A stretch of 64,000 nt of DNA from an uncultured Gammaproteobacteria bacterium (GTDB lineage: Bacteria > Pseudomonadota > Gammaproteobacteria > Steroidobacterales > Foliamicaceae): positions 1,668,212-1,732,211 of the forward strand of contig OX639965.1 of the NCBI GenBank assembly GCA_951828235.1. Direction: 5' to 3'. This document shows positions 1-64,000 of this stretch, piece by piece. Numbering within the stretch: the stretch's first letter is position 1; every line of letters begins with the position of its first letter. A program made the translations under genes and the position numbers. The notes beneath the pieces were generated by a model that was not told where the DNA came from, did not search any database, and saw only the letters and a program-made list of their open reading frames with translations.

Positions 1-53
1 CCGGCGGGTTCAACGGCTGGAAGGACGAAGGTCTGCCTTTCGAGATTCCCAGG

Positions 54-866
54 ATGCTCAACGCGGATGCCCGGGAGCGCTATTCGCGCCACCTGGTCAT
101 GCCGGAAGTGGGCGAGGCGGGCCAGTTGAAGCTGCTGGAAAGCCGGGTGCTGCTGATAGGCGCCGGCGGTATCGGTTCGCCGGCGGCGCTGTACCTGGCC
201 GCGGCGGGCGTGGGCACGCTGGGCATCGTCGATCATGACGTGGTTGACCGCAGCAACCTGCAACGCCAGATCCTGCACTCCGACGAACGCGTGGGCGTGT
301 CCAAGGTGGCCTCGGCGCGCGAGGCGGTGCTGGCGCTCAACCCGGCCGTCAACGTGGTGGAGCATCGTTTGCGCCTGGAGAGCACCAACGTCGAGGAGGT
401 TTTCGAGGGCTACGACGTGGTGGTCGACGGTTCCGACAATTTCGCCACGCGCTACCTGGTCAATGACGCCTGCGTAAAGCACCGGATTCCCAACGTGCAC
501 GGCTCGGTGTTCCGTTTCGAGGGGCAGGTGTCGGTTTTCTGGCCGGCCCGCGAAGATGCCCCGGGCCCCTGCTACCGCTGCCTTTATCCGGAGCCGCCGC
601 CGCCCGAACTGGCGCCGTCCTGCGCGGAGGCGGGGGTGCTGGGCGTACTGCCGGGCATTGTGGGGCTTCTTGAGGCGGTGGAGGCAATCAAGATCCTGCT
701 TGGCGCCGGCGACCTGCTGGTGGGTCGGCTGTTGCACTATGACGCCCTGTCGGCGCGGTTCACGGAATTCACGCAGGCCCGCAACCCCGAATGCAGCTAT
801 TGCGCCGAGGACGCGGAGTTTCCCGGCTACATCGACTACCAGGAGTTCTGCGCCCTGGCAGGGTAG
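54..866 (+). CDS. ThiF/MoeB-family E1-like adenylyltransferase. The frame stays open to the left window edge (from nt 3) and encodes GGFNGWKDEGLPFEIPR, which resembles a rhodanese C-terminus. The protein may therefore be a rhodanese-ThiF fusion truncated by the window.
   Basis: Translation has RYSRHL, the Rossmann motif LLIGAGGIGSPAALYLAAAG, DHDVVDRSNLQRQ, and paired CxxC motifs (CYRC, CSYC). Confidence 0.85.
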   Translation: MLNADARERYSRHLVMPEVGEAGQLKLLESRVLLIGAGGIGSPAALYLAAAGVGTLGIVDHDVVDRSNLQRQILHSDERVGVSKVASAREAVLALNPAVNVVEHRLRLESTNVEEVFEGYDVVVDGSDNFATRYLVNDACVKHRIPNVHGSVFRFEGQVSVFWPAREDAPGPCYRCLYPEPPPPELAPSCAEAGVLGVLPGIVGLLEAVEAIKILLGAGDLLVGRLLHYDALSARFTEFTQARNPECSYCAEDAEFPGYIDYQEFCALAG

Positions 867-911
867 GCTGCGCAGCGGCGGTTCCATCAGTGCCCTGAGG
901 TTCGGGGGGTA

Positions 912-1874
912 ATGCAAGCAATGGCATTCGATTCTGGAGAAGCCGCGCTGCCGCTGGCGGGTGACGATGCCGGGCTGTTCGCGGGCATCGGCGAAACCCC
1001 CCTGGTCGAACTGGACTTCCTGGAGGAAATCCCCGAAGGCGTGCGGCTGTTCGCCAAGCTGGAGAGCACCAATCCCGGCGGTTCCATCAAGGACCGTCCG
1101 GTGGCCCGCATGCTGTCGGCCGCATTGCGCGACGGGCATCTCGACGGAGACCGGCGGCTGCTGGATTCCTCCTCGGGCAATGCGGGCATCGCCTACGCCA
1201 TGCTGGGCGCCGCGCTGGGTATTCCGGTCACCCTGGTGGTGCCCGGCAACGCCAGCCGGGAGCGCCTTCAGCGGATCGAGGCGCACGGCGCGGAACTGAT
1301 CCTGACCGACCCCATCGAGGGCTACGACCACGCGCTGCGCGAGTCGCAACGGCTTGCCAGGGAGCAGCCGGAACGCTACTGGCATTGCGACCAGTACGCC
1401 AACGACGAAAACTGGAGGGCCCACTATCACGGCACCGGCGCCGAACTGCTGGCGCAGGTCGGCGAGGCCGTCGGCAGCGCGCCCGACGCCTTTGTCGCCG
1501 GCGTCGGCACCGGCGGCACCATTACCGGGGCCGGCCACAGGTTGCGCGAAGCCAATCCCGGCCTGCACATCGCCTGCGTGATTCCGGAAGTGTTTCCGGG
1601 CATCGAGGGCCTCAAGCCGCTGGGCGCACCCGACGATATCGTGCCCGCCATCCTGCGCGAGGAGCTGATCGACGAGCGCATCGACGTGCGCATGGAGCAG
1701 GCCACGCCTGTCTGCCGGCGGCTCTCGAAGGCCGGGCTGTTCGTGGGGCCGTCGTCCGGCGCCTACGTGCACGCCGCCCTCAAGGTTGCCGCCACCGGCC
1801 GCTACCCCGTCGTCGTCACCATTCTGTCGGACGGCGGCGAACGCTACGCCTCCACCGGCATGTGGGGGCGCTGA
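912..1874 (+). CDS. cysM: PLP-dependent cysteine synthase family enzyme (CysM-like).
   Basis: NPGGSIKDRP lysine motif, SSGNAGIA, and GTGGTITG glycine loop. It lies directly downstream of the ThiF-like gene. Confidence 0.8.
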   Translation: MQAMAFDSGEAALPLAGDDAGLFAGIGETPLVELDFLEEIPEGVRLFAKLESTNPGGSIKDRPVARMLSAALRDGHLDGDRRLLDSSSGNAGIAYAMLGAALGIPVTLVVPGNASRERLQRIEAHGAELILTDPIEGYDHALRESQRLAREQPERYWHCDQYANDENWRAHYHGTGAELLAQVGEAVGSAPDAFVAGVGTGGTITGAGHRLREANPGLHIACVIPEVFPGIEGLKPLGAPDDIVPAILREELIDERIDVRMEQATPVCRRLSKAGLFVGPSSGAYVHAALKVAATGRYPVVVTILSDGGERYASTGMWGR

Positions 1875-1885
1875 CTCCCGGGAGG

Positions 1886-2671
1886 CTAAACGGGAACCGT
1901 GTAGTTCAGCGGCAGGCGGCCGCCGTCGGCGAACAGGGTCTGGCCGGTGATGTAGGAAGCCATTTCGCTGGCCAGGAACACGGCCACCGAGGCGATCTCT
2001 TCCGGTTGGCCCAGGCGGCCCATGGGGGTGCGCGACAGGATCATGCGCCGCGCGTTCTCGTCGGTCATCACGCTCTTGAGAATCTCGGTCTCGATCGAGC
2101 CGGGACCGATGGCGTTGACCCGAATGCCGTGCGCGGCGAGGCCCAGGGCCATCGCCCGGGTGAGCTGCGAGAGCCCGCCCTTGGACACCACGTAGGCGAG
2201 CTGGCTGGGAATCGCCAGCCGTTCGTTCACCGAAGACATGTAGAGGATGCTGCCCTTGCTCCCGCGCTTGACCATTTCGCGGGCCGCGAGTTGCCCCAGC
2301 ACGAATCCGGCGCGCAGGTTGACGCGGTGCACGCGGTCGAATTCCTCGCGGCTTACCGTCAGCACGTCTCCGGGCGCCAGGATGCCGGCGTTGCTCAGGA
2401 GGATGTCCAGGCCGTCGAAGTGATCGGCCGTGGCGGCGATGAGGCCCTCGCACTGCTCGTCGTCGCCCACGTCGCAGTGGTGCGCCAGGGTCGTGGCGCC
2501 GGTTTCCGCGGCGATCTCGCGCGCCGCCTGCTCGCAGCCTTCGCGATCGATGTCGGCCAGCGCGACGCCGGCGCCGTGCTGCGCGAAGGCCAGGGCGCAG
2601 GCGCGGCCGATGCCCCGGGCGGCGCCGGTTACCAGGGCGGTCCTGCCTTCGAGGAGTCTGCTGCCGTTCAC
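1886..2671 (-). CDS. Short-chain dehydrogenase/reductase (SDR).
   Basis: TGAARGIG cofactor motif and YxxxK (YVVSK). A GTG start at 2671 forms a GTGA overlap with the upstream stop; the longer track ORF (to 2731) would overlap the upstream gene by 64 nt. Confidence 0.8.
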   Translation of the reverse strand: MNGSRLLEGRTALVTGAARGIGRACALAFAQHGAGVALADIDREGCEQAAREIAAETGATTLAHHCDVGDDEQCEGLIAATADHFDGLDILLSNAGILAPGDVLTVSREEFDRVHRVNLRAGFVLGQLAAREMVKRGSKGSILYMSSVNERLAIPSQLAYVVSKGGLSQLTRAMALGLAAHGIRVNAIGPGSIETEILKSVMTDENARRMILSRTPMGRLGQPEEIASVAVFLASEMASYITGQTLFADGGRLPLNYTVPV

Positions 2672-3567
2672 GCCGCGGGCGTGTGCTGTTTGAGGTACCA
2701 CTCGGCGATTTCCTCGCGCGTGGTCCACCACACGCCCGGCAGCGACTTGGCGTGCTCGATGAATTCGCGCAGGGCGCGCATGCGGTAGGCGCGCCCCGAA
2801 ACGTGCGGATGCAGCCCCACGTTCATCATGCGCGCCTGGGTCGCGCCCTCCGCGTACAGCTCGTCGAGTTCGTCTATCAGGATGTCGCGGAACTCGCCGG
2901 TCGTGTGGCTGCGCCGTGTGAGAATCGTGAAGTCGTTGATTTCATTTGAATACGGTGTGGAAACGATGTTCCCGTGCGGGGTCCGTATCAGGTACGGCTG
3001 ATCGTCGTTCATCAGGTCGCAGTAGAACAGCAGCCCCGCCTCGGCCAGGATCCCCGGCGTGGCCAGCGTGCCCCGCAGCGACGAGGACAGCCAGCCGCGC
3101 GCCTTGCGCCCGACGGTGCGCTCGTAGATATCCAGCGTGCGGTGAATCACCTCGCGCTCGCGCGCCTCGTCGCCGGAAAAGTCGGTCAGCAGCTCGCCCT
3201 GCTCGTAGTTGTGGGCGATCAGTTCGCAGCCGCGCTGCAGGGCGGCCTGCACCATGGGCAGGCGCCGCTCGCAGGTCACGGCATTGAGCGTGCAGGCAGG
3301 CGTGACGCCCAGTTTGTCGAACAGCTCGAACTGCCGCCAGATGCCCACCCGCTGGCCGTACTCGCGCCAGGTGTAGTTCGGGAAATCCGGCACCCTGCCC
3401 GGCAGGGCGTCCGGAAGAATCGGCGGCCCGCCCGCGTAGTACGGCGCGTCGGTGTCCTTGACGAGGTCCCAGGTTTCGAGATTGAACGTGATCAGCAGCG
3501 CTACGCGCTTGCCGTCGGGCCACTCAAGCCGCGGCCGCTGCGTAATCGGCGTGTATTCGTACTCCAC
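2668..3567 (-). CDS. Polysaccharide deacetylase-fold hydrolase, PuuE/allantoinase-like (paralogue 1 of 3).
   Basis: Length and motifs (WPDGKRVALLITFNLE, REYGQRVGIWR, GLHPHVSGR) are shared with the ORFs at 8800 and 9734. Confidence 0.7.
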   Translation of the reverse strand: MEYEYTPITQRPRLEWPDGKRVALLITFNLETWDLVKDTDAPYYAGGPPILPDALPGRVPDFPNYTWREYGQRVGIWRQFELFDKLGVTPACTLNAVTCERRLPMVQAALQRGCELIAHNYEQGELLTDFSGDEAREREVIHRTLDIYERTVGRKARGWLSSSLRGTLATPGILAEAGLLFYCDLMNDDQPYLIRTPHGNIVSTPYSNEINDFTILTRRSHTTGEFRDILIDELDELYAEGATQARMMNVGLHPHVSGRAYRMRALREFIEHAKSLPGVWWTTREEIAEWYLKQHTPAA

Positions 3568-3574
3568 CGGAGTA

Positions 3575-4321
3575 CTAGTGCTCGGCCATCAGCGAGCCGA
3601 AGCCGTAGACCCTGTCTTCGATGCCGTTCTTGCGCAAGGCGTGCCAGTAGGTGCAGGTATTGATTGCCAGAACCGGCTTGCCCAGCCAGTTCTCGGCCTC
3701 CGGCGCGATGTGCGCGAACGCCAGGTTGGTGCCCACCTGGATGATCAGTTCCACCGAGTCGTCGTTGACCTCGTGTACGGCCCGCCGCAGCGTGGCCGGG
3801 CTCTCATGCGCGATCAGCATCGGGCTCCTGCTTTTCAGCCCCACCAGGTGCACCACCTCGAAGCCGCAATCCTCGAAGAAGTTGCGCACTTCCTTGTCCC
3901 CCACCGGCATATAGGGCGTGATCACGCCGATCCGCTTGATGTCGCCGTAGCAGGCGATGGCGTCGCGGCAGGCGTGCGAACCCAGGCCTACCGTCACGCC
4001 GGCGCGCTCCTCCAGGTTCTTCTTCAGCTGCTCGGCTCCCAGCACGCCCTCCCAGAACGTCTCGGCCGACATGCCCATCACCACGTAGTCCGGGCTGCAG
4101 GTCATGACGCGATCCACGGCGTTCTCCGTTTCCGCGCGGATGTTCTCCATCAACTGCAGGAATTCCTCGTCGCTATTTACGGGGTCGTCCGGAATCCAGG
4201 CTCGGGAAAAGTGATTGGTCACGCCGCGCGGGCGCATGTCGTCGTATTCCGGCTGCACACTGGTGTTGGTGGACGGCGCCACCACACCGAACTTCATGCG
4301 CCATCCCAGGGTATCGGTCAT
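3575..4321 (-). CDS. Asp/Glu/hydantoin racemase superfamily protein (maleate isomerase / arylmalonate decarboxylase-like).
   Basis: GVVAPSTNTSVQPE N-terminal motif and a QVGTNL second-half motif. It is a paralogue of 57424-58167. Confidence 0.7.
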   Translation of the reverse strand: MTDTLGWRMKFGVVAPSTNTSVQPEYDDMRPRGVTNHFSRAWIPDDPVNSDEEFLQLMENIRAETENAVDRVMTCSPDYVVMGMSAETFWEGVLGAEQLKKNLEERAGVTVGLGSHACRDAIACYGDIKRIGVITPYMPVGDKEVRNFFEDCGFEVVHLVGLKSRSPMLIAHESPATLRRAVHEVNDDSVELIIQVGTNLAFAHIAPEAENWLGKPVLAINTCTYWHALRKNGIEDRVYGFGSLMAEH

Positions 4322-4332
4322 TGCTGGTCCCC

Positions 4333-5136
4333 CTAGTCCTTCAGAATAAAGTCAGCCACGATGCGGGTCCATTCCTCGGGCTGTTCGTCCACGATGTCGT
4401 GAGTGCCGCCTTGCAACTCGGCGTATTCGAAATCGGGCCTGAGCTTGTTTACTAGCTTGCAGACCTCGTAAATGTCGTCTCCGGTGTTGGTCAACACCAG
4501 CGTCGGCTGGGTCATCTTGCGCAAAGGCACGGAAAGGTCATGGGCGAAGGCGGCGGCGTGGCCGAACCTGGCTTTCTCGCCGGCGATCAGCATCTGCACC
4601 ACGCCCCAGTGCATGGCGCGCAGGTTGGTCCAGCCTGGCGTGAAGTGCAGCCGCCGGTTCCACACGTCCATGAGGTGGCTGCCGTCCGCCTTCACTTCGG
4701 GCTCGGCGCGCTTGCCGGTCGCCTCGCTCCACTTGGCCTGCTCCTCGCGGGTCAGCAGCGGCGCGCCGTTCAGCACTACCCGGGTAACCCGCTCCGGCTC
4801 CATTACCGCGAGTTCCGCGGCTATGGAAGCGCCGGTGTGGTGGCCCAGCAGCGCCGTGCGTTCCAGCTCCAGATGATCGATCACGCTGCGGATGGCTTGC
4901 GCGTAGTCCGGGATCCAGGGTTGCTCGTCGGGTACGTGGGACTGGCCGAAGCCGGGCGTATCTACGCCGATCGCGCGTATGCCGCGCTCCGCCAGCGGCT
5001 GATAGGCGGCCTCGAACATCTCCGAGGAGCTGGGCGACTGGTGAAGCAGCAGCAGCGGCGTGCCGCTGCCCGCCTCCTGGTAATGGATCTGCCCGAACGG
5101 CCCGTCGGCGTAGCCTTTGCGTCTTTTGGGGCTCAT
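4333..5136 (-). CDS. Alpha/beta-fold hydrolase.
   Basis: LLLLHQSP oxyanion region and a GHHTGA nucleophile-elbow-like motif. The ATG at 5136 (MSPKRRKGY) lies inside the terminal repeat of the tnpB element; the alternative ATG is at 5154. Confidence 0.7.
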   Translation of the reverse strand: MSPKRRKGYADGPFGQIHYQEAGSGTPLLLLHQSPSSSEMFEAAYQPLAERGIRAIGVDTPGFGQSHVPDEQPWIPDYAQAIRSVIDHLELERTALLGHHTGASIAAELAVMEPERVTRVVLNGAPLLTREEQAKWSEATGKRAEPEVKADGSHLMDVWNRRLHFTPGWTNLRAMHWGVVQMLIAGEKARFGHAAAFAHDLSVPLRKMTQPTLVLTNTGDDIYEVCKLVNKLRPDFEYAELQGGTHDIVDEQPEEWTRIVADFILKD

Positions 5137-5149
5137 ATACCTAAGTTGC
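5128..5149. repeat. Terminal inverted repeat of the tnpB element (end next to the tnpB stop codon).
   Basis: GGGGCTCATATACCTAAGTTGC. It contains the tnpB TAG stop (5141-5143) and the hydrolase ATG (5134-5136). Confidence 0.75.
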
Positions 5150-6418
5150 TGCATCAGCGGCGACCGCCGGTATATCTCGTTGACGGTTCATCGGAGGGGC
5201 CAGCGCCCACGCTCCTCGCCGTCCAGAAGCCCCAGTCCCCCGGGCCAGTATGTTCAACGCGGCATTGATATCCGCATTGCCGTAACGCCCGCAGGCGCGG
5301 CACTCGAAGCTGGCCTGCGAGCGCCGGTTGTCCTTTGCGACATGCCCGCAGTGCGAGCAGGTCTGAGAAGTGTAGGCCGGATCAACCTCGATCAGATCGG
5401 CGACCTTGTAGGCAAGCTTGTCGCGCAAGCCGCCCCAGCCGGTGTCGAGGATCCCCCGGTTCAGCCGCGCCTTGGCCCGCACCCTGCTGCCGGGGCGCCG
5501 GGCTGTGCCCTTCGCCGACTTCGTCATCGCCTCGATGTCCAGCTTCTCGACCACTACCGTTCCGGCGGTGGATACGAGATCACGGCTGGCGTGGTGCTGC
5601 CAGTTGGCGCGGATCATCGCCAGCTTCCTCGAGACCGACGCCCGTCGATGCCGGGCCAGGGCCCTTCTCTTCGAGCCCTTCCTGCGCCGGTCCATCATCC
5701 GCTGGTAGCGGTTCTCGCGGCCCTGCAGCTTCGCGACCTCGGGCGTGTGCAGGATCTCTCCGCCGCTGGTGGCGACTTGGCCGACGTTGCGGTCAAGGCC
5801 GAGGGTACGGCCATTGTCGTGCGGCGCCACGAGCTCGTCGGGAACCTCGTAGCACACCGTGCAGTACCAGCGCCCCAGCACGCGCTTGACCACGGCCTGC
5901 TTCGGCACATGGGCGTCATAGGGGTTGCCGCCCGAACGCCGCAGTACGCACCAGCCGATCTTCGGAATCCAGAGCCGGCGCACGCCGGTGATGGAGTCGA
6001 TGCGTATGGTCACGTTCTGCGGGATCGTGAACGAGTCATCGCCCCGGCGGGCCTTGAACTTCGGGAAGCCCGCCTTCGGATCGGTGAAGGTCCGCTTCCA
6101 GGCATCGGCCTGGCGCTTGAGGGCATAGCGCACCGGAGCGCAAGGGAGAGACTGTAGCCAAGGGGTCTCGGCACGAAGTTCCTTGAACCGCTTGCCGAGC
6201 GAGAAGAATGTGAGCGAGGGCTTTGCCGGGCGCTCGAAGCACATTCCAAGAAGCGTGTCCTCGCAGAAGCGCGGAGTGTCGCAATGCAGCCGGTACTGTT
6301 CCTTGGTCTCCGCCAGCACCCGGTTCCAGACCCAGCGGCCCGCGCCAGCGGTCTGAGAGACCTTCTCCGCCTTCGCGGCGCTGCCCGGGGCCAGGCGGAA
6401 TGTGATGTTGCGGTGCAT
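5141..6418 (-). CDS. tnpB: TnpB (OrfB) RNA-guided endonuclease of the IS200/IS605-IS1341 type; appears intact.
   Basis: RuvC-like residues in LGLDRNVGQ, VVVEKLDIE and NADINAALNI. Zinc ribbon CSHCGH...CRACG. 425 aa. Confidence 0.9.
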   Translation of the reverse strand: MHRNITFRLAPGSAAKAEKVSQTAGAGRWVWNRVLAETKEQYRLHCDTPRFCEDTLLGMCFERPAKPSLTFFSLGKRFKELRAETPWLQSLPCAPVRYALKRQADAWKRTFTDPKAGFPKFKARRGDDSFTIPQNVTIRIDSITGVRRLWIPKIGWCVLRRSGGNPYDAHVPKQAVVKRVLGRWYCTVCYEVPDELVAPHDNGRTLGLDRNVGQVATSGGEILHTPEVAKLQGRENRYQRMMDRRRKGSKRRALARHRRASVSRKLAMIRANWQHHASRDLVSTAGTVVVEKLDIEAMTKSAKGTARRPGSRVRAKARLNRGILDTGWGGLRDKLAYKVADLIEVDPAYTSQTCSHCGHVAKDNRRSQASFECRACGRYGNADINAALNILARGTGASGRRGAWALAPPMNRQRDIPAVAADAAT

Positions 6419-6472
6419 AAGACTATTTTATCAAGTATCACCTTGAAATGCTTGAGGAAAACATGGGATCTT

Positions 6473-6494
6473 GCAACTTAGAGGTATAAGCCCC
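6473..6494. repeat. Terminal inverted repeat of the tnpB element (end upstream of the tnpB start).
   Basis: The reverse complement GGGGCTTATACCTCTAAGTTGC matches 19 positions of the 5128-5149 repeat when two 2-nt gaps are allowed. Confidence 0.75.
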
Positions 6495-6597
6495 TTTCAT
6501 ATCGTCTCGAATCCCTCTCCCGGGCGGGCTAGTGTAGCGTAGCAAACAGCCCCCGTGTCTTATACTTGCGCCCCGCAAGCGGGCCTGGAGCAAGCCA

Positions 6598-8073
6598 GTG
6601 ACTGATGGCACCCATGAATTCGATTTGCTGATCAAGAACGTGCGCGTGGCGCGGGCCGGCGGGGACGGCCTGGAACATCTCGATATCGCGATCAAGGGCG
6701 GGCGTTTCGCAAGCCTGGCGCCGGACATCGCCGCCGGGAGCGCCAGGGAAACCTACGACGCACGCAACCGGATTGCATTTCCCGGGGTGGTGGATCCCCA
6801 CATGCACTGCGGCATCTACGGCCCGCTGGAGCAGGACGCGCAGACCGAGAGCCGGGCTGCGGCCCAGGGCGGCGTGACCTCAAGCCTCAACTACATGCGA
6901 ACCGGGCAGTACTACCTGAACAAGGGCGGTCCGTATGCCGAGTTCTTCCCCGACGTGCTGGAGAAGTCCGACGGGCGCTTCCACGTGGACTACTGCTATC
7001 ACCTGGCGCCCATGGACAGCACCCACATTTCGGAACTGCCCATGCTGGTGGGCGAGCACGGGGTGACCTCGTTCAAGATCTTCATGTTCTACGGCAGCTA
7101 CGGGCTGCACGGCGCCTCCGTGAGCCAGAACGACTTCCTGATGATCGGCGAGGACGAACGCTACGACTACGCGCACTTCGAATTCGTGATGCGCGGCGTC
7201 AAGCGCGCCATGCAGGAGCACCCGGACGCCGCCCCCGCCGTCAGCCTCAGCCTGCACTGCGAAACGGCGGAGATCATGCAGGCGTATACGAAGATCGTGC
7301 AGGATGAGGGCAGGCTCACCGGCCTGCACGCCTATCATGCCGCGCGGCCACCCCACTCGGAAGGGCTGGCGATTTGCATCGCTTCGTACCTGGCGCATGA
7401 GACCGAACTGCCCAATATCAATCTATTGCACCTGAGTTCGGCCAAGGCGGTGGACGCGGCGCTGCGCATGCAGGGTGCTTTCCCGCACATCGACTTCCGG
7501 CGCGAGGTCACCATCGGCCACCTGGTTCTGGACGTGGACACGCCCAACGGCAACCTGGCCAAGGTCAACCCGCCGATCCGCCCGCGCGAGGACGTGGAGT
7601 TCCTTTGGGAGAAGCTGCTGGAGCGCAAGCTCGACTGGGTGTGCAGCGACCATGCCTGCTGCAAGCACGAGCGCAAGGTGAGCCAGGACAATCCCGACGA
7701 CATCTGGCTGGCGAAGTCCGGCTTCGGCGGCACCGAGTACCTGCTGTCCGCGCTGGTCAGCGAGGGGCGCGGCCGCGGCATGAGCTTCAATCACATGGCG
7801 GAGGTGACCAGCCTGAACCCGGCGCGCCGCTTCGGGCTTTCACGCAAGGGCGACATCGCCGAAGGCCTGGACGCGGATCTGGCGATCGTGGATCCCGATG
7901 AGAACTGGACAGTCCGGGCCGAGGAATCGGAGTCCCAGCAGGGTTACACGCCGTTCGAAGGCGTGGAACTCGGCGCCCGGGTCAAGACCACTTTCCTGCG
8001 CGGACGCCGGATCTACGACGACGGCGCCGTTATCGGCGCCCCCACCGGCGAGTTCATTCGCCGCCCGATGTAG
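6598..8073 (+). CDS. Cyclic amidohydrolase (dihydropyrimidinase/hydantoinase-like).
   Basis: GVVDPHMHCG metal-binding HxH motif, typical about 490-aa length, GTG start. Confidence 0.8.
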   Translation: MTDGTHEFDLLIKNVRVARAGGDGLEHLDIAIKGGRFASLAPDIAAGSARETYDARNRIAFPGVVDPHMHCGIYGPLEQDAQTESRAAAQGGVTSSLNYMRTGQYYLNKGGPYAEFFPDVLEKSDGRFHVDYCYHLAPMDSTHISELPMLVGEHGVTSFKIFMFYGSYGLHGASVSQNDFLMIGEDERYDYAHFEFVMRGVKRAMQEHPDAAPAVSLSLHCETAEIMQAYTKIVQDEGRLTGLHAYHAARPPHSEGLAICIASYLAHETELPNINLLHLSSAKAVDAALRMQGAFPHIDFRREVTIGHLVLDVDTPNGNLAKVNPPIRPREDVEFLWEKLLERKLDWVCSDHACCKHERKVSQDNPDDIWLAKSGFGGTEYLLSALVSEGRGRGMSFNHMAEVTSLNPARRFGLSRKGDIAEGLDADLAIVDPDENWTVRAEESESQQGYTPFEGVELGARVKTTFLRGRRIYDDGAVIGAPTGEFIRRPM

Positions 8074-8086
8074 CGAGGTCGAACCG

Positions 8087-8800
8087 ATGCCACAGATGCA
8101 AACCTCCAACCTGACGCCTCGCCAATACTGGGAAGAGGTCAAGTCCAACCCCAACCGGGCGCGCTTCGGCTTTGGGGAAAAGGCGGCGTTGATCAACATT
8201 GATCTGCAGCGCGCCTATACGGACATCGACAGCTTTCCGACGGCCTACCAGACGAACCCCGACCAGATCGATTACATCAACCGCCTGTCGGCGCTGGCGC
8301 GCGAACGGAACATGCCGGTGATCTGGACCTACGTCGCCTACATGGACAACGCCGACGACGCCGGCGTCTGGGGCACGCGCACCGACACCGAGAATTCGCT
8401 TCAGAACATCAAGGAGGGCGGCGCCCGCTCGGAACTCGACCCGCGATTGGAGGTGGACCGCGAACGCGACGCCGTGGTGAACAAGCGCATGGCAAGCGTC
8501 TTTCACGACAGCCTGATACCCTCGCTTCTGGTCTGGCACAAGGTGGACACGGTGATCCTCACCGGCGGCAGCACCTCCGGTTGCCTGCGCGCCTCCGCGG
8601 TCGCCTCGCTCTCGCACGGCTATCGGACGATCGTCCCGGAAGAGTGCGTCGCCGACAAGCACGAGATACCCCACTTCGCCAACCTCTGCGACATCATGCT
8701 CAAGTATGCGGATGTGGAGCCCTTCGCCACGGTGGCCGGCTGGCTGGAGAACCATCCCGGCTGTGCGCCGATTCGTCAGGCCCGCGGCGCCGGCTTCTAG
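8087..8800 (+). CDS. Isochorismatase-family cysteine hydrolase (N-carbamoylsarcosine amidase / ureidoacrylate amidohydrolase-like).
   Basis: ALINIDLQ (Asp), KRMASVF (Lys) and TGGSTSGCLRAS (Cys) give a catalytic-triad pattern. The ATG at 8087 follows the hydantoinase stop; the longer track ORF overlaps it. Confidence 0.8.
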   Translation: MPQMQTSNLTPRQYWEEVKSNPNRARFGFGEKAALINIDLQRAYTDIDSFPTAYQTNPDQIDYINRLSALARERNMPVIWTYVAYMDNADDAGVWGTRTDTENSLQNIKEGGARSELDPRLEVDRERDAVVNKRMASVFHDSLIPSLLVWHKVDTVILTGGSTSGCLRASAVASLSHGYRTIVPEECVADKHEIPHFANLCDIMLKYADVEPFATVAGWLENHPGCAPIRQARGAGF

Positions 8801-9744
8801 TGACTAGTCCCGTGCGGGAAGATCCAGCGCTTTACGACTATCGCGCCTGGGACGAGCGCCTGCCGATCCGTTGGCCCAACGGCGCCAGGGTCGCCTTTTG
8901 GGTAGCGCCCAATATCGAGTTCTACGAACTGGATCCCCCGACCAATCCAATACGCAAGGCCTGGCCCCGCCCGACCCCCGATATCCAGGGTTATGGAACG
9001 CGGGACTACGGCAATCGGGTCGGCCACATGCGCATGATGGAACTGCTCGACCGCTGCGGCGTGCGCGGCTCCGTCAGCCTGTCGGTGGCGCTTTGCGAGC
9101 ATCATCCCGAGATCATCGACATGTGCCGGGAGCGCAACTGGGAGTTCTTCAGCCACGGCATCTACAACACCCGCTATGTCTATGGCATGGACGAGGCCCA
9201 GGAACGCGCCGTGATCGAGGACTCGGTGCGCACCATCGCCAGACACACCGGGCAGCAGTGCTCCGGCTACCTGGCCCCGGCCCTAACGCATACTGAGCGC
9301 ACGCTGGACCTGTTCAGCGAGGCCGGCGGGCTTTACACCTGCGACCTTTTTCACGACGACCAGCCCACGCCCGTGCGGGTGCGCTCCGGCCGGCCGTTCG
9401 TTTCCGTGCCCTACTCGCTGGAACTCAACGACACCATTGTCTATGTCGTCAACCGCATCGAGCCCAGGCGTTACGGAGCGATGATCAAGCAGGCCTTCGA
9501 CCGGCTCTACCGGGAAGGTGAAAAGGGCGGAACGGTCATGTGCGTGCCGCTGCACGCCTACCAGGTGGCGCACCCGCACCGGATACGCGCGTTCGAGGAC
9601 GCGCTGGCCTATATCACCGGGCACCCGAAGGTGTGGGTGACCACGGGCCGGGAAATTGCCGAGTACTTTGTGGAGCACTACTACGACCAGGCCGTGGCGA
9701 AGTGGGGGAGTGAAGACAAGGGGGAGGGCGGAGATGGCGCTTGA
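8800..9744 (+). CDS. PuuE-like polysaccharide-deacetylase-fold hydrolase (paralogue 2).
   Basis: WPNGARVAFWVAPNIE, RDYGNRVG, PLHAYQVAHPHR. The GTG start overlaps the upstream TAG by 1 nt. Confidence 0.7.
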   Translation: MTSPVREDPALYDYRAWDERLPIRWPNGARVAFWVAPNIEFYELDPPTNPIRKAWPRPTPDIQGYGTRDYGNRVGHMRMMELLDRCGVRGSVSLSVALCEHHPEIIDMCRERNWEFFSHGIYNTRYVYGMDEAQERAVIEDSVRTIARHTGQQCSGYLAPALTHTERTLDLFSEAGGLYTCDLFHDDQPTPVRVRSGRPFVSVPYSLELNDTIVYVVNRIEPRRYGAMIKQAFDRLYREGEKGGTVMCVPLHAYQVAHPHRIRAFEDALAYITGHPKVWVTTGREIAEYFVEHYYDQAVAKWGSEDKGEGGDGA

Positions 9745-10663
9745 CCCGGCCTACCTGGAGTACCAACGGCGCCGCTACGGCATGGACCACGACCGGTACG
9801 AGTGGTCGATGCTGTCCCGACGCGCTCCGGTCGCATGGCCGAACGGCGCACGGGTGGCGCTTTGGGTCAACGTGGCGGTGCAGTTCTTCCCGCTGAACCA
9901 GCGCGGCAAGCCGTTCCCGCCGCCGGGCGGCATGAGCACGGCGTATCCCGACCTGCGTCACTACACGCTGCGCGATTACGGCAACCGGGTGGGCCTGTTC
10001 CGTTGCCTCGAAGCCTTGGACGAAGCTGGCGTGACCCCGACGTTTTCAGTGAACGCCGCCATCGCCGAGCGTTACCCGCAGTTGCTTGAGCGCCTGAACC
10101 GGCGCGGCAACGAGATTCTGGCGAGTTCCTGGCACATGGACACCCTGCATCACGGCGACCTGGCCATGGACGACGAGCGGGAGCTGATCAACCGCTCGCT
10201 TGCGGCCCTGCGCGCGGCCGTGGACGAACCGGTCACGGGCTGGCTGGGTCCGGCGCGGTCGCAAAGCGGCAACACGCCGGACCTGCTCGCCGGGTCGGGC
10301 ATACGCTACATGGGCGACTGGATCAACGACGACATGCCCTATCCGTTCGCCACCCGGCACGGCGAGTTGATTGCGCTGCCCCTGTCGCTGGAACTCGACG
10401 ACCAGTTCATCATCCAGAACAACCTGCACTCGGAATGGGAGTACGCCGACCAGGTGAAGGATGCCTGCGATTACCTGCTGGCGGAGGCCGGGAAGACCGG
10501 ACACGGGCGGCTGCTCGCCCTTTCGGTGCATCCCTGGATGATGGGCCAGCCGCATCGCATCGGCGCCTTCGAATCGGTCCTGAAGCACATTTCGGAGCAG
10601 ACGGGCGTCTGGTCGGCCCCGGCCTCCGACATCGTGGCGGCCTGGTCGGATCAACGCGCCTGA
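9734..10663 (+). CDS. PuuE-like polysaccharide-deacetylase-fold hydrolase (paralogue 3).
   Basis: WPNGARVALWVNVAVQ, RDYGNRVG, SVHPWMMGQPHR. The ATG lies 11 nt before the upstream stop. Confidence 0.7.
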   Translation: MALDPAYLEYQRRRYGMDHDRYEWSMLSRRAPVAWPNGARVALWVNVAVQFFPLNQRGKPFPPPGGMSTAYPDLRHYTLRDYGNRVGLFRCLEALDEAGVTPTFSVNAAIAERYPQLLERLNRRGNEILASSWHMDTLHHGDLAMDDERELINRSLAALRAAVDEPVTGWLGPARSQSGNTPDLLAGSGIRYMGDWINDDMPYPFATRHGELIALPLSLELDDQFIIQNNLHSEWEYADQVKDACDYLLAEAGKTGHGRLLALSVHPWMMGQPHRIGAFESVLKHISEQTGVWSAPASDIVAAWSDQRA

Positions 10664-10690
10664 GCGCGGGCCCGAACGCGGGTCGGGGTC

Positions 10691-10890
10691 TTACGCTGGC
10701 GGCAAATCCTGACCCTGCGGTGTGAAGTGACCGGTAGCCACGCCCATCACGGCGAGCAGACTTTTCTCCACCCGCGCCATTTCGGCGGCGGTCAACTCGG
10801 TTAGCGGCTCGGGTCCAAGCCGCCTGCGGTCAAGTGTCCGAGGCTGGCGGTACAGATCCGGCCACGGCGAATAATGGCGGGCGCATCCAT
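10691..10890 (-). pseudogene. Remnant of a MazF/PemK-type toxin gene. Only a short N-terminal piece and the C-terminal third remain, and they are in different frames.
   Basis: Hand translation gives MDAPAIIRRGRI...* in one frame and DLYRQPRTLDRRRLGPEPLTELTAAEMARVEKSLLAVMGV in another. The second resembles the conserved PemK C-terminus. The piece is about 200 nt, against about 330 nt for a full gene. Confidence 0.35.
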
Positions 10891-10904
10891 GCAGGATTCG
10901 GGGC

Positions 10905-11237
10905 TTACGCGGATATCGGTGTCCGACTCTTCGTCAGCGCCATTGACTCATTGTCCAGAGGCAGTGCTTCCTCCGCCAATTGGACAGCGTGGTCCGGGTC
11001 GATGGCTTTCGCTGCCCGGGTCATTTGCGCGAGGAACCGCTCGCGTTGCCGGTTGGCCAGAAAGTGCTCCAGCGCAATCCGCGCAATCAGAGACTTGGGC
11101 TGCCTCGACAGCCGGGCCTCTTCGTTCAGGCTCTCATTGAGGCGATTAGTGAGCCGGATGCTGAGAATGGACACGCACGCACCAGATGTAATGCACTCTG
11201 TTGTGCGAATTGTAGGCTTCAGGCTGACTGCCGGCAA
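10905..11237 (-). CDS. Ribbon-helix-helix (CopG-like) antitoxin / DNA-binding protein.
   Basis: VSILSIRLTNRLNESLNEEARLSRQPKSLIARIALEHFL has an RHH pattern. TTG start with AAGGAG 4 nt upstream. Confidence 0.6.
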   Translation of the reverse strand: MPAVSLKPTIRTTECITSGACVSILSIRLTNRLNESLNEEARLSRQPKSLIARIALEHFLANRQRERFLAQMTRAAKAIDPDHAVQLAEEALPLDNESMALTKSRTPISA

Positions 11238-11455
11238 TTTTCTCCTTCGTGCCCATGAATTCGAAGGTGCGTCGAATTAGCTAAGAGACCTGCATGTGTT
11301 TGGGAGTTTTTCGCGTCTCATTTTTGGTTTCGACGCTTATCATGTCGGTCTACAATTCGAAACATGAGTGCAAGATCGGTGGGAATCCTCTCTCGAATCC
11401 AGGAAGGATTTACTCCGGCACTCTCAAACGGATTGACTGGAAACAGGGATGAGCT

Positions 11456-13258
11456 ATGCAACTTACAAGGACTGTGAGAACAAGGACGCCACTGGCAACC
11501 ATGTCGCAGCGGGAAATCACGGCAATCGAAGCGTCAGTCGCACGAACGCTTCAATCGTCCGTCACACCCCTGGACTCGCTTGATATCACCAGATCGCTGG
11601 TCCGCGAAGTAATTTCCGCCTACTGGAAGGGAACCCAGGCTCTTCTGGGAGGCCATGCAAGGCTTCGCGAACTTCCGTCGGGAGTTTCGCTTGCGCCACT
11701 TGAGCCGGAAGTTCGCGAACTGGCTCGAAAAATGGGCACCGGAGTGGCCGAATCTGACGTGCTGGACGCCAGTTACAGGATCGGCGTTCTCTACACGGGC
11801 TTGATGCCCGACGACCGCCGGGCACGCCTGGGGGCGCACTACACACCGCGAGCGCTTTCCCAGCGATTGCTGGATATGGCGGAGGAGGCCGGAGTCGAAT
11901 GGGATACGGCACGAGTGCTTGATCCGGCATGCGGCGGCGGCGCTTTTTTGTCTCCCCTCGCCCTCCGCATGGCGGCAAGCCTCAAAGACCAACCAGCGGA
12001 AACCGTACTGGCGAGCATCGAGCAACGGCTGCGAGGATACGAAATCGATCCGTTTGCCGCCTGGATGTCCCAGGTATTTCTGGATGTGACGCTCGCGGCG
12101 TTCTGCCTGAAGGCGGGCCGGCCACTCAAGTCGCTTGTGAAGGTTTGCGATGCGCTGGAGCAGGAACGCGGAGCCGAAGGATTCAATCTGGTTATCGGAA
12201 ACCCGCCCTATGGTCGCATCACGCTATCGCCGAGTTTGCGTCAGAAGTTCGGGCGCAGCCTTTTCGGCCACGCCAACCTGTACGGCGTGTTCTCCGATCT
12301 GGCGCTGCGATTGACAAACCCGAAAGGGGTGATCGCGTACGTCACGCCCACAAGCTTTCTTTCCGGCGAATATTTCAAGGCCCTGCGTGTCTTGCTGGGC
12401 TGGGAGGCGCCGCCGATCTCAATCGACTTCATTGCGGAACGCAAGGGCGTCTTCGCAGACGTGCTGCAGGAAACCCTGCTTGCGACGTATCAGCGAGGCG
12501 GCGAGCCTAGCGCGGCGAGCGTGCACTTTCTGACGCAAGATCGGCATGGCTCGGTCAAGATCAACGGAGCAGGATCCTTCAACTTGCCCGAAGAGTTGGA
12601 CAGGCCGTGGCTCATCCCAAGAAGCGACCGGCAAAGCAAGCTCGTCGGCCAGGTTGCCCGGTTGCCCTACCGATTGGCGGACTACGGCTACACCGTCAGC
12701 ACCGGACCGCTGGTCTGGAATCGGCACAAGTCGGGCCTGCGTGACCACCCCGGCCAAGGGCGCTATCCATTGCTCTGGGCAGAATCCGTACGCTCCAACG
12801 GCGAGTTTGAATTCCGGGCACAAAAGCGCAACCACAAGCCCTACTTCGAACCAAAAGAGAAGGAAAAGTGGGTGGTCACCGATCACCCATGCGTGTTGCT
12901 GCAAAGAACAACGGCCAAGGAGCAATGCCGGCGCCTGATCGCGGCCGAGCTACCGGAGCAATTCATCAGGAAGCACGGCGCGGTGGTTGTCGAAAACCAC
13001 TTGAACATGATCAAGCCGCTAAACGGCACTCCCAAGGTATCGGCGGCTGCGTTGGCAGCTCTGTTGAATAGCGATGTCGTTGACCAGGTTTTCCGCTGCA
13101 TCAACGGTAGCGTGGCCGTGTCAGCCTACGAGCTGCAAGCGTTGCCGCTGCCCTCCCCTGACGACGCCAAGGACATTGAAGCATTGATTGAAGCGCGCGC
13201 ACACCGGGAGGTCCTGGACCAGGCCGTAGAGCGGCTGTACGAAAGTGAAGCGAAATAA
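11456..13258 (+). CDS. N6-adenine DNA methyltransferase (gamma class, Eco57I/PstI-BsuBI-type) with a C-terminal target-recognition domain.
   Basis: Motif I VLDPACGGGAFL and motif IV VIGNPPYG. The stop overlaps the start of the endonuclease gene (TAATG). Confidence 0.85.
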   Translation: MQLTRTVRTRTPLATMSQREITAIEASVARTLQSSVTPLDSLDITRSLVREVISAYWKGTQALLGGHARLRELPSGVSLAPLEPEVRELARKMGTGVAESDVLDASYRIGVLYTGLMPDDRRARLGAHYTPRALSQRLLDMAEEAGVEWDTARVLDPACGGGAFLSPLALRMAASLKDQPAETVLASIEQRLRGYEIDPFAAWMSQVFLDVTLAAFCLKAGRPLKSLVKVCDALEQERGAEGFNLVIGNPPYGRITLSPSLRQKFGRSLFGHANLYGVFSDLALRLTNPKGVIAYVTPTSFLSGEYFKALRVLLGWEAPPISIDFIAERKGVFADVLQETLLATYQRGGEPSAASVHFLTQDRHGSVKINGAGSFNLPEELDRPWLIPRSDRQSKLVGQVARLPYRLADYGYTVSTGPLVWNRHKSGLRDHPGQGRYPLLWAESVRSNGEFEFRAQKRNHKPYFEPKEKEKWVVTDHPCVLLQRTTAKEQCRRLIAAELPEQFIRKHGAVVVENHLNMIKPLNGTPKVSAAALAALLNSDVVDQVFRCINGSVAVSAYELQALPLPSPDDAKDIEALIEARAHREVLDQAVERLYESEAK

Positions 13259-14343
13259 TGGCGCTGCCAGCGTTACTTCCGGTGCCGGAAATCCACGAAA
13301 GACTGGGAACAATCTTCCCGGAAGGCACGGCGCACCGCAATTTTCTGATACGTGAGATGGCCGCCAAGACGGTATTCACCATGCTTTATGTCGGGGCGCT
13401 AGAAGGAACAGAACGCTGGTTGCGCCCCGATCAAGTCACGCGGATGACCGACCATCAAGCCGCATCAACAAACGAAGAAGATCGTATTGCATGGCGCGAG
13501 GCGTCGCTGCGCCCGACGCATGAGTCCATCGCGGGCAGGTGGTACGCGGCCAATACGCGAGAACCCATCCGGGATGAGACACTGCGTGAAGGCCTTGTAC
13601 GAACCCGAGCCGTACAAGAACGCGTAGACTTGCCCACTACATCGCCGCGTCCACGATACGCGCTGGCTCCCGCATTCGCTGCTTTGTTCGATCCGGCGTT
13701 GGCAGGAGAGGCGCTAGACGCAATGATCGCTGCATGGCAAGAAGCAAACTTGTCCACGGGCGCGCTGGCACGCATTGCGATATTGCGCCGGGGCACGGTC
13801 GCCGGCGAGGAACGAGTGCTCGTCACATTTCCGAACGGAGAAACCCGGCACATGGAGCCCGGGCCGAGCTCCGTCATATCCAAAGCCGTCGTGGAGGAAT
13901 TCGCGAGCCGATTTCTGGAGCGCCCCGGTGTCATTCTGCTGAGCGAAAGCCGCAACAAAATTGTGGCGCGTGACGACGAACTTGCACAGGCCATCGGCCT
14001 GGAAATCCAGCCGGACCTGAACCTGCCCGACATAATCCTAGTTGACCTGGGATCAGTCGACCCATTGCTTGTCTTCGTAGAGGTGGTCGCCACGGATGGA
14101 CCAGTCAGCGAATCGCGCAGAGATTCGCTGATGTCGGTGACTACGGATGCTGGATTCGCGGAAAGCCAAGTGGCGTTTGTAACGGCGTATGCAGACCGCA
14201 GCCATGCAGCGTTCAAGCGTTCTGTAAGCGAACTCGCATGGCGATCCTTCGCCTGGTTCATGTCAGAACCCGATCACATCATGGTGCTGAGGCAAGGAAC
14301 CGCTACTACGATGGCGAAGCTATCAGGACTCATGAATCAATAG
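13258..14343 (+). CDS. Type II restriction endonuclease, BsuBI/PstI family.
   Basis: The N-terminal LLPVPEIHERLGTIFPEGTAHRNFLIREMAAKTVFTMLYVGA is characteristic of that family as I recall it. It is translationally coupled to the methylase. Confidence 0.7.
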   Translation: MALPALLPVPEIHERLGTIFPEGTAHRNFLIREMAAKTVFTMLYVGALEGTERWLRPDQVTRMTDHQAASTNEEDRIAWREASLRPTHESIAGRWYAANTREPIRDETLREGLVRTRAVQERVDLPTTSPRPRYALAPAFAALFDPALAGEALDAMIAAWQEANLSTGALARIAILRRGTVAGEERVLVTFPNGETRHMEPGPSSVISKAVVEEFASRFLERPGVILLSESRNKIVARDDELAQAIGLEIQPDLNLPDIILVDLGSVDPLLVFVEVVATDGPVSESRRDSLMSVTTDAGFAESQVAFVTAYADRSHAAFKRSVSELAWRSFAWFMSEPDHIMVLRQGTATTMAKLSGLMNQ

Positions 14344-14452
14344 GATGTAGCGGTGCAACAGGGATCACGAAACATATGTCGCGATACCACCTCACCGTGA
14401 ACAGCCCCTGGCTACCCAATCGTCCGAATCCACTTTCTTGGCGATCCAAAGG

Positions 14453-14485
14453 TCGATATTGTGCATTTGAAATGCACAATATCGA
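14453..14485. repeat. 33-bp perfect palindrome.
   Basis: TCGATATTGTGCATTT-G-AAATGCACAATATCGA, followed directly by CTGCAG (14486-14491). Confidence 0.9.
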
Positions 14486-14574
14486 CTGCAGTGAGTCTGG
14501 AACGTTGGTGCTTGCCATGCAAGGCTACATTGAACGCTCGCTTTCGTTGAGGAGGGGACTTCCTTTCTCCCGGG

Positions 14575-17073
14575 TCAGAAGCGGGCGGTGAGTTCCAGGC
14601 CTACGCGCCGCAGGTCGGCGGGGTGGATGAAGGTGCCGCCGAACTCGGGAGCCGGGATCACCTCTTCCAGGTAGACCTCCTCGGTCGCGTTCTTCGCGAA
14701 CAGCACCGCCGACAGCCGGTCGTTCTCCACGCCCACGCGCACGTTCAGCACCGTGTAGCTGTCGCGCCGGGTGGGGGTGAAGTCGCTGGCCACGCCGTTG
14801 AACAACGTGGCGCGCTGCTGGTCCTGGACCACGTGGAACCAGGTTTCGCCCACCGCGGACACGTCCGCCGAGGCGGCCAGCCGCCAGTCGCCCGTCAACG
14901 GCATGACGATGCGGGCGCCGGCGCTGGCGGTCCAGTCCGGCGTGTACGGCGACTTGTTGCCCACGGTGTCCGGGCGCACGCTGTTGGCCTCGATCTCGCT
15001 GTCCACGTAGCCCCAGCCCGCGTAGACGTCGAGGATGTCCGTCACCGCCCAGGTGGCGCCCACCTCGGCGCCCTGCAGGCTCACTTCGTCCAGGTTGCCG
15101 TTCAGGCGCAGCAGGCCGAAGGGGCCCACCAGGAACTCGAAGAACTGCATGTCGTCCACCTGCACGTTGAACACGGTGGCTTCCAGCCTCAGGCGGTCGT
15201 CCAGAAGGCTGCCCTTCACGCCTGCTTCCAGCGACACCGAAGTTTCCTTGTCCACATCGTCGCTGATCCCTACGGGCACTTGCGGCGGCGCGCCCACAGC
15301 GGCCAGGAACACGTCGTTGATCAGGCCGTTGATGAAGATATCGACGGTGGCCTTGGCGCCCTGGTTGTTAAAGCCGCCGCTCTTGAAACCGACGCCGCCG
15401 CTGGCGAACAGCGTCCAGTCCTCGGTGACGTCCCAGGTGAGCGAGAGCTTGGGCTGGAACTGGCTGAAGGTGCGCGATTTGGGCGCGATAACGCCGGCCG
15501 GATTTACGCCCGGGCATAGGCCGGGATTGATCGGCGCGTTGCCGGTGTAGGGCGGTCCGTCGCAGTCGATGTATTGCGACAGGGCGTTGACCGGAACCAG
15601 GTTGTCCACCTTGCGCCGCTCGCTGTCGAAGCGCAGCGCCAGCGAGACCTCGGTGGTTTCGGTCATTTCGTACGAGACTTCGCCGAAGGCCGCGACTACC
15701 TGGCTGCTGAAGCGGTCGTGCACCAGTTGCTCGGTGGGGTTGTTGCCCGATTGCGGAACATACAGCTCGTTGGTGATGCCGTTCCCCAGGTCGAGACCGG
15801 TGTTGACGCCGACCTCGCGGTCGATGTCGAGGAAGTAGGCGCCGGCCAGCCAGGTGAGCGGCCCGTCGCCGACGGAATTAAGCCGCACCTCGACGCTGTA
15901 GTCGGTCTGCTTGCGCTCCTGGTACTGGGTGCCGTCGCAGGCGATCGGCGTGTAGGGGCCCAGCAGGGATACGGGGAAATTCGGGTCGGGTCCCAGGTAG
16001 GTGGGAGCGGGCAGCCGCACCCCGGCGTTGAACGCCGTGGTGACCGAGTCCAGGCAGTGCTGGTTGGCGTTGAAGAAACCGAACGCCCCGCTGGTGCCGT
16101 CGGCGCTCAGGTTGTTGTCGATCTTGCTGAACAGGAACCAGGCGCGCATGTCCGCCCAGCCGAGGCCATGGTCGACACGGGCGGAGAACTCCGTGGCCTC
16201 CTGTTCGTTGCCGGGATCGATATTGCTCTGGAACTCAAATTCGTGGTCGTTGACATCCTCGAAGAACTGCGGCACGCCGAAAAGCTGCGCGAACAAGGGC
16301 AGGTGAAAAGCGGCGTTGAAGGTGATCGAGGCCGCGTCGACCTCGCCGTAGCGGAATTTGAAGTCCCAACTGGTCGCCTCGGAAGGGTCCCAGGTGAGGC
16401 GGGCATTGACGTTGTAGCCGCGGTAGTCGTCGACGATGTCGTCGCGGTCCAGGTAGGTGTTCTCGTAGAACCCCTTGGTGGAGCGATAGTCCCCCTGCAG
16501 GCGGTAGTTCATGTCTTCCGCCAGAGCGCCTTCGATCGCGCCCGAATACAGCCAGGTGCTGTCCCCCGCGGCGCTGACCTTCAGGTAGCCGCCAGGCTCG
16601 CTGCCCGGCTTTTCGGTGGAAATGATGATAGCGCCCGCCGCCGCGTTGCGTCCGTAAAGCGCGCCCTGCGGCCCCTTGAGGACCTCGATCTGGCGCAGGT
16701 TGGCGTATTCGCGGTTCAGCGCCGCCGGGTTGGTCATCAGCACCCCATCGACGATCAGCGCGTAGGAGTTCTCCGCGTCGCGCGCGCCGTTGATGCCGCG
16801 GATGTTGACCTGCGTGTCGCCCACTTCCGCCGAGTCCACGATCGACACGCCCGGCGTCATGTAGATGAAGTCCTCGGCGCGCTGAATGCCGGAGCGCTCG
16901 ATGTCTTCCGAGGTCAGTACCCGCACGGTGCCCGGCACGTCACGCAGGGTCTCCTCGCGTTGCCGGGCGGTAACGATGATTTCCTCGATCGCGTCCTGTG
17001 CCGGGGCGATTGGTGCAGCAAGCACAATGCCCAGCACGCAAAAGCTCAGTCTTCTGGCAGGGTTCGTCTTCAT
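14575..17073 (-). CDS. TonB-dependent outer-membrane receptor.
   Basis: Signal peptide, plug-domain motifs (IIVTARQREE, DVPGTVRV, NIRGINGA), 832 aa, C-terminal ...LELTARF. Confidence 0.9.
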   Translation of the reverse strand: MKTNPARRLSFCVLGIVLAAPIAPAQDAIEEIIVTARQREETLRDVPGTVRVLTSEDIERSGIQRAEDFIYMTPGVSIVDSAEVGDTQVNIRGINGARDAENSYALIVDGVLMTNPAALNREYANLRQIEVLKGPQGALYGRNAAAGAIIISTEKPGSEPGGYLKVSAAGDSTWLYSGAIEGALAEDMNYRLQGDYRSTKGFYENTYLDRDDIVDDYRGYNVNARLTWDPSEATSWDFKFRYGEVDAASITFNAAFHLPLFAQLFGVPQFFEDVNDHEFEFQSNIDPGNEQEATEFSARVDHGLGWADMRAWFLFSKIDNNLSADGTSGAFGFFNANQHCLDSVTTAFNAGVRLPAPTYLGPDPNFPVSLLGPYTPIACDGTQYQERKQTDYSVEVRLNSVGDGPLTWLAGAYFLDIDREVGVNTGLDLGNGITNELYVPQSGNNPTEQLVHDRFSSQVVAAFGEVSYEMTETTEVSLALRFDSERRKVDNLVPVNALSQYIDCDGPPYTGNAPINPGLCPGVNPAGVIAPKSRTFSQFQPKLSLTWDVTEDWTLFASGGVGFKSGGFNNQGAKATVDIFINGLINDVFLAAVGAPPQVPVGISDDVDKETSVSLEAGVKGSLLDDRLRLEATVFNVQVDDMQFFEFLVGPFGLLRLNGNLDEVSLQGAEVGATWAVTDILDVYAGWGYVDSEIEANSVRPDTVGNKSPYTPDWTASAGARIVMPLTGDWRLAASADVSAVGETWFHVVQDQQRATLFNGVASDFTPTRRDSYTVLNVRVGVENDRLSAVLFAKNATEEVYLEEVIPAPEFGGTFIHPADLRRVGLELTARF

Positions 17074-17218
17074 TTGCGACTCCGTGGCCGGCTCCTCAGA
17101 GTAAGGAATATTAGGCTTGGCGGACGACGCGAGTCAATGCGGCCGTCGCTGCGGATACACGGCCTGAGGGTCGCGGCGTGATAGATTAGCCGCCTTTCCG
17201 GGCGCGGTGGAGTCGACT

Positions 17219-18028
17219 ATGGCAGAGGCAAGGACAGTGGTGGTTACCGGCGGCACGCGGGGCATTGGCAAGGGCATGGCGCGGGAGTTCCTGAAACGTG
17301 GTCACCGGGTGGTGGTGTGCGGGCGCAGCGACGAAAGCGCAGCCGCCGCCGCCTCCGACCTGGCCGGACACGGCGAGGTCCTCGGCAAGGGCTGCGACGT
17401 AAGCGATTTCGCCAGCGTGCAGGCGCTTTGGGACGCGGCGGCGGCACGCTTCGGCGATATCGACATCTGGATCAACAATGCCGGAATCAGCAATCGCCGC
17501 GCCGGGTTAAGCGAGCTGCGGCCCGAAGAAGTGGCGGAAGTGGTGAACACGAACCTGACCGGCACCTTCAACGGCTGCCGGGTCGCGATCGACGGGATGC
17601 GAACGCAGGAAAGCGGCGGGGCCGTGTACGTGTTCGAAGGCTTCGGCAGCAACGGCATGACCGCGCCGGGACTCACTCCCTACGGTTCCACCAAGCGCGC
17701 GATCAGCTATATGGCGCAATCGCTGGCCAAGGAAGTGCGCGGCAGCAACGTGATCGTGGGCGCTCTGAGCCCGGGCATCGTGATCACCGACATGTCGATG
17801 CTGGCTGGCGGGCGCGATACCGAGCGCGCGGCGCAGGCGCGCAAGATATACAACATCCTGGGCGACAGGGTGGAGCGCGTCACGCCCTGGCTGGTGGAGA
17901 AGGTGCTGGCGAACCGCAAGAACGGAGCGGCGTTCCGCTGGCTGACCCGCCTGCGGTCCGCCGGCCGCTTCCTTTGTCCCGTATACCATCGCCGCGACGT
18001 CGTCAGCGACTACGCCCCCGGCAAGTAA
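17219..18028 (+). CDS. SDR-family oxidoreductase.
   Basis: VVVTGGTRGIGKG, NNAG, YGSTK. The ATG at 17219 is preferred over the GTG at 17207. Confidence 0.8.
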   Translation: MAEARTVVVTGGTRGIGKGMAREFLKRGHRVVVCGRSDESAAAAASDLAGHGEVLGKGCDVSDFASVQALWDAAAARFGDIDIWINNAGISNRRAGLSELRPEEVAEVVNTNLTGTFNGCRVAIDGMRTQESGGAVYVFEGFGSNGMTAPGLTPYGSTKRAISYMAQSLAKEVRGSNVIVGALSPGIVITDMSMLAGGRDTERAAQARKIYNILGDRVERVTPWLVEKVLANRKNGAAFRWLTRLRSAGRFLCPVYHRRDVVSDYAPGK

Positions 18029-18076
18029 CGCCGGCCACATCGATCCGATCGAGTGTTGTGGGCGGTCAGGTAGCGA

Positions 18077-19732
<1,656 letters not shown>

Positions 19733-19757
19733 CAATTCTCGGATCGCGGCCGGCGCC

Positions 19758-19832
19758 GCGCTGTTGTCGCGCTCCCGTCCCTTCGGAGCCACTTCGCGAC
19801 GCTCCTGCCGCGAAGGGGCACGACAACAGCGC
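19758..19832 (+). repeat. REP-like nested hairpin, copy 1 (between convergent glnS and rpoD).
   Basis: Core CCTTCGGAGCCACTTCGCGACGCTCCTGCC, flanked by complementary arms GCGCTGTTGTCG / CGACAACAGCGC. Confidence 0.85.
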
Positions 19833-19903
19833 CCAACCGGTCGCGAGGCCGTGTGTTGCGGGGGTAAGCCCCGGTGTTCGGGGGGTAGCCCCTTCTCGGG
19901 GGC

Positions 19904-21844
19904 TTACTCTTCCTGGGTGAAGCTGCGCAGGCGCTCGGCGTGCGAGGGATGGCGCAGCTTGCGCAGCGCCTTGGCTTCGATCTGGCGGATGCGCTCGCGG
20001 GTGACGTCGAACTGCTTGCCGACCTCCTCCAGCGTGTGATCGGTGTTCATGTCGATCCCGAAGCGCATGCGCAGCACCTTGGCCTCGCGGGCGCCCAGCG
20101 TAGCAAGCACGTCGCGCATCGTCTCCTCCAGCCCGCGCGTGGTCGCCACGTCCATCGGTGAAGTGGCGTTCTGGTCCTCGATGAAGTCGCCCAGGTGCGA
20201 ATCCTCGTCCTCGCTTAGCGGCGTTTCCAGCGAAATCGGCTGCTTGGCGATCTTCTGAACCTTGCGGACCTTTTCCTCGGGCATCTCCATGCGCTGCGCC
20301 AGTTCCTCCGGCGTGGGGTCGCGTCCCATTTCCTGCTGCATCTGCCGGGAAATGCGGTTCAGCTTGTTGATCGTCTCGATCATGTGAACCGGCACGCGGA
20401 TCGTGCGCGCCTGGTCGGCGATCGAACGGGTGATGGCCTGGCGGATCCACCAGGTGGCGTAGGTCGAGAATTTGTATCCGCGCCGGTACTCGAACTTGTC
20501 CACCGCCTTCATCAGCCCGATGTTGCCTTCCTGGATCAGGTCGTTGAACTGCAGTCCGCGATTGGTGTATTTCTTGGCGATGGAAATGACCAGGCGCAGA
20601 TTGGCCTCGACCATTTCCTTTTTCGCGTCCTTGGCTTTCAGTTCGTTGTGGGATATCTCGCGGTACAGCTCCTTGATGCCGCGCGCCATGGGCTTGCCGT
20701 CCTTGCCCCTGGGAATGGCCTTGAAGCGGTTGATCGGCAGGCAGCACTTGTTCTCGACCCTGCGTAGGCGGCGGGTAAGCTGCCGCGCTTCCTCGGCATG
20801 GGGCGCCAGTTTCGATCCGTACTCCTCGCTGGCCAGTTGTTCCTCCAGCCATTCGTCGTTGCTTGGATCGGATGCGAAATATTCCTTGAAGCTGCCCAGC
20901 TTGATCCCCGCGCTGCGCACGTATATCCGGCGAAGCCGCTTTTCGCATCCCGATACCGACGAGGGATACAGCGCGTCCTGATCGTCGGAAGGGGCGCGCA
21001 TGGTGGCGTGCAGCGCGTCGAGCATGCCGTCGAAGGCGCGCGGCGTGAATTTCAGCTCCAGCAACATCCGGCTCATGACCTTCTGCGTGTGCTTGAGGTT
21101 GCGGCAGGACAGCGCGAAATGTTCCGGTGCTTCGCCGTTCTGGGCCTTGAGCTCCTGCGCTCGAACCCTCTTGAGGGCGCGATGCACCCGGGCGCACTGA
21201 TCCGTCAAAGCGAGCAAGCGCCGTTCCAGTTCCACGGGATCGGGCGGCTGTTTGCGCGCGGCGTTGTCGGCCGGGTCGCGTTCGGCGGCGGGCCGCAAGT
21301 CTTCAGGTTCGTCCGGATCGACGATCTTGGCTACCAGGTCGGTCAGCTTCATCCGGCCGGCCCGGTAATCCTCGAAGCGGTCAACCAGGTGCTGTACTGA
21401 CGGCAGGTAATAGGCCATAAGACGCTGGATTTCGCTGCGGCTCTGCTCGATGCGCCGCGCGATGCTGATTTCCCCTTCGCGGGTGAGCAATTCGACCGAA
21501 CCCATCTCGCGCATGTAAAGCCGCACGGGATCGGTGGTGCGGCCCAGTTCGACTTCGAACGCGCTGATGGCGTCATCGGCCTCTTCCACGTCGTCGTTGG
21601 TGGATTCGCCTTCGGTCAGGGCCAGGGTGTCCGCATCGGGAACCTCGTCCTCCTCGTACACCTTGATGTCCATGTCGCGGAGCACGTTGATGATTTCCTC
21701 GATCTGCTCCATCTCGACGATCTCGTCGGGGAGCTGGTCGGTCAGCTCGGTGTGCGTGATGTACGAGCGTTGCCGCCCTAGTGAAATGAGCTTCTTGAGC
21801 CAGTTTCTCTGTCGTGAGCGCTGTGTAGTGGTTCCAACGGTCAT
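19904..21844 (-). CDS. rpoD: RNA polymerase primary sigma factor sigma-70.
   Basis: [14 protein letters not shown] (region 2), [28 protein letters not shown] (region 4), acidic N-terminal region. Confidence 0.95.
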
Positions 21845-21886
21845 GCGGGGTGGCTGCCTCCGGGAGGTTTAACCGAACAATTATCG

Positions 21887-21894
21887 CTTATTTT
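21887..21894. repeat. Target-site duplication, left copy (CTTATTTT).
   Basis: An identical 8-mer directly abuts the outside of both inverted repeats. Confidence 0.85.
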
Positions 21895-21919
21895 GGGGAT
21901 TATATACCTAACTTGACAA
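21895..21919. repeat. Inverted repeat (rpoD-proximal end).
   Basis: GGGGATTATATACCTAACTTGACAA. Confidence 0.95.
21899..21904 (-). promoter_or_regulatory. Outward-facing consensus -10 hexamer (TATAAT) inside the IR, pointing toward rpoD.
   Basis: The minus strand reads TATAAT, ending 4 nt from the element tip. No good -35 sits at 17-bp spacing (TGCACC). Confidence 0.3.
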
Positions 21920-21933
21920 CAGGTGCACAAAGA

Positions 21934-21959
21934 GCAGCGCCCCTCGAAAGGGGCGCTGC
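21934..21959 (-). terminator. GC-rich hairpin, probable terminator of the minus-strand cargo operon.
   Basis: GCAGCGCCCCT-CGAA-AGGGGCGCTGC. On the minus strand it is followed by TCTTTGTG. Confidence 0.5.
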
Positions 21960-21990
21960 AATAGTATCCTAGAGTAAAGACCGCAACACG

Positions 21991-22134
21991 CTACATTACG
22001 AACCCAAGGAATGCGAAAATGAACGCTGCCAGGAACATGAGGAAAGCCACGACTTTACGGTCTTCATAATGCAGTCCCATAGTCAGAACCAAGAGTGCGC
22101 ACAGCCCCAGCCCAAGAGCGATATTCAACAACAT
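21991..22134 (-). CDS. 47-aa two-helix membrane peptide (hypothetical).
   Basis: Hand translation is MLLNIALGLGLCALLVLTMGLHYEDRKVVAFLMFLAAFIFAFLGFVM. It starts 2 nt after the upstream stop and is below the ORF-track size cutoff. Confidence 0.4.
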   Translation of the reverse strand: MLLNIALGLGLCALLVLTMGLHYEDRKVVAFLMFLAAFIFAFLGFVM

Positions 22135-22136
22135 TG

Positions 22137-23021
22137 TTAGTCGCGCTGGCGCCTTTCCCACTCCCTGAACTGTTCCAGGAATCGATCGAGCCGCCCCAGC
22201 GTATGATCCGCCGTATCCTCCTGGCTCAATGCATCTGCTTCTTCGCGGGCCAACGCGACCAGCACATCGATAATCTGCTGCCTCTCAGCGTCACTTAATG
22301 CATTCCATTCTTCTTCGGTCAGGCTGTCCAGATCGGCCAGTATCTCGACAACGGTTCTTGAGCTACTCCCAGAGGATGATCCGCCGGGCGCTTCTGTTCG
22401 GTTGCTAGGCCCGGTCGTTCGTGGATTTTTGCTCAAGCAATCCAAATACGCACCAGCGGCTGTGCCTGTAACTGCGCCTTGCAAGATTGCACTGCAAGGA
22501 TCGCGTAGCGCGTAAATTACATCGTTTTCGTTGATGTAAACATATATGTCCAAGGGATCCCTTCGGGTCGTCGCCTGGATTCCCCAATACGTTCCAATGG
22601 CGGTTGCCGCGGCGTGTATGGCGCCAACAGATTCCCTCAAGAACCATCCTGCCAAAGCTATAGATACTGTGTTTTCCGCAGTGGACATTGTGTAGGAAAG
22701 AGTCACCATTCTTCGCATGTCGTCAGTGACCATGTAACAACGTCCATCGGCAACGTAGTAGTCATATTCTTCCCGAACGATGAGTTCCCATTCATCTTCG
22801 TAATGTTCACGCCCGCGCCATGAAGACCCGTCTCTTGCATCGGCCCAACATTCACTCGGGGTGTCGTAGCCGTAAACATTTGTGGTGGCCCGCGCTGAAA
22901 ATACGCCCACAAGGAAATACAGTGCCATGACCAGCAATAGAAATATGCCGATACGTTCCCCTGTTTTTGACAGCGCCCATTGATGATAAGTCCGCCAAGC
23001 ATTACGAATCTTGTTTGTCAT
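22137..23021 (-). CDS. Hypothetical 294-aa protein with an N-terminal membrane anchor and an acidic coiled-coil C-terminus.
   Basis: ATG at 23021 (MTNKIRN) is preceded by AAGGAG. The longer track ORF (to 23255) runs through the tRNA gene and is rejected. I recognise no domain. Confidence 0.6.
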   Translation of the reverse strand: MTNKIRNAWRTYHQWALSKTGERIGIFLLLVMALYFLVGVFSARATTNVYGYDTPSECWADARDGSSWRGREHYEDEWELIVREEYDYYVADGRCYMVTDDMRRMVTLSYTMSTAENTVSIALAGWFLRESVGAIHAAATAIGTYWGIQATTRRDPLDIYVYINENDVIYALRDPCSAILQGAVTGTAAGAYLDCLSKNPRTTGPSNRTEAPGGSSSGSSSRTVVEILADLDSLTEEEWNALSDAERQQIIDVLVALAREEADALSQEDTADHTLGRLDRFLEQFREWERRQRD

Positions 23022-23162
23022 TTCCAAATTCTCCTTACAATGAGGAATGTGCCCCGCTGGTGAATCATGCTCTCCGTGCGCAATTTGATAGTAGCACAGT
23101 TCAATTGACAAGATAACGCGCGTTATCAGGTATACTTGATATCGCCAATGCCCAAAAGGAGA

Positions 23163-23261
23163 CGGAGGCGGCGGGATTCGAACCCACGGTAGGTATTTTG
23201 CTTTACGGGCACCTACACCGGTTTTTAAGACCGGCGCATTAAGCCACTCTGCCACGCCTCC
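23163..23261 (-). tRNA. 99-nt class II tRNA with anticodon UAA (Leu by anticodon) but Ser-like architecture, G73 discriminator and an about 30-nt variable region.
   Basis: Hand-folded cloverleaf: GGAGGCG / TG / GCA-GAGTGGCTTAA-TGC / G / CCGGT-CTTAAAA-ACCGG / TGTAGGTGCCCGTAAAGCAAAATACCTACC / GTGGG-TTCGAAT-CCCGC / CGCCTCC / G. No encoded CCA. Confidence 0.75.
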
Positions 23262-23289
23262 GCAGAGCGGTTGCGGAGCATAGCATCTT

Positions 23290-23323
23290 GGGGCGAGAGG
23301 GTTGATCCTTCTCGCCCCTTTTT
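23290..23323 (+). terminator. Intrinsic-terminator-like hairpin plus T-run, with no obvious upstream plus-strand gene.
   Basis: GGGGCGAGA-(11 nt)-TCTCGCCCC-TTTTT. Confidence 0.45.
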
Positions 23324-23665
23324 ACTATGTGATATATTTTCCCACGAGAAATTCGCTGGTATCCCCTATGTCGGGTTGCCCGCTGAATACAACAGCCGTT
23401 TGCAGCCTGGAGTAGCTATCCGGACTTGGTAAACAAGCGGGATTTTCGCTACCAGTGAATTTCTCAAAGGCCCGGCGCTTTGCCAGGCCAAAACAAGCGA
23501 GCCTCCAACGAGGATAAGTCGTCGGAGGCTCTTACCGCGCAGAGAGTTGAATACCACACAGCGCGGCAGCGGCATTGTAGCCTCTGCAACGAGCAGGCTT
23601 TCTCTCTGCGCCTCAGCCGACCCCGCTTTCCAAGGCGGGGTCGGTTCCAATAAGAGGAAGAGAGC

Positions 23666-24169
23666 ATGTTTGAGAAGAAAGCAGATCCTGGCGGGGCTAT
23701 TTTCGTCGGGATACTTCTAATCGTTGTCGTTCCACTTCTGACAGGGATGTGTTCTGTTGCTTATCCACAAGAAAGCAACAGAATCCTGACTAAAGAGCAG
23801 TCACCCGCCGTGCAAGCAATTAACACGGCGCTAGAGAACGTGGACGCCGCAATTGTGGAAGCAACGGTAACGCGAGACTATTTTGTTGCGCAACTTGCCG
23901 CACCTACATTCAACACAGCGAAGATAGAAGAGAAAAGCCACGCGCATATGGCAAAAATTACGGCAGCGGACGAAAAATGGCGTATTGCTTCCGAGTTGCT
24001 TCAAGAGACGGCAGAAAACGCGCCTCATGCCTTCAAGAGTATTGAACAATTATGGGCGACACGTGATCGCCTGCAAGCCGCGCGCGACCGTATTACGGCA
24101 TTGGGAGAAGATGCGCTAAAAGCACTGGACCGAAGCGCGTCCCGTTTACAGAGACAGTTGGAACGATGA
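23666..24169 (+). CDS. Hypothetical membrane-anchored coiled-coil protein (167 aa).
   Basis: N-terminal TM segment (AIFVGILLIVVVPLLTG). ATGA overlap with the downstream nuclease gene. AGAGGAAGAGAG RBS region. Confidence 0.55.
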   Translation: MFEKKADPGGAIFVGILLIVVVPLLTGMCSVAYPQESNRILTKEQSPAVQAINTALENVDAAIVEATVTRDYFVAQLAAPTFNTAKIEEKSHAHMAKITAADEKWRIASELLQETAENAPHAFKSIEQLWATRDRLQAARDRITALGEDALKALDRSASRLQRQLER

Positions 24170-24810
24170 AGAAAACCACTCCTGTTCTCTTCGCATTACT
24201 GGCCTACGCCTGTCTTGCCACGGGCGAAGATGCACACGCCCAGCTCGCAACAGCAGCCACCGTAACCGGCGCCTATGATGGAGACACGATTTACGTTACC
24301 GCGGCTGTTTGGCCCAACATGCTTTGGGCTGGCAGTGTTCGCGTTCTCGGCGTAGACACACCGGAGATTCAGGGGCGCTGCGTACAGGAAAGCACGCTGG
24401 CGCTTGAGGCACGGGATTACGTTCGGGATCTGTTGACTGACGAGAGTGTTCTTTTGACGGATGTGAAGAACGACAAATATGGCGGGCGTGTCCTGGCGCA
24501 TGTCTTTTTACAAGCGGAAGACAACCAGCAGAATCTTGCTGCTCTACTTATCGAGCGAGGCTTGGGGCGTGATTATGATGGCGGCACTCGGCAAAGCTGG
24601 TGTGGAGATGAGCAGGAATTGCCCGAACAGGCGGCACCAGTTGATGCCGATGTGAACCTGGACGATCCTCTTGCACTATATGACGATAACAATAACGGCA
24701 GGATTACTTGTGCTGAAGCAAGAAAGCACGGGATTGCGCCCGTGAAAAGCGACCATCCTGCTTACCGCTATATGAACGATAGAGACAGGGATGGGGTGGT
24801 TTGCGAGTAA
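24166..24810 (+). CDS. Secreted thermonuclease (SNase-like) with a C-terminal Excalibur calcium-binding domain.
   Basis: Signal peptide, DGDTIYV, LGVDTPE, KYGGRVLAHVF, and a C-terminal DDNNNGRITCAEA...DRDRDGVVCE. Confidence 0.8.
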   Translation: MKKTTPVLFALLAYACLATGEDAHAQLATAATVTGAYDGDTIYVTAAVWPNMLWAGSVRVLGVDTPEIQGRCVQESTLALEARDYVRDLLTDESVLLTDVKNDKYGGRVLAHVFLQAEDNQQNLAALLIERGLGRDYDGGTRQSWCGDEQELPEQAAPVDADVNLDDPLALYDDNNNGRITCAEARKHGIAPVKSDHPAYRYMNDRDRDGVVCE

Positions 24811-24860
24811 TTATCAAGATAACCAAGATAATCTTGTGATACACTCCTTTCCAAGGAGAG

Positions 24861-24933
24861 TGGCCCCGGAGAGAATCGAACTCTCACCTTCCCGTTCGGC
24901 AAACAGGGGCTCTATCCGTTGAGCTACGGGGCC
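24861..24933 (-). tRNA. tRNA-Gly (anticodon GCC), 73 nt, no encoded CCA.
   Basis: Hand fold: GGCCCCG / TA / GCTC-AACGGATA-GAGC / C / CCTGT-TTGCCGA-ACGGG / AAGGT / GAGAG-TTCGATT-CTCTC / CGGGGCC / A. Confidence 0.85.
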
Positions 24934-25085
24934 ACTTCTTCATTCTACTGTTAATGAATGCACGTAACTACGTGCGGCGCTTAATTCGTTGCGCATGAAA
25001 TTTGCGCAAAGAATTACAACAGAATATGTTGTATCATATATTCAACAGTTTTAACTGTAATCATCATCAATATCTGGAGATAACT

Positions 25086-25337
25086 ATGAGCACCAAATCC
25101 AAGCTCAATGGCAGCGTTGATTTGTTGGCTAAAGCAATGCGTCAGGTGTTCACAGAGGCCGTAGAAGAAGGTCTTGTTCCAGTGCGAGAGGACATCAAGG
25201 ACATTCGTGGCGACATCAAGAAACTGAGCGACGGTCTGGACACGACAAACCAGAACATGCAGGCGCAATTCGCGCAACATCGCAAGGACGTGTCGGCAGA
25301 TGTGCGCCAAGCTTTACGGCGTCAGCCTAGCCGTTAG
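25086..25337 (+). CDS. Hypothetical 83-aa helical protein.
   Basis: ATG at 25086 (MSTKSKLNGSVDLL...) with GGAG 6 nt upstream of the ATG. Convergent 4-nt overlap with the transposase stop. Confidence 0.4.
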   Translation: MSTKSKLNGSVDLLAKAMRQVFTEAVEEGLVPVREDIKDIRGDIKKLSDGLDTTNQNMQAQFAQHRKDVSADVRQALRRQPSR

Positions 25338-26287
25338 GCGATCAAGTCCCGGTACATCAGCCGCTTTCCAACTAGGCCAGCGATTACGTTCCGCATCATC
25401 GCGGCGGTATCGCACTCGCGGAGATTGTGACGGCCTGCGAACTCTGTGACGTAACGTTGCAGGTGCTTCCGACTCATCTTGTGGAACGTGCCGGTGTGAG
25501 CACGTTTGAGCATTGACCAAAAGGACTCTACGCCGTTGGTGTGAATCTGCCCATCAACGTATTGTCCGGCGCCATGCTTGACAGCACTATGATTCGCCAG
25601 TCCTCTATAGGCACGCGCTTCGTCGGTAAAGATTGGAGCGCCAGGAGCCGCTGATGCACTTACGAAGCCGTGCAATGTGGGTTTGTCTGTCTTCTCCACT
25701 ACACGAGCCTGAACACGATTACTCTGACGATCCTTTGCGCCGACTACGGCTGTCTTGCCCACGGTGCCGCGACCTGCTTTCAGGCGGTCCTTGACATGTT
25801 TGTTCTTCTCTTTGCCACCCACATAGGTTTCGTCTACTTCCACCGGACCGATAAACTTTTCAATGCCTGATGTGTCCCAAGCCTCGCGTAATCTGTGGAG
25901 CAGGAACCACGCCGTCTTTTGCGTCACTTTCAGATCCCGATGCAGCTTCATGCTGGACACGCCCTTCAAGCTGGTTACATAGAGATAGGTTGCGACCGCC
26001 CACTTGCGCAGTGGCAGGCGGGAACTCTGCAAGGTTGTGCCGGTGCGGACGCTGAAATACTGGCGGCAGTCCGTGCACCAATAGGGCATCGGCTTGCGGT
26101 TCGGGACTTCCTTTGTCGCAGTGCTTCCACAGTGACCGCAGCATCGACCCTCCGGCCATTGTACGGATTCGAACCACTGGACAGCCGTATCTTCGTCGGG
26201 AAACATCTCCATTAGCCTGATGAGCGAGATGCCTTTACGATCTGATTTTCCGGGAGATTTGTGCTTGGACATAATGTATTCCTCCAT
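25334..26287 (-). CDS. IS1595-family DDE transposase (ISXO2-like domain) with an N-terminal zinc ribbon.
   Basis: CCGHCGS...YWCTDCRQYFSVRTGT, VEVDETYVGG, FTDEARAY, HTNGVESFWSMLKR. Alternative start at 26272 (MSKHK). Confidence 0.9.
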   Translation of the reverse strand: MEEYIMSKHKSPGKSDRKGISLIRLMEMFPDEDTAVQWFESVQWPEGRCCGHCGSTATKEVPNRKPMPYWCTDCRQYFSVRTGTTLQSSRLPLRKWAVATYLYVTSLKGVSSMKLHRDLKVTQKTAWFLLHRLREAWDTSGIEKFIGPVEVDETYVGGKEKNKHVKDRLKAGRGTVGKTAVVGAKDRQSNRVQARVVEKTDKPTLHGFVSASAAPGAPIFTDEARAYRGLANHSAVKHGAGQYVDGQIHTNGVESFWSMLKRAHTGTFHKMSRKHLQRYVTEFAGRHNLRECDTAAMMRNVIAGLVGKRLMYRDLIA

Positions 26288-26315
26288 ACGCGTATTTTCT
26301 CAGATTATGCTGGCT

Positions 26316-26340
26316 TTGTCAAGTTAGGTATATAATCCCC
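26316..26340. repeat. Inverted repeat (transposase-proximal end).
   Basis: TTGTCAAGTTAGGTATATAATCCCC is the exact reverse complement of 21895-21919. Confidence 0.95.
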
Positions 26341-26348
26341 CTTATTTT
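26341..26348. repeat. Target-site duplication, right copy (CTTATTTT).
   Basis: Identical to 21887-21894. Confidence 0.85.
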
Positions 26349-26465
26349 TTGTCTTCCATAAAGCCGGGCAACCCGAAGGGGGCGACCCCGCTTATGTTCC
26401 TTGGATGCCGCGGATGTGGGATCCGTTTCCGGGGAAATCAACGGCTTTGCTCGCCCTGCCGCCGC

Positions 26466-26852
26466 TCATTGCCTCATGGCGCGCCGCAGGAAGACGACGC
26501 CAAAGGCCACGACGAAGAGTTCAAAGACGATCGCCAGTCCCTGGTTCGCGGAAATTCCGGGCCCTCCGGCCAGGACCTCGGCAAGCAGCCGGGTCAGCAT
26601 CAGCGCGCCGACGCCGAAAACCGTGCAGGCGAGGCCGGCGAAGGCCAGTCGCTTCGACCACAGGCCTGAAATCAGCAACAGTCCGATGCCCGCCACCAGG
26701 CCGCCATAGGTCGCCCGGATTTCGGTCACGCCCGAGGGGTCTGCCGGCGCAATGCCCATCGCCTGTCCCAGGGTGTGCGGATCAACGTAGGCAAACAGGG
26801 CGGAAGCGATGAAGATGCCGCCCACGACTGCGAGGTAGATTTTTTGCGCCAT
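26466..26852 (-). CDS. Small polytopic membrane protein (128 aa; DUF4345-like by recollection).
   Basis: ATG at 26852 (MAQKIYLAVVGGIF...) with a GGGAGA RBS and four hydrophobic segments. The longer track ORF overlaps dnaG. Confidence 0.55.
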   Translation of the reverse strand: MAQKIYLAVVGGIFIASALFAYVDPHTLGQAMGIAPADPSGVTEIRATYGGLVAGIGLLLISGLWSKRLAFAGLACTVFGVGALMLTRLLAEVLAGGPGISANQGLAIVFELFVVAFGVVFLRRAMRQ

Positions 26853-26886
26853 TCCGGATCTCCCTTTGTTTCGACCTCCGCCGGCC

Positions 26887-28545
26887 TCAGCCGGGGGTGC
26901 GCGCCGCCATTTCGCGAATCGAATTTTCCTTGCGCATTCTGACAACGCCCTCCTCGAACTCCAGCCTGGCCTGGCGCGCGCTGAGCTCGGTTCCCCTGGC
27001 CAGGAGTTGCGAAACAAGGCCATGTTCGGGCTTTTCGCGGTAGCGCTCGACGAGCTTGACCGGGCTGATCCCCGGTGTTGCGCGCACCGTTTCGAACAGT
27101 TCCGACAGCAGGCCGATGCGCGGCTCCTTAAGGTATTTCAGTTCCGGCAACGGGTCGAGGTCCGCGGCCAGTTCGGGGAAAATGACGAGCAGGCCGGCCA
27201 GCGATTCGGCCAGGTTGCCCCAGGGGTCCCGTCGCAGAGGTCTTGAGGCCGGCTGGCGGGCAACGTCGCGCCTGCGCTGCGAAGTTTCCAGGAGCTGCCC
27301 CAGGCGCTCCCGCGGAAGCTGCACCTCTTCGGCCAGGCGGTTCATCAAGAGGTCCCGGTATACGCCGACCGGCGTGGCGCCGAGCAGCGGCCGCGCCAGT
27401 TCGGCCATCCGCGCGCGTCCCTCCGCGGTGGCGAGATCGCATTGTGCGGAAAGTGTCTGCATCAGGAATTCGGACATCGGCGTGGCGGAATCCAGCACCT
27501 TGTTGAAGGACGCCGCCCCCTCGGAGCGCACGTAACTGTCGGGGTCCTCGCCCTCGGGCAGAAAGGCGAAACTCAACTGGCGTCCGCCGCGCATTTCCGG
27601 CAGGGCCCGCTCCATAGCCCGCTCGGCCGCTCTCCGCCCGGCCGGGTCGCCGTCGAAGCAGAACACGACGCTGGGTGCGATCCGGAACAGCCGCGTGAGC
27701 TGCTGCGGGGTAACCGCAGTTCCCAGCGAGGCCATGGCGCCTGCCACGTCATTCTGCGCCAGCCCGATGACGTCCATATACCCTTCCACCAGCACGCAGC
27801 GGTCGACTTTTCGCCGGCCCAGTTCATGCAGTCCGTACAGTTCGCGTCCCTTGTGGAACACCGGCGTTTCCGGGCTGTTCATGTACTTGGGCTGGACGTC
27901 GCCCATCGCCCGTCCGCCGAAACCGGTCACGCGGCCGCGGCGGTCGCGGATCGGGAACATGATCCGGTCGCGGAAGCGGTCATAGAGTTCGCCGGATTCG
28001 CCCTTGAGCGCCAGGCCCGCGTCAACCAGGCTGCGGCGCTGGTCCTCCGACTGGCCAAAGCGCGCCAGGATGCCGTTGCCCCGGGGCGCGTAACCGATCC
28101 CGAAGGCCTGCGCCACCTTTCCGGTAAGTCCGCGGCTCTTGAGGTAGTCCTTGGCCGGGTCGCTGCCCTTGAGCTGCTCGATGTAGTGCCGGGCGGCCCC
28201 GTTGAGCAGGTCGTACAGGCCCTTGCCGGAAGGCCGGGACGGACCGCGGCGCGGCACTTCGAGACCGTAGCGTTCGGCCAGCGCCTCCACCGCGGCGGGA
28301 AAGTCCAGCCGGTCGTGCTGCATCATGAAGCCCAGGACGCTGCCGTGGGCGCCGCATCCAAAGCAGTGGTAGAAGTCCTTTGTGGGGTTGACGGTGAAAG
28401 ACGGGGTTTTCTCGTTGTGAAACGGACAAAGTCCCTTGTATTCGCGCCCGGCCCGCTTAAGCTTGACGCGTTCGCCGATGATCTGCGTTATGTCGGCGCG
28501 ATCCAGGAGATCGTCGATAAATTCTCTCGGAATCGGCCCGGCCAT
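26887..28545 (-). CDS. dnaG: DNA primase.
   Basis: Zinc finger CPFHNEKTPSFTVNPTKDFYHCFGCGAHG and TOPRIM EGYMDV. The MAGPIPREFIDDLL start at 28545 is preferred; the upstream extension runs through the REP element. Confidence 0.92.
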   Translation of the reverse strand: MAGPIPREFIDDLLDRADITQIIGERVKLKRAGREYKGLCPFHNEKTPSFTVNPTKDFYHCFGCGAHGSVLGFMMQHDRLDFPAAVEALAERYGLEVPRRGPSRPSGKGLYDLLNGAARHYIEQLKGSDPAKDYLKSRGLTGKVAQAFGIGYAPRGNGILARFGQSEDQRRSLVDAGLALKGESGELYDRFRDRIMFPIRDRRGRVTGFGGRAMGDVQPKYMNSPETPVFHKGRELYGLHELGRRKVDRCVLVEGYMDVIGLAQNDVAGAMASLGTAVTPQQLTRLFRIAPSVVFCFDGDPAGRRAAERAMERALPEMRGGRQLSFAFLPEGEDPDSYVRSEGAASFNKVLDSATPMSEFLMQTLSAQCDLATAEGRARMAELARPLLGATPVGVYRDLLMNRLAEEVQLPRERLGQLLETSQRRRDVARQPASRPLRRDPWGNLAESLAGLLVIFPELAADLDPLPELKYLKEPRIGLLSELFETVRATPGISPVKLVERYREKPEHGLVSQLLARGTELSARQARLEFEEGVVRMRKENSIREMAARTPG

Positions 28546-28546
28546 A

Positions 28547-28568
28547 GCCGAATATTGCACTATTCGGC
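28547..28568 (-). promoter_or_regulatory. Perfect 8-bp hairpin occupying the Shine-Dalgarno window of dnaG.
   Basis: GCCGAATA-TTGCAC-TATTCGGC, ending 1 nt from the ATG. No SD-like purine run is visible. Confidence 0.35.
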
Positions 28569-28618
28569 GCCCCTGCCAAAACTTCACGCTTTGAAGGCCG
28601 GCATTCTGCGAATCCTTC

Positions 28619-28684
28619 GCGCGGTGTCGTTTCCCTTCGGAGCCACTTCGCGACGCTCCTGCCGGGAAAAGTGCGCCACCGCGC
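28619..28684 (+). repeat. REP-like nested hairpin, copy 2 (between rpsU and dnaG).
   Basis: GCGCGGTGTCGTTTCCCTTCGGAGCCACTTCGCGACGCTCCTGCCGGGAAAAGTGCGCCACCGCGC. Confidence 0.85.
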
Positions 28685-28735
28685 TCCAACTGGCGCGCGG
28701 CCTTCGTACGAAATTCGGTTTGTGGGGGGAGGGGG

Positions 28736-28951
28736 TTAGTAGAGGCGGCGGCGGCGATTCTGTTCGCGGCTGGTGCGCTTGGCCTGGCGCTTTACGGCGG
28801 CGGCCTTCTGACGCTTGCGAACCTGGGTCGGCTTCTCGTAGGACTCGCGGCGGCGCACCTCGGACAGGATGCCGGCCTTCTCGCAGGCGCGCTTGAAGCG
28901 GCGCAAGGCCGCATCAAAGACTTCGTTTTCCTTTATCCGTACGCTGGGCAA
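28736..28951 (-). CDS. rpsU: 30S ribosomal protein S21.
   Basis: (M)[57 protein letters not shown] start with a GAGGAAA RBS. Confidence 0.9.
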
Positions 28952-29049
28952 GTCGTTTTCCTCGTCGCAGGGAGCGCGGATTTTAGCGATTGCCTGCCTC
29001 CATTGCAATTGCCTGTTGTATTGTTGGCCGCCTCGCAACGCGGTTTTTC

Positions 29050-30933
29050 ATGGCAAGACAACCCGGCATCCCGGCCTTGATTCTGGCGCTTTTCCTGGTG
29101 ACGGGCGGCGCCGGAAACGCGTGGGGCAAGGGTGACGTGGAGCGGGGGAAGCGGTTGGCCAGAGAGTGCTTTGCCTGTCATGGGCAGGACGGCTACAGCC
29201 CGTCGCCGATCAATCCCAAGATCGGCGGGCAGCATGAGCGCTACCTGTTCCTTTCGCTCAAGGAGTACCGCGATGGCGGGCGCTCCCATTCGCTCATGCG
29301 CGGATCGGTGCTCAGCCGCACGGACCAGGAGCTTGAGGACATCGCGGCCTATTACGCCAGCCAGCCCGGCTATCTGACGCCGGAGGAAATACGCGAACGC
29401 ACTGAGCAGGGCGTGCCATCCGCCGGACCGCCTCGCGCCGGCGCGCCGGAAGGCGGTCCTCCCCGCGGCCCGGCGGGACCGCGAAAGTTCGACCACAGCG
29501 ACCACATCGCCCGCTACAACAGCATGCTGGCGCAGGCGATTGAAGACGCGGCGCGGGCCGTGGGCGAGGTCGGCGGGTTCGCGTGCCTGGGCCTGTCCGG
29601 CAGCGCCGATTCCGATGTCGACGGCGATGGACTTGCGGACGCATACGATGCGGCCCCCGGGGATGCCGGCGAATTCGTGCTGGACACAAACGCCGACGGC
29701 TTCTTTGAGATCTGCAATATCAGGCAACTGGAAGCCATCGGCAATCTCGGCCGGCAGGAAGGCAAGGCAACGACGCTGGATCGCGAGGTCCGCATGATGC
29801 GCAAGTACCAGCTCGTGCGCGACCTTGACGCCTCGTCCATCCCGAACTTCGAGCCGATCGGCGATTGCGGTCCCGATGGCAATTGCATGATAACGCTGGA
29901 CCGCTACGGTTTTCAGGGCGTCATCGATGGCCGGGGACACACGATCCGCGGATTGCGCATCTCCAGACCCGGCGGTGGAGGGATCGGCCTGCTCGGCGTG
30001 CTCGGCGCACGGGGCACCGTTCGCGACCTGGTGATTGAGGATGCGCTCGTGATCGGACGCGGCGGCGCAGCCCTGCTCGTGGGCAGCAATTTCGGCATTG
30101 TTTTCCGCTGCCGCGCCGAGGGCGAAGTGGCCGGCGACCTGGCGCTCGGCATCCTGGTGGGAGGAAGCGGCGGCCTGGTCGCCTTCAGCGAGTCTTCCGG
30201 CACGGTTTCGGGGAACCAGGCCCTCGGCGGGCTGATCGGGGACATGCGCGGCGGCGTCTACCACAGCCGCTCGAGCGCCGAAGTTTCCGGGAGCCGCGGC
30301 CTGGGCGGGCTGGTCGGCCTGAATACCTTCGGCCTGGTAGAGGGCAGCTATGCCACGGGAGCGGTGATCGGCGGCAACGACCTGGGCGGACTGGTGGGAA
30401 TGAACACCGACGCCAAGGTACGCAACAGCTTTTCCACCGCCAGGGTGGAGGGCGACGGAAGCAATATCGGCGGCCTGGTCGGGTTCAACTCCTTGAGCGA
30501 GGTGCGCAACAGCTACGCCGCCGGGCCGGTGTTCGGCGCCGATGCCGTCGGCGGGCTGGTCGGGCGTAACAACGGCAGCGTGCGCATGAGCTACGCGGCG
30601 AGCAGGGTGGTGAGCGAGGGCGCTTCGGGCGGCATTTCCGGAGTCACGGTCGAGGGTGAAGAACAGCTCAACTTCTGGTCCAGCTCCGCTCATCCCGAAG
30701 GCGCGTCGCCGCTGAACCTGCTGACCGCCGAAGACAGCGGCTGGAGTCCGGCCGCCGGCGACTACCTAGGCCTGATCGACGGCTATTGCGACGCCAACGC
30801 CAACGGTTTCATCGATCCGCAGGAACGCAGGCCGGACAACCGCATCTGGGACTTCGGCGATTCCGCGCAGTCACCTACAATCCGCTGTACCGCCGTAGTG
30901 GATGAACTTTGGGGCGGCAAGAAGGGGGACTGA
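29050..30933 (+). CDS. Secreted fusion protein: class I cytochrome c domain, then an acidic TSP3-like Ca-binding stretch, then GLUG-motif repeats.
   Basis: Signal peptide, CFACHG heme motif, DSDVDGDGLADAYD, and repeated G-L/I-G-G-L-V-G units (GGLIG, GGLVGLN, GGLVGMN, GGLVGFN, GGLVGRN). Confidence 0.7.
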   Translation: MARQPGIPALILALFLVTGGAGNAWGKGDVERGKRLARECFACHGQDGYSPSPINPKIGGQHERYLFLSLKEYRDGGRSHSLMRGSVLSRTDQELEDIAAYYASQPGYLTPEEIRERTEQGVPSAGPPRAGAPEGGPPRGPAGPRKFDHSDHIARYNSMLAQAIEDAARAVGEVGGFACLGLSGSADSDVDGDGLADAYDAAPGDAGEFVLDTNADGFFEICNIRQLEAIGNLGRQEGKATTLDREVRMMRKYQLVRDLDASSIPNFEPIGDCGPDGNCMITLDRYGFQGVIDGRGHTIRGLRISRPGGGGIGLLGVLGARGTVRDLVIEDALVIGRGGAALLVGSNFGIVFRCRAEGEVAGDLALGILVGGSGGLVAFSESSGTVSGNQALGGLIGDMRGGVYHSRSSAEVSGSRGLGGLVGLNTFGLVEGSYATGAVIGGNDLGGLVGMNTDAKVRNSFSTARVEGDGSNIGGLVGFNSLSEVRNSYAAGPVFGADAVGGLVGRNNGSVRMSYAASRVVSEGASGGISGVTVEGEEQLNFWSSSAHPEGASPLNLLTAEDSGWSPAAGDYLGLIDGYCDANANGFIDPQERRPDNRIWDFGDSAQSPTIRCTAVVDELWGGKKGD

Positions 30934-30934
30934 A

Positions 30935-31948
30935 ATGCTGAGAACTCCGATCGGCGCGAAGGCGTGGGCGTTGGCTCCGGCACTGCTCGCGGCATCGAGC
31001 CTGTTGTCGGGCGCCGAGGAGCGCGTCAACACCTTTCAGCCATTTGTTGCGGGCGACATTTTTGTCGCTTCCACCATCATGGATCACCCCGCCGACGATC
31101 ACATGGGCACGGGGCGCATCTTTCAGTACGACGCCGAACTCAAGCTCAAGGGCGAGCTCTACACGAAGGGCACCACGCACAAGATCGGCGGCCTGAATTT
31201 CGGCCCCGACGGCACGCTGTGGGCGTTTGCGCAAGGGACGCCGGCGGTCGTGGAAATCGGCCAGGACGGGGTGCAGAAGCCGGTGCGCAGGTTCTCCGAG
31301 CGCAGTTTGAGCAGCGTCACCTTCGCCCGCGACGGGAGCCTGTATTTCGGGGAGCACCTGCAGGGGACCAACACGACCATCCCCACCAACACCACCGTAT
31401 TCAATCTGCTGTCCGGCCGCGACGTGATCGGCGACGGCAACATCTTCCAGTTCAGCCCGGATGCCCGGCTGCTGAAGGAATTCCACTCGGATACGCATGG
31501 CGGCGTCGTGGGCATTCACGGCGTGACATCGACCGTGCTCACCGACAACGACACCCGCATGGTCTACGTGTCCGAGACCGGCAATCGGGTCATGCAATAC
31601 GACCTGGCCAACGACCGCCAGTTGCCGGACCTGAGGGTCTTCGACGACGACGAGAACGTGTTCATGGTCCTTACCCTGATGCCCATGCTCGATGGTTCGC
31701 TGTTGATCAGCACGGGCAACGGCCTGGTGGTGCTCGACAAGGACTCAGGCGAGACCCTTCGCTACTACGACATGCGCAGTCCCGGATGGGCGGCCTCGGG
31801 GCCGACAGTGGACGGCGCCGGAATTATCGTGGGCAACTTTTTCACCGGCGAGGTCGTGATCATCAGCCGGGAGACCGGGGAAGTCGTCCGCAGCAACAAC
31901 ATCGGGCAAACGAACTCGCTCTCGGGCGTGGCCCAGTTTCCCGGCTGA
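30935..31948 (+). CDS. Secreted beta-propeller-like protein (NHL/SMP-30-like), hypothetical.
   Basis: Signal peptide (AKAWALAPALLAASSLLSGA), repetitive G-x-hydrophobic strand pattern, RBS AAGGGGG. Confidence 0.55.
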   Translation: MLRTPIGAKAWALAPALLAASSLLSGAEERVNTFQPFVAGDIFVASTIMDHPADDHMGTGRIFQYDAELKLKGELYTKGTTHKIGGLNFGPDGTLWAFAQGTPAVVEIGQDGVQKPVRRFSERSLSSVTFARDGSLYFGEHLQGTNTTIPTNTTVFNLLSGRDVIGDGNIFQFSPDARLLKEFHSDTHGGVVGIHGVTSTVLTDNDTRMVYVSETGNRVMQYDLANDRQLPDLRVFDDDENVFMVLTLMPMLDGSLLISTGNGLVVLDKDSGETLRYYDMRSPGWAASGPTVDGAGIIVGNFFTGEVVIISRETGEVVRSNNIGQTNSLSGVAQFPG

Positions 31949-31995
31949 CCAATGACACGACACTGACACCAGTTTCGCTCGCAAGGGGCCTTCTC

Positions 31996-32760
31996 ATGAC
32001 AAAAAAGCGCATTATCCTGATCGTTCTCGCCGTCATCGCCGTTCTTGTCCTGCTGTCCTTTAGAACTACCCAGTACCCCGTTTTCGAAATGGAGGCCGAC
32101 GCGGCCCCCGAGGGCGGTCACCATGTCCTGCTGTTCGGCGGAACCCGCAACACGGGTCTGGAGGTGGCGAAAATCCTGGCAGGAAGAGGCGACCGGGTTA
32201 CGGCTTTCGTCCGCCCGTCGTCGGACCGCTCCGGGCTTGAGCCGCTGGGCGTGAGCTTTGCCGTCGGCGATGCGCTGGACCTGGAAAGCGTGCAGGCCGC
32301 ATTCGCCGGCGGGGACTACACCTCGGTCATAACCACGGTGGGTTGCTTCAGTTGCGATCCGCGCCCGGACTACCTGGGAAACCGCAATATTTTCGATGCG
32401 GCCGAAGAGGCCGGCGTGCAGCGGATGGTGTTCGTCACCAGCATCGGCTCGGGCGACAGCGAAATGGCCGCTCCCTGGCTGGCCCGGGTCTTTCTTCGGG
32501 AAATCCTGCCGCTGAAGACGCAGGCCGAAGACCATCTCATGGCCAGCGGCCTCGACTACACCATCATCCGTCCCGGCGCGCTCCGCTCGAGACCGCCCAC
32601 CGGCAAGGGATACCTGAGCGAGAGCCGCGATGCCGAAGGCATCATCAACCGCAGCGATCTGGCCGGCCTGATCGTCGAAGCGCTCGACGATAACGCGACG
32701 ACCGGCAAGGTCCTAGCCGCGGTCGATTCGGAGATGTCCTACCCCTGGGACGCGTTCTGA
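31996..32760 (+). CDS. Membrane-anchored NAD(P)-binding atypical SDR (NmrA-like).
   Basis: N-terminal TM segment, then VLLFGGTRNTGLEVAKIL Rossmann motif. The long track ORF 30964-32760 is mostly an out-of-context upstream extension. Confidence 0.7.
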   Translation: MTKKRIILIVLAVIAVLVLLSFRTTQYPVFEMEADAAPEGGHHVLLFGGTRNTGLEVAKILAGRGDRVTAFVRPSSDRSGLEPLGVSFAVGDALDLESVQAAFAGGDYTSVITTVGCFSCDPRPDYLGNRNIFDAAEEAGVQRMVFVTSIGSGDSEMAAPWLARVFLREILPLKTQAEDHLMASGLDYTIIRPGALRSRPPTGKGYLSESRDAEGIINRSDLAGLIVEALDDNATTGKVLAAVDSEMSYPWDAF

Positions 32761-32795
32761 CGAAAGGGCTGGCGTTTCCGTCCAATTGCAGTTAG

Positions 32796-33173
32796 GCGCT
32801 CGACACGCATGCGTTTCTGTGGTGGCTTGTCGGTAACGAGCGATTGCCGCCTTCCGCCCGCCGCGCCATCGGCGACGGCGCCAACGAGAAACTGATCAGC
32901 GCGGCTTCAGCGTGGGAGATCGCGACCAAACATCGGCTCGGGAAACTCCCGGACGCCGGCGAGCTTGCGAATGACATCGCCGCCGGCATCTCAGGCGAGG
33001 GCTTCGAGGAACTGCCAATCACCGTGGAAGACGCCGCGCGCGCCGGAGCTTTGCCCGGCCCGCACCGCGACCCCTTCGACCGAATACTCATCGCGCAAGC
33101 ACTTTCGCGCAACCTCGTCCTCGTCTCAATAGAGACTCTCTTCGACCGGTACGGCGTCCGCCGCCTCTGGTAA
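32796..33173 (+). pseudogene. VapC-type PIN-domain toxin ORF lacking a start codon and lacking an upstream antitoxin gene.
   Basis: ALDTHAFLWWL...SAASAWEIATK...HRDPFDRILIAQA. The in-frame codon immediately before Ala is TAG (32793-32795). Confidence 0.55.
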
Positions 33174-33220
33174 CAAATGACGGAATCGGTGATTGCTGAC
33201 AACAGCGTAATGGCGCCACA

Positions 33221-33364
33221 ATGATGATCCGCACGCAAATTTCTTTGGACGCTGAATTGCACACGCGGCTTCGTGCACGTGCAGCGGCGGATCAATCCAC
33301 GGCCCAGGCGACCGTTCAGGTATACCCCGCCTCCAGGCAAAGGCCGTCGATGGCGATGTTGTAG
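33221..33364 (+). pseudogene. 5' fragment of an RHH-type antitoxin gene. It loses similarity where the HNH gene's 3' end begins.
   Basis: Hand translation is MMIRTQISLDAELHTRLRARAAA..., followed by unrelated residues overlapping 33316-33364. Confidence 0.3.
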
Positions 33365-34974
33365 TCCATGCGCTCGCCGCCCCAGCCGCAGCGGGCGGTG
33401 TGGGTGTCGATAGCCAGGCCGTGCGACGCGTTGAACGCCGCCAGCCGCTCCGCGCCGTCCACCGCGGAGGCGCTTCCTGACTCTGCGCAGGTGCTTCCGG
33501 GCTTTGCGCAGATGTTTCCGCGGAAACATTCCCCGTGCGGCCTGCCCGCCGGCGGGATCACGCGGCCATCCGGGCGCGTGAACTGGATCTCGCCCTCGTT
33601 CACGCGAACGCCATAGCCCCCTTCGTGCACCTGGCGGTGATGCTGAGAACATAGCGTGACCAGGTTATCCAGCCGGGTCTCGCCGCCATCCGCCCAATGC
33701 TTGATGTGATGGGCGTGTACATAGCGGGAACGGTCGCAGCCCGGAAAGCGGCAGCCGCCGTCACGCACGCGCAGCGCGCGCCGGATCGCTGGCGGCACCG
33801 CCCGGGTCCGGCGCCCAATGGCCAGCGGCTCGCCCTTCGCGCCTTCCACCACACCGACCAAAGACCCGTCACAGCCCAGACGCCGCGCCGTCTCCACCGC
33901 CAGCGGCCCGCCGTGTTCGAACGACGCGCCGCTGCTCTCCGGCACGTCACGCAGCGCGTCGTGGGCGATATGCACCACCACCTCGTGGGCGCCGTTGGCC
34001 GACCCCGAGCACTTCCCGGCAAGAAACCTCCGGACAATGTATTCCAAGGCGTCCGCCCGCCGCTGACTCACGCTACGTCGGGGTGTTTCCGCGGAAACAC
34101 TGTCAGGCCGCGTATCCCAAAACGGCGGCAGCGCGGGTCTCATCCGGGATGTTTCCGCGGAAACATCTGCGGGAACCGCATCCGCATCAGCCGCATCAGC
34201 CGCATCCGCATCAGCCGCGACCGCCCCGGCACTCTCCGCATCCCCGACCCGCTCCTCCAACTGCGCGTGGGCCGCTTCCAGCGCCTTAAGCAGCATCTCC
34301 CCCACCTCGGGCGCCAGGCGTGCCTCCAGCCTGACGCTGCCGTCGCTTTCACGCCAGCACTCCAGGTAGCGCCGCTCGTGCATGGCCTCGGCCTCGTCAC
34401 GCTCGAGATAGCGCACGGCCCGCCGGAACCCCCGCACGGTGCGTTCCACATGCGCGGCCGTGCCGTTCAGGGCGATGTTCAGCAAGGTGTCTTCCGTCGC
34501 CGCCGTCGCCACCCGCGTCAGCGCGCGCACTTTCGAATACGACAGGCGGCCCTCGCCGAAGGCGCCCGCGATCTTCGGCAGCGATTCCAGGGCTCGGGCT
34601 ACCCGCACCTTTTCTCTCGCCGCCACCGGGCCGATGCCGCATTGCCAGCTCAGCCAGTGGGCGCAACTCGCTATGCCGTGCTGGGCCCAGCCCTCCCTGC
34701 GGTCGAACTCCGCCAGCAGGGCGAGAAAATGCGCGGTGGCCGCGTTGATGTGTCCCCACAACTGGGTGATCTCCGCCTCCAGTGCTTCGAGCGCTTCCTC
34801 TTCGCGCTGCCGCTCGGCCATGCGCACCTCGGCGTCCGGGTGGGGATACCGTGCTTTCCCAGCAGAGGGAGGCTCGACGGCGGCAGCGGGGGGAAGCTCT
34901 ACCGAGCCGGCAACAGCCGCCGGAATCTCAGCGTCGCGATCAGGGGCGGCGGAAGCAGTGCGGTGAAGGTCCAT
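33316..34974 (-). CDS. DUF222-domain HNH endonuclease (13E12-repeat-like family).
   Basis: CRFPGCDRSRYVHAHHIKHWADGGETRLDNLVTLCSQHHRQVHEG, plus the upstream ETARRLGCDGSLVGVV motif. Confidence 0.85.
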   Translation of the reverse strand: MDLHRTASAAPDRDAEIPAAVAGSVELPPAAAVEPPSAGKARYPHPDAEVRMAERQREEEALEALEAEITQLWGHINAATAHFLALLAEFDRREGWAQHGIASCAHWLSWQCGIGPVAAREKVRVARALESLPKIAGAFGEGRLSYSKVRALTRVATAATEDTLLNIALNGTAAHVERTVRGFRRAVRYLERDEAEAMHERRYLECWRESDGSVRLEARLAPEVGEMLLKALEAAHAQLEERVGDAESAGAVAADADAADAADADAVPADVSAETSRMRPALPPFWDTRPDSVSAETPRRSVSQRRADALEYIVRRFLAGKCSGSANGAHEVVVHIAHDALRDVPESSGASFEHGGPLAVETARRLGCDGSLVGVVEGAKGEPLAIGRRTRAVPPAIRRALRVRDGGCRFPGCDRSRYVHAHHIKHWADGGETRLDNLVTLCSQHHRQVHEGGYGVRVNEGEIQFTRPDGRVIPPAGRPHGECFRGNICAKPGSTCAESGSASAVDGAERLAAFNASHGLAIDTHTARCGWGGERMDYNIAIDGLCLEAGYT

Positions 34975-35509
34975 TTCGAGGCTCCGTTCAATCCGTTGAA
35001 GTCCCCCGAACTATAGCATGAATAAGCAATAGAATCAATTCTTTAGGGGCCTTTACCGGCCAAAAATCCCGTAGGCAAAAGCCCCGATAGTGCGCCGTTC
35101 TCCAGCAACGCGGTGCCGATTCGATCAGCCCATAGTTGGCGCGTCGTCCGGCGTATTCGACGGGCCTTCGCCTGGCGCACTTCCGAGCCGTGGTTACACT
35201 TATATAACGCGCTTGCCGAAGCCCAACGCCGCAACAATCTCGCCCTCACCGGACCCTTCATCGTCCCAACTGTCGGGCGGCTTGAAGCCACCGTCCCGAT
35301 CCCGTTCGCGCCGATGAGGGCGGCGCACCGCATCCCTTGAATGCATCGGGCTTCGCTACAATTTCTGCTCCACAGACGCGTTATGCAAGGAGACCCAGTG
35401 GCGTGCCGTGAGGCAATTGGCGGAAGACGGTGGTGCAGTCACTGTTTCTGACTATGGCACCTACGACGATCATCATTTACACGTTCAGTTCTGAGCCGAG
35501 GGAATCCGC

Positions 35510-36322
35510 ATGAGAAAGAATGAACTCGCGGCGCTAGCAATGGCCTGCTCACTGGTCTCGGCGCTGATCGTCCCCGACGGCGCAGTTGGGCAAGCTCCCG
35601 AGCCCGCCTGGGCTCAAGCGCAGCAGGCGGCGCTCGCCGAGGATATCCTCAGCGGAGATGAAGACCGGCGTCAGCGCGCTGTTTTCGTCGCTGAAGCATT
35701 GGGTCCTTCGAGAATCAGTGAAGATGTCCGTGTCGCGCTCATAACGCTATTGGAACAATGCATTGACGCGCGGGCCACAGCCCGTCGACAGGGCATCCCA
35801 CTCAGCGACGCTGTGGATTTTGAGTTTTTTGTTTCGGTCGCTGTAGTTGTTGCCAGTCTCAATGACCCTCGCGCAATACCGGCGCTTACGCGAGTTGGCA
35901 ACTTCTGCTATAGCAGGCACGCCGCGCGCGGACTCGCTTCGTTTGGTGAACAGGCGTTGCCGGCGATTCTGAAATTCTTCGACACCCCGGGAGCGTCGAA
36001 TGGTGCTCTTGCGTATAACATGGATGCACTGTCGATGATGGTCGAAGACATCGGCGCGAAGGGTCTTTCGATGTCGGCGCGTGACCATATTGTTGGTGTC
36101 GCCAGAGATGGCCTCCATAGCCAAGATGAAGGTGTACTTCTCAAAACTGTGGATCTCGCCGTTGCGCTGAACGAGCCCGAGTTGGTTCAAACGGTAGCGG
36201 CGTTCTCTCGGGAGTCCGGCGAACTCGTCGCACGCGGCGTCAGTCCGACAGCGGCGAACTTGCTTCGCAAACGTGCAACCCGTGCCCTTGCCAGGACTTC
36301 AAGCGGGCGATTAACCGAGTAA
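35510..36322 (+). CDS. Hypothetical secreted alpha-helical repeat (HEAT-like) protein.
   Basis: Signal peptide MRKNELAALAMACSLVSALIV and helical-repeat composition. Lower GC than the core genome. Confidence 0.45.
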   Translation: MRKNELAALAMACSLVSALIVPDGAVGQAPEPAWAQAQQAALAEDILSGDEDRRQRAVFVAEALGPSRISEDVRVALITLLEQCIDARATARRQGIPLSDAVDFEFFVSVAVVVASLNDPRAIPALTRVGNFCYSRHAARGLASFGEQALPAILKFFDTPGASNGALAYNMDALSMMVEDIGAKGLSMSARDHIVGVARDGLHSQDEGVLLKTVDLAVALNEPELVQTVAAFSRESGELVARGVSPTAANLLRKRATRALARTSSGRLTE

Positions 36323-36545
36323 ATCTCGCACAACTTCTTTCGCTCTTCCTGCAACACAGGTGCAGTGCCCGTTCATGGCAGTTCGGAAAACAAGATAGAG
36401 CATCCATGGAATGGAAACCCGACAGTTTGGCTGTTCTGGAGGCGGACACTTTACTTGTCCTCCGCGGATGCGCGAATTTTTCCAGGGGTGAACTGCAGGT
36501 GACGAATCCTCGAAGCCGGTGAAGCAGTTTCTGACGACGCGTCGA

Positions 36546-36753
36546 CCGCTGAAGTCTGCTGCCTATTCCATTCGAAGCCTGCCGCGTGAACCGGATTCGT
36601 GCAGGTGTAGTGGCTCTTGGCATTTCTGTGGCGGAGTACTTCCGCCGGCTTGTTGCCCGGGACTTGGCTGAACGGCCCAAAAGCGTTGACCGATCCATCG
36701 TCTTTAATCTTGGCGCATTGGGTGGCGCGGACATTGGAAGTCGGACCGCATGA
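36546..36753 (+). pseudogene. Frameshifted RHH antitoxin remnant.
   Basis: One frame gives ...YSIRSLPREPD and another gives RIRAGVVALGISVAEYFRRLVARDLAERPK.... Together they make an RHH-like sequence. Confidence 0.3.
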
Positions 36754-36781
36754 CAGGAGAGGAGAGCGGCGCCGGGAAGGC

Positions 36782-37582
36782 TCAAGCCTTCTTGAGCGTG
36801 TCCTCGTAGTTGGCGCGGCCCTGCATGCGTGCCTGGATGAGGTCGAGGCCGGCGTGTACCTGGTCGTAGAAACCCACGGCCAGCAATTCACGGCGCAGTT
36901 GCTCGTTGATTCCGGCGCGGGTTGCATGTTCGGCAACCAGTTCGGCGAACCCCTCGCCCGAGGGCTGGGTGGATTTTTCCGCGATGGCGCGAAACAGCGA
37001 GCCGGTGTAAGTGTCCGCCTGAGCGGCCTCGACGCCCTGGGCGCGCAACCAGGCCGAGACGGATTCCAGCAGCTCGAAGTAGGGGGCCATCAGCGCGGAG
37101 ACGGAAAAGAAGGCATCGAGTTGCGCTTCATCGCTGACCTGGATCACGGTGCCGATCGGGTCGAAAAATTTCGCCAGTTGGTCATTCGGCGGACACATCG
37201 CGATGGGGCCCTTGCGCTGCGCCGCCGGGGGGACGGGCGCAACCCTTCCGGCAAGCAATGCAGGCCGGACGCGCCGCCGGATTTCCGCCGAACCCAGCGT
37301 CGCGATGAAGCTCACGACCCGTTGCTCCGGGCGGAACTTCAGCGCTGCAAGCACGGCTTCGGCAACCTGCGGCCGCACGGCAAGGATGACCATTTCCGAG
37401 CGGTCCACCACCTGCTGGTTGTCGGCGGCCACCTCGACCGCGGCATAGCGTTCGCTCAGGTTCCGCGACCGTTCGCGGTTCCTTGGCGAGAGCAGAATCG
37501 ACAGCGCGGACGCCCTGGCCTCGCACAGGCCGGTCACCACCGCCTCGGTAATGGCGCCGGCGCCGATGAATCCAACGTCCAT
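36782..37582 (-). CDS. Pyrroline-5-carboxylate reductase-like NADP oxidoreductase.
   Basis: MDVGFIGAGAITEAV Rossmann start, about 266 aa. The start at 37582 is preferred over the track start. Confidence 0.7.
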   Translation of the reverse strand: MDVGFIGAGAITEAVVTGLCEARASALSILLSPRNRERSRNLSERYAAVEVAADNQQVVDRSEMVILAVRPQVAEAVLAALKFRPEQRVVSFIATLGSAEIRRRVRPALLAGRVAPVPPAAQRKGPIAMCPPNDQLAKFFDPIGTVIQVSDEAQLDAFFSVSALMAPYFELLESVSAWLRAQGVEAAQADTYTGSLFRAIAEKSTQPSGEGFAELVAEHATRAGINEQLRRELLAVGFYDQVHAGLDLIQARMQGRANYEDTLKKA

Positions 37583-37586
37583 TGGC

Positions 37587-38744
37587 CTACTCCGAATCCC
37601 GCTCGAGCAGCAGCCGCTCCATGATCCGCGCGTAGACGCGGCGCAGGCCCTCGACATCGCTGGCCCGGACGCGCTCGTTGACCTGGTGGATGGTGCGGTT
37701 GATCACGCCGAATTCCACCACGTCGGCGCCGTGCAGCGCGATGAAGCGCCCGTCGGAGGTGCCGCCGCCGGTGGACAGCTCCGGGTCGATCCCGCACTCA
37801 TCGCGCACTGTTTCCCGGGCCGTTTCGACCAGCGGGCCGTGGGCGGTCATGAAGGGCTCGCCGGCGGGGAACCATTTGATCTCGTAGTCAATTTCGTGGC
37901 GGCTGAGGAGGTTCTCGACCCATTCCTTGATCTGGTCGCTCCGCCACTCGGTGTTGAAGCGGAAGTTAAAGCGTGTAACCAGTTCGCCGGGAAACACGTT
38001 GGTCGCGCCGGCGTCGGCATGAACCCGCACGACCTGGAAGCCGGTGGGAGGAAAATTGTCGTTGCCCTGATCGAGCGGCGTGGCGTACAGGTCCGCGAGC
38101 ACCGGCGCGAAACTCTGTATCGGGTTTTGCGCCAGCGCGGGGTAGGCAACGTGGCCCTGTTCGCCACGCACGGTCATGATGGCGCTGAGCGAGCCGCGCC
38201 GGCCGACCCGCAGGGTGTCGCCGAGCTGCTCCGAGCAGGAAGGCTCGCCCACCACGCACCAGTCGATCATTTCGTCGCGGGCGCTGAGCGTGTCCATGAC
38301 CCTGCGGGTGCCGTCGGTTGCCGGTCCTTCCTCGTCGCTGGTGATGAGGAAGGCCACCGAGCCGCGGTGATCGGGGTGGTCGTTAGCGAAATCGATACCG
38401 GCGCGGACCATGGCCGCGATGCCGGTTTTCATGTCCGCGGCGCCGCGCCCCTTGAGCCAGCCGTCGCTCAGCTCCGGCTCGAAGGGATCGTGGTCCCAGT
38501 CCTTGCGCGGCCCAGGCGGCACCACATCGGTGTGGCCGGCAAAGCACAGCACCGGCGAGTCGCCGCCGTGCCGCGCCCAGAGGTTGGACACCTTGCCGAA
38601 GGGCATGTGCTCGACGCTGAAGCCGGCCTCTTCCAGCAGCCCGCCCAGGAGCTCCTGGCAACCGCCGTCGGCGGGCGTGACCGACCGCCGGCGCATCAGG
38701 TCCAGCGCCAGATCGAGTGTTTGTTGATCGCGGGCGTCATTCAT
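37587..38744 (-). CDS. dapE: Succinyl-diaminopimelate desuccinylase.
   Basis: M20 peptidase motifs ([14 protein letters not shown]). Adjacent to and overlapping dapD. Confidence 0.88.
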
Positions 38745-39549
38745 CGCGCAACAACTCGTTCAAAGACGTGCGCGTGCGGGTGCGCTCGTCCACCTGCTTG
38801 ACGATCACCGCGCAATAGAGCTGCGCGCGGCTCTTGCCGTCCGGCAGGCTGCCAGGCACCACCACCGAGCCGGCGGGGACCCGCCCGTACAGGACCTCGT
38901 CGCGGGCCCGGTCATAGATTCGCGTGCTCTGGCCGATGTAGACGCCCATCGCGATGACCGCGCCGCGCTCCACGATGACGCCCTCGACGATCTCGGAGCG
39001 GGCGCCGATGAAGCAATCGTCCTCGATGATGGTGGGCGTGGCCTGCAGGGGCTCCAGCACGCCGCCGATCCCGGCGCCCCCGGACAGGTGCACGTTCTTG
39101 CCGATCTGGGCACAGCTTCCCACCGTGGCCCAGGTGTCGATAAGCGTGCCGCTGTCCACGTAGGCGCCGATATTCACGTAGCTGGGCATGAGCACCACGC
39201 CCGGCGCGATGTAGGCGCCTCGCCGCACCAGCGCATCGGGCACCACGCGCACGCCGGACGAGGCGATGTCGCCGCTTGCGAATTTCAGAGGCACCTTGTC
39301 GAAAAAACGCGTGTGCCCCGCGGGAATCTCGCGGCTGGGCGTGATCGCGAAATAAAGGAGCACCGCCTTCTTGAGCCACTCATTGACCCGCCAGCCGTCG
39401 TCGGTCGGTTCGGCGACGCGGGCCTTGCCGCTGTCGAGCAGGCCGATGGCCTCGTCGATGGCCGCGCGCAGCCCGGCGGGCGCGCTGTCGGGCGCGAGTT
39501 CCGTACGCTGTTTGTACGCGGCTTCGATGATGTTGCGCAGCTCTTGCAC
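38737..39549 (-). CDS. dapD: Tetrahydrodipicolinate N-succinyltransferase.
   Basis: Hexapeptide-repeat region and typical N-terminal domain, 270 aa. Confidence 0.9.
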
Positions 39550-39627
39550 TTCAGGCTCTCGGGAGTGATTTCCGCCGCTTATCCCACGGCGCGCGCAATT
39601 ATCGCATCATGGCGATGCGGGCCCTTC

Positions 39628-39697
39628 GCGCGGTGTTGCACCCTTCCCTTCGTCGCCACTTCGCGACGCTCCTGCCGGGAAGGGTGCAACACCGCGC
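39628..39697 (+). repeat. REP-like nested hairpin, copy 3.
   Basis: GCGCGGTGTTGCACCCTTCCCTTCGTCGCCACTTCGCGACGCTCCTGCCGGGAAGGGTGCAACACCGCGC. Confidence 0.85.
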
Positions 39698-39732
39698 TCC
39701 AGCATGCGCGCAAGAAACGCCCGAGAGCCCAG

Positions 39733-40749
39733 TCAGGTGGAGAGGTTCTGAATGAAGCGGCGCGTGCAGCGCTTCCAGCTGAATTGTTCGGCATAGCGCC
39801 GACAGTCCTCGCGATCGAGTTCGAGCGCCGACTGAATGGCGCCGGCCAGGTCCTCGTTCATCGCCGCAACCCGTCGATCGCGCAAAACATCAAGCGGCCC
39901 CGGAACCGGATACGCCGCCACCGGGGTCCCACAGGCCAGCGCTTCCAGCATGACGAGGCCGAAGGTGTCGGTGCGGCTTGGAAAGACGAATACGTCGGCG
40001 GCTCCGTAATGGGCAGCCAGTTCCTCGCCGAACCTGGCGCCGGTGAACAGCGTGTCCGGGTAATGCGCCGTGTAATTGTCGAGCGCCGGGCCATCGCCGA
40101 CGACCACCTTGCTGCCGGTAAGGTCCAGCCCGAGGAAATCCGGCAGGCCCTTCTCCACGGAAACCCGCCCGACGTACATCTGTATCGGCCGGGGAAGGTC
40201 CTGCAGACACGCGGGTACCGGCAGGCCGGGCCGGAACAACTCCGCGTCCACTCCCCGCATCCAGGGTCGCGTGTTCGGGAGTCCTCGTTGCTGGAGCTCC
40301 CGGCGCAGAGTGGGCGTGGCCACCATCACGCCGCGCGCCGGGCGATGGAACCAGCGCATGGCCTTCCATCCCCAGCTCACCGGCAGCCGGCAGCGGGCGT
40401 GCAGGTACTCGGGATAGCGGGTGTGCAGGGACGTGGTAAAGCCGCGCTTTCTTCGCAGGCACCAGCGGCGTGCCGCCAGGCCCAGCGGCCCTTCGGTGGC
40501 GATATGGATAACGGCGGGGTCCAGTGCGTCCAGGCGCCGGCCCAGCGCCCACCAGGCGTTTGCCGCCAATCGGATTTCCGGGTAGCCGGGGCAGGGCAGG
40601 GTCCGAAACTGGCCGGGGTGAATGACGTGCATTTTCAGGCCAAGGCATTCGGATTCCCGGAGGACCGTTTCCAGGGTGCGGACCACGCCGTTCACCTGCG
40701 GTTTCCATGCGTCGGTGACGCAGGCGACGGTCAGTCGGCCTTCGATCAC
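39733..40749 (-). CDS. Family 4 (GT-B) glycosyltransferase.
   Basis: VFVFPSRTDTFGLVMLEALACGTPV and an N-terminal KPQVNGVV. A GTG start at 40749 gives a GTGA overlap with the upstream stop. Confidence 0.8.
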   Translation of the reverse strand: MIEGRLTVACVTDAWKPQVNGVVRTLETVLRESECLGLKMHVIHPGQFRTLPCPGYPEIRLAANAWWALGRRLDALDPAVIHIATEGPLGLAARRWCLRRKRGFTTSLHTRYPEYLHARCRLPVSWGWKAMRWFHRPARGVMVATPTLRRELQQRGLPNTRPWMRGVDAELFRPGLPVPACLQDLPRPIQMYVGRVSVEKGLPDFLGLDLTGSKVVVGDGPALDNYTAHYPDTLFTGARFGEELAAHYGAADVFVFPSRTDTFGLVMLEALACGTPVAAYPVPGPLDVLRDRRVAAMNEDLAGAIQSALELDREDCRRYAEQFSWKRCTRRFIQNLST

Positions 40750-41612
40750 GCGGCTTTTCTGAATTCTGTCGGTCCGGGGCATTCGTCGGTCCAATCCTTG
40801 CCATCGATCAACTTGAGTTCGCCGGCGTGAGTCTCGCAAAGGGCGCTCAAGCTTTCGACCCAATCGCCGTCATTGCAATACAGCACACCGTCGATCATGC
40901 GCATTTCGGGTCGGTGTGTGTGACCGCAGATCACGCCCTTCAGCTTGCGTCTGCGCGCTTCCGCCGCCAGCCTTTCCGGGTAGCTGCGCGCGCCCGACAC
41001 TACCCGCTTGATCCAGCGCTTCAGCCAGGCGGACAGCGAGCGCTCGCGCAACCCTGCAAGTCTCATCAGTTTCATTATGACCACGCTCAAGCGCAGCAGC
41101 CATTCGTAGAGCAGACCTCCAAGAGAACTCAGCCAGGGGGTGTGCTTCTGCACCGGGTCGTACTCGTCGCCATGGCAAACTAGCATGCGGCGGCCGTCAC
41201 GGCAGCGGTAGATGTGCTCACGGCGGATCTCCACGCCCCTGATTCGGAGGCCGCCCAGGCATCGGAAAGCTTCGTCGTGGTTTCCGGGAATAAAGATCAC
41301 GCGCGTCCCGTTGCGGGCCATCGCGAAGAGTTTTCGGACGACCTGCGAGTGGTTGCGGGGCCAATACCATTTGCGCCGCAGGGCCCACACGTCGATGATG
41401 TCGCCGACCAGGTAGAGCGTTTCGCATTCCAGCCGGCCCAGGAATGCGCGCAACTCGTTGGCCTTGCATCCCCGGGAACCGATATGGGTGTCGGAGAGGA
41501 ATACCGTCCGGCAGCGGATTTCGGCGCGCGTGTCGGTGACCTTCGTTTCGGCGCCGTCCCTGTAGACGGGGAACGGCAGGGCGGTTGGGCCTCCGCCCAA
41601 AGAGTTGATCAA
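40746..41612 (-). CDS. Metallophosphoesterase, UDP-2,3-diacylglucosamine hydrolase (LpxH)-like.
   Basis: FLSDTHIG, LVGDIID, IPGNHDE, CHGD. Confidence 0.75.
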   Translation of the reverse strand: MINSLGGGPTALPFPVYRDGAETKVTDTRAEIRCRTVFLSDTHIGSRGCKANELRAFLGRLECETLYLVGDIIDVWALRRKWYWPRNHSQVVRKLFAMARNGTRVIFIPGNHDEAFRCLGGLRIRGVEIRREHIYRCRDGRRMLVCHGDEYDPVQKHTPWLSSLGGLLYEWLLRLSVVIMKLMRLAGLRERSLSAWLKRWIKRVVSGARSYPERLAAEARRRKLKGVICGHTHRPEMRMIDGVLYCNDGDWVESLSALCETHAGELKLIDGKDWTDECPGPTEFRKAA

Positions 41613-41732
41613 GTAACAGCTCCCCCGGTATCCACGCCCGGATATCGTGATCCCGCAACCTTTCCTCGCGATTACAACTACTTGACGGTTTCGCGACGCA
41701 ATTGCTTCAATTTCGTGAATGGAGACTCTTCG

Positions 41733-42335
41733 TCAGGAGGAGTGCAGGGTCCGGGCGAGGGTTGCGAGGCGGCGGCCGAGGGCTTCCGCCAGGGTTTTCT
41801 CGTCCGCCGTGAGGCCGTCGTCGCTGGTTCGCTCGACATGCGACGCGCCGTACGGCGAGCCGCCGGACATCGTCTTGCGCAATTCGGGCACGGTGTAGGG
41901 GATTCCGGCGATCAGCATTCCGTGGTGCATCAGGGGCACTGCCAGCGACAGCAGCGTGGCCTCCTGTCCGCCGTGCATGCTGTTCGACGACGTGAATACG
42001 GCGGCGGGCTTGTCCACCAGCAGGCCGGAGACCCATTCCGCCGCCAGGCCGTCGAGAAAATGCTGAATGGGCGCGCTGGGGGCGCCGAAGCGGGTGGGAC
42101 TGCCCAGCGCCAGGCCGGCGCAATCCCTGAGGTCGTCCTTGCTGACGTACGGGGCGCCGCTTTCGGGCACGGCGGGCAGGGCTTCGCCGGATTGTGCGGC
42201 GACCGGGGGCGTGGCCCGCAGCACGGCTTCGCAGCCTGCGATCATTTCTATGCCTCTGCCGATGGCCCTTGCCAGGGCCTCGGTGGCGCCCTTCACCGAG
42301 TAATACACCACCAGGATTTTGCGTTCGCTGCTCAA
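41733..42335 (-). CDS. wrbA: NAD(P)H:quinone oxidoreductase, WrbA-type flavodoxin-like protein.
   Basis: ILVVYYSVKGATEALA start, about 200 aa. Confidence 0.8.
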   Translation of the reverse strand: MSSERKILVVYYSVKGATEALARAIGRGIEMIAGCEAVLRATPPVAAQSGEALPAVPESGAPYVSKDDLRDCAGLALGSPTRFGAPSAPIQHFLDGLAAEWVSGLLVDKPAAVFTSSNSMHGGQEATLLSLAVPLMHHGMLIAGIPYTVPELRKTMSGGSPYGASHVERTSDDGLTADEKTLAEALGRRLATLARTLHSS

Positions 42336-42345
42336 TGCATGGGCG

Positions 42346-43662
42346 TCAGACGACGATGACGGGGTCGGTGAGGGTGTGGATGGGTTCGGCGCCGTGAGCG
42401 GTAATCAGGCTTAAGTCCTCCATGTGCGCGGAGCCGCCGATGCCCGTGTTCATCACGGGGCAATCCACGCTGATGATCATGCCGGGCTGAAGCCTGAGGT
42501 CCTCCTTCACCCAGTAGGGACGCCCGTCCTGACCGGGCTCGTCGGTGTGCGTAAGGCCCACGCTGTGCGGCGCGAACGGAATGTCGAAGTCCAGGCCCGA
42601 GTCCCGCACCGCCTTCTGGCCGATCGGGGGGATTTCCGAATAGCGCAGCCCGGGCCGCAGTTTCTCGCGTATCGCCTCCCAGCCGATATGCATCGCCCGG
42701 GTCGCATCGCGCATGGCGTTCGCCGGTTCGCCGACGAAGATGGTGCGCGCGAAGTCCCCGTGGTAATGCCAGCCGTGGCTGACGCAGTCGATGAAGAAGG
42801 CCGACCCCTCGCCGAACTCGAAGTCGACGACTTCGGAGATCATGCGATCGATCGACATGAAGACGCCTGCGTTGCCGCGGCTGGCGGCCTCTGAGAAGAA
42901 CGACGCCCGCAACTCCTGGGTGGTGGCGCCTTCGCGCGCCGTGCCGGCGGCGGCCAGGGCGGCGTCGGCGTTGGCCTGCGAGGCCAGGCGCATCAGTTCG
43001 ATCTCGCGTGGTGACTTGACCAGTCTTATCTTGCGCAGGGTGTTGTCGCCCGCCACCGCCGTGGCCTTGAGAGGCGAGTATTCGAGCATTGCCATGATCG
43101 CCATGTGGTCGACGCCGACACGGCCTTTGTCCATGTCCAGGGCGCGCGCAGCCTTCACCATCGCCCATTCGCGCTCGGCGCTGAGGCCGTTGCGCGCGGC
43201 GGCTGCCTGCACTGCGGCCCGCCGGTGGGTTTCGACCGCGTCCACCGGGGCTTCGCCCTTGTCGCGGTAGATGCGGAGCTCGCCGGCGCCGGGTTCCTCG
43301 ACATCGCCCAGAACGGCAGTCGCGGTTACCGCGCGGTGAGTGTATACGTAGGGTTCCACGCCGCCGTCAAAGTGGGAGTCGGCGTATACGAGGTAGTAGA
43401 GAAACTGCGGGATGACCAGCGCCACCGGCTTTTTCGGATCGGCGGAGAGCAAGGCCAGGGTGGGTGCGGGGAAACCCATTTTTCCGAGTTGCGGCCAGTA
43501 CCCGGTCAGGTGAAAGACGTTGACCGGCTCGGCCACGATCAGTCCGGACAGCGATTCCTGCTGCAAGACCTTCTCGGCCCGTTCGCGATTAAAGAGCGGC
43601 CCTCCCCTGAGCAGCGAACCGCCTGCGGCGAACGTCTCCCGGAACGACTCGTGAGGGTGCAT
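42346..43662 (-). CDS. M24-family metallopeptidase (Xaa-Pro aminopeptidase / creatinase-like).
   Basis: Creatinase-type N-terminal domain plus a pita-bread C-terminal domain (HSVGLTHTDEP, MIISVDCP). Confidence 0.75.
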   Translation of the reverse strand: MHPHESFRETFAAGGSLLRGGPLFNRERAEKVLQQESLSGLIVAEPVNVFHLTGYWPQLGKMGFPAPTLALLSADPKKPVALVIPQFLYYLVYADSHFDGGVEPYVYTHRAVTATAVLGDVEEPGAGELRIYRDKGEAPVDAVETHRRAAVQAAAARNGLSAEREWAMVKAARALDMDKGRVGVDHMAIMAMLEYSPLKATAVAGDNTLRKIRLVKSPREIELMRLASQANADAALAAAGTAREGATTQELRASFFSEAASRGNAGVFMSIDRMISEVVDFEFGEGSAFFIDCVSHGWHYHGDFARTIFVGEPANAMRDATRAMHIGWEAIREKLRPGLRYSEIPPIGQKAVRDSGLDFDIPFAPHSVGLTHTDEPGQDGRPYWVKEDLRLQPGMIISVDCPVMNTGIGGSAHMEDLSLITAHGAEPIHTLTDPVIVV

Positions 43663-43716
43663 GGTCGATTGATTCTAACGCGCCGCCGCAAATGACCGAC
43701 CGGGTAAAATGACCCC

Positions 43717-44001
43717 ATGTCCGCAGAGGTCTGCCGCCGCTACATCGTTTCGGGACGCGTGCAGGGCGTGTTCTTTCGCGCCAGCACCGCCAGCGTTGCA
43801 CACCGCCTCGGACTGCGCGGGCGCGCCAGGAATTTGCCCGACGGCAACGTGATGGTCCTGGCCGTGGGGCCCGAATCGGCAGTGGACGAACTGGGCGAGT
43901 GGCTGCGCCATGGACCGTCGTCCGCCCAGGTAGCCGATGTTCAGCAGGCCGATGAGCAGGTGGACGAGTGGCAGCACCTGCCCGACTTCAGAACGCACTG
44001 A
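43717..44001 (+). CDS. acyP: Acylphosphatase.
   Basis: VSGRVQGVFFRAST...GRARNLPDGNVMVL. Confidence 0.85.
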   Translation: MSAEVCRRYIVSGRVQGVFFRASTASVAHRLGLRGRARNLPDGNVMVLAVGPESAVDELGEWLRHGPSSAQVADVQQADEQVDEWQHLPDFRTH

Positions 44002-44023
44002 CGCCCACTGACGAGGCCCTGAC

Positions 44024-44093
44024 GCCCACTAAAGCGCGTCGCCGCACCCTTCCCGGCAGGAGCGTCGCGAAGTGGCTCCGAAGGAAAAGGTGC
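44024..44093 (-). repeat. REP-like nested hairpin, copy 4 (inverted relative to copies 1-3).
   Basis: GCGCGTCGCCGCACCCTTCCCGGCAGGAGCGTCGCGAAGTGGCTCCGAAGGAAAAGGTGCGGCGACGCGC. Confidence 0.85.
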
Positions 44094-44109
44094 GGCGACG
44101 CGCGAAGGG

Positions 44110-45819
44110 TCAGCGCCTTGCTCGATCGGCCAGCAAATCCGCGGCCTCGGCGGCGCTTAAGCGCTCGGCGTCGTCCGCGCGGCGGTGCTTGTATTCCAGC
44201 GTGCCCTGCTTCAGACCGCGGGCGCTGACCACGACACGGTGTGGAAGGCCGATCAGGTCGGCGTCCGCCAGTTTGACCCCCGGGCTGGCGTCGCGGTCGT
44301 CGAACAGCACCTCCACGCCCTGCGATTGCAGTTCCGCGTAGAGCTGCTCCGCCGTTGCCCGCACTTCTTCGTCGCGCGCGATGTTCAGCGCCACGATCAC
44401 CAGGCTGAAGGGCGCCATCGCTTCGGGCCAGATGATCCCCCGCTCGTCGTGGTTCTGCTCGATTGCCGCGGCCACCGTTCGCGTCACGCCCAGGCCGTAG
44501 CAGCCCATCTGCATGTGCTGCTCGGCGCCGTTCTCATCCAGCACGACGGCGTTCATCGAGCGGCTGTACTTGTCGCCCAGCTGGAATATGTGGCCAACCT
44601 CGATGCCCCGGGCGATCTGCAGGCTGCCGCCCCCGCCCGGGCTGCGGTCGCCCTCCACGGCGTTTCTCAGGTCCACGCATTCGGGCTCCGGCAGGTCGCG
44701 CCCCCAGTTGACGTTGACGAAATGCTTGTCGCGCCGGTTCGCCCCGCAGGCGAAGTTCGCCCGGTGGCCCGCGGCGTGATCGACGTAGGTGGTAACGGAC
44801 AGGTTGACCGGACCCACGAAGCCCGGCGGGCAGCTAGCCGCCTGGGCCACTTCCTGCGCATTGGCCAGCGCCAGGGGTTTGGCGACTTCCGGCAGGCCCG
44901 TCGCCTTCAGTTCGTTGACCTCGTGGTCGCCGCGCAGTACCAGCGCCACCACGCCGCCGCCTTCGGCCTTGACCAGCAGGGTCTTCAGGCAGTTCTCCAG
45001 CGGCTGATCCAGGTGCTCCGCGACCTGCCGGATGGTGCGCATGCCCGGCGTGTGCGCTTCGGTCATGGCGTCGCCGGGCGCCTCCCTGTCGCCCTCGGGG
45101 GGCAGGGCGGGCGCCAGCTCCAGGTTGGCGGCGAAATCGTCGCCCTCGCACCAGACGATCAGGTCCTCGCCCGAATCGGCCAGCACGTGGAATTCCTGCG
45201 AGCGCGAGCCGCCGATTTCGCCGGAATCCGCCTGCACCACGCGGTAATTGAGGCCCAGGCGCTCGAAAACGCGGCTGTAGGCCTGGCGATAGTCGCCGTA
45301 GATGTCGCTCAGCGACTCCTCGCCGAGGTGGAAGGAATAAGAGTCCTTCATGATGAACTCGCGGGCCCGCATCACGCCGAAACGGGGGCGGATTTCGTCG
45401 CGGAACTTGGTCTGGATCTGGAAGAAGCTGACCGGCAGCTGCCTGTAACTCCTCAGTTCCCTGCGGGCGATGTCGGTAATCACCTCTTCGTGGGTGGGAC
45501 CGAAGCAGTATTCCCTCTCGCCCCGGTCGCGCATCTTCAACAGGAGGTCGCCGTAGTCCTCCCAGCGGCCGCTCTCGCGCCACAATTCCGCGGGGTGGAC
45601 CGCCGGCATCAGTATCTCGTGGGCCCCGATGCGCTCCATCTCCTGGCGCGTCACCCGCTCGACGATGCGCGCCACGCGCCAGCCCAGCGGCATCCAGGTG
45701 AACAGCCCCGAGGCCAGCCGGCGCACCATCCCGGAGCGCAGCATGAGACGGTGGCTCGCGATTTCGGCTTCGGCCGGGGTCTCGCGCAATGTGGCCAGGG
45801 GCAGCTTGGAGAGGCGCAT
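44110..45819 (-). CDS. proS: Proline--tRNA ligase.
   Basis: MRLSKLPLATLRETPAEAEIASHRLM start, class II motifs (REFIMKDSYSF), 569 aa. The track ORF extends spuriously upstream. Confidence 0.92.
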   Translation of the reverse strand: MRLSKLPLATLRETPAEAEIASHRLMLRSGMVRRLASGLFTWMPLGWRVARIVERVTRQEMERIGAHEILMPAVHPAELWRESGRWEDYGDLLLKMRDRGEREYCFGPTHEEVITDIARRELRSYRQLPVSFFQIQTKFRDEIRPRFGVMRAREFIMKDSYSFHLGEESLSDIYGDYRQAYSRVFERLGLNYRVVQADSGEIGGSRSQEFHVLADSGEDLIVWCEGDDFAANLELAPALPPEGDREAPGDAMTEAHTPGMRTIRQVAEHLDQPLENCLKTLLVKAEGGGVVALVLRGDHEVNELKATGLPEVAKPLALANAQEVAQAASCPPGFVGPVNLSVTTYVDHAAGHRANFACGANRRDKHFVNVNWGRDLPEPECVDLRNAVEGDRSPGGGGSLQIARGIEVGHIFQLGDKYSRSMNAVVLDENGAEQHMQMGCYGLGVTRTVAAAIEQNHDERGIIWPEAMAPFSLVIVALNIARDEEVRATAEQLYAELQSQGVEVLFDDRDASPGVKLADADLIGLPHRVVVSARGLKQGTLEYKHRRADDAERLSAAEAADLLADRARR

Positions 45820-45917
45820 CGTCGGGTCTAACTTTCGGAGCGGCAATTGTAGTGGAAGCTGTTCGAGCCCGCCCGCGGGCGGTTCCCGGCCGTCGGGCTT
45901 GTGGCAGACTTGCCCGG

Positions 45918-46715
45918 ATGGAGGGTAATCGCGAAAAATTCGCCCGGGGCAGGGCGGCGATGCGCAAGCGGGGGATATACCTTTTCCCCAACCTGCTGAC
46001 CAGCGGCGCGCTGTTCGCCGGCTTCTACGCCATCGTGGCCGGGGCCGACGGCGATTTCGAGAGGGCCGCGGTGTCCCTGTTCGTGGCGATGATTCTTGAC
46101 GCCCTCGACGGCCGGGTCGCCCGAATGACCGGGACCGTGACGGAGTTCGGCCGCCAGTACGATTCGCTGTCGGACGTGGTCGCATTCGGCCTGGGTCCCG
46201 CGGTGGTGATGTACCAGTGGGGCCTTAAGTACATGGGCGATTACGGCTGGGTCTGGGACAAGGTCGGCTGGGTGATCGCCTTCTTGTTCGCGGTCGGCAC
46301 GGCCCTGCGCCTGGCGCGTTTTACCGCCCGGGAATCGACTGGCGACAAGAACTTCTTCGAGGGCCTGCCGTGCCCGGCGGCCGCGGGCTTCGTGGCCGGC
46401 TTCGTGTGGCTGGCGGCCGAGTCCCAGTGGACGGGCCTGCCGGTCCTGATTCTGGCGGGGTTCGTGACGCTTGCGGCCGCGACCTTGATGTGCGTGCGTA
46501 TCGCCTATCCCAGCTTCAAGCACTTCGCCGTGAACCGGCGGCTGAAATTTACCCAGATGGCGGCGATTCCGGTCTGCTTTGCCCTGATTGCGCTGGACGC
46601 GCCGCTCATGCTGTTTACTCTGTTCGGCGTATATGTGGGGCTGGGTCCGGGGCTGCTGGCGTGGCGCGCAGTACAGAAGGGCCGCCGCCGCGCGATGCGC
46701 AAAGCCGCCGATTGA
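45918..46715 (+). CDS. pssA: CDP-diacylglycerol--serine O-phosphatidyltransferase (CDP-alcohol phosphatidyltransferase family).
   Basis: DALDGRVARMTGTVTEFGRQYDSLSD motif and a multi-TM profile. The start is uncertain (45918 or 45960). Confidence 0.8.
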   Translation: MEGNREKFARGRAAMRKRGIYLFPNLLTSGALFAGFYAIVAGADGDFERAAVSLFVAMILDALDGRVARMTGTVTEFGRQYDSLSDVVAFGLGPAVVMYQWGLKYMGDYGWVWDKVGWVIAFLFAVGTALRLARFTARESTGDKNFFEGLPCPAAAGFVAGFVWLAAESQWTGLPVLILAGFVTLAAATLMCVRIAYPSFKHFAVNRRLKFTQMAAIPVCFALIALDAPLMLFTLFGVYVGLGPGLLAWRAVQKGRRRAMRKAAD

Positions 46716-46755
46716 ACCAGGCGTGACACGGTCCTAGCGAGTCTGCCGGCGTCTT

Positions 46756-47562
46756 ATGGGGCAGGAAAGCAGATTCAGCCGGGCGCAGCGCGATCTTCTT
46801 GAGTTGATGGACGTAAGCGTCTGGACGGGGCGCTCGGAGTCGCAGCTATCGGGCGATGGCGTACAGAGCCCGGAGCCGGCCGCGGGGGCGACGCCTTCGA
46901 CGCAGGAAGGGTCGGATTCTCGAGGGCGGGAGGCCCTCGCTCCGGGGCGGGAGGCCCTCGCTCCGGTACCCGTTGCTTCCAGTCCGCCGGAACTGGAGGC
47001 GCTGCGCAGCAAGGTGGCGGCCTGCAAGGCCTGCGCGCTGCATTCCGGTCGCCGGCAAACCGTGTTCGGCGTGGGCAACCCGAAGGCCGACTGGATGTTC
47101 GTCGGCGAAGGACCGGGAGAGGAGGAGGACCGGCGGGGCGAGCCGTTCGTCGGCCGTGCCGGCAAGTTGCTGGACGCGATGCTGCAGGCGATGAAGCTGG
47201 ACCGGACGATCGTTTATATCGCCAACATCGTCAAGTGCCGACCGCCCGGCAACCGCAATCCCTCCCTGGACGAAGCGGCCGCCTGTATTCCCTACCTCAA
47301 GCGCCAGATCGAGCTGATCGCGCCGCGGCTGATCGTCGCCCTGGGCGCGGTGGCGGCGCAGCGCCTGCTCGAAACCGACCGGCCGGTGGGCGCGCTGCGC
47401 GGCAAACTGCAATACGCCGCCCACCTTGAGCCGCCGGTGCTGGTGACCTACCACCCCGCCTACTTGCTGCGGTCGCCCGGGCAGAAGCGCAAGGCCTGGG
47501 AGGACCTGCAACTGGCAATGCGCGAGATGGACGCCTTGCAGCGGGAGCGCAAGTCCGTTTGA
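46756..47562 (+). CDS. Family 4 uracil-DNA glycosylase with an N-terminal extension.
   Basis: [36 protein letters not shown]. Confidence 0.85.
46924..46965 (+). repeat. Perfect 21-bp tandem duplication (two copies), in frame.
   Basis: GGGCGGGAGGCCCTCGCTCCG repeated twice, encoding GREALAP twice. Confidence 0.95.
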
Positions 47563-48836
47563 GCGCCGCGCGCGCAAGAAGGTCGGCCACGTTCCGGGCG
47601 CTGTCGGGCGAGGCCTGGCGATGGGCGATGTACGACTGGGCCAATTCGGCCTTCGCCCTGATCGTAATGACCTCGTTCGTTCCCCTGCTGCTGCGCGAGC
47701 ACTGGTCGGCGGGCGAAACCTCCACCCAGATCACGTTCATCTGGGGCTCGGCAAACAGCATCGCCGCCCTGCTGCTGGCGCTGGCCGCTCCGCTGCTTGG
47801 GGCGCTGGCCGATCAGGGCGGGCGCCGCCGCCGCATGCTGGCAATGTGCGTCGTGCCCGGGGCGATCTGCACCGTGATGCTGGCGCTGCCGGGAGCCGGA
47901 CACTGGGCGACGGGACTCTCCCTCTTCGTTTTGGCCTGGCTCGGCTATTCGGCGGCCAATATCTTCTACGACGCACTGCTGACGGAGGTGGCCGAGCCCA
48001 AACAGTACGATCTGGTATCAGCCTACGGCTTCTCGCTGGGCTATATCGGCAGCGCGATGCTTTTTACCCTGTGCGCGCTGGTGACGGTCGATCCCGCAAG
48101 GTTCGGTCTGGATTCGCAGGTGCAGGCGATGCAGGTAAGCATGCTGGTGGTGGGTGCCTGGTGGGTGCTTTTTTCGGTACCGCTGTTACGCAGCGGACGC
48201 CGAACGGGCGACACGGGTCGCCGGGCGCGCCTGGGCGCGGCCTGGCGGCAACTGTGGTCTACCGTGCGCACGGCACGCCAATACCCGCAGCTTTGGCTTT
48301 TCCTTCTGTCGTATTTCCTTTACATCGACGGTGTGCACACCATAATCAAGATGGCGGTCGATTTCGGCGCCGCCATCAATCTACCGCCCTCGGACCTCGT
48401 GTTCGCGATTCTCGTAACCAATTACATCGGGTTTCCGGCCACCCTGGCGTTCGGATTCGCCGGGCGGCGCTTCGGGCCCCGGCGCTGCATTTACGTGGCT
48501 CTGGCGGTCTATTGCCTGGTCACCTTGCTGGCCAGCATGGCCGGCGAGGCATGGCACTTCTATCTCCTGGCGGCGATGATCGGCCTCGCCCAGGGCGGTG
48601 TGCAGAGCCTGAGCCGCTCCATGTTCGCGCGCCTGGCGCCGCCCGGCAGGTCCACCGAAATGTTCGGCTTCTACAACATGTTCGGGCGCTTCGCGGCGAT
48701 CCTGGGGCCGGTCCTTACCGGCTACGCGGCGCTGGTCCTGGACAGTCAGCGGCTCGGCGTGCTGGCGATCCTGGTGCTGCTGGTGGCGGGCTTCATCCTC
48801 CTGACCCGGGTCAGGGAAGTGCCGACGGAAGCTTGA
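47559..48836 (+). CDS. MFS transporter (UMF1-like).
   Basis: Twelve-TM-like hydrophobic profile. The TTG start overlaps the upstream TGA. Confidence 0.75.
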
Positions 48837-50484
48837 GTTCGAACGTCCTGGCGCAGTCCAGGGCCTCTTCGTAGCCGGCGTCGGCGTGGCGGGTCACGCC
48901 CGTGGCCGGGTCGTTCCACAACACGCGTGCGATGCGCTCGTCCGCCTCGGCGCTGCCGTCGCAGCAGACCACGACGCCGGCGTGTTGTGAGTAGCCGATT
49001 CCGACGCCGCCGCCGTGGTGCACCGAGACCCAGGTCGCCCCGGAAGCGCAATTCACCAGCGCGTTCAGAAACGGCCAGTCGGACACGGCGTCCGATCCGT
49101 CCTTCATCGACTCGGTTTCGCGGTTCGGACTGGCGACCGAGCCAGCGTCGAGATGGTCGCGACCGATCACCACCGGCGCCTTCAGTTCGCCGTTGCGCAC
49201 CATCGCGTTGAAGGCGAGCCCCAGCCGGTGCCGGTCGCCCAGGCCCGCCCAGCAGATGCGAGCCGGCAGGCCCTGGAACCGGATCCGTTTCGCCGCCATG
49301 TCCAGCCAGCGGTGCAGCGCCGCGTCGTGGGGCAGGAGTTCTCTGACCTTGTCATCGGTGCGCGCGATGTCCTCCGGGTCGCCGGACAGCGCCGCCCAGC
49401 GAAACGGGCCCTTGCCGCGGCAGAAAAGCGGGCGGATGTAGGCGGGCACGAAGCCCGGGAAGTCGAAGGCGTTCTCGACGCCGGTTTCCAGCGCCATCTG
49501 GCGGATGTTGTTGCCGTAGTCGACCACCGGTATCCCGCGTTGCCAGAAATCGAGCATGGCCCGCACCTGCACCGCCATCGACTCCTTGGCCGCACGCACC
49601 GTTCCGACCGGATCGGAACGCCGGCGCCGCTCGTGCTCCTCCAGGGTCCACCCCTGCGGCAGGTAACCGTTCAGCGGGTCGTGCGCGGAGGTCTGGTCGG
49701 ACACTGCGTCCGGCGACTGGCGCGAGTCGTTCGCCGAGCGCCGGGCCAGTTCCGGGAAGACATCGGCGGCATTGCCCTTGAAGCCGACGGAGACGGCCTC
49801 GCCGCGATCGCAGGACCCGTTGATCATGGCCAGGGCCTCGTCCAGACTGTTCGCCTGCCGGTCGAGGTAGCCGGTGCGCAGCCGAAAGTCGATGGCGCTC
49901 TGCCGGCATTCGACCGCCAGCATTGAAGCCCCGGCCATGGTGCAGGCAAGCGGCTGGGCGCCGCCCATACCCCCCAGCCCGGCGGTCAGGAACCACTTGC
50001 CGCGCATGTCGCCGTCGAAATGCTGCCGGCCCATTTCGGCGTAGGTCTCGTAGGTTCCCTGCACGATTCCCTGGCTGCCGATGTAAATCCACGAGCCCGC
50101 CGTCATCTGCCCGAACATCATCAATCCCTGGCGGTCCAGCTCGTTGAAGTGTTCCAGCGTGGCCCAGTGCGGAACCAGGTTGGAGTTGGCGATCAGCACC
50201 CGGGGCGCGTCGGGAAACGTACGCAGGACGGCCACCGGCTTTCCGGACTGCACCAGCAGGGTTTCGTCCGCTTCCAGCGCCTTGAGCGTGGCCACCATGC
50301 GATCAAAGGCTTCCCAGTTGCGCGCGGCCTTGCCCCGGCCGCCGTACACGACCAGTTCCGCGGGGTTTTCCGCCACCTCCGGGTCAAGGTTGTTCATCAG
50401 CATGCGCATCGGGGCTTCGGTAAGCCACGACTTGCATGCGAGCTTCGCGCCCCGTGGCGCGCGTATGGTCCGGCTGGCTTTCAT
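48811..50484 (-). CDS. hutU: Urocanate hydratase.
   Basis: IRAPRG...[20 protein letters not shown] and [12 protein letters not shown]. The start at 50484 is preferred. Confidence 0.93.
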
Positions 50485-50503
50485 CACTTTATTTCCGGCT
50501 CGT

Positions 50504-51712
50504 TCACAGTTCGCGCGGGATCCCGTTCTTGTATACGCGGTGGCAGGGGTTATTGCCCAGAGCGTAACTGAGTTCATCCGGTGATTGCACATTCCAGACG
50601 GCCAGATCCGCAAGCTTGCCTGTCTCGATCGAGCCGCGATCGGTCAATCCGAGCGCGAGCGCGGCGTTCACCGTGGCGCCGCGCAGCGCTTCCTCCGGCG
50701 TCAGTCCGAACAGCACACAGGCCATGTTCATGGCCGTGAGCAGCGACAGCATCGGCGAGCTGCCGGGGTTGTGATCGGTGCTGACCGCCATCGGCACGCC
50801 CTCGGCCCGAATCGCCTCCACCGGCGGCTTTCGGGTCTCGTGGAGGTAGTAGTAAGCGCCCGGCGCCAGCACCGCCACGGTTCCGGCTGCTGCCATCGCC
50901 TCGATTCCCTCGGGGGAGAGGTACTCGAGATGGTCGCAGGACAGCGCGCCAAGCTCCGCGGCCATCGCCGCGCCGCCCGAATCGGAGAACTGCTCGGCGT
51001 GCAACCGAACCGGCAGGCCGAGCGCCCGGGCGCGCTCGAAGATGGCCCTGACCTCGGCCGTGGTAAACGCAAGGCCTTCGCAGTACGCATCGACCGCGTC
51101 GGCCAGGCCTTCCGCGGCCACGGCCGGCAGCATTTCCTCGATCAGCAGGCGCAAATACCCGGCACGGTTGTCGCTGTATTCCGGAGGGACGGCGTGAGCG
51201 CCCAGAAAGGTGGCAATAACGTCGATTTCCGGGGTTCTTCCCAGCATCCGCGCCACGCGCAGAATGCGCAGTTCGGTGTCGAGGTCCAGGCCGTAACCGG
51301 ACTTGATTTCCACGGTGGTCAGGCCCTCGGCCATCAGCTTCCGCAGCCGGGTTGCGGACGTTTCCAGAAGCTCGCCGTCATCCGCCGCGCGTGTTGCATC
51401 CATGGTCGAGACGATTCCTCCGCCGCTTGTTGCGATTTCCTCGTAAGTGGCGCCCGCGAGGCGCATGGCCCATTCGTTCGCGCGGTTGCCCGCATAGACG
51501 AGGTGCGTATGGCAGTCGATCAGGCCGGGCGTAACCAGCCGCCCTCCCAGGTCCAGTCGTTCTTCGCCGGACCGTGCCTCATGCTCGGCAGCCGAGCCCA
51601 CCCACGCAATGCGGTCGTTTACGATGCGCATCGCGGCGTTGGGCATCAGGCCATACGGTGCAGCGCCCTCCCGCATTGTGGCAATCCTGCAATTCCCGAG
51701 AAACAAACTCAT
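50504..51712 (-). CDS. hutI: Imidazolonepropionase.
   Basis: [13 protein letters not shown], and adjacency to hutU. Confidence 0.9.
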
Positions 51713-51757
51713 GCGAACTACCGGCCCGCGGCTTGCGCCGGTGTCTCTGGATTCCGG

Positions 51758-51928
51758 TTAATTTGGCGCCGTTCCCGGTGGCTCACGCATCGCGGTCAGG
51801 ATGCCCTCGATACGGGCTACTCGTTCGGCCAGATTGTCAAGCCTTGTCGTGATGCGGCCTTGTGAGCGAAGCACCAGGCCGATAATGGCGATTGACGCGC
51901 CGATGATGGCGATAAGTTCCTGACTCAT
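51758..51928 (-). CDS. 56-aa hypothetical membrane/coiled-coil peptide at the head of the hutI-hutU transcription unit.
   Basis: Hand translation is MSQELIAIIGASIAIIGLVLRSQGRITTRLDNLAERVARIEGILTAMREPPGTAPN, with AAGGAGAG 4 nt upstream of the ATG. It is below the ORF-track cutoff. Confidence 0.4.
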   Translation of the reverse strand: MSQELIAIIGASIAIIGLVLRSQGRITTRLDNLAERVARIEGILTAMREPPGTAPN

Positions 51929-52029
51929 GGGTCTCTCCTTGTACCTTTGTTGCCGATTCTGCTATGTGCCTGCGGCAAAATCAATACGGGAATTCATAGG
52001 GCTGGCGCACGCTGAAAGGCAACGAACTT

Positions 52030-53421
52030 ATGGAACAGCACACTAGCGTCGTGACGAGCCTGTTATTTTCGAGCGCACTGACGCCGGACGGCTGGCGCGA
52101 CGACGTGCGGGTCGAACTGGACAGCCAGGGCACGATCCTTTCGCTTGAACCGGGCTGTCTTGACGCCGCTGTGGCCGCGGTCGGCGGCGTGGCCATACCG
52201 GGGGTGCCGAACGCGCATTCGCACGCGCACCAGCGGCTGCTGGCCGGGTTGGCGGAAGCGGGAGCCGGGCGGGGCGATTTCATGCGCTGGCGCGAACTGA
52301 TGTACCGGGTCGTGGGCAGGATCGATCCGGACAGCTTTCAGGCGGTGGCGGCGCTGGCCTACATGGAGATGCTCAAGAGCGGCTATACCTCGGTGGCGGA
52401 ATTTCATTACCTGCATCACGACGCCGGCGGCTCGCCGTACGCGCAACCGGCGGAAATGGGACTGCGCTGCATCGCCGCGGCCGAAGACGCAGGCATCGCG
52501 CTGACGCTTCTGCCCAGCCTCTATGCTCACGGCGGCTTCGGCCCGGCGCCGGCGGGTTCCGGGCAGGCGCGTTTCGTCTGCGATAGCGGCGCCTATATGG
52601 AAATCTACTCGGCGCTTACGAAAGCGGTCGAAGATCGGCCCGGAATGCGGCTGGGCTGCGCACCGCATTCGCTGCGCGCCGTCGACGAATCGCTCCTCAA
52701 GGAAGTGCTCGCGGCCGCACGGCAAATCGATCCCGATGCCCCGGTCCACATGCACGTCGCGGAGCAGCGATCGGAAGTGGCGGCCTGCCGGGCCTGGTGC
52801 GGCGCTTCCCCGGTGCAGCTCCTGCTGGACAGCGTCGCGGTTGACGGGCGCTGGAACCTGGTTCACGCTACCCATATGAGCGATTCCGAACGGAGCGCGC
52901 TCGCGGCCACGCAAGCTACCGTCGTGTTATGCCCCACCACCGAAGCCAACCTGGGCGACGGCACCTTTTCGGCCCGAGAATGGCTTGATCTGGGCGGTCA
53001 GTTTTCCATCGGATCGGACAGCCAGGTCACGATTTCGCCGGCGGACGAATTGCGGCTGCTCGAATATGCGCAACGCCTGGCTTCGGAGTCCCGAAATGTG
53101 CTGGTGGGACGGTCCGGCCAATCGCTGGGCCGGTCCCTGCTGGACACCGCGCTGAAGGGCGGCGCGGCTGCCCTGGCGCAGCCCTGCGGCTTCCTGGAAG
53201 AAGGCGCGCGCGCCGATTTCGTGGTGCTCGACAGCGAACACCCGGCGCTGATTGCCCGCGACGGCGACGAGATCCTCGATTCCTGGATTTTCTCCGGCGG
53301 CACGGCCTGCGTGCGCGACGTCTTCGTTGGCGGCCGGCAGGTCGTGAGCCAGGGAAGGCACGTCAACGAGCCTGAAATTGTGGGCCGTTATCGTGAAGCG
53401 GCCGAGGCGCTGCTGCAATGA
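52030..53421 (+). CDS. hutF: Formimidoylglutamate deiminase.
   Basis: Amidohydrolase fold (PNAHSHAHQ), about 460 aa. Position upstream of hutH and hutG. Confidence 0.8.
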
Positions 53422-54965
53422 ACACGGGCGCAGCCCCGGCTTCGATCACGCTGGGTGAACAGTCGCTCGGCCTCAAGGCGATAGAGGCGGCACTGAACGG
53501 GCCGGTCAGCGTGGCTCTGCACCCCGAGGCGGCGAAGCGCTGCGAAACCGCGCACAAGGTGCTGCGCCAGGCCGCAGCGGGCGATGCCGCGGTGTATGGC
53601 GCCAATACCGGTTTCGGGCGCCTGGCCCTGGAACGCATTCCGGCCGACGACCTGCGCACGCTGCAACTCAACCTCGTGCGCTCGCACGCCGCCGGGGTCG
53701 GCGAGCCTCTTCCCGGCGCGATCGTGCGCCTGACGATGCTGCTCAAGTTGAACAGCCTTGCGGCCGGCTACTCCGGGGTGTCCGGTGAGCTGCTGGACTT
53801 GTTGAGCCAATGCATCAACGAGGATGTCCTGCCGGTGGTTCCTTCCCAGGGTTCGGTGGGGGCGTCCGGTGACCTGGCGCCCCTGGCCCACATGGCGCTG
53901 GTCCTGGTAGGGCGGGGCGAGGCACTTTACCGCGGACAGAGACTGTCGGGCGGGCAGGCGCTGGCCGAGGCGGGGCTGGACCCGATCGACCTGGGCCCCA
54001 AGGAGGGCCTGGATCTCATCAACGGCACGCAGGTTTCCGCGGCACAGGCGCTGGCCGGCATGATGGATGCGCGCCGCAACCTGAAGGTGGCCGTGGTGAT
54101 CGGGGCCCTTTCCTGCGATGCCTTCAGGGCCACCGACGTGTTTTCCGATCCGCGCCTGAACGCGCTCAAGCCGCATCCCGGCCAGGTGGCGGTGGCGCGG
54201 GTGTTGCGCCGGCTGTGGGAGGGCAGCGAGATCCGCGCCTCGCACCTGGACTGCGACCGGGTGCAGGACCCGTATTCGTTCCGCTGTCAGCCCCAGGTGA
54301 TGGGCGCCTGCCTGGACCTGGTCGACAACGCCCGCCGCACGCTGCTCATCGAAGCGAACGCGGTCACCGAAAATCCGCTGGTTTTCTCCAGACAGGAGGA
54401 AGTGGTGTCCGGGGGTAATTTTCACGGCCAGCCGGTGGCATTCGCAGCCGACACGCTGGCCCTGGCCATCTGCGAGACCGGTTCCATGGCGGAACGGCGG
54501 ATCGCTGCGCTGGTGACCGGCGAATTGAGCAGCCTCCCGCCCTTCCTCATGCCCGATCCCGGCCTGAATTCCGGTTTCATGCTGGCCCACGTGACGGCTG
54601 CCGCACTGGCCAGCGAAAACAAACAGCTGGCCACTCCGGCCAGCGTCGACAGCATTCCCACTTCCGCCAACCAGGAAGACCACGTGAGCATGTCGGCGTA
54701 CGGTTCGCGGCGGCTGGCGCGCATGAACGCCAACGCCGCAGGGATCCTGGCCATTGAATGGCTGGCCGCCGCCGCGGGCATCGATCTGCTCCGGCCGCTG
54801 CGGTCCTCTGACGCGCTCGAGCGCATCCACAGTTTGCTGCGCGAAAAAGTGCCCCGGCGGGCGGCGGACCGCGAGTTCGCGCCGGACATCGCCGCCGCGC
54901 GCGAGTTGATCGAAGACGACGTACTGACGGAACTGGCCGCCGAACTCGTGGCCGGCGAAGGCTGA
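53418..54965 (+). CDS. hutH: Histidine ammonia-lyase.
   Basis: [14 protein letters not shown] (MIO-forming ASG). ATGA overlap with hutF. Confidence 0.93.
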
Positions 54966-54998
54966 ACGGGCCCGGTGGAGGGGTCGTCCGTCCGCTCC

Positions 54999-55817
54999 AT
55001 GGATCGCGGACCGGCTGACGGGCTGTACACCTGTACCCGTGGCGGCTCGGCGCTGGTGCTGTCGATTCCGCACTCGGGAAGGCGCGTGCCCGGTTCGATC
55101 GCGGCGCGCATGACCCCTCAGGCCCGGGAACTGCCCGACACCGACTGGCGCGTGGACGAACTCTATGACTTTGCGGCGGATCTCGGCGCGACGGTCGTCC
55201 GGGCCAACTACAGCCGTTACGTGGTGGACCTGAATCGACCCCCCCACGGCGTTTCGCTGTATCCGGGGCAGGCGGAGACCGGGTTATGCCCGGTTACAGG
55301 GTTTGACGGGCGAGCGGTCTATGAGCCGGGGCGGGAACCCGACGACGCGGAGATCGAGCTCAGGCGCATGAGGTTCTGGCAGCCCTATCACGATCGGCTC
55401 GGGGCGGAACTTCAACGAGTGTGCGAGCGGCATGGCAAAGCCGTCCTGTACGACTGCCATTCGATCGCATCGGTAGTACCGCGGCTCTTCGAGGGCCGCC
55501 TGCCGGGCCTCAATCTGGGTACGAACCGCGGGCGGAGCTGCACGCCCGCACTGCAGGAACGTGTGGTCGCAGTGCTTGGGGGAAGTGGTTATGAATTTTC
55601 GGTCAACGGCCGCTTCATCGGCGGATTCATTACCCGCCATTACGGGCAACCGGAACGAGGCCTGCACGCGCTGCAAATGGAGATCGCACAGGATGCGTAC
55701 ATGGACGGCGCCGCACCGGAGGACTACAGTCGAGACAGGGCCGCCACGCTACGGTCCCGCCTGCGACGCATCCTGGGTGTCCTCCTGGAGTGGGCCGATT
55801 CCACCGATTGGGATTGA
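54999..55817 (+). CDS. hutG: N-formylglutamate amidohydrolase.
   Basis: LVLSIPHSGRRVP and DCHS. The ATG at 54999 is preferred; GTG 54975 is an alternative. Confidence 0.82.
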   Translation: MDRGPADGLYTCTRGGSALVLSIPHSGRRVPGSIAARMTPQARELPDTDWRVDELYDFAADLGATVVRANYSRYVVDLNRPPHGVSLYPGQAETGLCPVTGFDGRAVYEPGREPDDAEIELRRMRFWQPYHDRLGAELQRVCERHGKAVLYDCHSIASVVPRLFEGRLPGLNLGTNRGRSCTPALQERVVAVLGGSGYEFSVNGRFIGGFITRHYGQPERGLHALQMEIAQDAYMDGAAPEDYSRDRAATLRSRLRRILGVLLEWADSTDWD

Positions 55818-55935
55818 CCGGCGCCGTCCGCACGTCTAAATTGTCCGAAAACAATGGAGATTCGGCCGGTTCCTGTCCACTGTCGGATTTGGGCCAGGTC
55901 GTGAATATTTGAATGCTTGAGACACGGAGACGCAC

Positions 55936-57408
55936 ATGAAGAAGTCGGTGATTGCAATAGCGGTTCCGGTTGTGGCAGCGGCATTGATCGTGCTGCCGGC
56001 GGGATACTTCGGCCAGGTGACCGAAACGACATTGAAGAACCGTATGGCGAACATGCCCTACGGCTTCCAGATGGAGCTCAAGGATTACCGGCGCGGCTGG
56101 TTTTCTTCCACGGCGCGGCTGGAGTGGGAGCCCCTGGGCGGTTTGCTCATGCCGGGCCTTGGGCCTCGGGGCCCGTTACCGGACGCTGCCCTGACGGATT
56201 TGCCGTCCGCCATCGATATGCTGGTTTCGGGACCGATCGCAATTGATATCGAAATCGCACACGGACCGGTATTCTTCGCCGTGGAGCCGGGTGTAGGCCT
56301 GTTTCATGCCCGGGGACGGGTCGACTTGGGGAACCAGGCAACCGACGGTGAGGAGGATCCGGCGGACAACTACATGGAGTTCTACGTGAGTTCCTTTTCC
56401 GGCGCAACGGTCGACAACCGCCTGGAAATACCGGCTGCGGAAGCGGAATTCGGCCCGATGGCGGTCAATCTGGCGGGTGCGGCGCTGGAAGGCGAATGGA
56501 CCGGCCCGGAATCATTCCAGCTGCAGCATGTAGCGCTTGGCACTATGGAAATGTCCATCGGCGTCGCCGAAACCGGCGTGCGCATTGCGATCTCGGATCT
56601 GGAAAGCAGCACCGAGTTCCCGCAGGGCCTCGAGGGTGGAGCGATTCTATCTCCCTCGCAAGCGACCTCCTCCCTCGGTGAGATCCTCGTCGAGAGTTCG
56701 GAAGGCGATACCGTTTTTCGCATGACCGGCTTGAGCTCCGAGGACGCGACATCGCCGGAAGAGGACGGGACTTATCGCGCCGACAGCGACGCGACGATCG
56801 AGTCCCTGGAAGTGTTGGGGCGCGAATTTGCGCCGATCGAAATCCGCCAGACGGTCGGGGGTTTAAGCGAGGAATCGTTGCTGAAACTGCTGGCGGCCTT
56901 GAGTGGAGGCATCGTGGAGCCGCCTGCCGCGCCGCTGGAGCCGGAGGAGAATCCGCAAGGTCCGTCCGCGACTCCTCCCGGTCTTCCGGTTCCCGCCGGC
57001 ATGCCGCAGCTTTCCGGAGACATGCAGGAAGCCGTCCTCGCAGTGCTTGCGGACGGTCCGTACGCGGACATCAGCGCCGACCTGACCTACCGGGGAGAGC
57101 ACACGCTTCGTTTTGACGTGCACTACGCTTTTGAGTCGGAACTCGCTCCCGCCACGGCGGAAGAGATGAGTCTTGTGGGAATTCTCTCCGGGCTGGAATA
57201 CACCATGGACGCCGAGATTCCGATCCCGGCCGCGGAAGAACTGTTCGGTCAGGGAATCATCCAGCTCGGGTTGATGCAGGGACTGCTTCAGCGGATCGAG
57301 ACCACCTACACCGTCAGCGTGGCGCTGCAAAACGGCATGCTCAGCATTAACGGCATACCGATGATGCCTCCCCCGGCAGTTCCCGGCGCGGCTCCGCCCC
57401 CCGGCTAG
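55936..57408 (+). CDS. YdgA-like (DUF945) membrane-anchored protein.
   Basis: N-terminal anchor MKKSVIAIAVPVVAAALIV and the YRRGWFSSTARL motif typical of the family as I recall it. Confidence 0.65.
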   Translation: MKKSVIAIAVPVVAAALIVLPAGYFGQVTETTLKNRMANMPYGFQMELKDYRRGWFSSTARLEWEPLGGLLMPGLGPRGPLPDAALTDLPSAIDMLVSGPIAIDIEIAHGPVFFAVEPGVGLFHARGRVDLGNQATDGEEDPADNYMEFYVSSFSGATVDNRLEIPAAEAEFGPMAVNLAGAALEGEWTGPESFQLQHVALGTMEMSIGVAETGVRIAISDLESSTEFPQGLEGGAILSPSQATSSLGEILVESSEGDTVFRMTGLSSEDATSPEEDGTYRADSDATIESLEVLGREFAPIEIRQTVGGLSEESLLKLLAALSGGIVEPPAAPLEPEENPQGPSATPPGLPVPAGMPQLSGDMQEAVLAVLADGPYADISADLTYRGEHTLRFDVHYAFESELAPATAEEMSLVGILSGLEYTMDAEIPIPAAEELFGQGIIQLGLMQGLLQRIETTYTVSVALQNGMLSINGIPMMPPPAVPGAAPPPG

Positions 57409-57423
57409 AGTATTGATACGACG

Positions 57424-58167
57424 CTAGTGCTTTTCCAGGATGCTGCCGTGGCCGTAGATGCGGTCGTGTATGCCTGAGCGGCGCAGCGCGTCCCAGTAGG
57501 TGACGGCGTTGATCGCCAGCACCGGCTTGCCCAGCCAGGCCTCGGCCTCGGCGCAGATGTCCATGGCCGGCAGGTTGGTTCCCACCTGCACGATCGCCTC
57601 GGCGTCGTCGCCGTCGAGTTCGCGCAGGGCCGAGCGCATCTGTGGTCCCGTCGTGTAGGCGATCTCGATCGGCGACGGGCACTTCAGTCCGATCAGCCGC
57701 AGGACGTCGAAGCCCGCCTGCAGGAAGTATTCGCGCACCTGCTCGTCGCCGCGCGGCATGTGCGGAGTCAGCACCGCGATCTTCTCGACGTCAAGCGCGC
57801 GCAGGGCGGCGACGGTGGCCGTTGACCCCATGGACACTCCCACGCCGGCGCGCTGCTGAAGGTTTTCCTGGAGTTCCGCCGCCTGTTTCACGCCGCCCCA
57901 GAAGGCCTCCAGGGCCACGCCCATGATCATGTGGTCCACCTGCGCCGAGCAGACCCGGTCGATGGCGTCGCCCATGCCGTCGCGCATGGCCTGCACGTGC
58001 GCCAGGAAGTCCTTCTCGGTGGTGATCCTGCGCTGGCGGATGCTCACCCGGCCGGTGTGATTGGTGACGCCCGGCGGGCGCAGCAGTTCGCACTCGGGCT
58101 GTACTGTCGTGTTGGTGGAAGGCACCGCGAGGCCGACGCGAAGGCGGTGGCCGTGGTAGTCGGTCAT
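57424..58167 (-). CDS. Asp/Glu/hydantoin racemase superfamily protein, paralogue of 3575-4321.
   Basis: GLAVPSTNTTVQPE, QVGTNLP, and the same C-terminal WLGKPVLAIN...YGHGS pattern. Confidence 0.7.
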   Translation of the reverse strand: MTDYHGHRLRVGLAVPSTNTTVQPECELLRPPGVTNHTGRVSIRQRRITTEKDFLAHVQAMRDGMGDAIDRVCSAQVDHMIMGVALEAFWGGVKQAAELQENLQQRAGVGVSMGSTATVAALRALDVEKIAVLTPHMPRGDEQVREYFLQAGFDVLRLIGLKCPSPIEIAYTTGPQMRSALRELDGDDAEAIVQVGTNLPAMDICAEAEAWLGKPVLAINAVTYWDALRRSGIHDRIYGHGSILEKH

Positions 58168-58237
58168 TGTGAATCTCCGGCGGGAAATGGCTCGCAGGGA
58201 TTGTAATTCCGGCGGAAATCGTTGAGTATCCGCGCGG

Positions 58238-59581
58238 ATGTCTGAGTCTCCCACCTCCACCGGCGGCGTCTACCGCCTGCTTGGCTTCATTCCTCTGCGC
58301 CTGGAAGAGGGGGTGCGCGGCCGGCATGTGAACGCGCTCTACTTCGGTGCGTTCTTCTCGATCGGCCTGCTCACCTTCATCAATGTGCAGCAGGGCTACC
58401 TGTTCACCAACCTGGGCATTCCCGAAAGCGAGTGGGGCGGGCTGGCCGGAGGGCTGCTCCTGCTCAACGAACTCGTCGTCCTGGCGACCGTGTACCTTTT
58501 GGGGACTCTTTCCGATCGTGTCGGGCGGCGGGTGGTTTACGCGCTGGGCTTCAGCATGGTGGGCATCTGCTACGTGCTGTATCCCCTGGCCACTACGGCC
58601 GAGCACCTGTTCCTGTCCCGGCCGCTGTTCGCGTTCGGCGCCGCGTGCATTTCCGCCATGCTGGCATCGGTAATCAACGACTATCCCGAAGAGGCCTCGC
58701 GCAGCCGGTTCCAGGCGGCGGCCTTTATACTCAACGGGATCGGCATCAGCGTGGTCAATGGAATGGCCGGCCGGCTGATCGAGGGCTACAAGGGCCTGGG
58801 CCTGGAATCGGTCATGGTGGGGCGGGCCACGTTCGGGACCGCGGCCGGGGCCTGCCTGGTCGTGGCCGTGGTGCTGATCATCTTTCTCAAGCCGGGCGCG
58901 CCGGCGCAGGTGGAAAAGCGGGAGGGCCTGTTCAGGACCGCGGGCGTAGCGTTCCGCGCGTCGCGCAATCCCAGGGTGGCGTTGGCCTACGTCGGGGCGC
59001 TGGTTTCGCGTGGAGACCTGGCAGTCGTCAGTGTTTTCTACTCGCTGTGGCTGCGTCAGGTGGGAATGGAGCAGGGCCTGACCAGCGAGGAGGCGCAGGC
59101 CCGCGCGGTGCTTTTCTACATCGTGGCCCAGGCGTTTGCGGTGCCGTGGGCGGCGATCATGGCGCCGATACTCGACCGGATCGACCGCGTGGCGGGCATT
59201 GCGATCGCCATGTTCCTGGCCGCCTGCGGCTACCTGTCCATGCCGTTCTTCCCCGATCCCATCAGCAACTGGATGTTCCTGGGCGCGGCCCTGATCGGCA
59301 TGGGCGAAATGTGCGCGCAGCTCTCGGCCATCGCGCTTATCGGCAAGGAAGCGCCGGTGCGCGGCCGCGGCTCGGTCATCGGCCTGTTCAGCTTTTTCGG
59401 CGCCGTGGGCATCATGGCTTCCGGCGTCTTCGGCGGCTGGCTGTTCGACAATTGGCAGAGTTACGGGCCGTTCGTCATGGTCGGCTGCGGGAACGTGGTA
59501 GTGTTCTCGCTGGCGCTTATCCTGCTGCGCCACGAGACCCGGCGGCGCAAGGCGCAGGCCGGACTGGTCGCGAGCAGCTAG
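58238..59581 (+). CDS. MFS transporter.
   Basis: LSDRVGRR loop motif and a multi-TM profile. Confidence 0.78.
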   Translation: MSESPTSTGGVYRLLGFIPLRLEEGVRGRHVNALYFGAFFSIGLLTFINVQQGYLFTNLGIPESEWGGLAGGLLLLNELVVLATVYLLGTLSDRVGRRVVYALGFSMVGICYVLYPLATTAEHLFLSRPLFAFGAACISAMLASVINDYPEEASRSRFQAAAFILNGIGISVVNGMAGRLIEGYKGLGLESVMVGRATFGTAAGACLVVAVVLIIFLKPGAPAQVEKREGLFRTAGVAFRASRNPRVALAYVGALVSRGDLAVVSVFYSLWLRQVGMEQGLTSEEAQARAVLFYIVAQAFAVPWAAIMAPILDRIDRVAGIAIAMFLAACGYLSMPFFPDPISNWMFLGAALIGMGEMCAQLSAIALIGKEAPVRGRGSVIGLFSFFGAVGIMASGVFGGWLFDNWQSYGPFVMVGCGNVVVFSLALILLRHETRRRKAQAGLVASS

Positions 59582-59648
59582 CGGCGCGCGCCACAATCAA
59601 CGCGGCTGCCTGACCAGGGCGCCGCAGAGCAGGACACAGGGGACAGTT

Positions 59649-60650
59649 ATGCGACGACGGGAATTGATGAAGAGCTTCGGCGCGGTCGGCGCTTTGGGGG
59701 CGGCGGCGCTGGCCTTCAGCCAGGCGCCGCGCAAGGCGATTGCAAACGGCAACGATTCTTCCGGGGCGCCGGACTACCTGAGCGGTCCGTACCTGGACCT
59801 GCGCAGCCCCCAGGGCAACCAGATCGGCTACGCGCGCCTGAGCAGCGATCTGGACGAGAGCAAGCAGCGCTACGGCTGGTTCAAGGGCTACGTGATGGGT
59901 GTGCGGCCTGGCGAGAAAATCCAGGACCTGTTCGGATTCGCCGGTTTTGGGGTGTCGCGCCTGGAGACCCAGCCGGACGGCGGTATCGCCAGGGTGCTGC
60001 GCGAGGTGGGCTACTACACCGACCTGCATAGCGGCGAGATTATGGAGGAGTGGCACAACCCCTATCTCGACGAGACCGTGTACCCGGTACCGATCGCCAA
60101 CGATCCCTTCAATACCGTGATCAGGGACCACTTTCCGCCGCCGCCGCAGTACGGCGGCCTCAACGAGGACGACGTGCGCCCGCCGCGGCCGTTCATCCTG
60201 CCCTGGCGGCAAGTGGGAGATCGGCTGCAGATGGAGCGCCATATCCATCTCTACTACCCCAGCGCGCTCGATCCCGAAGTTTGGGTGCGCGAGTCCGCCG
60301 GCGAAAGGGTTCGGGTTTCGGAGTTCTTCTCTTATTCCCTGAGCGGCGCCGACATGCAGAATCCCGAACTCACCGCACTCCCCGTGCACGGTGTCTGGAA
60401 CCGCACGACGCCTTGGCTGCCGTGGATGCTGATGGGTCAGGGCGAGGGGCACTGCCAGTACGCCTGCTTCATGGGGTCGGGCGAGGACCTGGAACAGATT
60501 CATGACCGGGCGTTGCTGGATTACGCCGAGAAGCACCACGCCAAGTACTTCAACGCGCCGGAGACCTATTCCCCGGACACGCCCAGCCTGTCCAGCCTGG
60601 AACTGTATGCCATTGAACAGACTCCGGCGCCGCCCACCGGCGGCGAGTAG
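59649..60650 (+). CDS. Tat-signal periplasmic protein, DUF1838-like (copy 1).
   Basis: MRRRELMKSFGAVGALGAAALA twin-arginine leader. About two-thirds or more identical by eye to 60788-61813. Confidence 0.65.
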   Translation: MRRRELMKSFGAVGALGAAALAFSQAPRKAIANGNDSSGAPDYLSGPYLDLRSPQGNQIGYARLSSDLDESKQRYGWFKGYVMGVRPGEKIQDLFGFAGFGVSRLETQPDGGIARVLREVGYYTDLHSGEIMEEWHNPYLDETVYPVPIANDPFNTVIRDHFPPPPQYGGLNEDDVRPPRPFILPWRQVGDRLQMERHIHLYYPSALDPEVWVRESAGERVRVSEFFSYSLSGADMQNPELTALPVHGVWNRTTPWLPWMLMGQGEGHCQYACFMGSGEDLEQIHDRALLDYAEKHHAKYFNAPETYSPDTPSLSSLELYAIEQTPAPPTGGE

Positions 60651-60787
60651 CGTGCGCCTTCGCTCCCGGGCGATGTGCTGGTATCCTTGCAGCCCACGTG
60701 CCGGCCGGCACATGAGGCCGGACGGTTTCGGGGGACCTGCGCGGCGGGTCTGAATCAGCGGGAAACATAGAAAAGAGGGGAAAACCC

Positions 60788-61813
60788 ATGCAATCGAAAC
60801 GGCGGGAATTCATCAAGGGCTTCGCGGCCGTGGGGGCGTTCGGCGCCGCGGCGCTGAGTATGGGGGCCTGCGGCGACGTCAACGTCAACATCAATGACGA
60901 CAGCGCCGATGCCGGCGGCGGCGACGCCGACGGTTCGCAGGATTATTTCAGCGGCCCGTATCTCGATCTGAGTACCGGAGAGGGGAACAAACTCGCTTTC
61001 GCCCGTACACAGGGCAACCTCGACGAGAGCAAGCAGAAAGTCGGCTGGTTCAAGGGTTACGTCATGGGCGTGCGCCCGGGCGAGAAGATTCGCGACCTGT
61101 TCGGTTTTGCGGGTTTCGGCGTTTCCCGCCTGCAGCAGAATGAGGATGGCACGATTGCGAAGATCCTGCGCGAAGTGGGGTATTACACCGATCTGCAAAG
61201 CGGAGAAGTCCTGGAGGAGTGGCACAACCCCTACCTGGATGAAACGGTTCCCGTCGTGCCCATCGCCAACGATCCCTTCAATTTCGTGATCGCGGATCAT
61301 TTTCCCGAGCCGCCGGCATTCGGCGGACTGAACGAGGAGAAGCCGCCCAAGGTTCCCTTCAGGCTCCCGTGGACCCAGCGCGGCCCGCGCATGGACATGG
61401 AAGTCCACATTCACCTGTACTATCCCAACGCGCTCGATCCCGCCAAGTGGGTGCGTGAGTCGACCGGCAGCATGGTCCAGGTATCGGAGTTCTTCGCCTA
61501 TCACCTGAACGCGGCGGATATGCAGAATCCCGACATGACCACGCTGCCCTACCATGGCGTCTGGAACCGCACCACGCCCTGGCTTCCCTGGATGCTGATG
61601 GGCCAGGCTGACGGCTTCTGCCAGTACGCCGCCTTTATGGGCGCCGGCGAGGACCTGGAACAGGTTCACGACCGCAAGCTGCTCGACTACGCCGAGAAGC
61701 ACCATCCCAAGTACTTCAACGCGCCGGAGACCTACGATCCGGAAACGCCCAGTCTTTCGAGCCTGGAGATGTACGCGATCGAGCGCACGCCGGCGCCGCC
61801 GAAGGAAACGTAG
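60788..61813 (+). CDS. Tat-signal periplasmic protein, DUF1838-like (copy 2).
   Basis: MQSKRREFIKGFAAVGAFGAAAL leader. Shared blocks include WFKGYVMGVRPGEKI, EEWHNPYLDETV and NRTTPWLPWMLMGQ. Confidence 0.65.
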   Translation: MQSKRREFIKGFAAVGAFGAAALSMGACGDVNVNINDDSADAGGGDADGSQDYFSGPYLDLSTGEGNKLAFARTQGNLDESKQKVGWFKGYVMGVRPGEKIRDLFGFAGFGVSRLQQNEDGTIAKILREVGYYTDLQSGEVLEEWHNPYLDETVPVVPIANDPFNFVIADHFPEPPAFGGLNEEKPPKVPFRLPWTQRGPRMDMEVHIHLYYPNALDPAKWVRESTGSMVQVSEFFAYHLNAADMQNPDMTTLPYHGVWNRTTPWLPWMLMGQADGFCQYAAFMGAGEDLEQVHDRKLLDYAEKHHPKYFNAPETYDPETPSLSSLEMYAIERTPAPPKET

Positions 61814-61920
61814 GCCGTAGCGGCACTTGAATTCGTACTCGCGGCTGCCGCCGGCCGGCCGCGAGTGCATTAGAGCCTGTTCACAGGCCCTGATGCCGCC
61901 GGCAAGGGAGCGATGCTGAG

Positions 61921-63285
61921 ATGGCCCGCGGAATCAATCCGGCCAAGGACCGCGATCTGAAGCCGGATCCTTCAGGCATCCGTCTGTTCGGCCTGTGGTT
62001 CGTGCCGGGTCTTACCCGCACCCACGGATGGTCATTCATTGTCCTTTCGTTTACGACGGTGGGCCTGCTCACCGCGATTACCGGCGTTCAAACCAATGTC
62101 TTGAGCGAGAACTTCGGCATAGTCGCCAGGGACCAGGGGCAATGGATCAGTGCCCTGGTGCTGTGGACGGAATTCGTCCTGCTGGCCGTGTTCGCGGTCG
62201 TGGGAGTTGCCGCCGACCGTATCGGCCGCCGCCAGCTCTTCGCGGTCGGGCTGGTCTTCATGGGCTTCAGTTATGTCTTCCACGCCTACGCCGGCGAAAT
62301 TTGGCAGCTGTTCGGGGCGCGGGTCGCCTATGCGATCGGCATCGGTGCGGCCACGGGGATGCTGGGCACCATCCTGGCGGACTACCCGCAGGAAATCTCG
62401 CGCGGTCGCGTGGTGGCGATCAGCGGTGCGCTCACCGGCCTGGGCGTGGTGCTCATCAAGCTGATGTTCGGCGATGGCGCCCGGGTGGTGGTAGGAAGCC
62501 TGGACCTGCCCGAGGAAAGTTCCCTGACCGTGGGCCTGTTCCTGGTCGCGGCGGTCGCTTTCGTATCGGCCGCGGTGGCGGCCTGGGGCCTGCAACCCGG
62601 TACGCCCACCAAGCGTGAAGAGCGCCCGCCGGTGAAGGAGTTGCTGACCGCCGGCGTGCGCGAAGCGATCCGAAACCCGCGCATTGCCGTGGCGTACGCG
62701 GGTGCCTTCGTGGCCCGCAGCGACCTGGTGATCCTTGGCAGTTTTCTGACCCTTTGGGGGCGGTTTGCGGTCGAGAGCGCAGGCATAACCGGCTCCGATG
62801 CCCAGGCGATGAGCGTGCGCCCCTTCGCCGTCGCCCAGACTGCCGGGCTGCTCTGGATCGTCCTGCTCGGCTTCCTGCTGGAGAAGCGCGACCGGCTGGT
62901 GGCGCTGGCGGTGGCCTTCGGCGTGGCCACCATCGGTTACCTGGGGATGTGGTTTGTCGACGACCTGCTCTCGGTGGGAGCGATTCCGCTGCTGTGCATG
63001 CTGGGCGCGGGGCAGATCAGCGCCTTCTGGGGCGCCACTACACTCATCGGGCGCGAGGCGCCGAAGGCGTCGCGCGGCACGGTCGTTGGCGCTTTCAATC
63101 TGAGTGGCGTGCTGGGCATACTGGTTTTCGTCGCGCTGGGCGGCGTGCTGTACGACAAGTACGGCCCGGCGGCTCCATTCCTCATGGTGGGGTGCGCCAA
63201 CCTGCTGGTCATGGCAGCCGCCGGAGGGCTGGCGCTGAAGGAATCGCGCGCCGCCGCGGCCCAAAGCGCTGAAGGCGCCGCCTGA
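61921..63285 (+). CDS. MFS transporter.
   Basis: AADRIGRR loop motif and a multi-TM profile. Confidence 0.78.
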   Translation: MARGINPAKDRDLKPDPSGIRLFGLWFVPGLTRTHGWSFIVLSFTTVGLLTAITGVQTNVLSENFGIVARDQGQWISALVLWTEFVLLAVFAVVGVAADRIGRRQLFAVGLVFMGFSYVFHAYAGEIWQLFGARVAYAIGIGAATGMLGTILADYPQEISRGRVVAISGALTGLGVVLIKLMFGDGARVVVGSLDLPEESSLTVGLFLVAAVAFVSAAVAAWGLQPGTPTKREERPPVKELLTAGVREAIRNPRIAVAYAGAFVARSDLVILGSFLTLWGRFAVESAGITGSDAQAMSVRPFAVAQTAGLLWIVLLGFLLEKRDRLVALAVAFGVATIGYLGMWFVDDLLSVGAIPLLCMLGAGQISAFWGATTLIGREAPKASRGTVVGAFNLSGVLGILVFVALGGVLYDKYGPAAPFLMVGCANLLVMAAAGGLALKESRAAAAQSAEGAA

Positions 63286-63299
63286 GGCCGAACCACGAA

Positions 63300-64000
63300 A
63301 TGAGCGACACAACAGAGCGCGTCAACTGGCGCGCGCTTCTGAGTCCGTATTTCCTGCAGGTGTTCGGCATCTGCCTGTTCGGCTGGACGCTGGCCAACAT
63401 GGACCAGGCGTTTTTCGGCTATGCCATCCCGCCGATCAAGGAGACCTTCGCGATCGGCGATCCGGAGATCGGCTTGATCCTGTCGGCATCGTTCCTGGCC
63501 GCCGCGATTTTCGTCGTGGTTGCCGGGCTGCTCACCGACCGCTATGGCCGGCGGATGATGTTCTCCGTGTTCCTCGCCCTGTCGGCGCTGATGGTCGGCC
63601 TGTTTTCGCTGGCCGAAACGTTGTGGATGCTGGTATTGCTGCGCCTGGTCGGATGGTGCCTGTGTTCCGGCATGGTGCCGATCGTCAATTCGTACGTGGT
63701 GGAGGCCTCGCCCGCCCGCTTTCGCGGATTCAATGCCGGCATCCTTCAGATCGGCTATCCCCTGGGCTGGTTCATCGGCGGACTGCTGGCGGTCGAACTG
63801 ATGGGCAATCCCGAGATCGGGCGCATTGTGGGCGGGTTCCTCGAATCGCTGGGCCTTATTTCCGCCGAGGCCGTGCAGGGGGCCGGGAGCTGGCGCCTGC
63901 TGTTCATGGTGGCCTTCCTGGTCATACCCATCGCCGTAGCCCTGTACTGGTTCATTCCCGAGAGCCGCAGGTTCCTGGCCGAGAAAGAGGCGCAGGAGGC
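63300..64000 (+). CDS. MFS transporter, 5' part only (runs off the right window edge).
   Basis: Hand translation from the ATG at 63300 is MSDTTERVNWRALLSPYFLQVFGICLFGW...LTDRYGRRMM.... The frame is open to nt 64000. It is absent from the ORF track because no stop is in the window. Confidence 0.75.
   Translation, partial: MSDTTERVNWRALLSPYFLQVFGICLFGWTLANMDQAFFGYAIPPIKETFAIGDPEIGLILSASFLAAAIFVVVAGLLTDRYGRRMMFSVFLALSALMVGLFSLAETLWMLVLLRLVGWCLCSGMVPIVNSYVVEASPARFRGFNAGILQIGYPLGWFIGGLLAVELMGNPEIGRIVGGFLESLGLISAEAVQGAGSWRLLFMVAFLVIPIAVALYWFIPESRRFLAEKEAQE

Follow-up and report, generated by a model that had tools for sequence, protein, structure and literature searches.

A serine-type tRNA gene with a leucine (UAA) anticodon on a recently inserted IS1595-family transposon in an uncultured gammaproteobacterium

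Natural tRNAs in which identity and anticodon clash are raw material for changes of the genetic code and for deliberate mistranslation, and few bacterial cases of such a mismatch are known. Seryl-tRNA synthetase (SerRS) is blind to the anticodon and reads the long variable arm, G73 and pairs in the acceptor and D stems; bacterial leucyl-tRNA synthetase (LeuRS) is likewise blind to the anticodon, and A73 is a major LeuRS determinant in E. coli. The closest described systems are the bacterial allo-tRNAs, which have SerRS identity (long variable arm, G73) and mostly non-Ser anticodons. Their 9/3 class includes Leu anticodons (UUA/UUG/CUA/CUG), for two allo-tRNAs Ser insertion at CUC and UUA has been demonstrated in E. 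coli, and the genes, known from Acidobacteria, Proteobacteria and Clostridia, often lie near toxin–antitoxin or transposon-related genes (PMC5389517, PMC7609411). CUG-clade yeasts also possess a Ser-type tRNA with a Leu anticodon, tRNA-Ser(CAG), resulting in Leu-to-Ser decoding, and in Ascoidea this tRNA competes with a Leu tRNA, giving dual decoding (PMC6041473). The G35A variant of human tRNA-Ser-AGA-2-3 keeps its serylation because SerRS ignores the anticodon, and places Ser at codons for a hydrophobic residue (Phe) (PMC12993449, PMC9956149), while the tRNAProX/ProRSx system of Streptomyces and Kitasatospora naturally joins a Pro body to an Ala, Asn or Thr anticodon and causes mistranslation in E. 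coli (PMC11415595).

Here, we describe a tRNA gene in a 64,000-nt stretch of DNA (the whole stretch analysed, hereafter the window), for which the original prediction proposed a clean class II cloverleaf combining a Ser-type body with a Leu anticodon and travelling as cargo. The features of the locus are collected in Table 1. The cloverleaf is real: it was matched on the minus strand by Rfam RF00005 with 59.5 bits (E value 2.4e-10, whole window). ARAGORN reported only a tRNA-Gly in the window and missed the Ser-type tRNA(UAA), probably because of its 30-nt variable arm.

Table 1. Features of the tRNA(UAA) locus and its carrier transposon (positions in the window)
Feature	Position	Strand	Remarks
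Target-site duplication, left copy, 8 bp	21887–21894		CTTATTTT; occurs once in L029 and L030
IS1595-family transposon, 4,446 bp	21895–26340		~52 % GC vs ~65 % GC in the host region
56-aa ORF	21991–22161	minus	Hydrophobic composition; left end of element
294-aa ORF	22137–23021	minus	Starts 141 nt downstream of tRNA(UAA), same strand
Class II tRNA gene, 99 nt	23163–23261	minus	Canonical 7/5 cloverleaf, Ser-type body, G73, anticodon UAA; CCA not encoded
Variable arm, 30 nt	23188–23217	minus	U, stem GUAGGU/ACCUAC, 16-nt A-rich loop GCCCGUAAAGCAAAAU (23195–23210), C48
GC-rich hairpin	23290–23318	plus	29 nt upstream of tRNA 5′ end; reads as plus-strand terminator (scan)
167-aa ORF	23666–24169	plus	No match in Pfam, PADLOC or NCBIfam
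Staphylococcal-nuclease homologue, C-terminal Excalibur	24166–24810	plus	Pfam SNase 9e-10, Excalibur 4e-10; PADLOC SNc+LTD 4e-9
Second cargo tRNA, ordinary-looking tRNA-Gly(GCC)	24861–24933	minus	ARAGORN; Rfam 62.7 bits; CCA not encoded
83-aa ORF	25086–25337	plus	Convergent with transposase; no confident Pfam match
IS1595-family transposase	25334–26287	minus	Pfam PF12762 4e-41, PF12760 Zn ribbon; NCBIfam transpos_IS1595 1e-57; one TTA
Target-site duplication, right copy, 8 bp	26341–26348		CTTATTTT

The acceptor stem is of 7 bp (GGAGGCG/CGCCUCC), the T stem of 5 bp and the D stem of about 3–4 bp. All helices are intact, as are the tertiary positions U8, A14, G18G19 and G15:C48. The anticodon stem CCGGU/ACCGG closes a 7-nt loop, CUUAAAA, which has U33, A37 and A38 and in which the expected UAA anticodon was read at 23227–23225. 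The GGA start of the acceptor, the T loop UUCGAAU and the discriminator G73 (at 23163), all part of the original prediction, were likewise read from the sequence.

The E. coli seryl identity set consists of the acceptor pairs G1:C72, G2:C71 and A3:U70 plus C11:G24, and all four pairs are found in the window tRNA (read directly as G10 C11 ... G24 C25). G73 is present in 4/4 E. coli tRNA-Ser, whereas 5/5 E. coli tRNA-Leu carry A73. The D arm (GCAGAGUGGCUUAAUGC), which had been likened to that of tRNA-Ser, is indeed of the Ser type and includes C11:G24, and its loop is as long as that of E. coli tRNA-Ser; the Leu-type D arm and loop (GGNGNAAUNGGUAGAC), which set the tertiary core, are missing on comparison with an alignment of E. 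coli and phage tRNA-Leu. The long base-paired variable arm expected of tRNA-Ser is also present, and its stem covaries across the family described below. Comparison with the anticodon arm of E. coli serT (CCGGUCUUGAAAACCGG) agrees with the claim that position 35 is the sole difference from tRNA-Ser(UGA). A Ser anticodon (NGA or GCU) is absent, with UAA in its place; the gene is therefore not fileable as an ordinary tRNA-Ser, even though SerRS needs no Ser anticodon, and as a tRNA-Leu it has the anticodon and lacks A73.

Isotype-style covariance models gave the window tRNA 87.0 bits with the Ser model and 44.1 bits with the Leu model, both models being home-made from small sets of annotated tRNA-Ser and tRNA-Leu (8 and 6 sequences only, mostly enterobacterial or phage). 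Independent controls scored 68.8 vs 37.4 (tRNA-Ser(CGA), Ser model vs Leu model) and 53.5 vs 29.5 (tRNA-Ser(GCU)), while two tRNA-Tyr controls scored 38–39 with the Ser model and 54–55 with the Leu model. This check had been proposed with the original prediction; Ser came out on top by 43 bits, and a Leu-highest outcome was not seen. The closest annotated matches are phage tRNA-Ser genes (39/44 identical in the 5′ half), and a BLASTn search of E. coli genomes with the tRNA returned no match at the database size used. The sequence-level tests that could be run all agree, and the interpretation of a Ser body with a Leu anticodon is supported; between Ser insertion and an odd Leu isoacceptor, a choice that had been left open, the sequence evidence favours Ser insertion.

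Codon usage bears on the same choice. UUA had been expected to be rare in the host and used by the cargo, and on rough ORF calls TTA accounts for 14/16,869 codons in host ORFs (0.83 per 1000) and 7/1,070 codons in cargo ORFs (6.5 per 1000), making it about 8-fold rarer in the former. Both TTA codons cited in the original prediction are in frame: 24196–24198 encodes Leu11 of the nuclease, within a hydrophobic N-terminal stretch (putative signal peptide), and 25889–25891 encodes the Leu of HRLRE in the transposase. All seven cargo TTA codons lie at positions that look like genuine Leu, and Ser insertion would therefore harm the element itself. These data, together with the UAA anticodon, would suit a genuine Leu acceptor, i.e. 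an odd tRNA-Leu(UAA) giving a GC-rich host the means to decode the rare UUA of AT-richer mobile genes, as would the indifference of bacterial LeuRS to the anticodon and the presence of A73 in some pattern matches (L007, L012, L024, L060 and L076), which may themselves be Leu acceptors. However, the window tRNA has G73 in place of A73, its D arm and loop have Ser-type geometry rather than the GGUAGAC type of all E. coli and phage tRNA-Leu, and the Leu model scores 43 bits under the Ser model. Moreover, the genes around related tRNAs in cas and restriction loci contain 0–2.4 TTA per 1000 codons, one small Mrr gene excepted; codon supply to these neighbours was rejected as they use almost no TTA, which argues against a Leu acceptor. 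We regard this explanation as quite unlikely. Recoding of the transposase through a conserved TTA was also rejected: no column of the alignment is conserved as TTA, and the codon is wholly absent from four of the tRNA-linked transposases.

The carrier is demonstrably mobile. The tRNA, as expected of cargo, lies inside an IS1595-family transposon flanked by an 8-bp target duplication and ending in perfect 25-nt inverted repeats (21895–21919 and 26316–26340); the family assignment follows from the DDE_Tnp_IS1595 domain with its N-terminal Zn ribbon, the terminal inverted repeats and the 8-bp duplication. Sister contigs L029 and L030 have identical flanks without the insertion and only a single copy of the duplicated sequence. 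This empty site documents a recent jump, and therefore one metagenome holds a natural isogenic pair, one member of which lacks the tRNA. Duplications of 8 bp also occur in the relatives L100, L101, L105 and L058. No plasmid matched the element in a BLASTn search, and the transposase, the nuclease and P0001 had no exact match on record. As regards the other cargo, an ORF of similar size to the 83-aa ORF (83–87 aa, by position and size) occupies the same position in 2/4 related elements (L100, L105/L106), while L102 has an 84-aa ORF farther from the transposase, beyond a methylase-HNH gene, and none was called in L101. The tRNA is absent from all four closest relatives of the transposon and is therefore dispensable for the element. 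A tie to the downstream 294-aa ORF was rejected, since its homologues P0002 and P0003 (65 % and 34 % identity) occur on five tRNA-free contigs; co-transcription of the two is nonetheless possible. A motif scan called no consensus sigma-70 promoter upstream of the tRNA; a possible extended −10 box (TGcTATGCT) lies between the GC-rich hairpin and the gene.

Pattern scans, all of which demanded CTTAAAA, recovered 39 further distinct intact Ser-type tRNA(UAA) genes scattered over many phyla, and viral contigs scanned with the tRNA pattern yielded 0 matches. Such Ser-body/UAA hybrids are rare, most of them being carried by small transposons or found within defence loci. Across the family alignment (41 members), pairing holds in 97.3 % of helix cells, and double (compensatory) changes occur in 20/24 pairs. 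An IS1595/IS1-like transposase was present in the flank fetched for 17/39 tRNAs vs 0/31 non-tRNA pattern matches (Fisher P=8e-6). The tRNA sits between inverted repeats in L058, L061, L025 and L070, with a clear 8-bp target duplication at L058 (GGGATTGT), only ~6 bp at L025 and none readable at L061 or L070. Other members are embedded in type I CRISPR-Cas operons or in restriction islands, e.g. between cas3 and cas8g (L085) or between cas6 and cas3 (L023). We found no description of such an arrangement in the literature on insertion-sequence- or transposon-borne tRNAs. Annotation pipelines will call these genes ‘tRNA-Leu’ by their anticodon, as ARAGORN did for relatives of the window tRNA.

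Most IS1595 elements have no tRNA. None was found at 80 IS1595 loci in viral contigs, in IS1-like relatives at 72–73 % identity or, as noted above, in the four elements closest to that of the window, and the idea that the tRNA is a universal part of such insertion sequences was rejected accordingly. The transposases of a soil group are IS1-like (Pfam PF03400) rather than IS1595, and here a promoter, a terminator-like leader, the tRNA, ~50 nt and the transposase form a conserved unit on one strand. This unit would be consistent with a non-decoding role for the tRNA in the RNA or DNA biology of the transposon, e.g. as a processing or insulating element of a co-transcript cleaved by RNase P and RNase Z, or as a regulatory tRNA-like RNA; so would the position of the window tRNA 141 nt upstream of the 294-aa ORF on the same strand, with no clear terminator between them. 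For some of the transposon-linked allo-tRNAs, Mukai et al. suspected roles outside translation (PMC5389517). Among IS1595 elements, however, orientation and distance vary widely, the tRNA being on the same strand as the transposase, convergent or divergent, and 50 nt to 3 kb away. The acceptor helix, G73, T loop and 7-nt loop with U33/A37 are fully kept and would be superfluous for a processing signal. Steering of target choice by the tRNA was rejected, as the duplications (CTTATTTT, TTCATTTG, ACAAAAAA, TAATTAAT and GGGATTGT) are unlike the anticodon loop. Pairing of the variable loop with something in the element was rejected too, as its sequence occurs only once in the window and has no complement there. 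We give a non-decoding role the least credence of the explanations considered.

The variable region of about 30 nt had been called abnormal; its size, stem and 16-nt loop were borne out, but it is unusual rather than unique, since among the relatives the arm measures 29 nt in L083 and 35 nt in L046/47. Folded alone, the arm forms a 7-bp stem with a 14-nt loop (−6.1 kcal/mol). L084, the closest relative tRNA, has the same variable stem with a normal GAAA loop, compared with which the loop of the window tRNA is 12 nt longer. A loop far larger than that of a typical tRNA-Ser might impair SerRS binding or folding and so speaks against the Ser reading; variable arms tipped with aptamers stay Ser-active (PMC7590224). 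The uncalled promoter and the unencoded CCA also count against that reading.

The gene could instead be a relic, i.e. a passenger tRNA-Ser(UGA) with a G35A change and a variable-loop insertion that is barely functional or non-functional and persists as the copy is young. The single substitution in the anticodon arm, the enlarged loop relative to L084, the uncalled promoter, the unencoded CCA, the tRNA-free closest relatives of the transposon and the rejection by ARAGORN would all fit. Against this, every helix and the conserved tertiary positions are intact, L046/47 and L083 likewise have long variable arms, and UAA is also found in the diverged L084 and L001/L085, with compensatory pair changes such as A6:U67 to C6:G67. 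Since a further 39 distinct and intact genes pair UAA with a Ser body, the combination is no one-off decay product, and we consider a relic unlikely.

We therefore favour, with moderate confidence, a class II tRNA, structurally intact and canonical (7/5), that has seryl identity and would decode UUA as Ser. The gene resembles one of the tRNA-Ser(UGA) type with A for G at position 35 and an enlarged variable-arm loop, and is a passenger on a 4.4-kb IS1595-family transposon that inserted very recently between rpoD and a DUF4345 gene adjoining dnaG in a GC-rich (~65 %) uncultured gammaproteobacterium. As SerRS is blind to the anticodon and reads the variable arm, G73 and stem pairs, the host SerRS should charge the tRNA with serine, and at the ribosome this tRNA would then compete with any genuine tRNA-Leu(UAA) and cause UUA, and through wobble probably UUG, to be read as Ser. 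In E. coli, UUA is translated as Ser by allo-tRNAs of Ser identity (PMC7609411, PMC5389517). The cost to the host should be low because it hardly uses UUA, and such tRNAs may therefore persist on mobile DNA in GC-rich genomes. The element might gain if AT-richer mobile genes suffered less stalling at their rare UUA codons, or if AT-rich invaders were damaged. Given its fully canonical fold, the tRNA should suit any bacterial translation system.

Taking the second of these gains further, Ser-tRNA(UAA) could be a natural mobile codon-poisoning module, spread by IS1595/IS1 elements and set in CRISPR-Cas operons and restriction islands, that mistranslates UUA as an immune effector or exclusion device; UUA would be avoided by GC-rich hosts and used by AT-richer phages and plasmids. 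We think this very unlikely, and we know of no natural example of a codon-reassignment firewall. If true, it would be the natural counterpart of engineered Ser/Leu code swaps. The mechanism would be that of the engineered sense-codon reassignment firewall, in which a tRNA placing the wrong amino acid at a codon avoided by the host wrecks incoming genes that use it (PMC12269064, PMC13596443). Unlike the window tRNA, that firewall is man-made and stands in genomes fully cleared of the codon.

Among natural systems, Streptomyces, a high-GC host, devotes the bldA tRNA-Leu(UAA) to decoding UUA; TTA codons are very rare there and concentrated in accessory or horizontally acquired genes. Unlike the window tRNA, bldA accepts Leu in the normal way (A73, Leu-type body) and is chromosomal and developmentally regulated. 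Human tRNA-Ser-AGA-2-3 differs in being a eukaryotic population variant that is chromosomal, acts at Phe codons and is neither mobile nor a recurrent family. The anticodon loop of CUG-clade tRNA-Ser(CAG) has G33 and m1G37, whereas the window tRNA has U33 and A37. That yeast tRNA is also nuclear, fixed in a eukaryotic lineage and responsible for a genome-wide reassignment of CUG, not UUA (PMC6041473). tRNAProX has Pro identity, a dedicated synthetase paralogue, A33 and other oddities, and no transposon carriage has been reported for it (PMC11415595). The allo-tRNAs depart from the window tRNA in the 8/4 or 9/3 split of their 12-bp acceptor branch and their long D stem, where the window tRNA has a 7/5 split and a Ser-type D stem, and in the carrier, which for the window tRNA is a demonstrably mobile IS1595 transposon with a target duplication and an empty site. 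With a scattered class of tRNA(UAA) genes that ride IS1595/IS1 elements and sit inside defence loci, it is now testable whether mobile DNA spreads mistranslating tRNAs, how GC-rich hosts tolerate them and whether codon rarity works for or against incoming DNA. Judged from its sequence, the window tRNA is the canonical-fold (7/5) counterpart of the known allo-tRNAs.

The Rfam general tRNA model matched the cargo tRNA(UAA) of the IS1595-family transposon end to end, with all four helices standard (59.5 bits, E value 2.4e-10 in the 64-kb window). The RNA reads GGAGGCG-UG-GCAG-AGUGGCUUAA-UGC-G-CCGGU-CUUAAAA-ACCGG-U-GUAGGU-GCCCGUAAAGCAAAAU-ACCUAC-C-GUGGG-UUCGAAU-CCCGC-CGCCUCC-G, with acceptor and T stems of 7 and 5 bp (the canonical 7/5 split), an anticodon loop of 7 nt containing U33 and A37, and discriminator G73; CCA is not encoded. 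Folded alone, the variable arm gives a 7-bp stem and an open 14-nt loop (-6.1 kcal/mol). The sequence reading and the Rfam match bear out every descriptive statement of the original prediction, and its statement that the anticodon arm differs from that of E. coli tRNA-Ser(UGA) only at position 35 agrees with serT (CCGGUCUUGAAAACCGG). ARAGORN, which it had proposed as a check, missed this tRNA and made a single call in the window, the neighbouring tRNA-Gly(GCC); we infer that the 30-nt variable arm is beyond the length that the program accepts.

We built one covariance model per isotype from annotated tRNA-Ser and tRNA-Leu genes (E. coli K-12 serT, W, U, V and leuZ, W, U, T, X, plus those of T4-like phages). 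With these small, home-built, mostly enterobacterial and phage-derived models, a stand-in for tRNAscan-SE isotype scoring and no replacement for it, the tRNA(UAA) scored 87.0 bits as Ser versus 44.1 bits as Leu. Controls outside the training sets scored as expected with both models (Ser and Leu model, respectively: tRNA-Ser(CGA), 68.8 and 37.4 bits; tRNA-Ser(GCU), 53.5 and 29.5 bits; two tRNA-Tyr, 38-39 and 54-55 bits). The best full-length matches in the phage collection were all annotated tRNA-Ser, and one phage tRNA-Ser is identical at 39/44 positions of the 5' half. Seryl identity in E. coli comprises a long variable arm, G73, G1:C72, G2:C71, A3:U70 and C11:G24; the tRNA(UAA) has the whole set and lacks both A73 and a Leu-type D arm. 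Judged by its sequence, it is a tRNA-Ser body without a Ser anticodon, carrying a Leu anticodon without Leu identity.

SerRS ignores the anticodon and reads the long variable arm, G73 and acceptor and D-stem pairs (PMC7609411, PMC9976931). As all of these features are present, the host SerRS should charge the tRNA(UAA) with Ser, and the charged tRNA would compete with any tRNA-Leu(UAA) by decoding UUA, and probably also UUG, as Ser. A GC-rich host with less than 1 UUA per 1000 codons should tolerate such decoding. There is direct precedent: in E. coli, allo-tRNAs of Ser identity that carry Leu anticodons place Ser at CUC and UUA (PMC5389517, PMC7609411); the G35A variant of human tRNA-Ser places it at Phe codons (PMC12993449); and variable arms with aptamer-replaced tips keep Ser activity (PMC7590224). 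We think it somewhat likely that the tRNA(UAA) is a functional seryl-tRNA decoding UUA. Alternatively, a genuine tRNA-Leu that serves a rare codon would accord with codon use, TTA occurring 0.83 times per 1000 codons in host ORFs versus 6.5 in cargo ORFs, in line with the original prediction that TTA is rare in the host and used by the cargo (both TTA codons that it named are in frame). Set beside the isotype scores and the Ser-type discriminator, this alternative appears improbable.

The tRNA(UAA) lies in a 52 %-GC stretch inside 65 %-GC DNA of an uncultured gammaproteobacterium. Its carrier encodes an IS1595-family transposase (Pfam 4e-41; NCBIfam 1e-57), and the 8-bp direct repeat CTTATTTT flanks the inverted repeats. 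Two contigs of one metagenome that encode the identical RpoD have dnaG-DUF4345-rpoD uninterrupted, with only one copy of CTTATTTT; the 4,446-bp element is thus a genuine insertion and a very recent one. These empty-site contigs (L029 and L030) differ from each other in a PIN/MazE toxin-antitoxin pair, which L029 has between rpsU and dnaG and L030 lacks.

Both cargo tRNAs are without encoded CCA and have similar trailers: TCTCCTT..GG follows the discriminator directly, next comes a short palindrome, and GTTATCTTGnnAATT lies ~45-55 nt downstream. The likeness points to one cassette as their source or to a signal in common. The sole Rfam signal in the non-coding stretch next to the tRNA(UAA) is a sub-threshold sRNA-Xcc1 (23.6 bits, E value 0.88).

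Coordinates of features in the window and in the fetched loci (L-numbers)
Locus	Feature	Coordinates	Strand	Remark
Window	Inverted repeats	21895-21919; 26316-26340		Perfect, 25 nt
Window	tRNA(UAA)	23163-23261	-	Cargo; anticodon at 23227-23225
Window	tRNA-Gly(GCC)	24860-24933		Cargo
Window	tRNA trailers	23085-23165; 24783-24863	-	
Window	83-aa ORF			Cargo, beside transposase
Window	Nuclease			Cargo; SNase and Excalibur domains, hydrophobic N-terminus
Window	167-aa and 294-aa ORFs			Cargo; no assigned function
Window	56-aa ORF			Cargo; hydrophobic
Window	Non-coding stretch	23262-23665		400 nt, separates tRNA(UAA) from 167-aa ORF
Window	Terminator-like hairpin	23290-23318	+	Strong
Window	Terminator-like hairpin	23531-23499	-	
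Window	Inverted repeat pair	23346-23361; 23450-23465		16 nt, 88 nt apart
L029	PIN/MazE pair	6789-7471		
L100	Related transposon	54-2346		
L101	Related transposon	2853-5379		
L102	Related transposon	6932-9510		
L105	Related transposon	3070-5888		
L102	DUF3800-VI RNA motif	9564-9620		
L103	DUF3800-VI RNA motif	4114-4170		
L104	DUF3800-VI RNA motif	4110-4166		
L007	tRNA cluster	2312-2861		Alphaproteobacterial MAG
L012	tRNA	3738-3829		Dehalococcoidia
L020	tRNA	6469-6560		Dehalococcoidia
L074	tRNA-transposase unit	4824-6123		Soil group
L085	tRNA(UAA)	6034-6122	-	
L023	tRNA(UAA)	4805-4887	+	

A pattern requiring both a Ser-type D arm and the loop CTTAAAA matched 28 loci in 185,579 species genomes, 52 in metagenomes and none in viral contigs; all scans demanded the UAA loop, and these counts carry no comparison with other anticodons. 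After parsing, 39 distinct intact class II cloverleaves were retained besides the window tRNA, most with G73 and a GGAG acceptor start. Of the closest relatives, L001 and L085 share the acceptor stem of the window tRNA. L084 shares its anticodon arm and variable stem, has a normal GAAA loop and differs from it by a compensatory change (A6:U67 to C6:G67). Variable arms of 29 nt in L083 and 35 nt in L046/47 indicate that the window arm is extreme, not unique. Across 41 family members, 97.3 % of helix positions are paired and double changes occur in 20/24 pairs, in an alignment fitted to the model, so that these counts lean towards structure; part of the covariation may be older than the UAA anticodon. 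In view of its standard helices and the compensatory changes among relatives, we regard it as rather unlikely that the window tRNA is an unexpressed or crippled relic.

Several other pattern matches were unusual. Six loci (L004, L005, L011, L016, L017 and L018) hold 5' halves of Ser-type tRNAs with unrelated sequence from or just past the CTTAAAA loop, resembling scars left by recombination at this loop. L007 has a cluster of near-identical, Ser-like class II tRNAs (acceptor GGAGGGA, A73) with AGG (Pro), UAA (Leu) and UAC (Val) anticodons side by side, plus a tRNA-like 'Ala(UGC)' that is weak; a frameshifted, decayed IS1595 transposase is 150 nt away. The two Dehalococcoidia tRNAs are nearly identical, sharing acceptor, anticodon arm and T arm, but L012 has A73 and L020 has G73 as the discriminator, the position separating Leu from Ser identity.

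The loci were fetched by tRNA pattern only; even so, of the 39 with distinct intact tRNAs, 17 have a transposase resembling those of IS1595 or IS1 within the flank obtained, versus 0/31 pattern matches that are not intact tRNAs (Fisher p = 8e-6). The tRNA lies within the element's inverted repeats at L058, L061, L025 and L070, with a clear 8-bp target duplication at L058, one of ~6 bp at L025 and none readable at L061 or L070; the L025 element, of 1.5 kb only, consists of inverted repeat, tRNA, transposase and inverted repeat. A soil/Acidobacteria group (Pyrinomonadaceae and relatives; L003, L049/L074, L067, L070 and L078) carries a 1.2-1.3-kb one-strand unit ordered promoter, terminator-like leader, tRNA(UAA), ~50 nt and IS1-like transposase. 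Such an arrangement would suit a mainly non-decoding part for the window tRNA in transposon RNA processing or regulation, which, with an intact decoding loop on a seryl body, we consider very improbable. The group's promoter is CTTGAC-N17-TATnATAC, its ~70-nt leader has a terminator-like hairpin and U run abutting the tRNA 5' side, and homology ends at the transposase stop codon.

The four closest transposon relatives share the window element's inverted repeat (GGGGATTATATAC..AACTTGAC) and have transposases 79-86 % identical to its own. They carry no such tRNA, with methylase-HNH, SocA/Panacea or HD-domain cargo instead, and none was found in IS1-like relatives at 72-73 % identity, whose leader differs from that of the soil-group unit, or in 80 IS1595 loci from viral contigs. 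Together with the 17/39 association, this indicates that the odd tRNAs tend to ride such elements and most elements lack one: the link is one-way. Within the family, 8-bp duplications were seen at L100, L101 and L105, and L102 had none that could be read; in L100 and L105/L106, a small ORF of 83-87 aa is convergent with the transposase; and cargo differs by member (N6/N4 methylase-HNH, SocA/Panacea or ORFs of no assigned function). L102-L104 have an HD-CE gene that overlaps the left inverted repeat, with most of its length outside the element. At the same loci, Rfam places a DUF3800-VI RNA motif (55 bits) just beyond the right end, upstream of a BrnA antitoxin gene.

We scanned ORFs at eight relative loci without an IS1595/IS1-like transposase, and several were in defence contexts. 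Two mutually unrelated tRNAs are embedded in type I CRISPR-Cas operons and share the strand of the cas genes: the L085 tRNA separates cas3 from cas8g in a type I-G system (PADLOC Cas8g 5e-226), and the L023 tRNA separates cas6 from cas3. The L084 tRNA has a Z1 protein and an endonuclease of the Mrr type as neighbours, and that of L001 is near a UvrD-type helicase. A putative defence role fits this genomic company and is weakened by seven TTA codons in the window transposon's own ORFs. The cas genes at L085 and L023 use almost no TTA, and codon supply to neighbouring genes in cas loci found no support; nor did recoding of the transposase, target-site guidance or a pairing partner for the variable loop of the window tRNA.

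Within the literature searched, we found no paper on canonical-fold Ser-type tRNA(UAA) genes, on their carriage by IS1595/IS1 elements or on their location within cas operons. Mistranslating tRNAs of hybrid identity that travel on mobile DNA are a known kind, and we rate the window tRNA as a variant of these. From its sequence, it is predicted to work like the allo-tRNAs; however, it has neither the 8/4 or 9/3 branch nor the long D stem that define them.
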